Made by a program: the position numbers and the translations under genes
Notes under the pieces: generated by a model
What the model was told of the DNA's origin: nothing
The model's database searches: none
Seen by the model: the letters and a program-made list of their open reading frames with translations, nothing else
In this document: positions 1-64,000 of the stretch, piece by piece
Layout of the letters: each line of letters begins with the position of its first letter
How positions within the stretch are numbered: the stretch's first letter is position 1
Assembly: GCA_973895155.1 (NCBI GenBank)
Contig: OZ316894.1
Span: forward strand, 25,232,709-25,296,708
DNA: 64,000 nucleotides
Direction: 5' to 3'
Source: Marsupella aquatica
Taxonomy: Eukaryota; Plantae; Marchantiophyta

Positions 1-297
1 TTCAGATTCTTCTTTAAGGCGTCAGAGAAAGACTGGAGACATTTCGCCTCGCCCACAAACGAGTAAACGGTTCGAATTTGAGAAATGGCCTGCACTGACC
101 AACAATTGTTTGATGCTAAGTACGTGTTCAGAATGTCGTTTCGCAGGAGGATCCAAAAAGAGCAAATAAACCTGCCTGCTGGTGACACGATATACGACAG
201 TCAATTGAATATCCGATGACAAGCTGTTGCCGTATAGTTTTTGCGAGCTTTAGCAGAAAACAAGCTAGATCTCACTACCGGAAGGATCAAAATGTAC

Positions 298-1869
298 CTG
301 TTCTGCAATGCTTCCTGCTTCTGAGTAGGCAGATGCAGCTTGAGAAGTCAAACGAGTGAGATAATAAATCCAAACACCGGCCACCAATCCGATTGGCGGG
401 ATGACAGCAAGGGTCAAAACTGCAATTCGCCACTGAATTTGGAGTGCAACGACGAAGCTCGCGACAAAAGTCGTAAAGTAGTGTATGGTGCTACCAGTCT
501 GCGTACATGTAGACATAAACCAAATCGAATGAATCTGGTAACATTTTATCATCATCTACAACTAAGGCAGTAATGATCTGAACACATGGTTTACTTCTAA
601 ACCGCAAGCTCATGTGGCTCGAATCCGACTTTGAAAAGTAAAGTGGACTCCACCTTTTCGCCGATTGCGTCCTGCACCAGGACGGGATCACAAGCTATGC
701 TGTTCACAAAGTCTCCTGTGCTGGCATCAGTGTCAAAATATGATACATCTTGTCGCAGCAAAGCTTGAAGGTACTTGATCCTCAGTTTCGCTGACTGCCT
801 CTCTCCAGTTTGGATCCAAAGCGATACCTCTGTATAATATACGACATAGATTTGTGCAAGACATTAGACGATCGTGTTCTAACTCCCACGAAAAACCCCG
901 TTAGATATAGTCACATAAATCTGGAGCTTTATTAGACAGGAGAACATTCCCAAAACTAATTTGGGGTAGGTTTAGAGTATGATTGTGACAGTACGTAGGG
1001 CATGGTGTCGAGATTGTACCAAGCCATGACGACAAAATGGCAGCCAGACCAATCAATTCAAAGTATACTGCATACTGCACACGACGCGGAAATGGTCAGC
1101 ACCAGATTTACACTTGACTAGTGACTGTTTAGGAGCAGATGCAGAGAACAGTGTCTGACAACAGTACTCCCAGTCTTCTGCTGGACTAGTTACCACTTAA
1201 ATTTCATTACTCTTACTGCTTCAACAAAGAGCGTCATATTAATTTCGAGATTAAGTTATGGCAGTTTTGCAAGAGTCGCGGTTGGAATCAAAATGGCGAT
1301 CCGTGATAGTTTATTTGTGTACATATATAAGCACTCCCTGAAGGACAGAGGAGAGTTTTCTATTATGGAACTTGGAACATGCATAATTGGGAGCCACAGC
1401 AAGATACACAGTTTCATAGATCTTATATATGGGTGCATTCCTATCAGAAGAAAATGAGGGCATATTGCTTTTACTCTTAGTACTGCTTCCTTTCTTGTCA
1501 CATATTCTTTCCATGTTCTGAGATACTGGAATGCTGTACCTTATCCACTGTCTGCATCAGGTTGGCCTGGCCTAGTCCAATCGCATTTAGAAATTTCCCG
1601 AAATACCATAGTAGCAAGGGAAGAGTCAGTCCATGAACAATCCCACCGATGGTTCCGAAAAACATCAACACGTAATCGTACTTGTCAGCGAAGGAGTACA
1701 ACTGTGTGAAAGACACCATCCCCTGATCAGCATCCTGAGTACTGTCAACAGGAAGGGGCGGGCCATCATCTCCGCCGGTCTCGTTCCCAATCTTCGCCAG
1801 AGCTTTCTGGCTTCCCATCCAGGTCACTTCTTCGGTCCCAATCTTCGTCAGAGCTTTCGGGCTTCCCAT
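298..1869 (-). CDS. ABCB: ABCB (MDR/P-glycoprotein) transporter copy 1, 5' part only (TMD1 exons); gene runs off the window start
   Basis: Exons ~1869-1540 ([29 protein letters not shown]), 1074-1020, ~830-652 ([27 protein letters not shown]) and ~498-298 ([14 protein letters not shown]). GT-AG borders match copies 2 and 3. Start uncertain; the first in-frame ATG is at 1869. Confidence 0.88.
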
Positions 1870-1891
1870 CCAAGTCACTTCTTCGGTCCCA
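1786..1891. repeat. 51-bp in-frame tandem duplication at the ABCB copy 1 N-terminus
   Basis: CCCAATCTTCG(C/T)CAGAGCTTTC...CTTCGGT occurs twice, encoding GTEEVTWMGS(P/Q)KAL twice. Confidence 0.85.
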
Positions 1892-3586
1892 TTTCCACTC
1901 TTGTCATGTTGACTGCGTTTGGTGATTCCTTTGGGACATAGTTGCAACTCCTCTGGAATCACGCTGTCTCGCTTAAACAGCGAATAGAATGTCAGCGCCG
2001 GAATTGAGAGCTATCCAGTACAGCACTAATTCAGGGGGTGAACGTCTCCGACGCACCAACTGTAATTATATAATTGCAAGCAGATGCCCTACTCTGAAGC
2101 TGGTTGTGCTTCTCATAAATCGATACTTGCTGTTGAATGTGCTTCAATTGAACTGACTCGAGCGAGATATCTGACTGACGACGACATTCCCCAGTATGGA
2201 TCAGAAACCAACATGGGTACAAGTCTCCCGGATAGACGAAGAAGATCGACCAGTCCCAGTAACTATGAGAACTCACACCAGTACGTTGGCTCCGTTACAC
2301 GTACGTACCATGCCTGTAGATTCAGCTGGAACAGAAGTTGTGGAGATTGATGTGTTCCAATTTTGTTTTCTGTTGAAAGGCTAAAGATTGAGGATCAGCC
2401 ACTGTTTGTTCAGCAATTCTGACTGATCGATGAAGACATGCCCCAGCATCGATCAGAAACGGACATGAGTTGTTCCGTTATACTCCCAGGAAGCCAAACG
2501 AAGGAGGCATGCCCCACTATCTGACACTGACATTCTGAGTTGGCTTCATTGATAAGTAGACTAAGCTGGAGAGCGGTGATTCATTGTGTTCCAAGCTCTT
2601 TCTATTTAAATCTGAAAGAGGACTAGTCTACGGGTGGTTCCGTAATTCTTGGCTCGTGTATCAATTATTGCTGACTGGCACTTCTAGGTGCATGGGACTT
2701 GGCGTGTGTGGTCATATTGGATCTTCAATTGGAGTTGTGTTCCTGCAGGCCAAACGAGGCAATTTTAAGCATTTCCCCAGAAGTAAAACGCACGAGGTCC
2801 ACATTTTCCTCTATGGCTCCGTCATCAGACCTGTACAGCTAAGCCAAGAATTGTACATTCAAGTTTGTAAATACGTAAACGTCCAGTTCTTAATGTTTGT
2901 CGGATACCCCAATGGGAGCCGACTAACTTTACTTGGTTATAGTGTATAAAAGTGGAGAAGCTGAAAATCCCGAGGTAGGCCATGTAAAGACTATCTAAGC
3001 TTTCCTTTTGAGATATTCCTTCGTCGACTAGTCAAGTGTTTTCCTTCTAACAGAATGAGGCATAGATTGAGGGAAGGTGTGCTTCGAGGCAAGCAGGTAA
3101 CCCATTCAAGATTAGTTACTCTTTCTTGGTTTTTAGTGATTTCCTTTTGTTCACTTCTTTTAGTTCCTCTTTCTTGGTTTTTAGGGGTTTACTTTTGCAT
3201 TTCGTTTTGTCCACTTGGGACCTCTCTTGTTTATTCTTTTGTACTCTATTTGGCCCTTTTCTGTAAAAATTATGTGTTTTTCATTCAAGATGAAACAAAA
3301 CTGAAACAGCTCCCAAAGCCCAGAGTAAGAGGATGGTAGGAGGAGGAATCACCATAGAAGCCGATCACCATAGAAGCCGAGTGAACGTAGATGGCCCATT
3401 TTACATCACCTCTGGCCCATTTGTGTGGTGCGCAGCTCTTCAGACCCTGGACTCCTCGTTGCAAAATAGTTAGTCAAATTAGCCTAAGCCCCATTTTAAA
3501 TACCTAGAGGTGATATTTTCTTTGGGCAAGAGTTAAAACAAAAGCCCAGGTGGACGGAGACATTGTCTGTGCCCATCCCCATATAG

Positions 3587-5502
3587 CATACTCATCCTGG
3601 AACATGCTTTATTTTGTTGTCTTGTAGCGATGTGAAAGTAAATAAAATATGAGAGCATAGAAGTGCTGTTTTATAAGTAAAGTGTCTGCCAAGGAAAGCA
3701 CAGTGACCGGGAAAAGGTACAGTCAAACGTGTGTGCACTTAACTCAAGGTGCCTTATGAATGACACTCCTTTCAATAAAAACCATAAACCTAGGAAAGAA
3801 AAACATGAGGAGAACTTAAGACTGAGGCTATGCATTCATGTTCTTCAGCATCATTTCTCTCACTAGTGGTGGTGGAGCCTTTGGTAACTTCATCTCTAAG
3901 AAAACACATACTGTGAAAGGGGGCTGCCAAAATAATTTCAAAACACTCTAGAATACCTAAAAACATACTCATCCTGGAACATGCTTTATTTTTGTCTTGT
4001 AGTGATGTGAAAGTAAATAAAACATGAAAACATAGAAGTGCTGTTATATAAGTAAAGTGTCTGCCAAGGAAAGCACAGTGACCAAGAAAAGGTACAGTCA
4101 AACGATGCTACGATGTGTGCACTTAACTCAGGGTGCCTTATGAATGACACTCCTTTCAATAAAAACAATAAACCTAGGAAAGAAAACATGAGGAGAACTT
4201 CAGACTAAGGCTATGCATTCATGTTCTTCAGCATCATTTCTCTCACTAGTGGTGGTGGAGCCTTTGGTAACTTCATCTCTAAGAAAACACATACTGTGAA
4301 ATGGGGCTGCCAAAATAAGTTCAAAACACTCTAGAATACCTAAATTAAAGCATACTCATCTTGGAACATGCTTTATTTTTTGTCTTGTAGTGATGTGAAA
4401 GTAAATAAAACATGAGAGCATAGAAGTGCTGTTATATAAGTAAAGTGTCTGCCAAGGAAAGCACAGTGACCAGGAAAAGGTACAGTCAAACGATACTACG
4501 ATGTGTGCACTTAACTCAAGGTGCCTTATGAATGACACTCCTTTCAATAAAAACCATAAACCTAGGAAAGAAAAACATGAGGAGAACTTAAGACTGAGGC
4601 TATGCATTCATGTTCTTCAGCATCATTTCTCTCACTAGTGGTGGTGGAGCCTTTGGTTTCATCCATAAGAAAACACATACTGTGAAAGGGGGCTGCCAAA
4701 ATAATTTCAAAACACTCTAGAATACCTAAAAGCATACTCATCCTGGAACATGCTTTATTTTTTGTCTTGTAATGATGTGAAAGTAAATAAAACATGAGAG
4801 CATAGAAGTGCTGTTATATAAGTAAAGTGTCTGCCAAGGAAAGCACAGTGACCAAGAAAAGGTACAGTCAAACGATGCTACTATGTGTGCACTCAACACA
4901 GGGTGCCTTATGAATGACACTCCTTTCAATAAAAACCATAAACCTAGGAAAGAAAAACATGATGAGAACTTAAGACTGAGGCTATGCATTCATGTTCTTC
5001 AGTATCAATTCTCTCACTAGTGGTGGTGGAGCCTTTGGTTTCATCTCTAAGAAAACACATACTGTGAAAGGGGCTGCCAAAATAAGTTCAAAACACTCGA
5101 GAATACCTAAAAGCATACTGGCATCATGGAACATGCTTTACTTTTTGTCTTGTAGTGATGTGAAAGTAAATAAAACATGAGAGCATAGAAGTGTTGTTAT
5201 ATAAGTAAAGTGTCTGCCAAGGAAAGCACAGTGACCAAGAAAAGGTACAGTCAAATGATGCTATGATGTGTGCACTTAACTCAGGGTGCCTTATGAATGA
5301 CACTCCTTTCAATAAAAACCATATTATTAAACCTAGGAAAGAAAAACATGAGGAGAACTTAAGAGTGAGGCTATGCATTCATGTTCTTCAACATCATTTC
5401 TCTCACTAGTGGTGGTGGAGCCTTTGGTTTCATCTCTAAGAAAACACATAGTGTGAAAGGGGGCTGCCAAAATAACTTCAAAACACTCTAGAATACCTAA
5501 AA
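3587..5502. repeat. Tandem array of 5 copies of a ~380-bp unit
   Basis: CATACT(C/G)..C(C/T)TGGAACATGCTTTA recurs at ~3587, 3964, 4351, 4733 and 5114; the short ORFs in the track repeat accordingly. Confidence 0.95.
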
Positions 5503-8500
5503 CTAAAGGGGTGTAAAAATTAATTAAAGAATGTATAGAATACAAAGGCTGCCCCTTGATAAGGCAGATTGAAATGAAAATACATGACACAAAAATCTGA
5601 ATAAGACAAAATCTGCAATGTGCATTCACCATATAGCAGCTTCAACAATTTCATAGTTTAGAACCCATAGACTCCATAGAGCAATTGTTGCTTTTATAGC
5701 GAAAAGGAATGGGTCAGTCACTCATCACAGTTGACGACTTTGATTACCTTGGGGAGAAAGTAGTCAAGGCATCATGGTGATCGTGAGTTTTGGCATGACA
5801 TCTTGACGTCTTTCAGGCTCAAGGTAGTCAAGTCGTCAAGCCACCCAAGAAACCGGTTTGGTAGTGCAATTGAAACCGGCTGCAAACTGTAAGGAGACTC
5901 TTTACAAGTCACATTTCAGTCAAAAATGTAAATAGTGTCTGAGTCAGTTTAAATGTTCTGAGTAAGTCCATGGAAGCTTGCCAGTCCATCTGAGCTTCAT
6001 AGACAAAGTAGGGTCCATTTGGGCTTTACTTTCGGTGTGAGGTCCATGGAATCCCTTCATATTTTACTTAAAGAAACCAGGCACATTTTACTTATGTCTC
6101 TGAGTCATGGGCAGTTATGTTGGAGCAGAATGAGACAACCAGAAAGACGGAAAGAGAACTTACAAAATGAGACAACGTTGAGTTCACAGCTCTGCCCCAA
6201 ACCTCAACCAGACTTTCATGAGTTGATCCGTGTTGGTGCAAGATGCAAGAATTTAAATCACTAATTTTTTGACATGATCATCCTTCATTTCACCCTGTTC
6301 TTTATTGTATGACTCTAAGACAGTTAAGGAGTTGGTAAGGGCTTGTGATGATACTTACGAGAGCTCTTTATTGTATAAACTAAAACTGTAGGGGAGCTGG
6401 CAAGGGCTTCTCAGGATATTTTGAGAGAGCTCAAGACAGGGGATGGGTAATTTGAAAGCCCCTGAGTGGGCAGACAGAAGGGCTGAAATGGCACACTATG
6501 AAACCCACAGGAGAGGCATGTCAACCAAGGTCTGGATCTCACAACACCCTTGTTTGTTCTGAACCAAACACAAAGAGACAATCATGGTCTCCATAATTGA
6601 GTTGCCCTAGGAGAATTTCCACCCATGGCCTCCATTCATGTATGTCCAGCATTGGGCAGACTACCAAGTATTTTGGGCAGCCAGCATCCAGGGGGAGAAC
6701 TGTGCAGTGTGGGCTCCCCACCCATACCCTACACACATTCCACTGAGTCCGTTTGGGAGTACGGGACCATGGATGGTTTGACATCTTTGACAGCTGACCT
6801 CACTCCAGCACAGACACAATCCAAAAATCAGAAACCTTCAGTCAGGATGGTGGGCATTTGCCTGGTGCTCTGTCTGGCTGCTTCTGGAGCCCTTGACTGC
6901 CAACCCAGAAAGTTGAATTTGGCAGGGCAGCAATTGACCTTGGTGATATAGAACCAGGCACAGTGGACTTCATTTGTTTGGATGGTGGGCTGACAACACC
7001 ATTTTTGCAATGGACCCCTATTTCCTGGAAGGGTGGGAATTCTCTGATACATCATTTACCACTCAAGCTCTTGAATGCTCTTGAAGTGGTAGGGAGTTTC
7101 AAAGCTTCATAGTTAGGGCTGATGGCTTCGGGGCCATAATTTTTTCACAAGGTTCTCTACAAGTTTTTTTTTTTCTACTAGCCTCTATAGTGACTTATGG
7201 TTATGGCATATGACCAATCTTTATTGCAAAAAACTATGGATCATGAATTTGGTAATCCATAACTATTACCCTTCAGAAATGAAAATGGAAGCAGAATCAA
7301 AGTTTTGAGACCCCCACTGGAATACAATAAATGGGGTGGAGTGGCCCACTGATCTAGGAGCAGCATTTTATGCAGCCAATCAAGGCTATCGATACTTCCC
7401 CAACAAGCTTCCAGTGGAGAATGGAATGGGAATCCAGTGAACAGGTAATAATCATAATCTGCAACTTGCAGACTCTGAAGTATTCCAACCTCTGAATGGA
7501 TTTTAACACTAAAGAGATTCTCTTTCCATTTTCAATTCTAGAGAGTAATAGGGCATGTCAAGACAACGCCCCATAAGTGAGGGGCATGTCAAAACAGCGC
7601 CCCATAAGGGAGATAGGGGCAAGTTCCATTTTCTGGAGTGTATTAGGGAGTGTCAAAACATGGCCATAAGTGAGATATGGGCAAGGACAAATTTTCTAAT
7701 GGCATTGACAGATACCTTCTGTTATATGACAAACTTTGCTTGTGGGCGTGTGATTTGTTCCATGACAAACTTTGTTTGTGGGCATGATTTGACACACCCT
7801 ACTAGGGCTTGTCAAAGTTCAGCCATAAGAAAAGTCTCATAGCTAAAAATATCTGGGACATAAAATTTCTGCAGGGCCTGATTAGGTAGCTCACAAGGAG
7901 TTATCTCAGTTTTATGTGCTTGGCTCTGTACCTCCTTCATGGCGCAGTTTTGACACCACTACTAATAACAAGGCAACAAATGTATCCAGACTACAGTGTA
8001 ACTTTCTAGTCTCACCTGATGCTGTCGGCCATCACGAGGCGTCAATATGGATCGAAGAGCAAAGCTGCTGTCAATCGTCCTTTCCAGTCGCACCTGCAAT
8101 GTCTAGCAAGTACTGTAATAAAACACCAACCGTGAGATAAATGTGTACAGAACTCGGAACTCGATGAACAGACTACGTAAGCGGATCGATGTGTCAAACT
8201 TAGCACCGCCCTTGGTGGTGCTTTTATTGCTGAAATCGAGCTCGCAATGATGCAACGAGACGAGTTGAAGGTCCGTGATCACCTTGCCTCTTCGTCTCTC
8301 CTACTACAATAATCTATGAACATTCACTGCCCCACAAACGCAGCAGCCCAAACAAAGTTTAAGACCTTTCAAATCTAGATAACAAAACCGGCCCACAGAG
8401 TTCGAAAGCCATAGCTACATCGAGTCTATGCAGGACGCTCGGTGGTACTTCAGAGCATGAAATCGTGGTGATGTGCGAGTACAGCAGCAATTTGCAAAGA

Positions 8501-9706
8501 GTGCAGTGCGAGGTGAGATTTGCTCGATTTGCAACTGCCAGCAGCTGTTGGACAGACAGTCCTCGACAGTCCAACGAAGTCATTGCCGGAACTCTCCATT
8601 CTGCAGCTCGATCGCGAGAGAGGATCAACAATTATAGGTGTCGATGTCGGTGAATAAAGTTGTTGTCATCTAGATATGAGTGAACTTACTTTCAATCGCG
8701 ATCGTGATCCTCCTAGGACCCACGGGCGAGAGTTACAGGTTGCTAGAGGAGGACGGAAAGGAGTTCCTATCCTGAGTATATGCCTCCTTTCTTGATGGAA
8801 ACCGGACCAATGGAGACGTTACTTTTGGCTGAGTAATTCGTCAGCCCGAGCGTTAGCCAAGAGGAACTACCCGAGTTGGATTCCCTGCCGTAGCCTTACT
8901 ATTCAGGTTCTCGATCGTTTCCTCAAGAGAAAACGTTTCAACGAGGTCGAAGTTCATGACGTTTGCCTTTCCCCAAATCTTGTAATGTTGCACGTTGTTT
9001 GGGGATGCTTTCGAGACAATCTTACGATCTAATGGCAGTGGCTTAAAACTTTGGCGGTGCAACAAATAATCATGATAACTCAGGGCATAGTCAATCTCAT
9101 GATGTAGACCGGAGAATGTCACAGAGTACAGGTATCACCTCGACCACGACCAGAAATCATAACTCTGAGCACAGCAGTGACCATTGAATGTCTCGAGGCC
9201 AAAGCGAGCCAGTATGTCAATCTTATGCCTTCATACTTTCCAGACCCTTGATTGGGATACCAGGCAGCGAGGCCGGCATCTTCTTGTCTCTCTCACTACT
9301 GATTCCATCATACGACGTCAACCACATTGGGAGGAACGAAAATTCTCATGCCAGAAGCTACGAGTTACGAGAAATCCGGAGAATTGATGGGTAGACATCA
9401 ATTTCGTGCACTCACTCATAGAAAATTTCTCGACAAAACTTCATGGCACTGGTTTTTTAATTCTCGTAATAAGCAATATAAATTGGAGTGGAAGCAACCT
9501 GACAAAGATCTATCAAACAATGGCGTAATAAGTATGGACAAATTTTATAATCGAGCAAGGATTGGGGATTCCAAATGTGAAGATTCCCGGAGCATCGATC
9601 TCCACATGCGGCCAGTCGTGAGAAGGCTCTGCTGGCGCAACAAGCTACCTGTACGACGTCAAGCTACAAGTGACAATTCTGGAATCTTGCAAGTCTAGGT
9701 AATTAA

Positions 9707-12700
9707 TTAGTCGAGCCTGACATGATTTTGAAGTTTGATCAGGCGGGAGTAGGCACCATCTGCATTAAGAAGAACTTCGTGGGAACCTTGCTCTGCGATA
9801 CTACCGTCTTGCACTACAGCTATGGAGTCTGCGCCTCGAATAGTGGAGAGGCGATGGGCCACAATGACCGTCGTTCTCCCTTGCATCAACCGCTCTATTG
9901 CCTCTTGCACAAACTTCTCGGATTCTGCATCCAAGGCAGACGTCGCTTCGTCGAGGAGGAAGATGGTAGGGTCCTTGAGAACAGCACGGGCGATGGCTAC
10001 GCGTTGCTTCTGTCCGCCAGAAAGTTGTACGCCCCGTTCGCCGACCAGTGTCTTGTATCCGTCCGGAAGTGAGCTGATGAAGTTGTGAGCGTTGGCAACT
10101 TTCGCTGCTTCAATCACTTCTGCTTCGCTCGCTCCGGCTTTGCCATAGAGAATGTTTTCATGGATAGTAGTGGAAAACAGGGCTGGTTCCTGCTGCACCA
10201 AAGCAATGTGCTGCCGAAGGAATTGCAAGTTGTAATGCTTGATGTTCCTCCCGTCGATTAGAACCTCCCCGGCTGAAGTATCATAAAACCTTTCGATCAA
10301 GGATATGATGGAGCTTTTGCCGGATCCACTAGCTCCTACCAGAGCAAGACTATGGCCAGATTTGACCTTCAAGTTCATGTTTTTCAACACGATAACGTCA
10401 GGTCTAGAAGGATAGGCCAAAGCAACATTCTTCAGCTGGATGTCTCCCCGAAGCTTCTCTTTCTTCCTGCCTTCAGGATCATCTGGTTCGATCTTTGTCA
10501 TTCGATCCAAAATTAGGAATAATGATGTGAGGGCTTGTCCTCCTTTGACAAAATCTGGTGCGATTGTGATGGCCTCCGCGGCCATAAACGCAGATATGAG
10601 AATGATGAGAAAAGTCTTCATCACAGCCGGGAATGTTGCTTGTCCCGAAGCCACCAGTTTGCCTGAGTACCACAATCCCAACGCAGAGGAAGAGTACAAG
10701 AGGAATTGCGAAACCCCGTATCCGAGTCCAGCCACATGCCCTTCCCGAGAGCTCTGTTTTGCGGGACCTTCTAGTTCCTTGGCGAAAAGAGCTTCGACTT
10801 TTTCCTCTGCACTGAATGCTGCCACGGTTCGGATGTTGCTCACCGCCTCTCCCGCCACTTGAGTTGCTCGCTCGTATGCCTTGGCGTGGTCTTTCGTGAA
10901 ACCTGTGAGGATCCATTGCTGCACATATTCACCACCACCGTCAAGAATGGCTTACTTTCTTCGAGAGCAATGCCACTTGATCGGATCCTTCCGAAGGAGG
11001 TGGTCAGTGCAGAAATGTTCAGCATAGTTGCCAAACAAATGGTGCAGGCGAATTTTCCCAGAATTACATATGGACATTTCTGAATCTGAGTCTATATGCC
11101 CATTCCTCAATACTACTCTTTGTTTTCCCTTCCAGAAGCAAATGTTCGGAATTCAATTGCGCATTCACGTCGGTATGAAACTACTGTATGTTATCAACAG
11201 TCGTACGCAATGATACTCTGTCAAGATACCGACCGAATGGATTCACTCCAGTCATGTTTATCTATCGATTCACTTGGTTACTCGATTCCAACAAATTTAG
11301 AAGCAAACGATATTACGCAAATTCTACATGAACGATGCATTCAGGGAAAGGCAGGACAGGGGCCTGACTCACCTCAAACACATTTGCAGCTATGATCAAG
11401 GGAAATATGCCAACCATAACGAGAGACAATTTCCACTGGAGGATAAAAGCTATCACAAATGCCGCAATTATAGTCGTCAAATTCTGCAAGACAACGGAAG
11501 CTCTGTCTCCAAGAGCAGCTCTCACGGTTGCAGCGTCCGACGCCAGACGAGCTGCCAGCTGACTGCTATTATTATCAGGTTCATCAAACCATCCAACCTC
11601 ATTCCGCAAAATTTCTGCCACATCAACGGAACATTTTCGATCAGAAGAGATTCAAGATCTTGAGGCTCTGCTCCTTCTCCGGTTCTGGCCTTTTCTGGCC
11701 TCGGCTCTCTCGACCTTTGGTCCCTTGGGGTTGATCCCGCTTTTGGGCCCCCCGCGTTGTATGCTGACTTTTTGGAATGGAATTCAATTAGTTTTTTCGA
11801 GGCAAAAAAAAAGAAGAGATTCAAGGTCGTTTGATCGAATTCAAGTGTTCATCAAGCAAAGTTATCAACGCTTCTAATTCGATCTAGTTTTCATCCACAA
11901 ATTCACTGATTGAACCATTCCACAGAAGATGTGATTACAAGAAATGTTCGAATCTACCTCTACGAACCGGCCTCTGTAAATCTAGATATAGAATAGACAG
12001 CTAAAGTAACAATGTCAAATCGATTTGTGATTGATACTCACTGGAAAAAAGTTTTTCTCGAACACCTTTGACAAGCTTTTCTCCCACAACTCCCAGAGAA
12101 AAATGCTGAAGCGTGTGAATAACTAAGGAAGCCCCACCGAGCACCACGAAGAACAAACTGAACTTTTGGATCTGCCTTTGCATATAATTTTGATCTGAAT
12201 TGTAATAATCTGACAGCACAGTGCCCAGGAGCCACGCATTCGTAGGACCCAAGCATCCAGCCGCTATAGATACAACCATAGCCCCCGCGCCATATTTCCA
12301 ATCCGCCTTAGTTATTCCGAAGAGGCGTTTGAGGGATGCTTTTGACACTTTCACTGATTTCTCAGGCGGTTCCTCTAGACGGTATGTTACTTCGTCTCCC
12401 TCTTCAAAACTCATACTCATTGATATTTCTGATGCGCGATCCATGACAAATTCTTTTGATGTAAAGCGAGCGGGAGAAATTGTGTTTGATGTGTTCGCCG
12501 ATATTCTTGTTATGTAGCGAGACGGAGAAAACACGCCTGATATGTACCGTGTGGGAGACGAGTATGAGGCTTCACCATAATGAGGCCCTGCTGATGGTGA
12601 GACCCTGCAGCACCGGAACGAACAAATAGAGGCATCAGAAAACTGATCTCCATGTCTCGTCCAACCAAGAGAACTTCCGCGGACGATAGATTCACAATCT

Positions 12701-15700
12701 TTCAAGGAAGACTTCAATTGGCTTTTGTACGAATAACAATTCGTGAATCACCTTGGAGAAGATGAAGCCGGTAACGAGTTAGTTTGATTAATGTTGAGCT
12801 CGGCGTTGGTCGCAGCCATATCCTGCAGAAGAACCAGTGCAGAGTATGCCCCTCCTTCCCTCGACATAAGATCGCTGTGTGTACCACTCTCCACTATACG
12901 GCCTTTCTCTACTACGGCAATGGTGTCCGCATTACGTATGGTGGACAGACGATGTGCCACCACAACAGTAGTCCTGCCCACCATGATGCGATCCAGGGCT
13001 TCCTGCACCACCTTTTCTGATCCTGCATCCAGTGCGCTGGTGGCTTCGTCGAGAAGCAGAACCTTAGGGTTTTTCACGATGGCGCGAGCAATAGCTATGC
13101 GCTGCCGCTGCCCTCCTGAAAGTTGGATGCCTCTCTCCCCAACCTGCAGACAAGATTTAAAAGTTTCAACTTACTGTTTCTTCAAACTTTATTTAATATT
13201 AGACATACATTCTGTCTCGGATTTAGATGATTAGAAAGAAACTCCGTAATTAGTTCAGTTCCCGGAGTAGAGACATTACTCGTCGATCTCTCCACGTACA
13301 ATTAGAAGATGAACAAAGCTCTGTACACACCTGAGTCTCATATCCATTCGGAAGCTGGCAGATGAAAGAATGCGCATTCGCCGCCATTGCAGCCTTTCCA
13401 ATATCTTTCTGACTCGAATCATCGCTTCCATATTTAATGTTTCCGACAATTGTCGTTGCAAATAGTGCTGGTTCCTGGTTGACTAGGCCGATCTGTCTTC
13501 GCAACCACTTCAGGTCTACCTTTTTCAGGTTGAGATCATCCAATAACACCTCACCTACGGTTGAAAGCAGTCCCTTACATAAGTCGATCACGAGTAAATT
13601 AATTTGCTGAAATTGGTTCATGCATGTCGATCTCTCTCAGAAACTAAGGCATGTTCTATCTCTAGGCCACGTTCTATACATGGCCTGGAATACTTCTTTC
13701 ATGCGACGATTTAGTCAGAGAGGCAGAAGTAAACGATCGGAAGCGTTGTGCATGCATGATTTTTGTCAATTACCTCCGGTGGGATCATAGAAACGTTCGA
13801 TGAGTGAAACGACGGTACTTTTGCCAGAGCCACTGCTTCCAACAACGGCAACACTCGTTCCGGGAGGAATCGTGAGCGAAAATTTCTGAAAGATGGGGAC
13901 GTCAGGTCTCGAAGGATAGGAAAAGTCCACGTCGCGGAGCTCGATATGACCTGCTACGGTTTGTGGCGTTTCAGCATTTTGATCCGGTTTGTTGATACTA
14001 GGCTCGTGATTGATTACTTGCAATATCTTGAAAGCCGCAGCCCGCGCTTTACCAAATGGAGTGAGAGTTGAGATGGCAAGTGCTATCGACCTGGATTCAA
14101 GAACCATTTTGACGAAAGTCTTAGCGCTGAATCAACGGCCTCAATGAAAAACACTAAATCGGATACGAACAATTGTAAAATCCCCCTTTCATTCGATTTA
14201 CTTTCGTAATCGATGAGTGATGAAACACAATTCGTCCTAATGAGCTTCTTACTGTATTCTAAAATGTACAGATAGATATAATTGGTCAATGGATTGAAAT
14301 TGGCTTACGTGCTCCCCATGACGATGTTAAATATTGTGGAGAGTATACTGCCGCCGTTCGCTTCTCCCTTACGCACGAGGCTTGAGCCGTACGTGAGGAG
14401 AATTGCATACGTACAGTAAACAACAAGCATCGTCGCACCGAATCCAACACCCTTCACCAGTCCACTTCTGACCCCCAGCTTCTGTGTTCTTTGTAATGCA
14501 TCCGAATAATGCTGGATGAATTTCTCCTCAGCTACAAACGAGTAGACAGTACGTACTTGAGCTATTGCCTGGGGAACAATCCAAAGAAAATATTGATGAG
14601 CTAAAAATAAGAATGTGTAGAAACTCTATGGCACAGAGTGCAGAAGGGGTCGAAAACGGAAAGTACAACGTTCTGATTCCGCGGACATTTAAAGAATGCT
14701 TCTGTAAGACTGCGCTTTCTTCACATTTCGCAAAGAAGTTAAGAGAGACCGAATCGCTGCTAACTCGATCTGATCCTCTGATGGCATACCAGCTGAATAA
14801 GTGGACATTGTCGACTTAAATAGGTGTACCTGCTGCACGATGCTCCCCGCTTCCGAGTAGGCAGATGAAGTTTTGCTCGTGTATTGAGTGAGATAATGGG
14901 CGTAGACGCCCCCTGTTAGCGCAAGGATCGGTATTATAGCGATCGTCACAACAGCAATGCGCCACTCAGAGGTGAATGAGACGATAAAACACGCGATAAA
15001 TGTGGCTATGTGGTGGAAAAAGTGACCAGTCTGCGCACACACAGACGACGGCCGTCAGTCTCGTTTTCGACTTCTTTCATAGATCAAAAGTGACATGATT
15101 AATCGAGTTGCAGCGCTGAGCTGTTGGCTCAGCTTCAGAGGCTTGAGCCTTTCATGACAGCAGTACAGCTGGTACATTGCTACCTTTTCACTGATCGCAT
15201 CTTGTACTGCGAGAGTATCGGCGGCCAGGCTGTTGACAACATCTCCTGTGCTGGTTTCAGTATCAAAATACCCCACGTCCTGCCGAAGCAATGCTTGAAG
15301 GTACCTTGCCCTCATTTTGCCTGATTGCCGCTGTCCAGTATGCATCCAGAATGCAACCTCTGGAATTGACAAGAGGCAAGTCAATGTTCACTAATTAGAA
15401 GAGTAGGGATCGAGGAGCTTGAAGCACAGGACAGCATATATGGAGTCACAGACAGTGCACGGAAATCCCAAATTCATCAACATTTTGATCAAAGCTCGGT
15501 ACGTAGTTACTGAAACATATCTAGAGTCGAAGTCGATGTGTAGAACACACCTAGCCATGACGACCCAAGGCACAAGATGCTCATATACACGAACAATAAT
15601 GCGTACTGCGCACAAACACGACAAGGAAAATAATCTCGTTCATACCCGAGGCATCGAATTGAATAATCATCCTTGCTCAAGATAAAAAGCTAACGTACAA

Positions 15701-16236
15701 TCACACAATCAGCGGCCCTGTCAAGTTTGAGGTATAATTTATGTCCACTGCACCTAAACTCACTGTTAAAGTGGCGCAATCGTGATATTAACAGCCTGTG
15801 GTCTATTGATTATCGAAGCAATGTAGCGAGTTTCGCCATGCTATGCCACAGAGTTTGATTGTGTTCACTTAAGCGTACCAGTGCTCTCAAAAACGCTCTG
15901 CAATTAATTCACCTTATCGGTTGTCTGCTGTATGTTGGCCAGACTTCCGAGGCCATTCAGAAGTTTTCCAAAATACCCCAATATCAGAGGAAGAGCTATG
16001 CCGTGGCCAACAGCACCGACGAGGCCGAAAAACATCAGAACATAATCAAATTTGTCGACGAAGGAGTAGAGCTGTATGAAGGGGACCGTGGGTTCCTTCA
16101 GCTTAGCGGATTTCTCTGCATTCTCAGGCCCTTCCTGAAAATTTTCTCCCTTCGCCTTCCTCCAGCTTCGCCATTTGTGTGTTTTCGGCTTCTTCCCACC
16201 TTCCGTGTCCACCTTTCCTCCATCCAAGACACTCAT
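9707..16236 (-). CDS. ABCB: Full-size ABCB transporter copy 2 (TMD-NBD-TMD-NBD), ~11 exons
   Basis: Exons approx 16236-15913, 15605-15551, 15359-15184, 15030-14830, 14568-14309, 14095-13774, 13555-13331, 13144-12752, 12604-12041, 11613-11373, 10919-9707. Walker [17 protein letters not shown], signature LSGGQ, Walker [11 protein letters not shown] and H-loop AHRLST in both NBDs. Confidence 0.95.
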
Positions 16237-17009
16237 TCTGTTCAACTAGAGCTATTCTCTTCTGTGCCGTAATGGGCTCTGGGTTCTTCAATGGAGGCTG
16301 TGAACCATCATCACCTGCTGCAGAGAGGTTTGCATGCTCGTAGAAATGCCGAACGAGCCATGCAGCAACATCACTTGGCTAGTACGCTAGCGTCGACTGA
16401 ACGACACTACACCAGGAAATTTGTTTGGCGGTTTTCGGATTGTATCTTTCCGATTCAGGGCAAAATTTTGCTGCACGTAATGTAAAACTATCCTTTGTTT
16501 AAGTCACTGAAGCTTGCTTTTCATATTGTTTTCGTTGAATCTTGCCATCCTGGGGTCTCACTCCAAGGAAAGTCCTATATCACCTACTCACTCAAGTAAT
16601 AAATACATTAAAATCTGAGAAAATCAAATAGACTTGAACTATTTTTAGTTCATTCTTTTATGAAATGTTTTAAACATATTTACACATTTATTATTATTCT
16701 CAGAATTGGACTAATTTATTATTCTCAAAATTGGACTAAACACCTATATGTTTTTTCAACAAAAATTTTAAAGTCTTTCATATAGTTGGATTATAAAACC
16801 CCTAATTTCTTCACGTGTGATTGGTAGGAAGAAAATAAATGAGTACCCCGGGCAGTGATTATTATCTTTCTGATCCTGGATGGCTCCTTTTGTTACTGGT
16901 TCAGTTACATGCTTTAGTAAATCTGAGAAAATTGTGAATAATCCAAGTTATCCCAACAAGTCTCCACCATTCTTCCCAATATCTTGGAGCCTCCAGATTG
17001 GATTCAAGT

Positions 17010-17285
17010 GTGAACTGTGCGAAGAATCCAAGATAGTTACCCTTTACTCATCATTCTAGTTAGTCCTAATATATTGGAGAATCTTCACCTGTGAGCACTT
17101 GTGTGAAGAATCCAAGATAGTTATCCTACATATACTCAACATTCTAGGTATACCTAATTGGAGCATCCAGATTGTTTTTATGTGTGAGCACTTGTGTGAA
17201 GAATCCAAGTTATCATATAAATTATTGACCATTCTATTTTCCTAATTGGAGTATCCAGATTCTTGACATGTGTGAGCACTTTGTG
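17010..17285. repeat. Degenerate short tandem repeat (~85-90 bp period)
   Basis: TGTG(C/T)GAAGAATCCAAG(A/T)TA and TGTGAGCACTT recur about 3 times. Confidence 0.6.
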
Positions 17286-18817
17286 AAGGTTTGTGTGAGA
17301 CAAAAGTGAATATTCATGAGGGATTGCATGCTTGGATGTTGGGTACATGCACAAAACTGTGCATCTTTTTCGCATCATCAGATCTTACATGATCATAAAG
17401 ATCAAGTGTTGTAAATAAAGAAAATAATATCTCTGCATTCACGCCATGCCAAGGCACAACTAATCCACAAAGTATCTACTACGCAGCCATCCGTCCCATG
17501 CCATCCGACTCATGGAGTGTAATGCCCTTCGCTTGGTGCCCCAGCACCACTTAAGCCCATAGAGTGAACTGTCGATAAGTACATTGTGGATAAGTGCAGG
17601 TCTAGGATGTAGTCCCCTAATATTATAGTGATTTCCTTTGTAAAAGCACCAAATAATGCAGTTTGCATAAGTGTGACAAAATAATTGCACTAAACAACAT
17701 TGAGTGCATTTTCATCTATAAGTGTACACATGCATTTATCAGTCAGTGCAATGCATATATAAGAAGCATTTATTGATAAGTGCAGTAAACAATTACATAA
17801 AGTAGTTCCATGCCCCGATGCATTTATCCAGTTGAATCATGCCATATGAGGGCTCAGGGTATGAGGAGTCTGATGTATGTGACCTGCACAACACAACAGG
17901 GAAGTGCATAAGATATTTCCCATGCACTTGTCAGGTAGCATAGATGATGTGCATATAAAGAAGTGCATAAATGATATCCCATGCACTCATAGCATAGTGC
18001 ATTCTGTGGATAAGTGCTGGTTGGTGGTGTCTTCCCAGGAGCCTGAACTTAGCAGCACAAAAGTAATTAATTTTTTTGGCACCAATTTTTATGACATCTT
18101 GAAACGTGCACATTAGTCAGGTTTCAGAAACACAATTGATCTTTTTGCTTAATATAGGCAGTGTTTCAAGCACTCGTCTAAAACTGGCAAGAGAGTCTAG
18201 TCAAACTTTGCTTTGTTTGATTGAATTAGATTCATCCAGGTTTCACCATTGTAAGAACAAGTCAAGGAGAATCAGTGAGGGACATTGGCCAAGTGGAGAC
18301 CACGGTGCCAGGCTCCATGATTTCTGTTATGTTTGACCGATTCCAAACTGAAGAGCCACCCCCAACTCAACAGGCAACTGTAGTTGTTGACCTAATTAAA
18401 CTATATTCCTCACAATCTAATAGGAGGATGGCAATAGCTAGAGTGTGTGAGTCCAAAAGTTTCCACCACAGTAGTAGCAACAAGTTAGTGTTCTTGTGAC
18501 AGGTTGAAGCTTGGTAATTTTTGTACAGAATGCAGGTTACTGGTGTGTAACCATTTTTAGAGGAACTTACTAGATATTTTCATACTCTTGCTTGGAAGTA
18601 ACCTCTTTCTGGACACTAATCACTTACTACTATGGAGGTCAAGGCAGTGGCTCCAGCCTGAACCCTGCTGCAGACAAGCTCAGAAGGGGCGAGTGGATCA
18701 ACATTAGAAGCTCTGATCGTGGCAGACACTCTTTGTTCTCTACCAACTGTAATTTAGTCCCAAAGGATGCATAATACGGCTGCTATAGACTAAAACAAGA
18801 AAGCAATTTAATGAAGT

Positions 18818-19949
18818 TGTTGTTGGCTACACTAGTGTCTAAAAGTAAACACAAAAGCTATACAATGAAACTATTGCTCGAGGGTCTCACTATATGGAGG
18901 CCTCACCATATATCACCTGCATTGGTTTTAGGCCTTTGACCCCCTAAAGTGTAAGATTTAAAAAACCCCTATAAAGTTGGAATATTCTTGGAATGTTCCC
19001 AAAAATTGATTATATAGACCGTATTGTTCTTATAAGTCTCAAATTCTCTTCCTCCCGGACCTGCGATTGTGCCCTGCAACATGGAAGGGGGGAATGAGGG
19101 GGGAAGGGTCACATTGGGTTACGGCTAGCTACATGACAATGGGAACCTGCATACAAGTTGATTTACTAAGTTAAATACAAAATGAGAGGCGGGTTTAGTA
19201 ATTAATTTTGTTTGGGGGACACTTTAGTAATTTACTGGATAGTTTGGGGGACAGGTAACTAGTAAAATCATGATATACTATATTGGCTACTAGTTGAACC
19301 TAGCCTGCAGGCTTGGGTTGTATGCTCAGGTGTATGCTACAATTGTGGATGTGCTTGAGGAGTTGCTATCATGGTGATTTGAATGTGATTGATGGTTGTT
19401 CATGAGGTTGACACTCCTTGACTCAATTGTCAAGGAATGGTGGTTGTATTCCAACTAAGTATAGGTAGAGGTTCTTGAATTAACTTATTGTGTACTCTTG
19501 TGTACTTGAGTAAAATGCACACTTGTCTGATCATGCTTGCTTTAGTATTCTAAATATAGAATAATTGTTAGGCATTTACTCTTAGGTCTAGAGTTACAAT
19601 TGTAACCATAGTTAGGGCTGACCTTAGTCGCCAACTAGGTTAGGTTAACTTGGTTCCACACTACATCCCAAGTGGTGTTTGCTTGGATAGAAGGAACTCA
19701 GGCTCATTGTTACAAAGTCAGTCAAGAAGCCAAACGGTTGAGAGATAGGGAGATATTGTACTGCGGGGACTCGGTACATATGATAGATGGGCCCTAGAGT
19801 GCAATAAAGCTCTCATGTGTTCCCGTGGACGTAGACTCAATTGCATGAGGTGAACCACATATCTCATTGTGTTAACTACTTGCATGTGCGTTAGATGATC
19901 TTGGGCTTGCCAGTGTGAATGTAGTATTTGTTCAACACGGGGTTCAACA
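18818..19949 (+). mobile_element. Probable solo or decayed Ty1/Copia-type LTR; 5' boundary uncertain
   Basis: CCCGTGGACGTAG...GAACCACATATCTCATTGTGT at ~19822-19872 resembles a common plant Copia LTR motif. Ends GGGGTTCAACA at 19949. No TSD found. Confidence 0.35.
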
Positions 19950-20884
19950 ATTATTTGATAGGAGAGTTACCCTTGTAAGTTGGTAGATTCACCAAAGTGC
20001 CCTCAAAGTTTACAAAAGTACCCCTCCTATTTGTCCAATATGCAAGTGTCCCTCCTTAGTATGCCACCACCCTTAAACCATACCTGCCCATATAAAAGCC
20101 CCATTCCCTCCCTCACTACTCCTCATTCCTGTCGTGTGGTGAGCAATTAATGTCTAACCATAAAAGGTGTAGCACTCGCCACCTTTTGTGGAGTTCAAGG
20201 CAATTCATGCACCTATGCACTTTATAATGAAAATTAAGGGTATAGGCCAGTTGTGGCTTAAGATGGCCCAAATTGAGAGCAAAGCAAATCTATGTACCTA
20301 GCTTCTAGGTTCTCTTCTTTTGTGAATCAGTAGATAGCCATAGCGCAGGATTGTTACCGGATTGAAACAAGAGACATAATTGGACACACCTTCAATTGCT
20401 CAGCAGAGAAATGGAACCAGGTATACTTGTAAAGTTTAAACTTAAAGTCCATTCTGAAAATCCTTGAGCTAGTGAGGGCTCTACCATGACTTTAAATCAG
20501 TCTGTCCGTCCATCACTAGGGGAAAGTAACAGGTCACACAGGAGAATGTTAGTGGAACATTGTGCTGCAACTTAGCGGGCAGCAGATTAGAACTTGCACA
20601 TAAAGTAGCTGGAGGGAAAATACCAGGAGAGTGACAGGTTAGGTTTATATGATATATGGTTAGGAAACTGCCACCATAATATATCAGAAAGGGCAGCTTC
20701 TGCCATAATGTAAATAGATAATGGAAAAAGAGTAACTGGATTACATAGTATAGTGTTTTGATAGCCCAATGCATGTGCATTGCAAAGTATTGTAGATAGT
20801 AAGTGATGTTGAAGAGAATAGTTGACAAACATAAGTGAGATGACCAGGCTTTGGAAAGTCATGCAGCAAGTTTCCCAGGCAAGT

Positions 20885-21098
20885 GGATTTCAAAGAAAGT
20901 GTGAGTTAATGGGGAGAGTGATTTCAAGGATGTGTAAATTGTGGGGAGCAAGTTGTTATGGAAAGATTGATTTCAAGGAATGTGCAAGTTGTGGGGAGAG
21001 TGATTTCAAGGAATGTGCGAGATGTGGGGAGAGTGATTTAAAAAAAATGTGCAAGTTGTTCAGGAAAACATAATTTCAACCAATGTGCAAGTTGTGGG
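20885..21098. repeat. Minisatellite, ~33-bp unit, about 6 degenerate copies
   Basis: GATTTCAAGGAATGTGCAAGTTGTGGGGAGAGT repeated. Confidence 0.8.
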
Positions 21099-21364
21099 TT
21101 GGACAGGTGCACAATGACACCTTTAGATCCAACTCATCTCTAGACAAAATGTCACTATAATTGAAGAGCCTGATACCCTTCGATCTAGAATGATACCATG
21201 AGAAAAGAAAAAACCAGATTGCAGAGTAGAGTGTTGAGATTTAGAATTGCAAATTATAGTGTCTGGATTCATGTGTTCAACCGGAAGCAGATCGATCTAG
21301 CTTTGAAGTGAGTACTTAACTGATCACCGAGGTCTTCAGATCGCATCTGGTCATTGAATGTATT

Positions 21365-24300
21365 CTACTTGTCGTCCATTCGAGGACGCAAATCCTTTGG
21401 AAGTGTGGGGACTCGATTCTGAAGGTTGAGCAGGCGCAAGTAAGCGCCCCCTAGAGCAATGAGATGGGAGTGGGAGCCTTTCTCGATGATAGCACCGTCT
21501 TCCACCACAGCTATGGTGTTTGCGCCTCTCGTAGTGGAGAGGCGATGGGTAACGATGATAGTCGTTCTTGCCTTCATCAAGCGATCGATGGCGATCTGCA
21601 CGATCTTCTCCGACTGTGCGTCCAACGCCGAGGTGGCCTCGTCGAGGAGGAGGATGGCTGGGTTCTTGAGCACCGCCCGGGCGATGGCAACCCTCTGCTT
21701 CTGCCCTCCTGAGAGCTGTATACCGCGCTCGCCGACTTCCGTCTTGTAGCCGTCGGGGAGAGCACTGATGAAGTGGTGCGCGTGGGCGACCTTCGCTGCT
21801 TCGATCACTTCTGCCTCACTGGCTCCGTCTTTGCCGTAGAGGATGTTTTCGTAGATCGTCGTGGCGAAGAGAGCCGGCTCCTGCTGGACGAGGGCGATGT
21901 GTCGCCGGACCGATTTCAGATTGTAATTCTTGATGTCTTTCCCGTCGACGAGCACCTGCCCGGACATGGGATCGTAGAACCTCTCGATCAGAGCTATGAT
22001 GGAGCTTTTTCCGGAGCCGCTGGCGCCGACGAGCGCGAGGCTGCATCCGAAGCGCACCTTCAGACTCAGGTTTCTGAAGACCAGAATGTCCGGTCTGGAC
22101 GGGTAGGCGAATGAGATATGCTTGAGTTCGATGTCGCCCCGGATGGTCTCGGCAGTCTCGCCCTCCGGATCGTCAGATTGGATGCTCGTGATTCGATCGA
22201 GAATGGTGAACACCGATTGAATTGCTGGTCCGCCTTTGGCAAGGTCGGGAGTGAGTGCCAACGTCTCAGCCGTAGCGAAAGCGCAGATGATGAAGATCAA
22301 GAAAACGTTGATGACTGCACCGAATTGCGCTTCTCCAGAGGTTACCAGATGGCCGGCGTACCACAAGCTCATTCCATACGCACAGTACATGATGCATTGC
22401 GAGGTCCCATAGCCGAATCCGGCAATCTGTCCTCTGTGGAAGCTTTGCTTTGCTGTCCCTGCTAGCTCGTTTTCGAAAAGGGCTTGGACCTTGTTTTCGG
22501 CATTGAATGCCGCCACAGTCCGGATGTTTGCCACCGCCTCTCCAGCTACCTGAGTTGCTCGGGAGTAAGCCTTGGCCTGGTCCCCAACGAAACCAGTGAG
22601 AAACCAATTCTGCATAAATGATTAAATCAGTAGCTCACTGTCAGTCTCTGGATTTCAATCAATGCCCGATCTATTTCCGAAGGAAATGCTCTTGCGATGC
22701 ATTTTGATTGCAGCTTAAACTCCCTCTCTTGTCACGCTATTCAATTGTCATAAACGACCAAAAGAATTTGAAGGCACGAGATGATCAAATGAATGCGATC
22801 CTCCAGAACATCTCCATGATATAAGCACAAATCATTGAATTGAAAAAGCTCGTGAAGCTTGTAGTTTTGACCCACACATTACTGTGCATCCCAACCAACC
22901 CTCACTTAATATTCGGACCCTGTAAATTGGTCAAATCTACGGGTGATAAATGTGATTTTGTGCAATCTACACACTCAGCATTCTCTCACATCAGAGCTGG
23001 CATCCAGTCTCTCAACACACTCAGTTCTCTATAATTGTTTTGTCTAATTCGGGGTCTCATTAAAATCTTTCTAAGTGGTTTGTTCTGACTTGTGCTGAAA
23101 ACTCGATACACAAAAGTTAAATACATCTTTGAACTCGAGTCTAGGATTTGTTGTACCGTTATGTCTAATCGATCAAGTGTTCCTTCATAAAATAAAAGGA
23201 CATTTTGGCTGCATATCCCGTCCCGCACCTAGTCTCCCTAAGATTTCGTTAACGTGATTATGGGTTATGTTTGAGCTTCGCTGATCAGAAATTGAAAGAA
23301 GAAAAGCAGACCAGATTTGGAAGAAACAGACTTGCGTCGAAAGGCTGACTAGATGTGTCTTCTGATTGAAACAATCATCTACCTTTTCAGCGGATTCTGT
23401 AAAGTCTCGAGCCAATGAAGGACTAATCCAACTTTTACTCCAAATGAAAGCAACGGTGCCGTAACTAGATCCGTCACGTTCTCTGACTAACTAAAGAATG
23501 ATTCAGATTCAGTTTTCACTCTTTAAACCAATGTTCCAAATGACAGCAAGCGTTGTCGTAAATAGATCAGTCAGCTTCTCTACGGTTCATATTCATGATT
23601 CACTTTAACTATATAAGCCCTACCCTCTGAAGGATATAATTCTATCCTTGACTCAAACTGTATTTAGGAAAAAAATTGTCAAAGCATTGTAATTCTCTCC
23701 CTGTCACGAGGCGTTCACCAATTTAGCCAGGTTCTCTAGGATTTATCGTCATTCCATATTCACTATAAATAACCGCTCACTATAATAAAGCGGTTCTCTG
23801 TGAGATTTTGTTCAATAAAAGTCTTATCCAATCTTTAATGACAAATATTTTAGTAATTAATTTGCTTAAGTCAATTGGCTAGGGGATTTGCCTGGAACCG
23901 AGAGGTCTCAAGTTCAATCTTCCTCCACACCCCAGTGTGTAGAGGATATATGTGTGTGTGTGGGTGGGATGGGTTTTATAGGTAGTGGATTGGAATTCTG
24001 ATTATTCGCTCAACCCCTGGTAGTCCACTTTGTGACCCTGATTTAATCATCTCTCCTTCCCTGGTAGTCCACTTTGTGACCCTGATTTAATCATCTCTCC
24101 TTCCTGGTGCGGGTCCCTATCGGATCCATTGGGGTTCACCCTAGTCTGGGTTGCCTACAGAAAACTGTCACATTGGGATGGGGGGGAGTCTAATTATATT
24201 TCCTCCCCATTTTCGTTCGAGACAACGCGGGTCCTTGTCGGATCCATTGGGGCTCACCCTAGTCTGGGTTGACTACAGAAAAAGTGTCATATTGGGATGG

Positions 24301-27300
24301 GGGGAGTCTAATTGTATTTACTCCCCATTTGTGTTCAAGACAAAAAAAAATCTCATCACTAGAAACTGTTGAGAACTCACCTAACGATTGTAAAGACTTT
24401 TGTGACTTTTATTTTTGAGTACATTATTTTTCCATAATGCACCCCTTTTTTCAGGAGAAGATTATACAAAACACCATAAATAAAAATAAAAATTAAATAT
24501 AATTGTACCATATAAAACAAAATAATAATTTTTATTCAAGATCTCAAGATGATAACCAAATCTTATATGGTGATACTAACAAAATATCTATGAATAGAAT
24601 CCAATATAACTAAAGAACTAATATTTTTGGCCAATTCCATAGCAACCACTTCTTGGATGACCTTTTAATGTGAATTTTTTATTTCAAGGATTCACTTTTT
24701 TTTATTTGTCATTGAAAAGTCATTCAAGTTTTTATGTATAGTAATGTCCTACTTATGGGCATTAAGAAAAAATGCCTTCAAAACGCAGTCTACTGCCCTT
24801 TTTTTCAGGGCATTATATCACACAATGCTCTCTAACCAAGAAATTATCCTATTCATACTAACATAATACAAACTAAACAACAATGCAAGTAATAAGATGC
24901 AATAGTCTTTGGACTATCCATCAAATGGAAGGTTACTTGAATAAGACAATGTACTCGTTAGAGGGCATTATGGGATATAATGCTCGTAACTAAGATAAAA
25001 GGGCATTATGGGATATAATGCTTCGTAATTAAAATATTAATGTACATAAAAACTTGAGTGACTTTCACATAACAACCAAGAAAAATGAATCCATGAAATA
25101 GTAAAGTCAAATTAAAGAGTCATCCAAAAAGTGGTTCTTATATATGGAATTGGCCAAAAATATTAGTTCTTTAGTTATATTGGGTTCTATTCATACATAT
25201 TTTATTAGTATCACCATATAATATTTAGTTATTATCTTGAGATTTTAAATAAATTTTATCAATTTATTTTTTATAGTAAAACTATATTTAATATTTATTT
25301 TTATTATATTTATGGTGTTTTATATAATACTCTTCTAAAAAGGGGTGCATTATAGAAAAGTAATGCACTCAAAAATACAAAGTGAAAAGTCACGAAAGTG
25401 AATATAAATAGTGTACTAAGGGCATCTTCAGAACACACACCACAGAACACACACCACACTGACGAGACTTAAAACCCGCATCCCCTACAAGAGAAGAGAA
25501 GAGGTCCTTTTGTGAGATCTATGATTAACGTCGTGTGAATTTGATGAGTTGTATGGATATGCTTACCTCGACAAAATTTGAAAGAGCAAGCACTGGAAAG
25601 CTGCCTAGCATGACAAGTGCCATTTTCCATTGGATGATGATTGACACGATGCTCGAAACGAAAATGAGCGTGCCGTTCTGCAGAATCACTACTATTCTAT
25701 CTCCGATGGCTGCTCTCACATTGTTTGCATCCGAAGCCAAGCGTGCTGCTATCGCGCTACTGTTGTTGTCATCCTCGTCGAACCATCCGAGTTCATTTTG
25801 TAAAATAGCTGAAATTGCACCCAACCACTTCCACTTTGAGAATCAATCGAGTTCCGGGCAAGATCAGAATGCACGTGAGGATCAGTGACAACTAGAATCA
25901 GTAGGACACTCGGAGGCTGAGAACATGCATCTGCGTACCATTCGTCGTCTTAGTCGAGTCCGCAAATCTAGGGAAGGATTAAATACTGACACGCAAAACA
26001 AGACAGGAGAACATAAACGAGATTCTCTAACTTCAAACTCTTTCAATGACAGAAAATAACGTACATGGTACCGTCTGCTCAGTGAGACCAAACATCTGAA
26101 TTGGCCGGGAGATCAAAATAAAAATTAAATGCTTTCTACGAAGAATACTCGCCAGCATAATGCTACACAAGTAATTCATTCAAGTTCAGTACAAGGAGCT
26201 GCTGATGCTCACAGGCAAACATCTTCTCTCGAACATGTTTGATGAGTTTCTCGCCCCAAATCCCCATCAAATAATGCTGCAATGTGAATATGACAGGCGA
26301 CACGGCCGCTATCACGAGAAAGAGAAGACTGTATTTCGCGACCTCTTTTTCGATGTGATGATTGTTGTTGCTGTAGTATGCTGTCAATACCCCTCCCATG
26401 AACAAGGCACATACGGGGTTCAGGCAGCCAGCTCCTATTGACCCTATTGTTCCTCCCAACCCATATATCCAATCACCCTTGGTCATAGCCACAAGCCTTG
26501 CTATTGACCCCTTTGGTGCGTTGAAGAATAATTCCTTCGTCATCCGAGGCTGACCGTGTATTGCTTCAATCCTTCCTGCAGAGTCCATTGATCTCGCACT
26601 AGATCCATAACGCCTCGAAGAAATGGATAGAACACTAGCAGATGCGGTTCCATCCCGTGATATTCTGCACGATCAAACCAAAGCGTCACAGGTTCGTCTC
26701 TTTTCAGTCTAATGTTATGAAGCCACAAAGTCACCTAATGGAATTTGGGATCCAGATAACAAGATTTACGACATATATATTGAAACCAAAGCGGAGCTGT
26801 GAGTTACCGCCGAGACGTTGACATCCAAGATGTGCTCCGTTTTATGGTGTCCTCGTTTGTGGCAGCTTGTTCTTGCAGGCGGACCAGGGCAAAATATTCC
26901 CCATCTTCTCTCGAGATTAGCTCCTGGTGAGTGCCCATCTGGACGATCTGACCTTTCTGCACCACAGCAATGGTATCGGCGTTGCGGATGGTGGAAAGGC
27001 GATGTGCAACCATTATGGTAGTCCTCCCCAGCATGAGGTGATCCAGAGCTTCCTCCACAACCACTTCTGACCCAGCATCTAAAGAGCTGGTAGCCTCATC
27101 CAGTAGCAGAACCTTGGGATCCTTCACAATTGCTCGAGCTATTGCCACACGTTGCTTCTGTCCTCCTGAAAGTTGGACACCCCTCTCCCCCACCTACATT
27201 TCCAGATGCAATAACTTAAAATTTCATTTCACAAACACGGATCATTCAAAACTTCTGATAACGAAGAAATTAGATGTCCACTGAAACCTGAACAGTAGCT

Positions 27301-30300
27301 AAACGTGTCTGAATTATTGTGCTTTTCTGGCGCACAAATAACAGTGACAAAGGAGTATGGACTTCTTCACTCGCAATTTCTAGCACTTTGTCATATATAG
27401 TAAGGTTATTAAACACAATAAATTTCGTCCAGACACTTGCCCTTTTACTTTCGATTTACTCGATATTTTTGGCTCTTGGAAGTCCCGACAGTATTCTAAG
27501 CCGGTCAGTTCAAGCAGGCATTGCTAGACTTGAAACACTAGACAGTTCTCTATTCATCCTAAGTTCGCTCGAAAATCAAGATGCATACTTAGTATCATTA
27601 CAAACTATAATGTTTTAATTTGAGCGTTACCTTTAGTTTCGAAGCAAAGGCATAACTGGTTCCTAACACTGGCTCACAAGATCCCAAAGATTGTGAGTTG
27701 TTTAATTTGAAAATGACCTCCTAATTAAACATCTGACCTATATATCTGAGGATTATATATCAACTTTACATGAACCGCATTGCAAAAGAGCAGCTTGATT
27801 AGACTCGAGAATTAAGGGATCCAAATGGAACAAAACTATCATGGCTGTAAAAGCCAACTTAATTTCACTTCCAAATCAGTTTAACATGCGGACCTTCAAG
27901 TCGGTATTCAATTAGTCGATGTCAGTCACTGAAAATTGTACTAGTTTAGGTTAAAGTGTCCACAACCATGTATTCAGACAGTAATGTAAGGAGATAAGAA
28001 TGATAGGAGATAAATGTTGAGAGCGCTTTGTCGATCATCAACTCAAAGGGATTGAGAAAAACATCCTCGATCAATTGCTATCAAATGCAGTTACGTAGAG
28101 GACGGATTCGAAGCCAGTGTGTTAACAGCAGTCTTGACTGTTAAGCTTGCATGTGACTGGTCGATTCCTGGGTCTTCCTGCCGGCCGTAAGTTAATTTCA
28201 ACGTACGTAATCAGCTCATCGGCAAGCTAGTTGCCTTGGATACGTTTGATGAACAAAAGTTGATCTAAACTTCAAGTATGTAGACTTATTCGAATAAAGA
28301 TTGGGGAGTTCGATCGCTCGACTTATTCGATCGTAATCTACTTTGTTACGCAGCTTGCTACTCGCAAGCTCCTTCGATCACTTCTGGTCAGATGGTCCAA
28401 TTGGGCCCTACTTACTCATTTATTCATTCGATGTATCCCTCACAGAGACATGCGGTATGCAACTACGTACGGAGATGAAGTGGAACTTCTGTCATGCATG
28501 TGATGCATGCAAAGCACAAGCTCATGCTTTTGCTATTGTTAGACTGATCCCCATCGTGGAGAGAAGCCCATGTTGAGGAAAGGATGTTATATCTCAGCTG
28601 TAGGAGCCAGGGATTTCTTCTCTCATATAATTTGTCAGCTGACTGCTATATGAATGAATCAATTTGAGAGTCCACTGGGACGTGAAAGGGCCATAGGACC
28701 CAAAATGAGACAACTTAGCTACATCAGAGACTGGTCACTGTCCTTCTCATTGATAAGTACTCTCCTGCAGCCCATTGCCCGACGTCTTGACTACAACTTC
28801 CTCCATGAACGAAGCTCCGACCTGAGTTTGATAGCGAAATGGAAGCTGGTCGATGAAAGAATGTGCATTTGCAGCCTTAGCAGCTTCTTTAATCTCCTCC
28901 TCGGTGGCATTGTCCTTTCCATACAGAATGTTTGCAAAAATAGTAGTTGCAAATAGTACAGGCTCTTGGTTGACTAGCCCAATCTGCCCTCGCAACCACT
29001 TTAAGCTAAGCGTTTTCAGGTTGTGACCATCCAGCAATACCTCACCTGCAATTCAGCCCCAAGTCCTCCATATCAGCCATTCCCGGCCACGTACGTACGT
29101 TGGAGTATAATATGAGAATGATATGAGAATCTTATAATTATAACTTTCAGGACTCTTGCGGTGCTTGCTTAATTAATTTGAGAATGCATAACCAGAGACA
29201 TCACGAATCTGACTGTAAACAGTAATTAAGATAAAAGTGATCATGTTTACGTTGCTTCCTACCTACAACAGGGTCGTAGAAGCGTTCGATGAGAGAAATA
29301 ATCGTGCTCTTGCCAGAGCCACTGCTTCCCACAATGGCTACTGTCTTGCCTTGAGGGACAACCAAGGAAAATTTCGTAAAGACAGGCACGTGAGGTCGAG
29401 TGGGATACGAAAAGTCCACATTTCGGAGCTCGATTAGACCCTCAACAGACTCCAGAACTTCACCAGTCTCGATTATTGTCGATTTTCTATCAATAACCTG
29501 AAAAATCTTGAAAGCCGCAACCCTTCCACTTACAATGGTTGTGATATTTGGTAGTGCTTGCCCCAAAGCTCTGAATTCATGCACCATATACATATGAATC
29601 AATTTCAGGGCCGTAGAAATAGAGGAGACAGATTATACATGGAGCTTGATTTCAGGTTGCAAGCAACTAGATTTCTTACGAAATGACAACTTATCATGCA
29701 TCTTTGTAAATTTCTTCCCACTGATCTTCTGTATTCCGGAAATGCAAAATTAATTCTTTCATTCATTCACATCTTCATTATAAACGATTTTTGCGAAGTA
29801 TAGAAAAGTAATTATATTGATGAACATAATGTTCAGATCGGCTACCCTAGCTGTTGTGTTTCTTCCACCATTGGTCCTCAAAATGCCTGCCAAAACATTC
29901 GAAATTGATGAAATACGGTCAACTTCTACTTACATACTTCCGACAATTACCGCGAAGATTGTAGACAGTGTTTCTCCACCGTCGGCTTCCCCCTTACGAA
30001 CGAGCACACCACCGTACCAAAAAAGCAGCGCCCAACAAGAGAAAAACATTCCAGAAGTGCAGCCCAGTCCGAGACCCTTTGCCAGACAACTCTTAGTCGC
30101 AAGCTTCATAGTTTTCTCGACGGTGACCGAATAATCTCTAATAAACTTTGCTTCACCCACAAACGAATACACCGTGCGCACCTGAGCAATCGCCTGCTTC
30201 GACAATTAAAAGCAAGAAATGAGGTTATTAATGGCGAACTTGTTTTGACAGACAAGAACTGATAAGGGACTCACAAAGATCCGGGTTGATGAAGCTGAGC

Positions 30301-31820
30301 ATGCATGATTAAATGGACCAGGTCTTGAAGCTTGCTTCAATAGGATAGTGGTCATGACCACTCCCTGATTGACTATATATTGTATAAGTTTCAGTCCCCA
30401 CGACCATATGTGATTCTAGAAAATAAATCGAATAGCCCCATATTTCCAAGGTCGGCTGCTGACCTGTTCTGCAATGCTTCCTGCTTCTGTATAAGCCGAA
30501 GCAGCAGTAGCAGTGAACCGAGTCAGATTGTAGACAAACAAACCCCCTGCCAATGCGACCAGAGGTAGAACGGACAGTGTTACAATAGCAATGCGCCAGT
30601 GATTGGTGAATCCGACTATGAAACCGGCAACAAAGGTCGACAGGTAATGGATAAAGTTGCCAATCTGCAAACGGAACATGGATGACGACTTCAATTAGAC
30701 GGAATCCTCCCCAAACAAACTGAAGGAAAATACTTCAAATTCCCAGTTGAGTGCATGTCCTGGCTTGATCTGTGTACAGTGTGTTCGCTACCTTTTCACT
30801 AATAGCTTCTTGCACCAACAGAGGATCCGTGGCAATGCTGCTGACGAAGTCTCCAGTCTTTGTATCAGTATCAAAATACGACACATCTTGCTGCAGCAAC
30901 GCCTGCAGATATTTTGCCCTCAATCTTGATGACTGACGCTCTCCAGTGAGCGTCCAAAATGATACCTCTGCAAGTTCAATTGAAATCAAAACAAAATAGT
31001 AGCAAAGCGAGTGTAAATAGGATATCGCTTTCATGCAAGTGAACCTCAGTTTCCCCATGATAGTTCCTACCTTGTAGAACTTTGCATGTACTGTATCAAG
31101 ATTTCACAAAGTTGGAGACTGAGGAGGCCATTACCTAACCATGAGGATGGAAGGGTTATTAACCCCAGCCACACGAAGTCTAGAACATACTGCGCAGACA
31201 CATCAACACAGCTCAATATCTACTTAGAACAGTAGCTGAGTAGTGAGTATGCGAGGAATCCAGACGCAAATCACGACTTGACTAACTCAATTCAGAGTTT
31301 CATGTAGAACTGATTCATGCAGCCAAATTTTACTGCATGATAATTAAATGGGTATGTAATCTACGTACAACTGAATTGAATCATGTCACTCCATATACAT
31401 GTACATCTTGCCTCAGGGTTTTGAGCTGTGGCGTATGTCGCTCGATGGGGGACAAATCATGCATGTGCATACCTTATTCACAGTACTTCGTGCAACTGAG
31501 AGGTCTTTGCTTCCTCCAAGCCCAGTCAATAGTTTCCCGAACACAAAAAGCAGACCTGGAATTGCTGCACCGTGAACAGCGGCCCCGACGGTTCCGAAAA
31601 ACATCAAGAAATAATCATACTTATCAGCAAAGGAGAACAACTGGATAATAGAAACCATGCGCTGGTGCTGCTGCTGCTGCTCAGTTGCTGTTCCACGGGC
31701 CGCAGCATGGGCGAGCTTGGAATGGGGAACTTTTCCATCTTCATCTGTCTCAAATTCAATCTTCATCACGTTGTCTAATTCACTGTCACCACCATTCGCC
31801 CCATCATTCATGGTCATCAT
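21365..31820 (-). CDS. ABCB: Full-size ABCB transporter copy 3 with two expanded introns
   Basis: Exons approx 31820-31473, 31190-31137, 30968-30793, 30666-30463, 30194-29935, 29570-29264, 29046-28821, 27194-26808, ~26680-26212 (linker boundary uncertain), 25809-25567, 22610-21365. Both NBDs have Walker A/B and LSGGQKQR; intron positions are shared with copy 2. Confidence 0.93.
23864..24350 (+). mobile_element. Putative tRNA-derived SINE in the last intron of ABCB copy 3
   Basis: A-box-like TAAGTCAATTGG (~23867) and B-box-like AGTTCAATCT (23911) at tRNA-like spacing. Internal 44-bp and ~120-bp tandem duplications. A9 tail at 24342-24350. No clear TSD. Confidence 0.55.
24396..25399. mobile_element. 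AT-rich foldback/MITE-like element (~1 kb inverted repeat)
   Basis: The left arm AATATAACTAAAGAACTAATATTTTTGGCCAATTCCATA (~24603-24640) is reverse-complemented at ~25144-25181. Homology runs from ACTTTTGTGACTTTT (24396) to AAAAGTCACGAAAGT (25399). Confidence 0.85.
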
Positions 31821-32290
31821 CGACAACACAAGCTTGATCAATTGCCAGTTGAATCAAATCGTTTGACTCAACTAGTGCATCGCTGCAACACCGATTTCAC
31901 AACTGGCATATCTGAACGAGGATGGATTGCAGTATCAACAGATGTAGGCAATCTACAATCTTCAATCTTCCGAGTGAAGAGCCAGCAACACTGGCCAGCA
32001 GATATATACCGTTTCGAGCTAGCTAGGGTGATCCAGCTGCTCTGCAACTCTGACAATGTCATGCCCACATTCATCCTCGCAAGACACAGAAGAAAACATT
32101 TTGTTTGCCATGAGAATTATAAAACTGTACCCAATTGGAAAGCCGTCCCCATTCGCATTTATTTGAGGGCAATATCTCCATGCAAACCCATCTGAAACGT
32201 AACAGTATGAAATAAGAAGACTGAGTTGAGCTTGGAATATGACCTCACACCTGAACACATTAGTTGTTTAGTACAAGCGTACTGCAGTTG

Positions 32291-32465
32291 TGGCATTGAG
32301 GGGACATTTCACCTTGTGGTAGTACAAGAATAAAGCACTCTACTTTAATGACCTCATATAGCCACAATCACACAATGTGTCATATAATGGCATTGAGGGG
32401 ACATCTCACCTTGTGGTAGTACAGGAATAAATTACTTTACTTAATGACCTCATGCAGCCATAATC
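32291..32465. repeat. ~97-bp-period direct duplication upstream of ABCB copy 3
   Basis: TGGCATTGAGGGGACAT(T/C)TCACCTTGTGGTAGTACA occurs twice. Confidence 0.75.
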
Positions 32466-35400
32466 CCTCCTGTCACTCAGGATGACAATAACAAGTCCAT
32501 ATAATCCAGAGTTGATGTTGAATACATATTGTTGCCACACCAAATTTTCCTGAAAATCTGCATGATAAATTTGTGTCATGATTAGGATCAAAGAATACAA
32601 TAACAAAGACTGCATGTATGCATCATGCCCTTCTTACAGAATCTTTGTGATATACCAAGATCCCTTGTCTTGTGTGTTTGGGGATTAATTCTTGAGTAAT
32701 GGAAGGTTAGGATAAAACAAAGTATAAATCTAATAGTCATAAAGTGTTCCCTCCAAAAGGAAACCAACAACCCACCATTTCTGCCAGGATTCCTTATTAT
32801 AATAGTAGATAAGACAAACCTCTCCAAAATAATATTAACAGGAATATTAGAGGCATATACTAATTTGACATTGCTATATTGAGCATCTTTGTTTTAGTCT
32901 CCTGAGCTTAATCTTTTGGTTATTGTTTTAATTTTAACTTCAGCCTAGGAGGGCTGTCTTCTTTGACATTCCTTCCATTTTGAAATAAATTGAGTCCCCC
33001 TATTTGTTTGATTTCTTTTTCTGCAAGATGCGTACGGTCCATACACCTTTTTCCATATACTATTTGGCTTGTAATTTTACCCGTTTGGGGGGACTTTCAT
33101 TTTTATCAAAATACCCTTACAAAAGGCAAGGCAAAAGCCTTCCACTCTCCAATCCCATAAGACCACCACCAATGTGCTACGCAATGGTGGTGCATTGATT
33201 GGTTTTGATATTAATATCATTAGAAATATTTTGTGACTCTTTTGTGGCCCTCGCCCCCTGGCCCACACCTCCTTATGTTCCACACACACTTCATTCAAGA
33301 TAGTTGTGTCTTGACGCTCCCCCTTTCTCATTCAAGTGTGAACTTTTACAATAGATCCATTACTTTATATCAAATGAATTTATTTAATAAAATTTACATA
33401 TGATATAATAACAATGTATATATATTTTGCAGTACGTCAAAATAGGAAGACAGATTTCAAAATTTGCATGAAAGAACATTAGGGTCTATTAAATAAATAT
33501 TTGAGACTTCAAGAACAACGTAGAATTTTTAAGCCAATTTTAGAATATTGCATTAAATATGTTGAATTCATAGGGGGAATGTTTTAGGGTATATATAGGA
33601 GCCCTAAGAATGTCAAGGGATGTGGGGGCTGCAAACAGTGAGACCGAGGGCCCTTCTTGACTGCTACTCGAATAGATGGTAATATTATAACTATAAATAC
33701 ATATATGTATGTGTATTTTTACTTTAAAACAGTGGAATGATGTAAATCTTAGTATCTCATAATTGTTTTCAATATATTTACAAGTGAAAACCTGGATAAC
33801 TGCAAGGCATCATGTTCTTCCCTCTGCTGATACACCAAGTTCACACTTGTTTTGCACCCCTTATAAGTGCAAAAATGTCCTGAAATGTGTTGCTAAACCA
33901 CAACTCTAAAGTTTGTAAGGGCAGATACTTAATAAGTTATCGTGCAAATTACACATCATCATGCAACATACATCATTGACATATCATATATACTATATAC
34001 ATACATGATATAAACAAGAGCACATACAAATACAAGTGTACCGCAATTGAAATCCGTGAAAGACATACTATCATAAAACACATATAGAACACAAATAGTC
34101 GAGTCAAATCCACTCCACTATGGAGAATCTAGGTTGAAGCTAACGGGAGACCATAACCAAGGAGTTTCACTCACTACCAAGGCTCTCCCAACACCTCAAC
34201 TCAAAGAACTAAATGTTCTTTGAATAACACTCCACACTATACCCTCCAACCCAAGGGCAGGTCCTATCAAAGGACTCACCCTCAACAAGGCACCCCTTCT
34301 AACCCTATGCATAGAACCAATCCTTATCTAGGTACTACAATCCTACATTAGGCATGGCCTCCACTAGCACACTAAGTATTACAACCACACACACACATAT
34401 ATATATGATCATGACAAGTTGTACATGTACACTAATCTGCATGACCACAATCCCATCATTTTGTATTTTATTGACAAGTGCATGCCCTTTTTCAGTAGAG
34501 TCAAAGAACTTGTGTAATACCAACACCAAATTTAAAGAAGGCCATGTACAATTTGGGGATTTGGGTTGCAATTCAGGAAACTCGTCACCATTAAGAATCC
34601 TTTCTTGCCAATAAGTGTACAATTCTACAGGTTTATACTTATCTCTTGCCAATAAATGCACAACCCTCTGGGTTTGTACTTATCAGGGACAGGAAACTTG
34701 TTTACTGCACATTGGATGCTTCATCTGGGTGCATGCACTTTTAGAGAGCTGTCTGTTTAACCTGGCCCACTATTATGGTGACAGATGTTGTGGTAGGACA
34801 GCTTTCCTTGACAATTTGGCATATATCACATCCAATATCCTTCCATAATTAGCCCTGCTGGTCATCACACATCAAAATGTGGTAATATACATTTCCACAT
34901 TTGCCTTAATTATGTACCTTCTCAGATTCTTTCAGAATGAACACGCACTCACCAATCTAATTAGGAGACTTCCACAGTTTGTCTTAATTATGTACCTTCT
35001 CAGATTCTTTCGTAATGAACACTCGTTATCTTCAGCTCATATGACATACAATCCAGATAGAGTTAACTTTTTGTTTCTCCGTGTCTACAGAGGAAGTGAG
35101 TGGTGAACATCAGGCACCTCGAAATTGCTCCAACAGTGCTTTATTAAGGGTACAGTAGAAGGTCCTGCCCCTTTCCCTGGACTGAGACCATACATTTGAA
35201 GGGTTAGCAAATGGGTAACAACAACACCCATCGACATTTCCATGGTCCTCAGTCACAACATTCAAGTGTAGTTCTGCAGGACTGCAAGCTTCCTTGGGAC
35301 TAATTAACAATTCAGGACCACAGCCGCCATGCGTGTCCTCACAATCCATTGCCAAAGACCATTCAGCAGGTGAAGAGGAAGCATTTCAATGAAAAACAAT

Positions 35401-36416
35401 CCACCCTGATCTTGGTGGAGGCTACGTCAGGAGTACAGAAAATACGGTTCTCTTGTGTTATCACACAAACAAGCCCCATGCCAGCCATACAATATGTCCT
35501 AAAGCTGAGCCCAAAATCCTCACGCAAAGCCCAACATTTTCAAACCGTGCAGCTCAGACCAAGTCCTCAGCCAAACCCCTGGCTCAGAATCAGAACCCCA
35601 ACTAAATGCTTCTCGAATGACATCTTCAGCATGCCTAAAAGACTCCGGAGTCATCACGCACGGAGATTATTGAGTGAGGTTACCACAATAGAGATTTCAA
35701 GCAATTAAATTCGACAGTGTGCCCGGTCACTGTAATATAACTGATATCCATGTTTTGTGAGATGGGTTGGTGAGATTCCCCTACAACCAGTCCCAAACAA
35801 GGCATGTGCGAGACACCGGAATGTTGACCATGCGTACACCAAACCTCCAAGACTCTCCACCGGGATATTCAGCACACTAGTAAGAGATGATGCAATTCCT
35901 TACCAAACTCGTCTCCGCACCTGCTGCAACTCTTCCAGAGCCCACTGTCATCAGGTCTCTACAGAGTATGGTATCACTTTCCTCACCTTGCACAGAATGC
36001 TGTTAGATATTCTTAAACGACTACCTTCGGGGAGAGTTTTGTCATGTGAAAGCTTGGTCAACGCTTGATACCGTTAGCAAGAGATCCATCCCCGACTAAT
36101 AACAATTCACCTCACAACCCCTGAATGTAAATATAACGAATCCCTTGCGTGACAAACGCCAGACAATAAAGTGTGAACACAGAAGCAGGCCCCTTTTCGC
36201 GTAGAAGGGCTAATGAAACCTAGGCTTCTATTAGCGACGGGTGTATTAAACTCACCTTTGAATTTTTGCAGGATCAATATACTCCACCCTACAACAGATA
36301 TGCACAAGGGTCCACAAGGTAGCAGGAAACAACCCGTTACGGTCCACGCTGCTGCTGATAGACAGGCAATGATGACCGATCCTAGAACAGTTACAGATTT
36401 CCAGCCCTGGAACAAG

Positions 36417-39400
36417 TTATGGAGCCACCCATGTGCATATGCAAATATGAATAAACTGCTCAGGCCCACAAAGATTGCGTGCTACCCAATCCAGAGGTAT
36501 ATCAAGACTTGGTTCAATCCCTTGAATGCGGACAACACCATTGAATTGTTCTGCACTGTCCAGGTGCAGTCCCTTCCAAACCCCTCCAGAAGATCTTAGT
36601 ATAGCCTTCTTGCCGTGACTTGGAAAGCTCCTGCTCTGTTCTTGAGATAATTCCTCTGGATCCATGTCAGCCTTGATGACATCAGGTCCTTCATGGCCAG
36701 GGGTAATGAGGTCATCACTTCCAGGTTCTGGTCTTTGTTGAGTATCATCAATGGAGGGTTTGAATTGAATGTCAACACTCTCTACATCATGTGTGCCAAG
36801 ATTTCCTCTGGTCACATCAGAGTAGGATTTAGGCAATCCCGAGTTCCATACTATCAGTTCATGTCTATCACTGGTTGTGACCGCGGGCGCAACGGTTTCA
36901 ACTTCTACAGGCAACGAGGGAGAGGAGAAAAGGTGAGGTACAACCTTCATCAGAGCATCACGTAGAGTGAGCACAAAACCTGCACGGATTAAGGAAATGA
37001 TCAGGTAGAGCACATCACGAAAGAAACTGAGCTTACCTTCGTCAGCAGTGAACTAGCAATCAACTCATCCTGAGGGAGGAGAACCATACACAGTGTCACT
37101 CTCTAGAAAGCAACCTTCACAAATTGCATAGACGAACCTCCTGCAGTCACTCCCAATACTGCCATCTCCTGAAAGCCAATCATAAAAGCCTACGGTAAAC
37201 TAGGGTCAAAGAATTGGGACGGTACCTTCCTCCTTTGGAACGTCAATTGGTCTTGTCATATAAACTAACTCATCCCACGAATTAACAGGAGGGACATCAT
37301 ACAAAACATCCAATTTATCCTTCAGTCGTCGTATGTACAGTCTTAACGGTATCCTCCCAGGGAGTACAGCTTCACTTCCTGGATGTCACAAGATTGGCCA
37401 CTTACTGCTCAGTGATGTATACAGGAACAGCTTGTACGGCGGTGAGCACTAGTAACGGTAACCTAAGGGCGGAAGAAAATTGTCCTTGTTTAAATACAAT
37501 TCAAAAAAATAACCAACAACAAAGAGCAAAAAAAGCGGGTACCTTTGCATCAAATCTAAGGTGCTTCTAGAGAAGTAAAGTTTCTTGACATGAGCCTTTG
37601 TTGCCTGGGTATCCCTCACAAAAGCAAATTAAAATTTCGGGTAAACAAAATCTTACATACCTCATCTAAGGTCTGACATCTAGCATACCTAATCTAACGG
37701 TCGACTTAGTATCTGTTTCCAGTTCGCCACTGGCCGCATGCCGTACATGAAGCCTTCCTGAGTTTGCGCTTGAACCAGGTCTCAGGCGTGTAGAGATATG
37801 ATCAAAAGTTTCCATGTCACCTGCAAAGGCAAAGCTCTTCAGACGAGAACCACGATTGCTGTAATTGTAGGAGCTTAAGTAATGCCTTTGCCATCGACGT
37901 GAAAAATCATGACAAAGATGACTTCAGGATGTCAGCCGCGACAAATACACTAAGCTAACCGTGGCTGCAGCATACTTTTTATGAAGAATATATGCAAAGA
38001 GTAACTCTTAGCTCATGTCCAACTGAGCAATAGAAGGTCAGGATAGGTATCTTTCCCACTGAATCAGACCTTTCACGACACTCTTCCAAAGCTCGAATTG
38101 ATCTACTTGAGACATATTCATTACACTCTTTATGCTTCCATACATCACATAAGATGCCTGCACAAACCAAACACTAAATCAGTACCTGCAGAAGTATCTG
38201 TAATGGTGTAACCTGCCTAAATGACCAGGCAAACATCAAAGCCAGCCAAACTTCTGACACTTCACACCAAGCAAGAAAAACCTAACATACCTCTTTCATG
38301 GCATTGATGAAACTCCATTTGACAGCCTCTTCACCCTCACAAGGACTCAACAGTTCTGTGGGATATGCTCTGAAATGCACCTGGAATAATGTGACACAAA
38401 CATGAAGATAAATGTTGAGGCTTAATCTACAACAGATTTATAAACCGACATCAAATTTGACCCAACCAATACGCTGCCTTATGTAGCCAAACTTCCAGAT
38501 TGCATACCGTCAGCTTCCATGGCCGTTCTGGTTCAGCACAAAGTAGGTCAAAAAGGACTCCAGTGGGTATGTGCCTGCACTCAGAAGGTATTCATCTCAC
38601 TGTCATGTTTAAGAATACTGGAACAATGGCCGTTGAGCGAAACGATGGAACTGTTTGGGAAGGATGATGAGATGTGAGAGAACAGGTAAGACCGGCAACT
38701 GTTAGCTCAGTGCTGCATTGTTCAGGGAGACATTTTGAACAACTAAAGGGTGAGACCCTCCGTCGACAAGAGCATACCATTTCAGAGGAAGCCCCTCATA
38801 GTCGAACCAAATTGTGTCGGAACCTGGAGGCAGAGCACTCTGAAAATGAGGCTTGACAGAATCAGCAAGCAAAGGCAGGTACCCATTGCGAGGAGCCAAG
38901 ACCTACACAACAGAAGAAGACCATTTAGGCCAGTTAGACAACTTGCCTGCCTCCTTGCTCAAACTAGCGTTCATTTACAACATTCTTCTCCACACAAATA
39001 GAACAAGCTGTCTTTCCTACTGCACGCGAGACCTAAAGTCATTTGATAACGCTTATGAGGTAGCCATTTAGGGTGTCATGAAATCGTTCTTGTGGATCTC
39101 AATTTTATAAATTGCCGAAGATATATTTTAACATCTGACATATACTCTACATTAGTCGCCCAAACTGGTGAGTTTTCCTCGGACATTTTACTTTCATGAT
39201 ACTTAGTTTAAATTTTGACACATGACTCTTGGGCTAAATAGCGCTGCTTCCTGCTACCTTAGGTCTCTAAATTTCCTACCCTAAAACTTCAACAGCATAT
39301 GAGCAAGGAAATGAGACTTAGGAGCCAAACAAACGATTCATTGTCTCACCAGGAAAGGAGAGGGGGCAGGAAGGCTGGTGATTTCCGAGATATGGAGGTC

Positions 39401-39487
39401 AACCAGCAACGGAATGGCGCCCATCCAGACATACTTGCGAGAATCGGACGCCAGTGCTCCTGAATCGTCCCCTCCCTCTTTGCCCAT
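36417..39487 (-). CDS. ATG5: Autophagy protein 5
   Basis: Exons approx 39487-39350 (RKYVWMGAIPL), 38902-38778 (APRNGYLPLL..IWFDYEGLPLKW), 38575-38508 (HIPTGVLFDLL..PWKLT), 38381-38292 (VHFRAYP..FINAMKE), 38157-38070, 37821-37689, 37379-37226 (RIPLRLY), 36979-36417 (IQGIEPSLDIPLDWV..LCGPEQFIHICI). Confidence 0.93.
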
Positions 39488-40778
39488 GAGGATTTTATAG
39501 AGCACGAAATTGTCAATAGTGTCTGCCTACCAGTCGTATTTGCACTGCCCTTTAAGTAGATAACAGCTCGTACTCTTATCTGCTGCCGCCTCGACTAAGT
39601 AAAGCAAAATCGTCTTACTTTTTCATATTGATCCCAGAACACAGGAAGGCGACGATTAACTCAACGGGCCCACTTGTCTTCCATCACCCAGCTCAGGCAC
39701 CACATCCTGGTAGAACGTTGGCCAAGGCACATAATACCCACGTCGTCATGGGATTTACCACTCTTGTTGCAATCCATCGCCCCTCCTTGAAGTGGTGAAG
39801 TGGTAGAATAGCACCCTACTGATCAGAGGTTAAGTTCCACTGTGGACGGATAGTGCCCCTCTGTTCCCCATCTCGTGCTGGGGGCTGGTCTGTAGAGAAT
39901 GCACCGTGTGTATCTTGCCCTCGAAGAAATAAATCATCTGGATCTCACGAACTTGAAATACTCCAATAGACGCCAGGGGAAGATCTGATACTCACACATT
40001 TGAACTATCCAGTTCGACCAAGGGAATTGGATATGAATTACCCAGAACGGAGTGCTGCCAAAGAGAATTGTCCTTAGAAAGAATCCATCCATCCATCCAT
40101 CCATTCATTCAAATTCGATTCACTTCTCGCGTGAACGCAAAGCCCCCGCCCATGATCCATTGCTCGAGAAAGGTTGGCAAGACGTCAAAAACATGACAGC
40201 ATCTCATGAACGACTCAATTGAGATTCGTCAGGTGGGATAATTGTCGTCGTGCTACCCTGGAAAGCACTATGTGACAATTCTCTACAATTGCTTTCATGA
40301 GCTCTCACTTGTCCGACAAGCGATCGAGATAATTTCCTCCGAATTCACCTGATCCCGAGTCCTAGCAACCCTAATTTTGTTTCTCGACAACGTCTCGTTG
40401 AACGCAGCACAGGAACTCTTACAACCCAACTGCGTCTGCTAGCGCCACCTTAACGTTGGACAGTCAGAATGTGAGATCCTTCGATCAGAATCAACAGATG
40501 AAAACATCCCGAGTCACACTATCTCGGTGTCACCATTAATCAACGATGTTTCCCACTTTTGGTTCGATTTGATCCAGCTTGAGTCAGGAAGAAATCAATG
40601 TGACAGAACAAACTCCTGCATCTACAACAGCGTATTAACTCAACGCTGGCGAAAGACATTTCACTTCCGTTTCCTGGGTTTGCTAGCAAAACTGTAGCCT
40701 GTAAGAACGAAACGCTTTGCAAACAAATGCCAATTGCGTGAGCCGAGGGATTTGGTTGCTGAACATCACACTCCACGA

Positions 40779-40807
40779 TGCACTGCACTGCACTGCACTG
40801 CACTGCA
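40779..40807. repeat. (GCACT)n microsatellite
   Basis: TGCACTGCACTGCACTGCACTGCACTGCA. Confidence 0.8.
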
Positions 40808-41639
40808 AAGTGTTATCGATCTCCCTTCAACACGTTGCCTGCTCTGCAGAGATGCTCTGCCACGTTTGGTGCTGTGCCGCCTTTGGGTCTTCCGGTGCTG
40901 AAGGCATACGGTACTGGACTGACAGAGCCCCTGAAATTACGGCACCATATCAGTCAATTATGCAGAGTGCAAGACTCCGTGTGAGAAACGACAATTGATT
41001 TTCATTCCAATTTCATATTCCTGCACTTTATTCCATAGATCCGATTCTAGAGTAGCCTTTTGAGTTTGGGGGTGATTAGGGCTAAGTGTATCCTAACCCA
41101 CCTCAGTACCTCACCTCCAGAGGGGGTAATGAGATGTAATCCCCAAGGGAGGTAAGCCCAACCAGGCTACAGCCTATCAGTTATTGAGCAAAAGCTGTAA
41201 GTAAAATTTTGAAACATTCATCTCACTTTTACACGGCAAAATTGTTGTTTGACGTTGATTGCGCCTTACGTGTATTCGCATTCGAAATTAAGAATCCCCA
41301 GGCCAGGCTGGTACAGAGGTTCCTTGGCTCACTTGCAGGGTAATGCCTCATTAATTTCTATTGAAACAAGAACAAAATATCCAAGGGGCTTATGGTCATC
41401 AGGATGATAGGGCTCCTTGGTCTCCATTGGGTGATAGTTATGACAGCTCAGATGCCGGGAGTGACAGTCTAGACTCCTGGTTTTTTGCATCATTTTCTGA
41501 TCGGGGTCTTTTCACCATTGAAATCTTGTTTATATATATCACACTATCAAAAAACAAAAAGTTTCAAAAGAGGAGACAATACTTAACTCTTTACCCATTG
41601 AAAGAGTGGCATTTTCAATGGGTAAAGAATTGAGTCTAG

Positions 41640-41955
41640 AAAGTGTGCAGTGTTTGGGGTTGCCTGGGAATCATGGTCATTTGCAGGTAACAGTTTTGAG
41701 TGGAGGGGGTGCTGTGTGTTTGGGATTAGGAAATGGTGGTTTGTGGGCCAAGGTTTGAGTATATGGGGTGTTGAGTGTTTGGGGTTAGGAATGGTGATTT
41801 GTGGGGTAAAGGTCTGAGCATAGGGGGTGTTGAGTGTTACTTAGTTTGTGATTGGGAATGATTGTTGATTTGTTGCTAAAGGTCACTGTGGAGGCCATGT
41901 TGAATGTTTGAGGTTGGGGATTGGGCTTGTGGGTAAAGGTTTGAGTACAGTGAGT
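41640..41955. repeat. G/T-rich degenerate tandem repeat (~60-bp unit), left part of the retroelement target
   Basis: GGGGTGTTGAGTGTTTGGGGTTAGGAATGGTGATTTGTGGGGTAAAGGT variants. Confidence 0.75.
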
Positions 41956-42288
41956 TGTCACACCATTCTGAGGAGTGTAGTAGTATATCGTGCTATTAAT
42001 TAGAGTATGTACGTTTGGTATGAGTGCTATTGGAGCCGATAAGGTTCTGTCAGGTTTGTGTGAGAGGGTACTTCTCACTTGTGAGGCATTGAAAGGTCAT
42101 CTTTCAATGTTGAGCCTTGGAGAGAGAGGAGCTTGAGTGTGGCTATGGTGGCTGTGAGCTCCGCTTGTGTAACGTGGATTCCTTGAGTAGTGCAAGGTGC
42201 GTTGGCTTGACATACGTGTGTGATCGGATCGGTGCGGGATCGATGGGGTATTGTTGACCGAGATCGTTGTGCCGATTGTATGGAGATT
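41956..42288 (+). repeat. Terminal repeat A, copy 1 (333 bp)
   Basis: Matches 51088-51420, with 4 substitutions seen. Confidence 0.95.
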
Positions 42289-42300
42289 ACATTGAAAGAT
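42289..42300 (+). promoter_or_regulatory. Putative self-priming primer-binding site
   Basis: ACATTGAAAGAT is the exact reverse complement of ATCTTTCAATGT (42099-42110) inside repeat A; no TGG-type tRNA PBS follows the repeat. Confidence 0.6.
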
Positions 42301-42559
42301 CACATTTGAAATCTACTGTACGGACTGTGCGGATAGAAGTTTGATTGATTGAGTTGTTGACGGTTCGTGGTAGCTCGGATCGTGTGTTGTTATCGAATAG
42401 ATCGTTGGTATCTTGACCTGTATCGTTGTTGTCCGATCGGCCTGCTTCCCGATCGATGTACAGATCTGTGATTGGTGACAGGTTTTGAGTTGGAGGTCGA
42501 TTGATGATTCGTGGAGGAAAGTGAATGTTGAGTAGATGTTGGACAATGGAAGTCAATCC

Positions 42560-43105
42560 GTGAGGCTTCAGATCCGATTGCCGACTACTGTGAGGCTTCA
42601 GATCTGATTGTTGGCTACTGTGGGGCTTCAGATCTGATTGTCGGCTATTGTTGGACAATGTTGGCAAGGCGCAGGTGAAGCGACGACTCTTTTCCTGAAG
42701 GAACGGAGCTGCCAATGCTCCATGTGGTGGTATCATCATTTCAGTGAAAGAAACGGGGGTCAAAGGTGTTGAATCAAGCTGCTGCCAATTCTGTGGAAGG
42801 GCTGCGTTTTTCATGAAGGAAATCGACAGTTTTCGGGAGCTTTTCGTGAAAGAAGTAGTCGTTTCTGGGGTCAAGTGTGAGGCGCACAAGGTCACCCATC
42901 CCGAAAGTGCTCGCGCGAGGCGACGCGTGAGGTCACCCATCCCGAAAGTGCTCCCAACCGCGAGCGCGAAGTCACCCATCGTGAGCGCAGGCAGGCGCGA
43001 GGTCGAGGTCACCCATCCCGGGGCTATTCCGGGCCGTGAGCGCGAGGGGAGGCACAAGGTCGAGCGCGAGGAGGTCACCCATCCCGGGGCTATTCCGGGC
43101 CGCAA
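42560..43105. repeat. Tandem repeats in the element leader
   Basis: A 30-bp unit GTG(A/G)GGCTTCAGATC(C/T)GATTG x3 (42560-42650) and GTCACCCATC x5 in a CpG-rich block (42890-43100). Confidence 0.8.
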
Positions 43106-43847
43106 GCGCTTAACTAGCAAGTTCTCATCCCACCTTGTGTACACACAAGCTTTGACAACTTGTTGTTTAGATTCAAGCGCCAGTGGGCTTTATACACTTC
43201 CCGGTTTGTTTAGAGGCCTATTCTAGGCCAAATCAGAGGCTGTTTGAGGGTTTTTGATACTTCTGAGTCCATCTAGACTCACAGATTGAACCAATTTTGC
43301 CTTGGTTCTCATCTACAACATTGGAGTGCCATTGTGAAGCCTATTATGAAGGCTCTTCCTTGAACCTTATGCACATTGTCATATTGATTTGCATTTGCTT
43401 TTGTGTGAAGAGTTGAATGGTATCCATTCTTGTTTCTGGATCCTCTTCACACATGTTTCCTGTTTATGCGCCATGTTAGTTTCGTGTGGGCGCTTGATTC
43501 CATAGGAGTGATCCGGGTTTGCAACTGGACATTCTAGTGTGCTGTGTATTTCTCTCTTGGTGATGTTGGAGTGATGCCCAACACACCATGGTGAGTGCTT
43601 GTGGTGCTGACAGGGATAGATTGCCCTTAGGGTTAGCACATAGATTAGGTTAGGGTTGGTCACCACGGATTCTTCTGGTGCTGCTGGATTACCCGATGGA
43701 CGACGGACCGGTTTCACTCAGAGTGGGGCACAGTTTTGGCCAGCGGCATTGGTAGCAGTCAGTAGTGCAGCTTCAGACAGTGATTCTGATGAGGACTCAG
43801 TGACCAGTTCTCCTCATCATCAGGTGGTTGCACCTTTGTTGTGGGAT

Positions 43848-45314
43848 ATGGACGAGATGTACGGGGCTACAAAGGGCCCACGACGATACTCTGGTGCAGT
43901 TGGCACAATTGATCTGGATGACTTCATCCAGGAGTTTGATACGTGGTGCGATATGCAGACATTGCGTAATGTCACGTTGTTTACCCCTTTCATGGCATGG
44001 AAGGGATTATTCCAGCATTTGGAGGGGCCACTCATGGATGACTACCATGAGTTTCGGAAGGCTCATTTGGTTGAGATTGAGGCATGGAGGCAGCATTGGT
44101 CGCCTAATTACGTGTCCATCACCTATGGCACTAGTGCGGCTGCCCAACCAATTGCCACAGCTGCTGCTTCTTCTAGCAGCACTAGCCAGAGTGGCACACC
44201 ATCCACCAGCAGCACTCCAGCAGCATCCACCACTACTCCTGCCGGTGTGATTGTGACAGGAACTGGAGTTGCGCCAGCATTTAATCCTGTGGTGGAATTC
44301 TTTGAGGTACTGAAGCAGAACTATCAGGGTGTGAGAACTGATAAGTTGAAGGGTCTTCAGGAGTTCCAACGCAAGACTGGAGAGAGCCTACGTGAGGCAT
44401 ACACACGTATGCGCAGATTGATCACTGTCACCAAGGGAGTGACAGAGGCTCAGGCAGTCCAGTTTTGGTATGCAATTCTGGACAGAGAATTGCGACGTAG
44501 AGTGAGAGATGTCACTCTGCTTAGGGATGCAGATCCCACATTAGCAGTTGTTTTCACCCTTTCTGAGCGCATTGAGCTCAATATGGTGAATGAGAAGGTG
44601 GTGACTTTCGGATTTGCCAAGGAAGCACCAAAGGCTGCATCTACATCCACACCACAGCCTACTGCACGGAAGAGCCAGAGGGAGAAGCCTACTGCACGAG
44701 AGTCTACCAGCCAGAGACCTGTGCCCTCTTATGCTGGACAGCAGTCAGGATGTTGGACCTGTGGTGGGGATCATGCACAGAGATATTGTCCAGATCATAG
44801 AGGATCAGGGGGAGCATCAGCGCCTGATCAGCGACAGTGTGATCACTGTGGAGCTCCTGGACACACCAAGGATAGGTGTTTCTCACTCCACCCTGAGTTA
44901 CGGAGAGGAGGATCCCGTACACATGATCAGGGAAGAGGAGGAGGAGGTAGAGGTGGTGGACGTGGTCATGGCATGCCACATGCAGGGAGACAGGGAGGTG
45001 ACGCTGCCCCTACTGTAACCATAGATCCAAAGGATGCTAAGATTGCTCAATTGGAGCAACAACTAGCTGCCATGGCTAGTTCCCAGGTGAGACCTAATTC
45101 TGGTAATGGGGCATCTACATCCTATGGACCTTCCACATCCCATGGTCCTTCCACATCTTATAGAGCTGATGGAGACCTTGCCACCATGGGATTCATGTGT
45201 GGCACTGCACATATTGATGCATCAACAGCTTTGACACGTGGGGCAGCCAAAGCTCTTGAGCCCCGAGGAGCAGTAGTGGAGTTAGATCCACAAAGGGGGG
45301 ATGCACGTCGATAG
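43848..45314 (+). CDS. gag: Gag with two zinc knuckles
   Basis: FQRKTGESLREAYTRM (retrotransposon gag-like), CWTCGGDHAQRYC and CDHCGAPGHTKDRC, RGG-rich stretch; ATG at 43848; TAG at 45312 with the frame open beyond it. Confidence 0.85.
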   Translation: MDEMYGATKGPRRYSGAVGTIDLDDFIQEFDTWCDMQTLRNVTLFTPFMAWKGLFQHLEGPLMDDYHEFRKAHLVEIEAWRQHWSPNYVSITYGTSAAAQPIATAAASSSSTSQSGTPSTSSTPAASTTTPAGVIVTGTGVAPAFNPVVEFFEVLKQNYQGVRTDKLKGLQEFQRKTGESLREAYTRMRRLITVTKGVTEAQAVQFWYAILDRELRRRVRDVTLLRDADPTLAVVFTLSERIELNMVNEKVVTFGFAKEAPKAASTSTPQPTARKSQREKPTARESTSQRPVPSYAGQQSGCWTCGGDHAQRYCPDHRGSGGASAPDQRQCDHCGAPGHTKDRCFSLHPELRRGGSRTHDQGRGGGGRGGGRGHGMPHAGRQGGDAAPTVTIDPKDAKIAQLEQQLAAMASSQVRPNSGNGASTSYGPSTSHGPSTSYRADGDLATMGFMCGTAHIDASTALTRGAAKALEPRGAVVELDPQRGDARR

Positions 45315-46150
45315 ACAAAACTTCCTCAGTCTTTTACATTGTCAGAGACAGTTCAGACTGCCTCTATGAACCCGGTTCGGACAAACCCTGATGTGGGTAA
45401 GTTGGCAGAATCAGGTAGTGATGCAGCAGGGATGACAGGTACCTTGTTGGGGGCGGCTACTGCCATAGTACGCACCCCATTATTTTCAGCGACAGACATG
45501 CTGAACTTGGAAGTTGGTCCTGCAGAAGTATTCAGATTGGCAGCTACACTCTGTGAGGACACTCCAGTGGTTGCTTCCCATGCAGAAGCAACTTGCAGTG
45601 TTGATGCAGTAAAGACCATGCCACCTACTGCTACTAGTGAGACATGGCATGCAGCAGCAGCGAGGTTGGTGGATTTACCAGCACGCCCTGCATTTGAGAG
45701 GACTAGGTTTAAACCTAGTGTTGTGTCATTGGATAATCGGAGTGGTATCTTCCGATTAGTTGGGCCTTCTGGAGCAGTATACCAGCCAGAGAGAGTGTTA
45801 CTGGATACTGGTGCTCAGCCCTTGATGTTGGGGAAGTCTGCCATACGTGGGTTGGGATTGCGTCCAGAGGATTTGGAGGATTGTCTCTTTCTCATTCAGA
45901 CTTCATTGGGGGGACCTACACCTACATAGCATATCACCAGGAGACCACTTGATTTGAGGATTCAGGAAGGTCATACCACAGATAGCTCACAGATACAGGC
46001 GCGAACTATTCTGACTAAGGCAGAGTCATATGATGTGTTGGTGGGATGTACAGTGCTCTACCCCATGGGATTTATTCTTGATTTTTGGGAGGAATCAGTG
46101 TCATATAGACCTGATTGGCAGTCAGGAGATGCTCGATTGAGCAAATTGCC
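45315..46150 (+). pseudogene. Retropepsin-type aspartic protease region, interrupted by TAG at 45927
   Basis: VLLDTGAQPLMLG active site and downstream YDVLVG; same frame as gag. Confidence 0.8.
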
Positions 46151-46499
46151 AGTGAGATTTAGTGGACCTATGGGAGGCCCTAAATCCACACCATTGTCTT
46201 TGGCAGCATTCAGTGGTGTAATTGCTGGACCTGATGATTTGATTGAGGGTAATGCGAATGCAGCCGATGTTCCACCATTGGAGGAGTCTCATGAGGAGCA
46301 CATCATGCGAGGATTACCTGTTGGCAGTGTTGTGCCACCAGTGTGGGGCATTGCACAAGCCTTGCCACAGGCAGCAGCACGATTGGTACATGATGCATGG
46401 CGTCATGCTTTTACACCACAGTCAGGAGTAGAGCAGTCTCTTGCAGATGGACCTGTGACTCTTTCACCATTGGATACCACTCCTATTGCTTGGCAGTAT

Positions 46500-47455
46500 C
46501 CACCGGAGGGTATTTGTTTGTTGGATCTTTTTGGTGGGATTAGCACTGGATTGGCTGCTGTTCTTCAGGCAGGAATTCCTGTGCGTCGTTATTTGTATGT
46601 GGAGACAGATGAGACAACACGGAGGGTCTCATTGCGACATGTGGCTATGTTGGTGGATAGATATCCACAGTTGCTGCCAGTGGATGCTGTTCGTGGTTAT
46701 CAGCATGCACTACCTGCTGATATTTCATTGTTGGGGGCGGATCATCTACATCGTGTTGGCCCCATTGATTTGGTGATTGCTGGTTGGCCATGTCAGGGCC
46801 AATCTAGAGCTGGCATTGGGCATGGACTTCATGATCCACGCTCTGCATTGTTTTGGGAGATGTTACGGGTGCTACGTCATCTCCAGCTACATCAGACACA
46901 GTCTCCAGCATACATTTTGGAGAATGTGCCATTGTTAGGTGATGATCGTAGTCGGATTGTTGCTAGTATTCACCAGGTGAGGTCTTGGATTGGACCTGCT
47001 GTGTTATTGGATGCTGCACGTGTGGGTTCTCGTGCACATCGTCCACGCTTGTGGTGGACTAATTTGATCCCATGTGAGGTGCTGAAGCGTGTATTTGACA
47101 GCATTCCACGCTCACCAGCCTTAGTGGTGGATAATATTTTGGATCCAGGGCGTCGTGCACAGGGTGTGACCCAACCTGATAGACCTCCATTGGCAATGGT
47201 CAATTCAGTTGGGTGCCCACGTTGTGCATTACCCACTCTTGTCAGCCACTCTACTTCATATGCATTCAGAGCAGGTGGCCCTGGACTTGTATGGGACACA
47301 GCTCTCCAGCAGTTAGTGGAGCCTACTGCTGATGAGAGAGAGCGTGCTATGGGATTTTTGACTGGCACCACTGCAGTTGCCTCTGTGTCAGAGGGTTTGC
47401 GGCGCCAGGTTCTTGGTCAAGCAATGGATTTGAATTGTTTAACTTGGATTATTAG
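46500..47455 (+). CDS. C5 cytosine DNA methyltransferase domain (DNMT3-like motifs) inside the polyprotein
   Basis: Motif I LLDLFGGISTG, II YVE, IV AGWPCQGQS (catalytic PC), VI ILENV, VIII HRPRLWWTN, IX ERERAMGF, X RRQVLGQAMD; no stop inside the domain. Confidence 0.92.
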
Positions 47456-47648
47456 CTTGGGAGTAGCAGACCAGTTGCGGATGCGCTCTGCTGGAATTAC
47501 TGATTGTCCCTTGGTGAGCTTGCGGTCCACTGAGACAGTATTGACCACAGTTGGGGGCGAGCAGACAGTCCATGGACCTATGGCAGAATTGGCCAAAGCT
47601 GGACAGATTGTTGAGCAGGAAGGGACTGCTCAATCTACTGCTAAATAG

Positions 47649-49079
47649 CAATCATCGGCTATCTCTTCTACCCTACAAAGAGATATTAGGGATTTGGTGG
47701 AGAGTTGGGAACCACAGCTTGGCCCTAAGTTAACAGGGGAGGAGAGACGTCGCATGCATCGATTCCTGAAGAGTTATTGGAATTGTTTTGCATTCAGCAT
47801 GAAGGATTTGGGGACATTGAAGGGCCCTGGTATTCAGATTGAATTGGCTAGTGATGCGCCAATCTTTCGTAGACCATACCGTTATAGTGACATGGAGAGA
47901 GCTCTGATTCAAAGCAGAACTCAAGATTTGTTGGAGGCTGGATTGGTGGAGATTTCATATGGGGAGTATGCATCTGCCACAGTGATGCCAGCCAAGAAGG
48001 ATGTGCATGGCAATTACACAGATAGGCGCATGTGTGGTGATTACAGACCTATTAATCGCCAGACAAAATCTGATCGATATGCCATGCCCACACCTGAGGA
48101 GATCTTTGATGTTGTGGGGCATGCAAAGGTTTTCAGTTCATTGGATCTGAGGGCAGGATACCATCAGCTTCCAATTAGGCATGCTGATAGGTCCAAGACA
48201 ACATTCTGGGGGATTGATTCTTATGGCAAAGATCGTTTGTATCAATGGTTATTCTTACCATTTGGGTTGAAGAATGCACCAGCTGAGTTCCAGAGAGTCA
48301 TGGATCGAATCCTTGCAGGTTTGGATTTTGTCAGATGTTATATTGATGATATTTTGGTCTATTCTTCTACTGTGGAAGAACATCAGCAGCACTTGCAGAC
48401 TGTGTTGGAGAGATTGAGAGCACATGGGTTGAAGCTCCATCCTAGCAAGTGTAAGTTCTTCCAAGACCAGATTGAGTATTTGGGCCACACCATATACCCA
48501 AGAGGATTGGGTGTACAGCAGACTAAAGTGGAAGCCATTACACAAATTCCTTGTCCTACTGATGTGAGTAGAGTTCGTGCATTCTTGGGATTGGCGAGCT
48601 ACTACAGGAGGTATGTTAAAGGATTTAGCCAACTTGCTAAACCTTTGACCATACTCACTAAGTTGGATCAGGAATGGATTTGGGGTGATGACCAAGAGCA
48701 TGCCTTTCAGGAGTTGAAGCAAAGGTTGGCATCATCCCCTATTTTGAGAAGACCCATTTTAGGCAGACCATTTCAGCTACACACTGATTGGAGTGGAGTA
48801 GGACTTGGAGCAGTGCTGACTCAGAAGGATGATGAGGGGAATGAGTTTATTGTGGCTTATGCCAGTAGATCAAACAATTCAGCAGAGGCTAAGTATAGCT
48901 CTTATGAGGGAGAGTGTTTGGTAGCAGTGTGGGCTGTTGCACACTTTCGTTGCTACTTGTTTGGTAACCCCTTCACCTTGATCACTGATCATCAGCCTCT
49001 TAAGTGGTTAATGGAGTCTGACAAGCTTATAGGGAAGCTTGCACGATGGGCATTGTTGTTACAGGAGTATGATTTCTAG
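47649..49079 (+). CDS. pol: Reverse transcriptase and RNase H (Ty3/Gypsy type)
   Basis: RMCGDYRPIN, LDLRAGYHQ, LPFGLKNAPAEFQR, YIDD, FLGLASYYRRY, LHTDWSGVGLGAVL, YSSYEGE, ITDHQPL; ends at an in-frame TAG (YDF*VVHRPG). Confidence 0.95.
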   Translation, partial: QSSAISSTLQRDIRDLVESWEPQLGPKLTGEERRRMHRFLKSYWNCFAFSMKDLGTLKGPGIQIELASDAPIFRRPYRYSDMERALIQSRTQDLLEAGLVEISYGEYASATVMPAKKDVHGNYTDRRMCGDYRPINRQTKSDRYAMPTPEEIFDVVGHAKVFSSLDLRAGYHQLPIRHADRSKTTFWGIDSYGKDRLYQWLFLPFGLKNAPAEFQRVMDRILAGLDFVRCYIDDILVYSSTVEEHQQHLQTVLERLRAHGLKLHPSKCKFFQDQIEYLGHTIYPRGLGVQQTKVEAITQIPCPTDVSRVRAFLGLASYYRRYVKGFSQLAKPLTILTKLDQEWIWGDDQEHAFQELKQRLASSPILRRPILGRPFQLHTDWSGVGLGAVLTQKDDEGNEFIVAYASRSNNSAEAKYSSYEGECLVAVWAVAHFRCYLFGNPFTLITDHQPLKWLMESDKLIGKLARWALLLQEYDF

Positions 49080-50774
49080 GTGGTGCATAGGCCTGGAAAA
49101 GTGAACTTGGATGCAGATGGATTAAGCCGCAATCCATGTACCAGTCAGCAGGATGAGACTGGAGCCAGATGGCATGATGAGTCAGATAAGGAGATGGTGC
49201 CAGGATGGCATGCATCTGCCTTTCTTTGTTGGGTGTCAGCATACAGTGGATCTGTGGACTCTACTTCATTGGATGGAGTGGGTGATGAGTCTTCAGATGT
49301 GGATGTTGGTGAGGTAACTTCTGGACAACAAGATATTCACAATGATGTGAGAGTGTTGGAATATCTGCGCAGTGGTTCTATTGTTGGCAGTGTTGATGCC
49401 AAGGAACGTGACAGGGTTCTACAGAGAGCCAAGAGATTTCGATGGGAGGGAAACCATCTTTTGAGAGTACTGCATGATGGTAGGATGTTGGTGGTACCAA
49501 AACCATCACAACGAGTACATTTGGTGCGACATGCGCACGAGGAGTTGGGTCACTTTGGTGTGAAGCGCACTTATAGCTTGCTGCAGACACAGTATTGGTG
49601 GCGTGGTATGCACACTCATGTCCAACAGTTGATAGCTAAGTGTGTGGTATGTGATAGAGTGAGAGCATCATTTAATGCTCCCACTCCCCAGTTGCACCCG
49701 TTGCCGATCATGGGTTTGGGATATCGTTGGAGTTTGGATTTTGCTGGTCCATTACCTCTTACCCAACGTCATAATCGGTATGTTTTGGTCATGGTGGAGC
49801 ACTTCTCCAAGTGGATTGAGCTAGTGGCGTTGCCAGATAAAGCCAGTGGAGGAGTTGCTGCTACATTTTTGGATCGTGTACTCAGTCATTTTGGAGCACC
49901 AGCTGAGGTGTTGACTGATCAAGGAACTGAGTTCCGTGGAGAGTTTGAGAGTTTGTGTGAACAAGCTCTGATTGATTATCATACTACCTCTCGTGATCAT
50001 CCTGAGGCAGATGGATTAGCTGAGAGAGTTGTACAAACTGTGAAGAGAGGATTGCGTAAGTATGGCTTGCAGGTTGGTCATCTGGGAGATTGGGATCTCC
50101 AGCTATCTTGGTTAGCTATGGGCTACCGTTTCAGTCGGCAAGCATCACTTGCATCCTTCTCACCCTACTTTTTGCTCTATGGTAGAGAGCCAGATTTGCC
50201 AGCAACTATTCGTCGTCATGCTGCACCAGTTGTGAACTTGGATGATCCTGATGTTTGGGTCAAGGTGTGTTCAGAGAGAGCACGGGTATTTCAGAGAGTG
50301 ATGCCCATGGCTTTTGACAACCTTGCCATTGCCCAACATCGTGATACTTTGAGGTATGCCACTATTCGTGGAGGAGGTTACCGTGCAAGCATTCGACGAT
50401 TTCATCCTGGTGATTATGTTTATTTGCAGCAGACAGCACCCACGACACTTGATGTGACCGCAGGCCGGACAATCTTACGTGTGCGTGAAGTGTTGCCTTC
50501 TGGTGTCCTGATGTTGGAGGGACGCGATGGTATGGTTTGGAAGGATCATGTGCGCAACTGTGCACCATGTCACCTTCCCAACATTGATGGTACAGTAGAT
50601 CCAAGCTTGGCACATGTTCGTGCTGGCTTGAAATGTATGTTGTGTGGATCTACTCAGGGAGCAGCTACTATGTTGATTTGTGATAAGTGTTCTAGAGGAT
50701 GGCACATGTCATGTTTGACACCACCATTGCAGGTGATTCCTAGTGGATCATGGTTGTGTCCTCAGTGTCGGTGA
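49080..50774 (+). CDS. DDE integrase with C-terminal PHD finger
   Basis: HEELGHFG...CVVC (HHCC), WSLDFAGP, LTDQGTEF, DGLAERVVQT; C4HC3 finger CMLC..ICDKCSRGWHMSCL..WLCPQC at ~50634-50768. Confidence 0.93.
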   Translation: MVHRPGKVNLDADGLSRNPCTSQQDETGARWHDESDKEMVPGWHASAFLCWVSAYSGSVDSTSLDGVGDESSDVDVGEVTSGQQDIHNDVRVLEYLRSGSIVGSVDAKERDRVLQRAKRFRWEGNHLLRVLHDGRMLVVPKPSQRVHLVRHAHEELGHFGVKRTYSLLQTQYWWRGMHTHVQQLIAKCVVCDRVRASFNAPTPQLHPLPIMGLGYRWSLDFAGPLPLTQRHNRYVLVMVEHFSKWIELVALPDKASGGVAATFLDRVLSHFGAPAEVLTDQGTEFRGEFESLCEQALIDYHTTSRDHPEADGLAERVVQTVKRGLRKYGLQVGHLGDWDLQLSWLAMGYRFSRQASLASFSPYFLLYGREPDLPATIRRHAAPVVNLDDPDVWVKVCSERARVFQRVMPMAFDNLAIAQHRDTLRYATIRGGGYRASIRRFHPGDYVYLQQTAPTTLDVTAGRTILRVREVLPSGVLMLEGRDGMVWKDHVRNCAPCHLPNIDGTVDPSLAHVRAGLKCMLCGSTQGAATMLICDKCSRGWHMSCLTPPLQVIPSGSWLCPQCR

Positions 50775-50938
50775 AGCCGACTAGTTATCATTTGTGTTCT
50801 CTTGGCAGATATGGATTGCAGGTAGGTGATCGATGGGGCTCACTTGCACCCGGCCTCCTGATCTTCACACCTAAAAAGGTGTATATCAACCTTGTAGAAC
50901 TCATGGCTAGCTAGAGTTAGGGGACCTTACTCCCAGCT

Positions 50939-50947
50939 AGGGGGGCG
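50939..50947 (+). promoter_or_regulatory. Polypurine tract
   Basis: AGGGGGGCG immediately before repeat B copy 1. Confidence 0.7.
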
Positions 50948-51558
50948 ATTGTGGGTTTTGGACATGTGTGGACATGAGTTCCACTTGTATTCCATTCTCT
51001 TGTATTTGTGATGTGGCAGTGTGACTATGTCTGGATGTATGTGACAAGCGATGTATGTTGTGTAGCGATATGTATGCGCACGACAGCTGTCACACCATTC
51101 TGAGTAGTGTAGTAGTATATCGTGCTATTAATTAGAGTATGTACGTTTGGTATGAGTGCTATTGGAGCCGATAAGGTTCTGTCAGGTTTGTGTGAGAGGG
51201 TACTTCTCACTTGTGAGGCATTGAAAGGTCATCTTTCAATGTTGAGCCTTGGAGAGAGAGGAGTTTGAGTGTGGCTATGGTGGCTGTGAGCTCCGCTTGT
51301 GTAACGTGAATTCCTTGAGTAGTGCAAGGTGCGTTGGCTTGACATACGTGTGTGATTGGATCGGTGCGGGATCGATGGGGTATTGTTGACCGAGATCGTT
51401 GTGCCGATTGTATGGAGATTATTGTGGGTTTTGGACATGTGTGGACATGAGTTCCACTTGTATTCCATTCTCTTGTATTTGTGATGTGGCAGTGTGACTA
51501 TGTCTGGATGTATGTGACAAGCGATGTATGTTGTGTAGCGATATGTATGCGCACGACA
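50948..51558 (+). repeat. 3' composite end: B1 (50948-51085), GC, A2 (51088-51420), B2 (51421-51558)
   Basis: B1 and B2 are identical 138-bp copies (ATTGTGGG...CACGACA); the B1/A2 junction is the palindrome GACAGCTGTC. Confidence 0.95.
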
Positions 51559-51562
51559 GAGT

Positions 51563-51865
51563 CTTCAGTGGTTGTGGTTAGGAATGGTGGTTTGCGAGAA
51601 GGTAAGGGGGTATTGAGTATTTGGGTTGCAAAAGGAGGTTTGTGAGTAAATGTGCTGTTGAGTGTTTTTTGGGGGTTAGGAATGTTGGTTTGTGGCTAGA
51701 CGTCTGAGCTGTGGTGTTTGAGCGGGATGGTGGTTTGTGGGAAAGGTTGGGGGGGGTGAGGGCCATGAGTGTTTTGAGGTTGAGAATGGTGATTTGTGGG
51801 TAAATGTTTGAATGGGGGGAGAGAGTGTTGAGTGTTTGGGGTTGGGGCTTGTGGGTTGTTGAGAG
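51563..51865. repeat. G/T-rich tandem repeat, right part of the retroelement target
   Basis: Same GGTTAGGAATGGTGGTTTG / TTGAGTGTTTGGG motifs as 41640-41955. Confidence 0.75.
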
Positions 51866-54054
51866 TTTCAGGTACTACTACGGAACCCTAAGCCATTCTT
51901 ATCTGCTCCAAATTGCAACGTTGATGTTGGATGATTTGGCATGCTTATGTAAATTCACACACAGGAGCCTTCTGTTAGGAAATTTTCAGAGTTTATATCT
52001 AGCACAAACGATGCACCTAGCCTAGCTGAAAGCCTCTCTTTGAGAAGGAGGGAATTGTGAGTTTGATATGGCCTTTAATTCACTTATTAATAAGTATGTT
52101 TGTCAATTCCTTGAGACCTGCAATAACACACTCAGAAACTAGTAATATGTGTTCTATGGCTCCTTTGACGTAACTAACCTCCTCTTAAAAAGACCCTCCA
52201 CCCATGCAAGGCAGCCTAGGCCCTCATCAAGAGAGACTCAAACCTTTGATCGCCTATCCATTCACCTCTAAGTCATTGAACATGAACCCACGGCAAAATT
52301 CTTAACAAACAAATCATATCCCCCTGTCACCATAAGACATCTTTATTGAAAATCTCACGTTGTATACCTCTACAGCCCAGGCAACTAAATGACAAAAACA
52401 ATCTCCTTTAAATATGAATCTTCACATATTAATTCACCCTCTATGTACATCATGCTACGGGTGGCTAGGTTCAAACCCAAGGTGACTCTGGTGTGCTTTG
52501 AACCAGGGCTGAGTCTTTCTAATACTACTTTTGTTAAAAGCGGAGTATTCTTCATCCATTTTATAGTGTGTCTGTTTTCCTGTTTAATTATAAGAAATAG
52601 TGGGAGACAAAACTTGTAGCGCCCTCTCCCAGTTCAAGGGACTAATGGTAGCTTAATAACTGTGTTTTATCACTAGCTTTGCAATGATAGTACCACTCTC
52701 TCATAGTGAACTAGCTTTGGATCTTGAGATACAAGCTCATAATCTGTATTTTTGGGCTTAGCAAAATATATTAATAATTTTCCTTTGTTCTCAGTGAGTC
52801 GCTGGCTTCCATGAGAAGCCAATCAGGGGCATGGACCCAAGTGTGGTATTACAACTAAAATTAGCCTAGCATGGGTCAACTGCAAGGTCTGGTGCTAGAA
52901 TTACCTGGGCCCGGCTCCACTGCTAAAATTACCCGAGCATGGGTCCACCCCTAGACTTAGCTCTGGACGTGGGTTGGCTTCCTATTGTTGCCCCAACATT
53001 TTATTTCCACTAAATACACAGATATGGAGCACTGATCCAGATGTTTTGATTAATATTCCCTTAGTTAAGAATACTCATAGCAAAGATTGCATTGGATTAA
53101 GCACTGGTGACTGTCTTTTATCTCATTGTATAATAGACTTGCCTTGCCCATACCTCACCAAAATTGGTACATATACATACACTGGATACTTGTTCCAAAA
53201 TTGGAAAGGTGGACAAGTTTTGATTCAAAGTAACTAAAGGGAGAGGTACCAATACCAAAATTGGAATGGACCAATATCGAGATTGGAAGCCACGCTTAGC
53301 CCATACAGTCAGAATCGAACCACATCTTCCTCCTCAATTTGGTTCTAAATTTGTCCACTTTTCAATTTTGTCACAAGTATAGGCTAAGCTTGAGATCCTG
53401 TTATACATAAAGATGGTCTCCAAGTGCAAGGTGAGTCTACACTTCACATAACCACAGCAAATGCAATCGCCAATCTTCGCTGTGGCTATGCCTTGAGTTG
53501 GAAGCCAACACGCATTCCAAGAACACTTCACTACATGTGCTGCACAGTGTGGTGCTCTACTTTGCTTGCCCATCGACACTTTGCTTGCTTGTTTGCTTAC
53601 TAGTTTACTGTTGAGCTCTTGGATGGCTTGTAGGCTTGGTGGTTGAGGGATTTGTGTATGTGTGTGTATATAGATGTGTGTATTGGGCTCTGCCACCACA
53701 GACCAACCTTGGCACCCTAAGTTGCGCCCTCTTCTTCAAGTGGGAGAACCTCATCCCCACTTGTTTACTCTTCGGACGTGGATCAGGCACTTTCATCTCA
53801 TCTCCAATTGACATCATTTGCTGGAGAAAAAATACAATGTGAGTCATTCCCACTTTCTCCCTTTGTTTCAAAGACTCATCCCCACTATTGCTTGTCTATT
53901 TGGTGCTTGGCGCCCTCTTTTGGAGTCCCATGTTGCGAGGAGTCCACCCCACTTTTTGCCATCTAATAACAATTGAGTACCATCGTCCCCACTTTGTATG
54001 CTGTCCCAATGATTCTTCACACACCCCCACTTTTCGTGTCCAATTAGTGAGTCA

Positions 54055-54253
54055 TCGCCCCTAGTGCTGTTTTCTTTTGCCAGTCAACTCCACTTTTGCA
54101 GTCTATTACGTTGCGTCATCTCGGAGTTTTGGCGTGAGAAGTCATTCCCACTTATCGCCCCTAGTGCTGTTTTCTTTTGCCAGTCAACTCCACTTTTGCA
54201 GTCTATTACGTTGCGTCATCTCGGAGTTTTGGCGTGAGAAGTCATTCCCACTT
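54055..54253. repeat. Essentially perfect ~100-bp tandem duplication within a CCCACTT motif array
   Basis: ATCGCCCCTAGTGCTGTTTTC...GTCATTCCCACTT occurs twice. Confidence 0.9.
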
Positions 54254-55063
54254 TGGCGCTGTAATAATACCAGAGCGGAACGCAGTCCCCACTTTTCCAA
54301 AAGACGTTCACGCAGAATGAAATGAATACGTCTCTGCTGATCTGCTCTCATCAATGTGTATGTAAAGAAGAAGAATCTGGGTCATGGCTCTCCGGCGCTG
54401 CGATCATTAGAGGAGCTCAAGAGCGGCCGGCATCGGTATAGAGATAGCTTGTTTGGTAACCAGGTGACATTCGTGCGCGCATCGGAGCAGTTGATCTTGG
54501 GGTCTGCCCCGAAGATCGACAAACATGGCCGCATATGGGGCGAGCTTCGGAGATAAAAAAAAGCTGTGAGGCGTTAAGTTTGACGATGGAGTCAGTGCGG
54601 TGGTGCCAGCTCGAGGTATTTGGAGTGCGCGGAAGCGAGTGAGTGGAATTGGTTGTTGACTCGATGGAATGGCAGGCGCGACGACTGGGTTGGGAGAGAA
54701 ATTACTTTCTGCGCAGAAAGGTGTCGGAGATGCGGAGGTGAAGGAATCGCAGTCCCTGGAAAAATGCGGTCCCACGATTGCACGAGAAATTGGACGATTT
54801 ATGACTTTTGGACACGAGCGAGGAGGATATTTTGCTGAGGGAGGAGCAGCTTTTCGTGGGGCCTTGGTACTGGACTGTAGCATGACTGTGGGTCTGGGTC
54901 TTTCGTTGTTTCGTTCCAATATCGTCATGGTCCGGTGTGGCTGATGATTCGACTCGTTCGTTTCTGTCATGTTGATTTTTTTGCAGAGACGTGTTCCGGT
55001 GTCGATTCGTGGTAGGAAGGTGGAGATCGTTTGTGTGCCTTGACTGCGGTACGTCGAATAATA

Positions 55064-56152
55064 ATGTGTTTTCCGCTCATCTCTTGTTGGCGGTGGGAGC
55101 TTGTCGTTCGGGCGCAAGTATGGCGAGCACTGATGGCCCTGGGGATGAATTTCCACAGAATGCCGCATCCGCGCCCGCGCGCTCCTACGTTCCGCAAGCG
55201 CATTAAGACCACGTTATCGCCACAGCCTGGGGAAATTGATTTGCTCTTCTACACGCCCAGCGACTACAAGATACCTCTTGGCGCCGAGAGACCAGCCAAC
55301 GCCCGAGGGTACCCTGCCGTGGTCAATTTCCATGGCGGAGGCTTCACACTCGGTCAGGCCAGCGACGACGCGCGATGGGCGGACGCCGTCGTGCGCAGGA
55401 TGAATGCTGTTGTGGTGAGCGTAGAGTATCGATTGGCTCCCGAGCATCCATTTCCGACGGCTGTAGAGGACGGCGTCGATGCGGTCCTCTATCTTCTGGC
55501 CCATTCGGACGAGCTTGGCATCGACACGCACCGAATAGCCACCAGCGGATTTTCGGCGGGCGGAAACCTGGCATTTACGGTGCCGCTGAAGCTCCAGGAT
55601 GTGATTAACAATCCGCAACCCGACCCGGAGCAAGAACAAGGTCGGCTCAACAGCAGTGTGGCAGTGGCCGCACCCGTGAAGACCAAGGCCAACCCTATCG
55701 TCGCCATCGCCGCCTGGTACCCTATTACGGACTTTGCCACGTATACGCGACCCCAACGCCGACTTAAAAGTTCAAGGCCGGAGAAGGATCTTCCGCACTT
55801 CTTCACCGAGCTCTTCGACGCATCCTACCTCCATCCGCTCGCCGAGTTGTCCCTCTCCAGTCCCTACCTCTCGCCCGGCCTAGCGCCCCTGCAGATGTTA
55901 CGTGCGCTGCCGGACCACATCATCATATACACCTGCGAGTGGGATGAGTTGTGCATGGAGGCGGAGCGGATGAGAGATAGGTTGACGAAAGAAGCAGGAA
56001 AGGACGTGGTTTATCACAAGATAGCTGGGGTGGTACATGCGTGGGATAAGAGTCCGAATCCGCTGAAGTGGGATCAATCCATAGAGGAGCTTTACGGAGA
56101 TGCTTGCACTGCTTTGAAGCAGGCGTTTGATAAGGTATCTCACGAAAATTAG
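55064..56152 (+). CDS. Intronless hormone-sensitive-lipase-family alpha/beta hydrolase (Abhydrolase_3), fungal-like
   Basis: Oxyanion motif NFHGGGF, VEYRLAPEHPFP, nucleophile GFSAGG, Asp in CEWDEL, His in VVHAWD; start codon uncertain. Confidence 0.9.
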   Translation: MCFPLISCWRWELVVRAQVWRALMALGMNFHRMPHPRPRAPTFRKRIKTTLSPQPGEIDLLFYTPSDYKIPLGAERPANARGYPAVVNFHGGGFTLGQASDDARWADAVVRRMNAVVVSVEYRLAPEHPFPTAVEDGVDAVLYLLAHSDELGIDTHRIATSGFSAGGNLAFTVPLKLQDVINNPQPDPEQEQGRLNSSVAVAAPVKTKANPIVAIAAWYPITDFATYTRPQRRLKSSRPEKDLPHFFTELFDASYLHPLAELSLSSPYLSPGLAPLQMLRALPDHIIIYTCEWDELCMEAERMRDRLTKEAGKDVVYHKIAGVVHAWDKSPNPLKWDQSIEELYGDACTALKQAFDKVSHEN

Positions 56153-56216
56153 GAACTTCTGTCAGCAGGAGGGAAGTGGTCACTGCCGATAGGTTTTCCC
56201 CTAAAAGAGAGATATC

Positions 56217-56504
56217 ATGGAGCAAGAGAAGGTCGAGCTTAAGCCGAAAGAAAATCTGCTCAAAGTCAAGGTGCTCGTGTTTGCTCGGGCGCGCGAGCTC
56301 GCTGGCACATCAGAGTTGGAGCTCCTGATGCCGGAAGGCTCCACCACCGCTGATTGTGTGACGGAGATGACTCTCAAGTTTCCGCCCCTGGAAGCAATTC
56401 GGAGTTCTATCGTCCTCGCTGTGAACTTCAATTATATCACGGATCCGGTCAAGGTGAAGGACGGCGATGAGCTTGCCATTATTCCTCCCCTCAGCGGTGG
56501 GTGA
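56217..56504 (+). CDS. CNX7: Molybdopterin synthase sulfur-carrier subunit (MoaD/MOCS2A)
   Basis: VKVLVFARARELAG...LAVN..Y...KDGDELAIIPPLSGG with a C-terminal Gly-Gly. Confidence 0.95.
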   Translation: MEQEKVELKPKENLLKVKVLVFARARELAGTSELELLMPEGSTTADCVTEMTLKFPPLEAIRSSIVLAVNFNYITDPVKVKDGDELAIIPPLSGG

Positions 56505-57445
56505 CGTATCTCCGGCCCTGCGTCAAGTGTCTTTCCAACTTCGTTTGGTTTGTTGATTTCCGTTTTAGGGTGATAGCGCGAGTGTACAACCACCACAGAG
56601 CTGCGGAGTAGGAATTAATGTCAGTGGCGACCTTACTTAAAAGGGCTGCGAAATATTACGGGAGGTGGAAGTATTGGATTGATCTTTAGGGCTTGAAACC
56701 AGGTGTGTGATGCTGCCTGGAATTGAACACTGTCGTGCCATATGCCCAGCTGGTCTTAAGACAAATGTCCTCTGACCTATTTGTCGTCACGAGGTGACTC
56801 TCTCCTATCTTGAGGTTTATGGGATACTTAGATTCAGTCATCATACGAAACCGGCCAATTTCTGAATCTGCGCCGTTACCTGAAAACGACGAGACTGATG
56901 ATGTCCAGTACAGGGGCGTGTCAATGAAAGGCAGCACCACTCAGGCTTCAGTGCATGAGAAGAAGCACTCAAAGCCTATATTCTTCTTTCTCAAATTCAA
57001 CCTATGTATAGATTGGACTTGCTTGGATCTAAATTTTCAAAAATCAATTCCAGCGAATTCTATTGCAGAATTAGGGAGCGAATTCTATTCCAGAATTGTC
57101 TGGAATGGTACGAACGCTCCACATGGCTGCCGTCTGTAGCGCCATTGTCAAACTTTAGTTCATTGTGTTCATATTAATAAATATACTTGCATCTATGTAA
57201 GACCGCTGAGTTCCGAGTACCGGAACAAGTATTCGACAATCTGGACATCGTCTTAGCCCGTGTGAATCTGTCAGGCAGGAAACGTGATCGGGTCATTTCA
57301 CAGTTTCGCCGCAAACCTATAGAAGTCACTCATAGAACCAAGCCAAGTAAACCCATTGGTTAAGAGAAGTCTCGTTAGGTAGGAACAATCGCATTTTCTA
57401 CTTCCACCGAAGAAAAAGGAAAAGGAATTGCGCAACAGTGAAAGA

Positions 57446-60233
57446 CTACAATTGCATGGAAAGCTGCAAATGTACTGAACGTAACTTCGGATTCCCCTCG
57501 AAGATAGTCATAGTCTTGTTGCGTAGATTGAAGACCACTGTGTGTAACGTAAACAATTGAGGACCTGCGAAACGCTTGAGAACAATAAGGAAACACCAAG
57601 AACCAAGGTTGAGTTCTGTTGCAAAATGTTACATTTGATTCGAGTGTGTCTATATAACTTAAAGTGGTTTTCGACAGTCCATCAAGCAATACACTAGGTA
57701 TTGAGCACAAATATGTCCAAACGACCAGGAACTGGAGGTCATTTGGGTTGGGAGATGTTCCCTTCGTAAGATAGCAGCTTATCGGACCCAAAGAGTCACA
57801 TAGCAAATTTCAGGACTCCTGTAAAACTGTGCACTAGCTGCGATATACACTTTGGAATCGATAGAGCCGAGAGAGGGCGGAGAGACACTTACCGCTCATG
57901 TACACAGGAAAAGCCAAGTCATTGGTGTCTCCCAAAAGGGTCAGCATCTCTTCTTCTGTATACTTGGGAAGCTCAGTTGCTCGTTTCTGTCGGTGTATGG
58001 AGCTTTCGTGAGGAATCTGATGTACTCCTAGCAAGTGAAGGTACATGTTCGCATGGAAAAAAGGGTCTCCCTTTATTTCGTGAATAAAATACCTCTCTCT
58101 AGATGCTGCCTCAATGGTCAAAATTCTTTGCAAGTTGATGTCCATAACATTATAGTTGTGCCCAACAGATAATTTTGCACCTTTGATCCTCTGCCAACAG
58201 TGACGTTCCAACAACGGATATAAAGATATACAGACACGACAAAGCCGAACCGAGTGAATGAGGACTGGTTCTACTCTACGCATCCGTAAGTACCAAAAGC
58301 ATTCTAGGAGATGAATCTCTACATTGAAAATGCTGCCCTTCTTTGCCGTATTTGATCCTACCAGTTAGAGGGAATAAGGTTTTACATTCAAGGCATCGTC
58401 GATATTGGTAGCTTCAAGAAGATCTCGGCATACAAAGTTCCGCCCGATGGCTCCAGGTACCACCTCCTCAGGAGTAGGAGGGACCGAATTGACGGTAAAA
58501 GCCTGCAGCAAAGAACAAAATGTTGGCGAGAATGTGGCAGCAATTGTGGAACATAACGACATGTGCCTGACAAATGCATCCCAAGTTGAGGAATACAACC
58601 ACCTTGGCACTCCCCACCCACAGATGACAGTGAATTAGAAGGAATGCTGCATGCCAGTCTCTATCTTTCATCTTCGGAGTGCCCTACCACTCCATGACTG
58701 TTGAACCCAAAGGCACAGCTTGGGAGCTCTGCAGCATATGTGTAGGCGAAGAATGATCCACCAGTTTTTGACGTAGCATGAACCATATATCTGAGATCAA
58801 CCACGAAAACCATTTACAACACAATCGGGAACCTACAGCAACATATCGCCTGCCAATGTGGCGGTGGAGTTGCATCCTGCTATAAGCTGACTCTGGTTAG
58901 GCTATCACTGTGATGGCAGCAGAGTTTACACATGATCCCTGAGAGAGCCGTCAGCATCCTCATTGTGAGCTACGACCGCCAAACGATCGCTGCAGAGTAA
59001 AACATCCGAACACTGGTCTGCTTCTGCTGCACATCTGCTGAGGTGCTTCTGTGGTAAGAATGAAGCAATTTCTTTCCTGAAATTTAGAAGTAGTACCTGC
59101 AGATTAACGTGAGATGATAGCCTGTAAATCTCTTTGATGCAGTGCACATTTTAACCTTGGTTCAACTTTTGCTTTGTATCCTTTAGAACCAGCAAACAGA
59201 TACAAGCGAATTGAATGGGCCATCAGAAGTACGGAGATCATGGAAATGTCCAAATAGATCATCCTCACAACGTTTCTTGCAATGTCCACCATGTTTTGTA
59301 CTTTCCTAGCGTAGCATGAAGAACGTGGAACTCAATCAGTAACGAAGAGAAAAGGACAGCTTACTGAGACAAAACGAACCTAGGCGCTGCAAGATTCATA
59401 CCTCAAGAAAAGGAACTCCACTGCCATCAGCTAAACCACGAAGCTCATCCCAGTACTCTGGATAGCATTCCCTGCAAAGCAGTCAGATTCTCTGTCAATC
59501 TGGACGGTGGCATAAACTGTGATCAATGCAGGAGAAAGCTCATAATCCCATCAAAGAAGCTAAATTAAAATAGCACACTACGCCAATCGTCACCTCCATG
59601 ACATCTTCAACCCAAAACCCTAAACCCTCAACCCTCGACCTTAGCAACCTTGTTGGCGTCAAAACTCATCAAGTCCAGAAATCCGTCTGTCCATTTTGTC
59701 GAAAAAAATATTTATGACTTGCCTTCCGGACAAGCATTGGCTTCGTTACCAAATTGTCCTAGGTCAATTTCACCATAAAAGCTGCTTCTTAATCTTCCCA
59801 TTAGCGTCATGCAATTTCTTCTCACGTTGTCCACCACCACAGTACAACAGTAAGTATTGTTTTTTCTAAGTTGGCTGTTCAACGAAATTGCTGCATGTAA
59901 ATGACTGGCTATTTTAGTCCTCTTCAGGCTAAGAGTGAAATGTCATGATTCCTTTCCTAGTCCCTCTGGTCTTCGCCGTATTACAACTTTCTGCCCTGAA
60001 ACATTCAGCCTGTAGAACAGTGAGGTCAGTCTGATGTCAGACCTGTTCTTTGTTGACAAGATTTGAATGAGGCGCTCTCCTGATTCAGATGCAGCAAACG
60101 GGAGTAGAGCGGAGGACAGATATGGATCCTTCCCAATTCTGCTTTGGATCATGGTTGCAAACTGGGCCCCTATTGAAAACCCCATGTCGTAAGAGTTGCA
60201 GCCCTGCACTCTAATTTGTGGAAGACTATCCAT
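57446..60233 (-). CDS. Peptidase C45 / acyl-CoA:6-APA acyltransferase-like Ntn-hydrolase
   Basis: Exons approx 60233-60043, 59472-59402 (YWDELRGLADGSGVPF), 59097-58930 (DQ/CSD nucleophile, AHNED), 58790-58689 (GFNSHG), 58503-58388, 58190-57892 (HANMY), 57564-57446 (GPQLFTLHTVVFNL..FEGNPK). Confidence 0.88.
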
Positions 60234-63200
60234 TATTGCAGGGCTAGCTAATCACAGCAACTGCAAACTAGCTAGCTAGCTCCAGCGAAGTCCGGTGCTG
60301 AACGATTCTGCAACCTTGTCATACACTGTTTCCTCGTGAGGCCATCTTCATCAACACCAACCTCACTGTTCGGCAGAAAAGAACCAGCACACGAGTCCTT
60401 CTGCAAGAAAAGACTCTAATGCTATTTGTGCACGAATGAATGGTAACAGTTACATACAAAAACCACGAAAACATCAACAAATTAATTTGGCATTCAGCGA
60501 TACTATTTGTGCACAAATGAATGTTAACAGTTACTCATACAAAAAACCCACGAAAACAAGCTTAGCTCCCTGTATCGGCACCCAAGGCAATGATCAAAAA
60601 CTTACTAACATCTGTGGTGATAAATGTTACTCTGTGCCTGTAACAAGCTTGACAAACTTGAGTAAACAACTCTTCATCCTGAGGTGGACACTTCGATTCA
60701 ATTCCAGGCCAGGGAATGAGCTCGACTTCCTATTGCCACTATCCATTGTGTTTCTTGAAGGACCAGTTTCCTGTTTGGAAGGGTTTCCCTGACATCTGGA
60801 AGGCACGGCATTCACGAAAGGATACCCACTGATTGGACGAACATTCCATGAACAGCACTTTACAGATCAGCGCAATCTTCTGCTGCATTCGTCTGCATTC
60901 GTCCGTCTGAATTTCTCAAGTCGTTGCCGGGCGGCATTCATCAATAGGAATTCAGAGGAAAGAGAAACAAAACCTTCTCAATTTCCCTCTCCATGATTTC
61001 CTGCTCCGTGCAAAAGCGTAACGTCTAATTGAGCCAGACATGAGCACGTCACGCGGCACGGTGCTACCTTTCTTGCGCGCGACTCTGCCATCGTCGGCGA
61101 TGTACAACTTTTCGTCACCTGTCGACTGTGCTTTGCGCATGACAACCGATGCCCCAAAGCTCGGCTTGCCCCGGCGATGGCTGCCAGCAATGTTAGAGCT
61201 CGCCCACCACATCCATAGGACTTGACGTGGCAGCCCAGTTGCGCAGTTGGGCCCCCAACCAAGTTCGACCCCTGCGGTTGGCACCTGCGGTGACCCTCCG
61301 GTAAACTGCTACGGTAAACTCCTGCCTACAGTAGTAGTAGTACAGTGCACCGGGCCAAAAGAATTTCCCCATACGGGGAAGGGGGCAAGCGGAGGAGCGG
61401 CAGCACCCACCCTCATCACATGGAACCTGGATCATCAGTGCCACTCCCTTCTTAGAAAAGAGACAGAAGGGGCTCCAAAAAAGGCTGGACACGTTCTGGG
61501 CAACACGTTGACACCACCGTATGGCCTGTCAATGACAGCCCATCAAGGTGTCCTTTGGCTTGACGATACGTAATATTTCAGGGCGGGCGGTCGTTCAGGG
61601 GCAGCAGCGTCCTTGGAACCCACCCGGGATGCTGCCGCCCCCTCATCGTCCTCCGATAGCCCCAACCACAGTCCAGTGAAGGTCGGGCTCGGTCCGGTGA
61701 CATTAACTCAGATAGAGCCTGCAAAATCCGTCCGCCACCGTACCATGCCGTACTCTAATCGTACAGCCGTGTCCGGGAAAATCTCCGGCGGGGCCCTGGG
61801 GAGCCCAGCGCCTTCCCCGGGCTTGGCTTTTAGCGCGAGTGGTACTTTTTGCCTACCTGTTCTTAACGTTTAGTCGCCTTTACCGTACCGGTCCTCATCA
61901 TTCTGACCGGGCCGGCATTTCCGGCGTCTGGGATTCGAGGCACGCAGGCACGCACATTCGGAGTAGCGGAGGGGGAGGAAGCCACCACTGAAACAGCAGA
62001 GTAGTGGTGTAAAAAAGCTTACTTCAGCAATCGACGCCCCCGGACAATGCCCTCGAGGCCTCGACCGCCATGGCTCGATCGATCATTCGAATCGGCTCGG
62101 GGAGAGTCAGGTACTCAGGTCCAGTTCATGCCTCGAGGGGGACACTTATTATTGTACCGCACAGATCATGCAATGATGGTTGCTGACATCGCCAGCACCT
62201 TCGCGCTACGTTGCTGGCCTACTACTACTACTACGGGACTACTGCGAGTCTGCGACGACCACGACTGTGACGAAACTTGAGCAGTTGGGTCATGACTCAT
62301 TGGCAGACGAGGCCGTTCAGGTTTGGGGAGAATGAGAGATGCCTTCGTTTCTGGGAGGTGTGATTCCCCTCATGCTGTGTGCAAATTGGACTGTAGTGGG
62401 ATTATTTCGTTCTCAGGAGAGATCACTCTTTTGTGCACCGAAGACTCAGACGGTCCAGCGAAGCAGAGCAAATGCAGGAGGGCTTGATCGGGAAGGCTGT
62501 GCTGTTCTTTGCTGCGGCGCCACCCACAGCCTGCCTGTGTGCAAAAAACAAAAGAACAGAAACAAAAGCAACCAAAAACAGTCGCAGTCAAAGGAATGAG
62601 AGGTGGCCCTCTTGCTCCCTCAAAATGTTCCTCGTGGCGGTCTGTTCTGCTCTGGTTCTTCTGTTCGCTGTTCTGATCTGTTCCTTCTTAGAGTGCTGTT
62701 CTCTGTCGTCCAGACGGGCATGGTTTCTGCATTAGGGCCCTCAGGTTTTGGAGGACAAACGCCCGATCCATCCCACGACGGCTACTGCCCGAAGGACTTT
62801 GCGAATGTACGGAGAATCGGATGATTCCAACGGATTGTTCGGACCATTTGAAGTCCAACTTGTCGCTACGGTATACGTGCCATCTTCGCAATCAGCCGTT
62901 GTGGTTGTGTGGCACGAGCTTACATCCAACTTTGGGCACACGCGAACGTAGAGTTGCGGAGAGTTCGTTTGTCAAGAACCTGAATGAATCACGTAAAAGA
63001 ACTCGAGAAACGAAGCCCGATTTGCTGGCGACAGTTGATGACGAGGTCCGGTAGATTCCAAGACTCCTCCGTATTGTCCCAGGTTTTGTTGTGTCCTCGT
63101 CTATCTGTTTGATCGACTCGTCGGTTCTCATTTGGAGTCATTCATACGCTACGGACGGTCAATTCGATCCCCGTTGACAACAAACATGGTTGCACTTTCC

Positions 63201-63612
63201 ATGGATAAGGACTGAGAGTGGATAGGATTTAGACAGTCAGTCACACTTCGCTTCACTTCCCATTCCATCCAACTTCACTATCTCCACTCAGGCCGACGAC
63301 GCAGTTCATGAACTACTGCACGTGGTCCTGAGTCCACATACTTCAACTATATAGCTCTTTCTGCCGTTTCAAGGACTGTTTTCGATATTAAGGTCCCATG
63401 ATCCCATCAAACAATATTTATTAGACATCAGACAGTGTAACATTGAGAACCCTGATCGTAGGCGAGGGCGAGCCTTGGGGTTGCTGGCAACATACTTCCA
63501 AAAATAGTACGTAGTAAGTTTGGGAGGATAAAGTTGAATGGGAACTAACGACAGATGGTCAGATGCGCTTTGGCTGGAGTTACATGAGGTGGTTTGCTCA
63601 ATCTAGGGCAAG

Positions 63613-63776
63613 AAGTTAATGACTGAGGTCATTCGATGACTCCTGTCTCGGGTCAATTTAGGGCGGTTCATGATTTCGCAGGGTTGATCAATTCCCAAGG
63701 AAAAAAGTTAATGACTGAGGTCATTCGATGACTCCTGTGTCTCGGGTCAATTTAGGCGGTTCACGATTTTCGTAGG
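63613..63776. repeat. ~70-bp direct duplication
   Basis: AAGTTAATGACTGAGGTCATTCGATGACTCCTGT...GGTCAATTTAGG occurs twice. Confidence 0.8.
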
Positions 63777-64000
63777 GAAAGGAGTTAATAATGATGCTGT
63801 ACGTCAGCAAATCGATTGTTCAGCGGATGAGATATCCTATTCTGTCCAGAGAATCAGAGATGGTAAACGAAGGCTTACAACAAAAGCGGGCATCGGAATG
63901 CTGATTTGTGACTCAACGGGAAGCTTTCCGCGGATTTCGCTGACGAGATAGACGGCCATTCAGGGTGAAATGTCACAAACCCTGGCGGGAATTGCAATTC

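Follow-up and report, generated by a model that had tools for sequence, protein, structure and literature searches.

Here we analysed a 64-kb stretch of DNA from Marsupella aquatica (the window) together with related sequences, and describe a plant Gypsy–DNMT3 retrotransposon lineage whose integration end is, we are nearly certain, a palindrome inside its repeat unit. The window element is a dead copy of this lineage with split repeats (A...B-A-B). We lean slightly towards a mechanism in which insertions end at this palindrome inside the LTR and the integrase cuts it in a 2-LTR circle of end-joined cDNA. The same layout, att site and length of target-site duplication (TSD) were found in three subfamilies; termini at the internal site are a trait of the lineage and not a one-off.

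The element reads GAGT, A, gag–protease–DNMT3–RT–RNase H–integrase–PHD–polypurine tract (PPT), B-GC-A-B and GAGT (Table 1). Re-checking the window confirmed the coordinates that a preliminary description had given for the split repeats and GAGT flanks. Its reading as a DDE Gypsy element with split repeats also stands, although it overlooked the DNMT3-like domain, the PHD finger and the self-priming pair. A1 and A2 are mismatched at 4 of 334 places and B1 and B2 at none of 138, with no additional A or B copies within the 64-kb window. The flank and A1 are bridged without a difference by contigs from X13 and X15, runs that belong to separate studies, though one of the two runs may be the window's own source; because of this bridging, the 5' end is no misassembly. 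A contig of run X16 leaves the window sequence at 41955, continues for 104 other letters and likely represents an empty target site.

Table 1. Features of the window element (positions within the 64-kb window)
Feature	Position	Strand	Evidence or remark
Left 4-bp TSD, GAGT	41952–41955	+	Direct sequence reading
Repeat A1	41956–42288	+	Begins TGTC, left integrated end; flank junction bridged by X13 and X15 contigs
Predicted transcript start and self-primer	42099–42110	+	Complementary to site behind A1
Self-priming site (PBS)	42289–42300	+	Immediately behind A1
Single gag-pol frame	43644–50774	+	Four premature TAG stops interrupt it
Zinc knuckle	44838		Inside gag-pol frame
Protease motif	45801		Inside gag-pol frame
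C5 cytosine methyltransferase, DNMT3-like	46512–47513	+	PF00145, 4.6e-11; top PDB matches DNMT3A, 3e-11
Reverse transcriptase (RT) core	48018–48494	+	RVT_1, 1.5e-34
RNase H	48681–49070	+	RT_RNaseH, 2.7e-35
DDE integrase (H2C2 and core)	49503–50204	+	rve, 9.9e-13; second D to E, 34 residues
C-terminal PHD finger	50634–50768	+	PF00628, 1.2e-10
PPT	50939–50947	+	Abuts B1 on its upstream side
Repeat B1	50948–51085	+	Repeat comparison
Internal att site, CACGACA-GC-TGTCA	51079–51092	+	Two element termini fused across 2 bp; 26/27 B-A-B loci
Central GC dinucleotide	51086–51087		Between B1 and A2
Repeat A2	51088–51420	+	Repeat comparison
A/B joint	51420–51421	+	Right and left ends of predicted cDNA meet
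Repeat B2	51421–51558	+	Finishes in GACA, right integrated end; unrelated flanks beyond it in four runs
Right 4-bp TSD, GAGT	51559–51562	+	Direct sequence reading

The coding region has the Ty3/Gypsy order gag–protease–RT–RNase H–integrase, with the DNMT3-like domain, a putative methyltransferase carrying PCQ and ENV motifs, between protease and RT. The top PDB match of the integrase is Ty3-G Gag-Pol (1.1e-20), and its D(34)E spacing recurs in 101 of 102 matched proteins. Neither the 5 main-frame segments nor the 12–13 other open reading frames of at least 100 amino acids in the element encode a tyrosine recombinase, and no chromodomain was found at the C terminus of the window element, where the PHD finger lies instead. 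A DNMT match is present in 37 of 80 related metagenome loci, many of the remainder being too short; one subfamily copy (L059) has none.

The element termini are TGTCA...CGACA, and GACAGCTGTC (51082–51091) is the sole perfect 10-mer palindrome of the B-GC-A unit. Across the 27 loci with B-A-B, 26 retain CACGACA-GC-TGTCA, and A and B diverge elsewhere: A repeats from different subfamilies fail to align (best E 0.33), and the RT of subfamily F3 is only 40–46% like that of the window. The B-GC-A unit had been said to lack TG...CA ends. This needs a correction: a TG exists at 50950, 2 nt inside B, and a CA at 42290–42291, just behind A1, both canonical in look. We rejected this pair (TG 50950/CA 42291) as canonical ends: the CA is part of the self-priming site, F3, in which B begins ATACATG, is without that TG, and no locus ends there.

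Our copy tables were drawn from short-read assembly contigs and metagenome loci, and not from one long genome assembly. Among the contigs listed for four runs, 40, 20, 39 and 43 continue behind 51085 with unlike loose letters, which agree with one another at 0.35–0.38, as unrelated flanks; in 39, 17, 17 and 33 of those listed, the letters ahead of 50948 resemble the end of A, and joints that go back from the A end to the B start also occur. No recurrent left end of the window's own family was found among the contig loose ends listed, and canonical ends, if rare, could exist beyond the contig matches listed. In the 80 related metagenome loci, the 3' end is B-A-B in 27 and a single B in 24. None of these 51 complete 3' ends is a canonical LTR end, nor is any of the 13 5' ends that are visible; B precedes the 5' A at none of the 13, and none of the 7 single-B elements whose 5' end can be seen has the form ABA...B. 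The sequences flanking the 80 loci contained no solo A-B units; summed contig depths, which are not copy numbers, were not used to count such units. The recurrent TGTC...GACA ends predicted earlier are seen, and the predicted A...BAB and A...B forms both occur among the 80 loci; ordinary BA...BA copies with TSDs, the contrary case then envisaged, do not, and the ABA...B form, which had been thought possible, has no example at the 13 visible 5' ends. The proposal that A...B elements are older A...BAB elements that lost A-B gained no support from a C>T plus G>A load in B of 0.108 versus 0.100 (p 0.41; 21 versus 17 copies, a weak test). One locus (L003) reads B-att-A-PBS. A one-LTR circle would account for this order, but a collapsed assembly is the likelier source, and the locus was therefore counted solely for att and self-priming.

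Thirteen copies have both ends visible. Their 4-bp TSD is exact in 7 and matches in at least three of four letters in 11, whereas 156 cross pairs gave 2 exact matches and 4 with at least three of four letters; no exact match was found in the two-ended copies at lengths of 3, 5 or 6. Distinct 4-bp TSDs, as anticipated, therefore mark 11 of the 13, the exceptions being L041 (1 of 4 letters matching) and L075.

Priming signals lie at the outer edges of B and A. In the window the self-primer is an exact 12-nt complement of the PBS, and the pair covaries in subfamilies F2 and F3 and in L003, reaching 15–17 nt. Of 12 copies checked for a self-priming complement of at least 8 nt, 10 have one; the remaining two are F2 copies in decay. 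A G-run upstream of B is also found in F2, F3 and L003. Judged from these motifs, the PPT before B and the covarying pair behind A, priming is of the usual LTR type.

The A/B joint differs from copy to copy. Twelve independent F3 copies have six forms of it, containing 1–4 primer-site letters, a PPT G or a deletion; the seven F2 joints comprise five that are plain and blunt, one with filler and one with an extra base. By locus, the filler in L016 is 17 nt long, L043 has a deletion and L075 retains a PPT letter; one A is shared at the window and F2 joints. In F3, B1 and B2 share 2.8 non-deamination variants within a copy versus 0.37 between copies (0 of 20,000 permutations); the same test in F2 was not significant (p 0.14). 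No alignment column other than one G/A site separates B1 from B2. B2 is re-copied together with B1.

In the mechanism towards which we lean, self-primed and PPT-primed reverse transcription would yield a linear cDNA of the form BA-body-BA, whose ends are not usable as att sites, and host end joining would link its right end (A) imprecisely to its left end (B). At the att site of the left LTR, integrase would nick both strands after CA and so create 5' GC overhangs of 2 nt, just as ordinary 3' processing does, and strand transfer at 4-bp spacing would produce A...BAB. The A...B form might arise from one-LTR circles or from cutting of both att sites and, without terminal redundancy, could not propagate further. 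We put the odds that the joined molecule exists as a free closed circle somewhat above even. The model put forward earlier is supported in part: the ends, forms and TSDs that it predicted were found, whereas its free closed circle is inferred, and the mirror form ABA...B has no example at the visible 5' ends. A symmetric 2-LTR circle with two att sites should give ABA...B too, and the observed bias needs an extra assumption: the left att site would be preferred, perhaps since it is double-stranded earlier. A precedent for the proposed cutting chemistry is foamy virus integrase, described in the sections consulted of PMC1180852 as cutting both strands of a CA-containing palindrome to leave 2-nt 5' overhangs.

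Precise termini, TSDs and imprecise joints would be accounted for equally well if a linear cDNA were cut at the left att site and both halves inserted while held, host repair then joining the outer ends in the chromosome; A...B (24 of 80 loci) would come from linear cDNA with one half-site per LTR. Such a route would break the chromosome each time, however, and should often leave insertions with one end or with deleted flanks, yet the TSD has at most one mismatch in 10 of 12 two-ended loci. It leaves the shortage of ABA...B equally unexplained, and we consider it unlikely. That shortage is where a joint made by RT has its appeal. Were the finishing plus strand to jump from the right end to the left and recopy B and att, with integrase cutting the first and last att sites of the longer linear product, A...BAB and A...B would result and ABA...B would not, matching observation. 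The single shared A at the window and F2 joints and the primer-site letters of F3 joints fit such a jump, and a fold-back through the primer site that stops at an att half-site (L027) suggests that end-directed template switches may occur. The L027 fold-back comes from one contig, though, and may be an assembly fold-back, and the filler, deletion and PPT letter of L016, L043 and L075 resemble end joining; this origin of the joint, too, we regard as improbable.

Far less probable is replication like that of PAT and Ngaro elements, in which the transcript would reach B2, the A/B joint would be inherited and the DDE integrase would use a new B/A circle junction. The A1-B1-A2-B2 layout is identical in the part of PMC4157794 that describes it, and blunt joints in five of seven F2 copies would also be expected under inheritance. 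Against this, the PPT before B and the covarying pair behind A suggest LTR-type priming, copy-specific variants are common to B1 and B2, which form no separate lineages, and joints vary between copies. Two further ideas, that an ordinary LTR element was rearranged once or that the assembly is wrong, are already refuted. The TG 2 nt into B and the CA behind A1 are readable as ordinary LTR ends and the loci are short-read assemblies, but dozens of independent flanks adjoin one end, three subfamilies share layout, att and TSD length, and the repeats of the loci are 5–16% diverged, so they have not collapsed. With ends that recur and a 5' junction bridged in two runs, neither of these outcomes, both raised in the preliminary description, came about.

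Returning to integrase cleavage of end-joined cDNA, we think it marginally probable that in an old streptophyte Gypsy lineage the att site shifted into the LTR, the end-joined 2-LTR circle became an obligatory integration intermediate, and a DDE integrase arrived convergently at the split-repeat life cycle known from elements with a tyrosine recombinase. Split direct repeats can thus derive from an ordinary LTR by a shifted cut site, the enzyme class unchanged. Retrovirologists have long disputed whether 2-LTR circles are true integration substrates; the lineage described here seems to be a natural case that depends on internal integrase cleavage, and the 14-bp site makes this directly testable. 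To our knowledge, integration by joining the two ends into a circle that integrase reopens at an internal palindrome is established for no well-studied LTR element. In the bacterial DNA transposons IS3 and IS911, a DDE enzyme opens abutted ends, separated by a spacer of a few bases, on a circle. Their transposase newly makes that junction, whereas the junction of the window lineage is a templated part of the LTR. LTR finders that require two whole TG...CA repeats cannot see these elements; a high-copy lineage has thus likely gone unannotated in bryophyte genomes, its DNMT3 domains filed as host genes, as with 12 Marchantia proteins among 46 matches.

The earlier statement that no description was known proved too strong. 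KnitGypsy-Dnmt3 of Klebsormidium nitens (de Mendoza et al. 2018) has a DIRS-like repeat layout in the Fig. 4c legend of PMC5890265, where the Fig. 1e legend draws the DIRS layout as A-coding-B-A-B. As far as the legends and text consulted go, that paper gives no account of the element's termini, TSD, att site, priming mode, A...B form or mechanism; new here, relative to the layout legend, are termini, TSD and a proposed mechanism. KnitGypsy-Dnmt3 and the window element are alike, on that portion of the paper, in their Gypsy domain set, a DNMT3 domain within pol and DIRS-type repeats. The former comes from one alga, whereas the nearest named relatives of the latter are liverworts and Sphagnum, its nearest named integrases being from liverworts. 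K. nitens integrases are 52–57% identical to the window's over the core. In a quick tree of 41 integrase cores, two rows of the K. nitens proteins examined fall in an unstarred fork (support 92) with F3 and the window group, and two fall outside; these four proteins contain no DNMT stretch. A yeast assay of the K. nitens methyltransferase domain gave no clear verdict in the passage of PMC5890265 concerned.

PAT, Toc, Kangaroo, Ngaro and Viper, as treated in the relevant part of PMC4157794, combine split direct repeats with a tyrosine recombinase. The window element has the A1-body-B1-A2-B2 layout in common with them and differs in its DDE integrase, lack of a recombinase frame, TG...CA termini and 4-bp TSD. 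With Tf1/Sushi and Tcn1 it shares self-priming in place of a tRNA primer and an occurrence in non-seed plants; those elements have a chromodomain and are described with ordinary LTRs (PMC6317226, in part), in place of which the window lineage carries split repeats, a PHD finger and DNMT3. The REM1 integrase is described in an excerpt of PMC2774666 as truncated and reversed, unlike the window's, and the portion of PMC2615609 consulted holds no account of circle cleavage. Foamy virus and HIV-1 integrases cleave a palindromic, CA-containing 2-LTR circle junction on both strands, which yields processed ends (sections of PMC1180852 and PMC4372172). There the palindrome is the LTR–LTR joint and the cut restores the two-LTR linear form, as a side route; in the window lineage, by contrast, the palindrome is internal to the LTR, genomic copies keep the joint and permuted insertions are the rule.

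The layout set out in the preliminary description, GAGT-A1-body-PPT-B1-GC-A2-B2-GAGT (PPT, polypurine tract; A1/A2 and B1/B2, copies of the split repeats A and B), was exact when the sequence was re-checked. The two A copies disagree at 4 of 334 places, and over 138 places the two B copies are identical; the insertion is therefore young. Its single gag–pol frame encodes gag with a zinc knuckle, protease, a C5 methyltransferase (nearest solved structure, DNMT3A), reverse transcriptase (RT), RNase H, a DDE integrase closest to that of Ty3 and a PHD finger; a search of both strands found no tyrosine recombinase. In the integrase (49911–50024), 34 residues, versus 35, separate the second D from the E, as in 101 of 102 matched relatives, and this spacing may be related to the unusual substrate of the enzyme. 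The junction between left flank and A1 is spanned, with no difference, by contigs of two runs from separate studies (X13 and X15); in run X16 one contig departs at 41955, the last base of the target-site duplication (TSD), continues with 104 other letters, and is likely to represent the empty insertion site.

Features of the element and its surroundings in the window
Feature	Position	Remark
A1	41956–42288	preceded by GAGT
Body between A1 and PPT		8.7 kb
PPT		G-rich; directly ahead of B1
B1	50948–51085	followed by GC, A2
B2	ends at 51558	followed by GAGT
Single gag–pol frame	43644–50774	four premature TAG stops
Degenerate G+T-rich repeat	41619–41955 and 51563–51870	period ~59 bp; surrounds the element
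Tandem units	3582–5502	~380 bp, 91–94% identity
Imperfect inverted repeat	24395–25391	1 kb, 76% identity; resembles a fold-back element
Tandem duplication	54054–54253	100 bp, perfect; possibly an assembly artefact
Host genes	9707–22621, 36420–37052, 55016–56149	paralogous ABC transporter exons, ATG5 fragment, alpha/beta hydrolase

The termini of the element are the two halves of an internal palindrome, CACGACA-GC-TGTCA, at the B1–A2 boundary (the att site). Among 27 related metagenome loci with B-A-B ends, 26 have CACGACA, two bases and TGTCA at this boundary when C>T and G>A decay and one further change are tolerated; the sole exception is L072, where B1 carries a deletion. The middle bases are GC or its deamination products. 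Beyond the att site, A repeats fail to align between subfamilies, B aligns well only between subfamily F2 and the window, and the RT of F3 is 40–46% alike to that of the window. Thirteen copies have both ends (the window element, 5 A...BAB and 7 A...B). Exact 4-bp TSDs occur in 7 of these versus 2 of 156 cross pairs, and matches at 3 or 4 letters in 11 versus 4; no other length gives an exact match in the 13, and a 4-bp TSD is absent in two (L041 and L075). The internal att site is almost certainly the integration end of this lineage.

The loci were found with an alignment of 21 integrase proteins, and the best 80 of 570 confirmed metagenome-contig stretches (41–80% identity) were scored for end forms by self-comparison and by search with the repeat units. 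Among these best 80, the end form is B-A-B in 27 and a single B followed by flank in 24; none ends in B-A and then flank, the end expected of canonical BA...BA elements with two whole LTRs. B is interrupted by the contig end in 2, is not visible in 20 with short or interrupted contigs, and 7 are odd or cut (L003, L027, L039, L040, L045, L059 and L068). Some loci are one insertion assembled twice; merging those with identical flanks left 22 single-B ends and 20 B-A-B ends (7 in subfamily F2, 12 in F3 and 1 in F4), to which L078 adds a nested F4 neighbour. All 13 visible 5′ ends (12 elements and an inverted neighbour in L074) begin at the A half-site, none with B ahead of A. The F4 loci (L059, L055 and L078 1574–2024, minus strand) have B-A-B with a decayed att site; L059 has matches to protease and RT and none to DNMT, which suggests that the repeat layout may be independent of the methyltransferase. 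L027 (3244–3878) reads B-att-A and primer site, after which the first 180 nt of A recur as a fold-back, stopping at the att half-site and followed by flank; this is either a snap-back cDNA that was cut at att or a fold-back made in assembly. In L068 (3540–3850), PPT and B lie inverted beside the last 20 nt of A and the primer site, an arrangement resembling an autointegration product.

The same ends recur in the host's own family. When contigs from four runs were aligned to 50500–51424, 40, 20, 39 and 43 contigs among the ends listed had unrelated flanks past 51085, the GACA end of B, where the letters agree at only 0.35–0.38 between contigs; a further 7 and 8 depart to unrelated flanks at 51086. 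Ahead of 50948, 39, 17, 17 and 33 contigs among the ends listed carry letters that end in AAGATT and resemble the end of A, and there are joints that run from A's end back to B's start. Thus, the GACA of B is the usual right end in this family and the A|B joint is recurrent; rare canonical ends may exist beyond the ends listed. The contig ends listed contain no matching set of flanks before A. In many contigs, B (50948–51085) is joined to A-like ends that have diverged, a hint that other subfamilies, or derivatives that are non-autonomous, have B in common.

A 12-nt complement to a stretch 144 nt into A lies directly behind A1, and F2, F3 and L003 have their own differing complementary pairs, of up to 15–17 nt, in the same place. 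Such a complement is a self-priming signature known from Tf1/Sushi and Tcn1 elements (PMC6317226, part available). This pair, together with the PPT ahead of B, predicts ordinary LTR-type reverse transcription, in which the LTR would be B-GC-A and its ends would lack conserved TG...CA; linked together, those two predicted ends make up the A|B joint. The joint is blunt in the window and 5 of 7 F2 copies and contains filler in one F2 copy; among 12 F3 copies it has six forms (1 to 4 primer-site letters, a PPT base or a deletion). A precise cut site fits integrase cleavage and a sloppy joint fits end joining. In F3, private variants common to B1 and B2 number 2.8 within a copy versus 0.37 between copies (0 of 20000 permutations; two duplicate or damaged rows left out); the same test in F2, leaving out three duplicates, gave P = 0.14. 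Because B1 and B2 of one copy have private variants in common, B2 was re-copied from the same template as B1.

We lean towards integration through a closed 2-LTR circle as the likeliest route. The cDNA ends would be joined, both strands nicked after CA at the left att site, GC lost as the usual 2-nt overhang, and strands transferred at positions 4 bp apart; A...B copies would derive from one-LTR circles or from use of both att sites. A comparable cut by foamy virus integrase at the circle junction of that virus has been seen in vitro (PMC1180852), and HIV-1 circles reportedly feed integration (PMC4372172), according to the available parts of both papers. Were both att sites equal, ABA...B should be as common as A...BAB, yet 0 versus 6 were observed, and none of the 7 single-B elements whose 5′ end is visible is ABA...B; this bias is a gap in the circle model. 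During LTR-type synthesis the left site becomes double-stranded before the right, an order that could explain the bias if it holds here. Were RT instead to jump from end to end, it would yield the A|B joint and account for the missing ABA...B with no added assumptions; we consider such a jump improbable. Formation of the joint by host repair after integration, with a product identical to that of the circle route, also seems unlikely. Sequence alone does not tell the three apart.

Integrase relatives occur in Calypogeia, Riccia, Marchantia, Sphagnum, Klebsormidium and Haematococcus, and in a quick tree the window's integrase adjoins Riccia and Calypogeia proteins and F2. Twelve Marchantia polymorpha gene models (P0121–P0131 and P0152) match the element's DNMT3 region at 53–62% and are likely to be retrotransposon pieces filed as host genes.

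The preliminary description knew of no precedent. For the repeat layout this does not stand: a Klebsormidium nitens Gypsy element with Dnmt3 in pol has been reported (De Mendoza et al. 2018, PMC5890265), and in the available part of that paper the legend of Fig. 4c gives its repeats in DIRS-like order. A term search of three of its supplementary files returned nothing further on the element, and a 2026 preprint, in its available part, names a streptophyte 'Gypsy-DNMT3' without further detail. Of circle-based integration we found no account, nor of an internal att site or TSDs in such an arrangement, for an LTR retrotransposon in the literature outside subscription journals, Repbase and preprint supplements. 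Beyond the layout printed in that one legend, the literature examined, as far as its available parts go, says nothing of the termini, the att site and TSD, self-priming, the A...B form or the range among land plants. We conclude that the phenomenon is real and lineage-wide, and that it is a new variant of Ty3/Gypsy integration.
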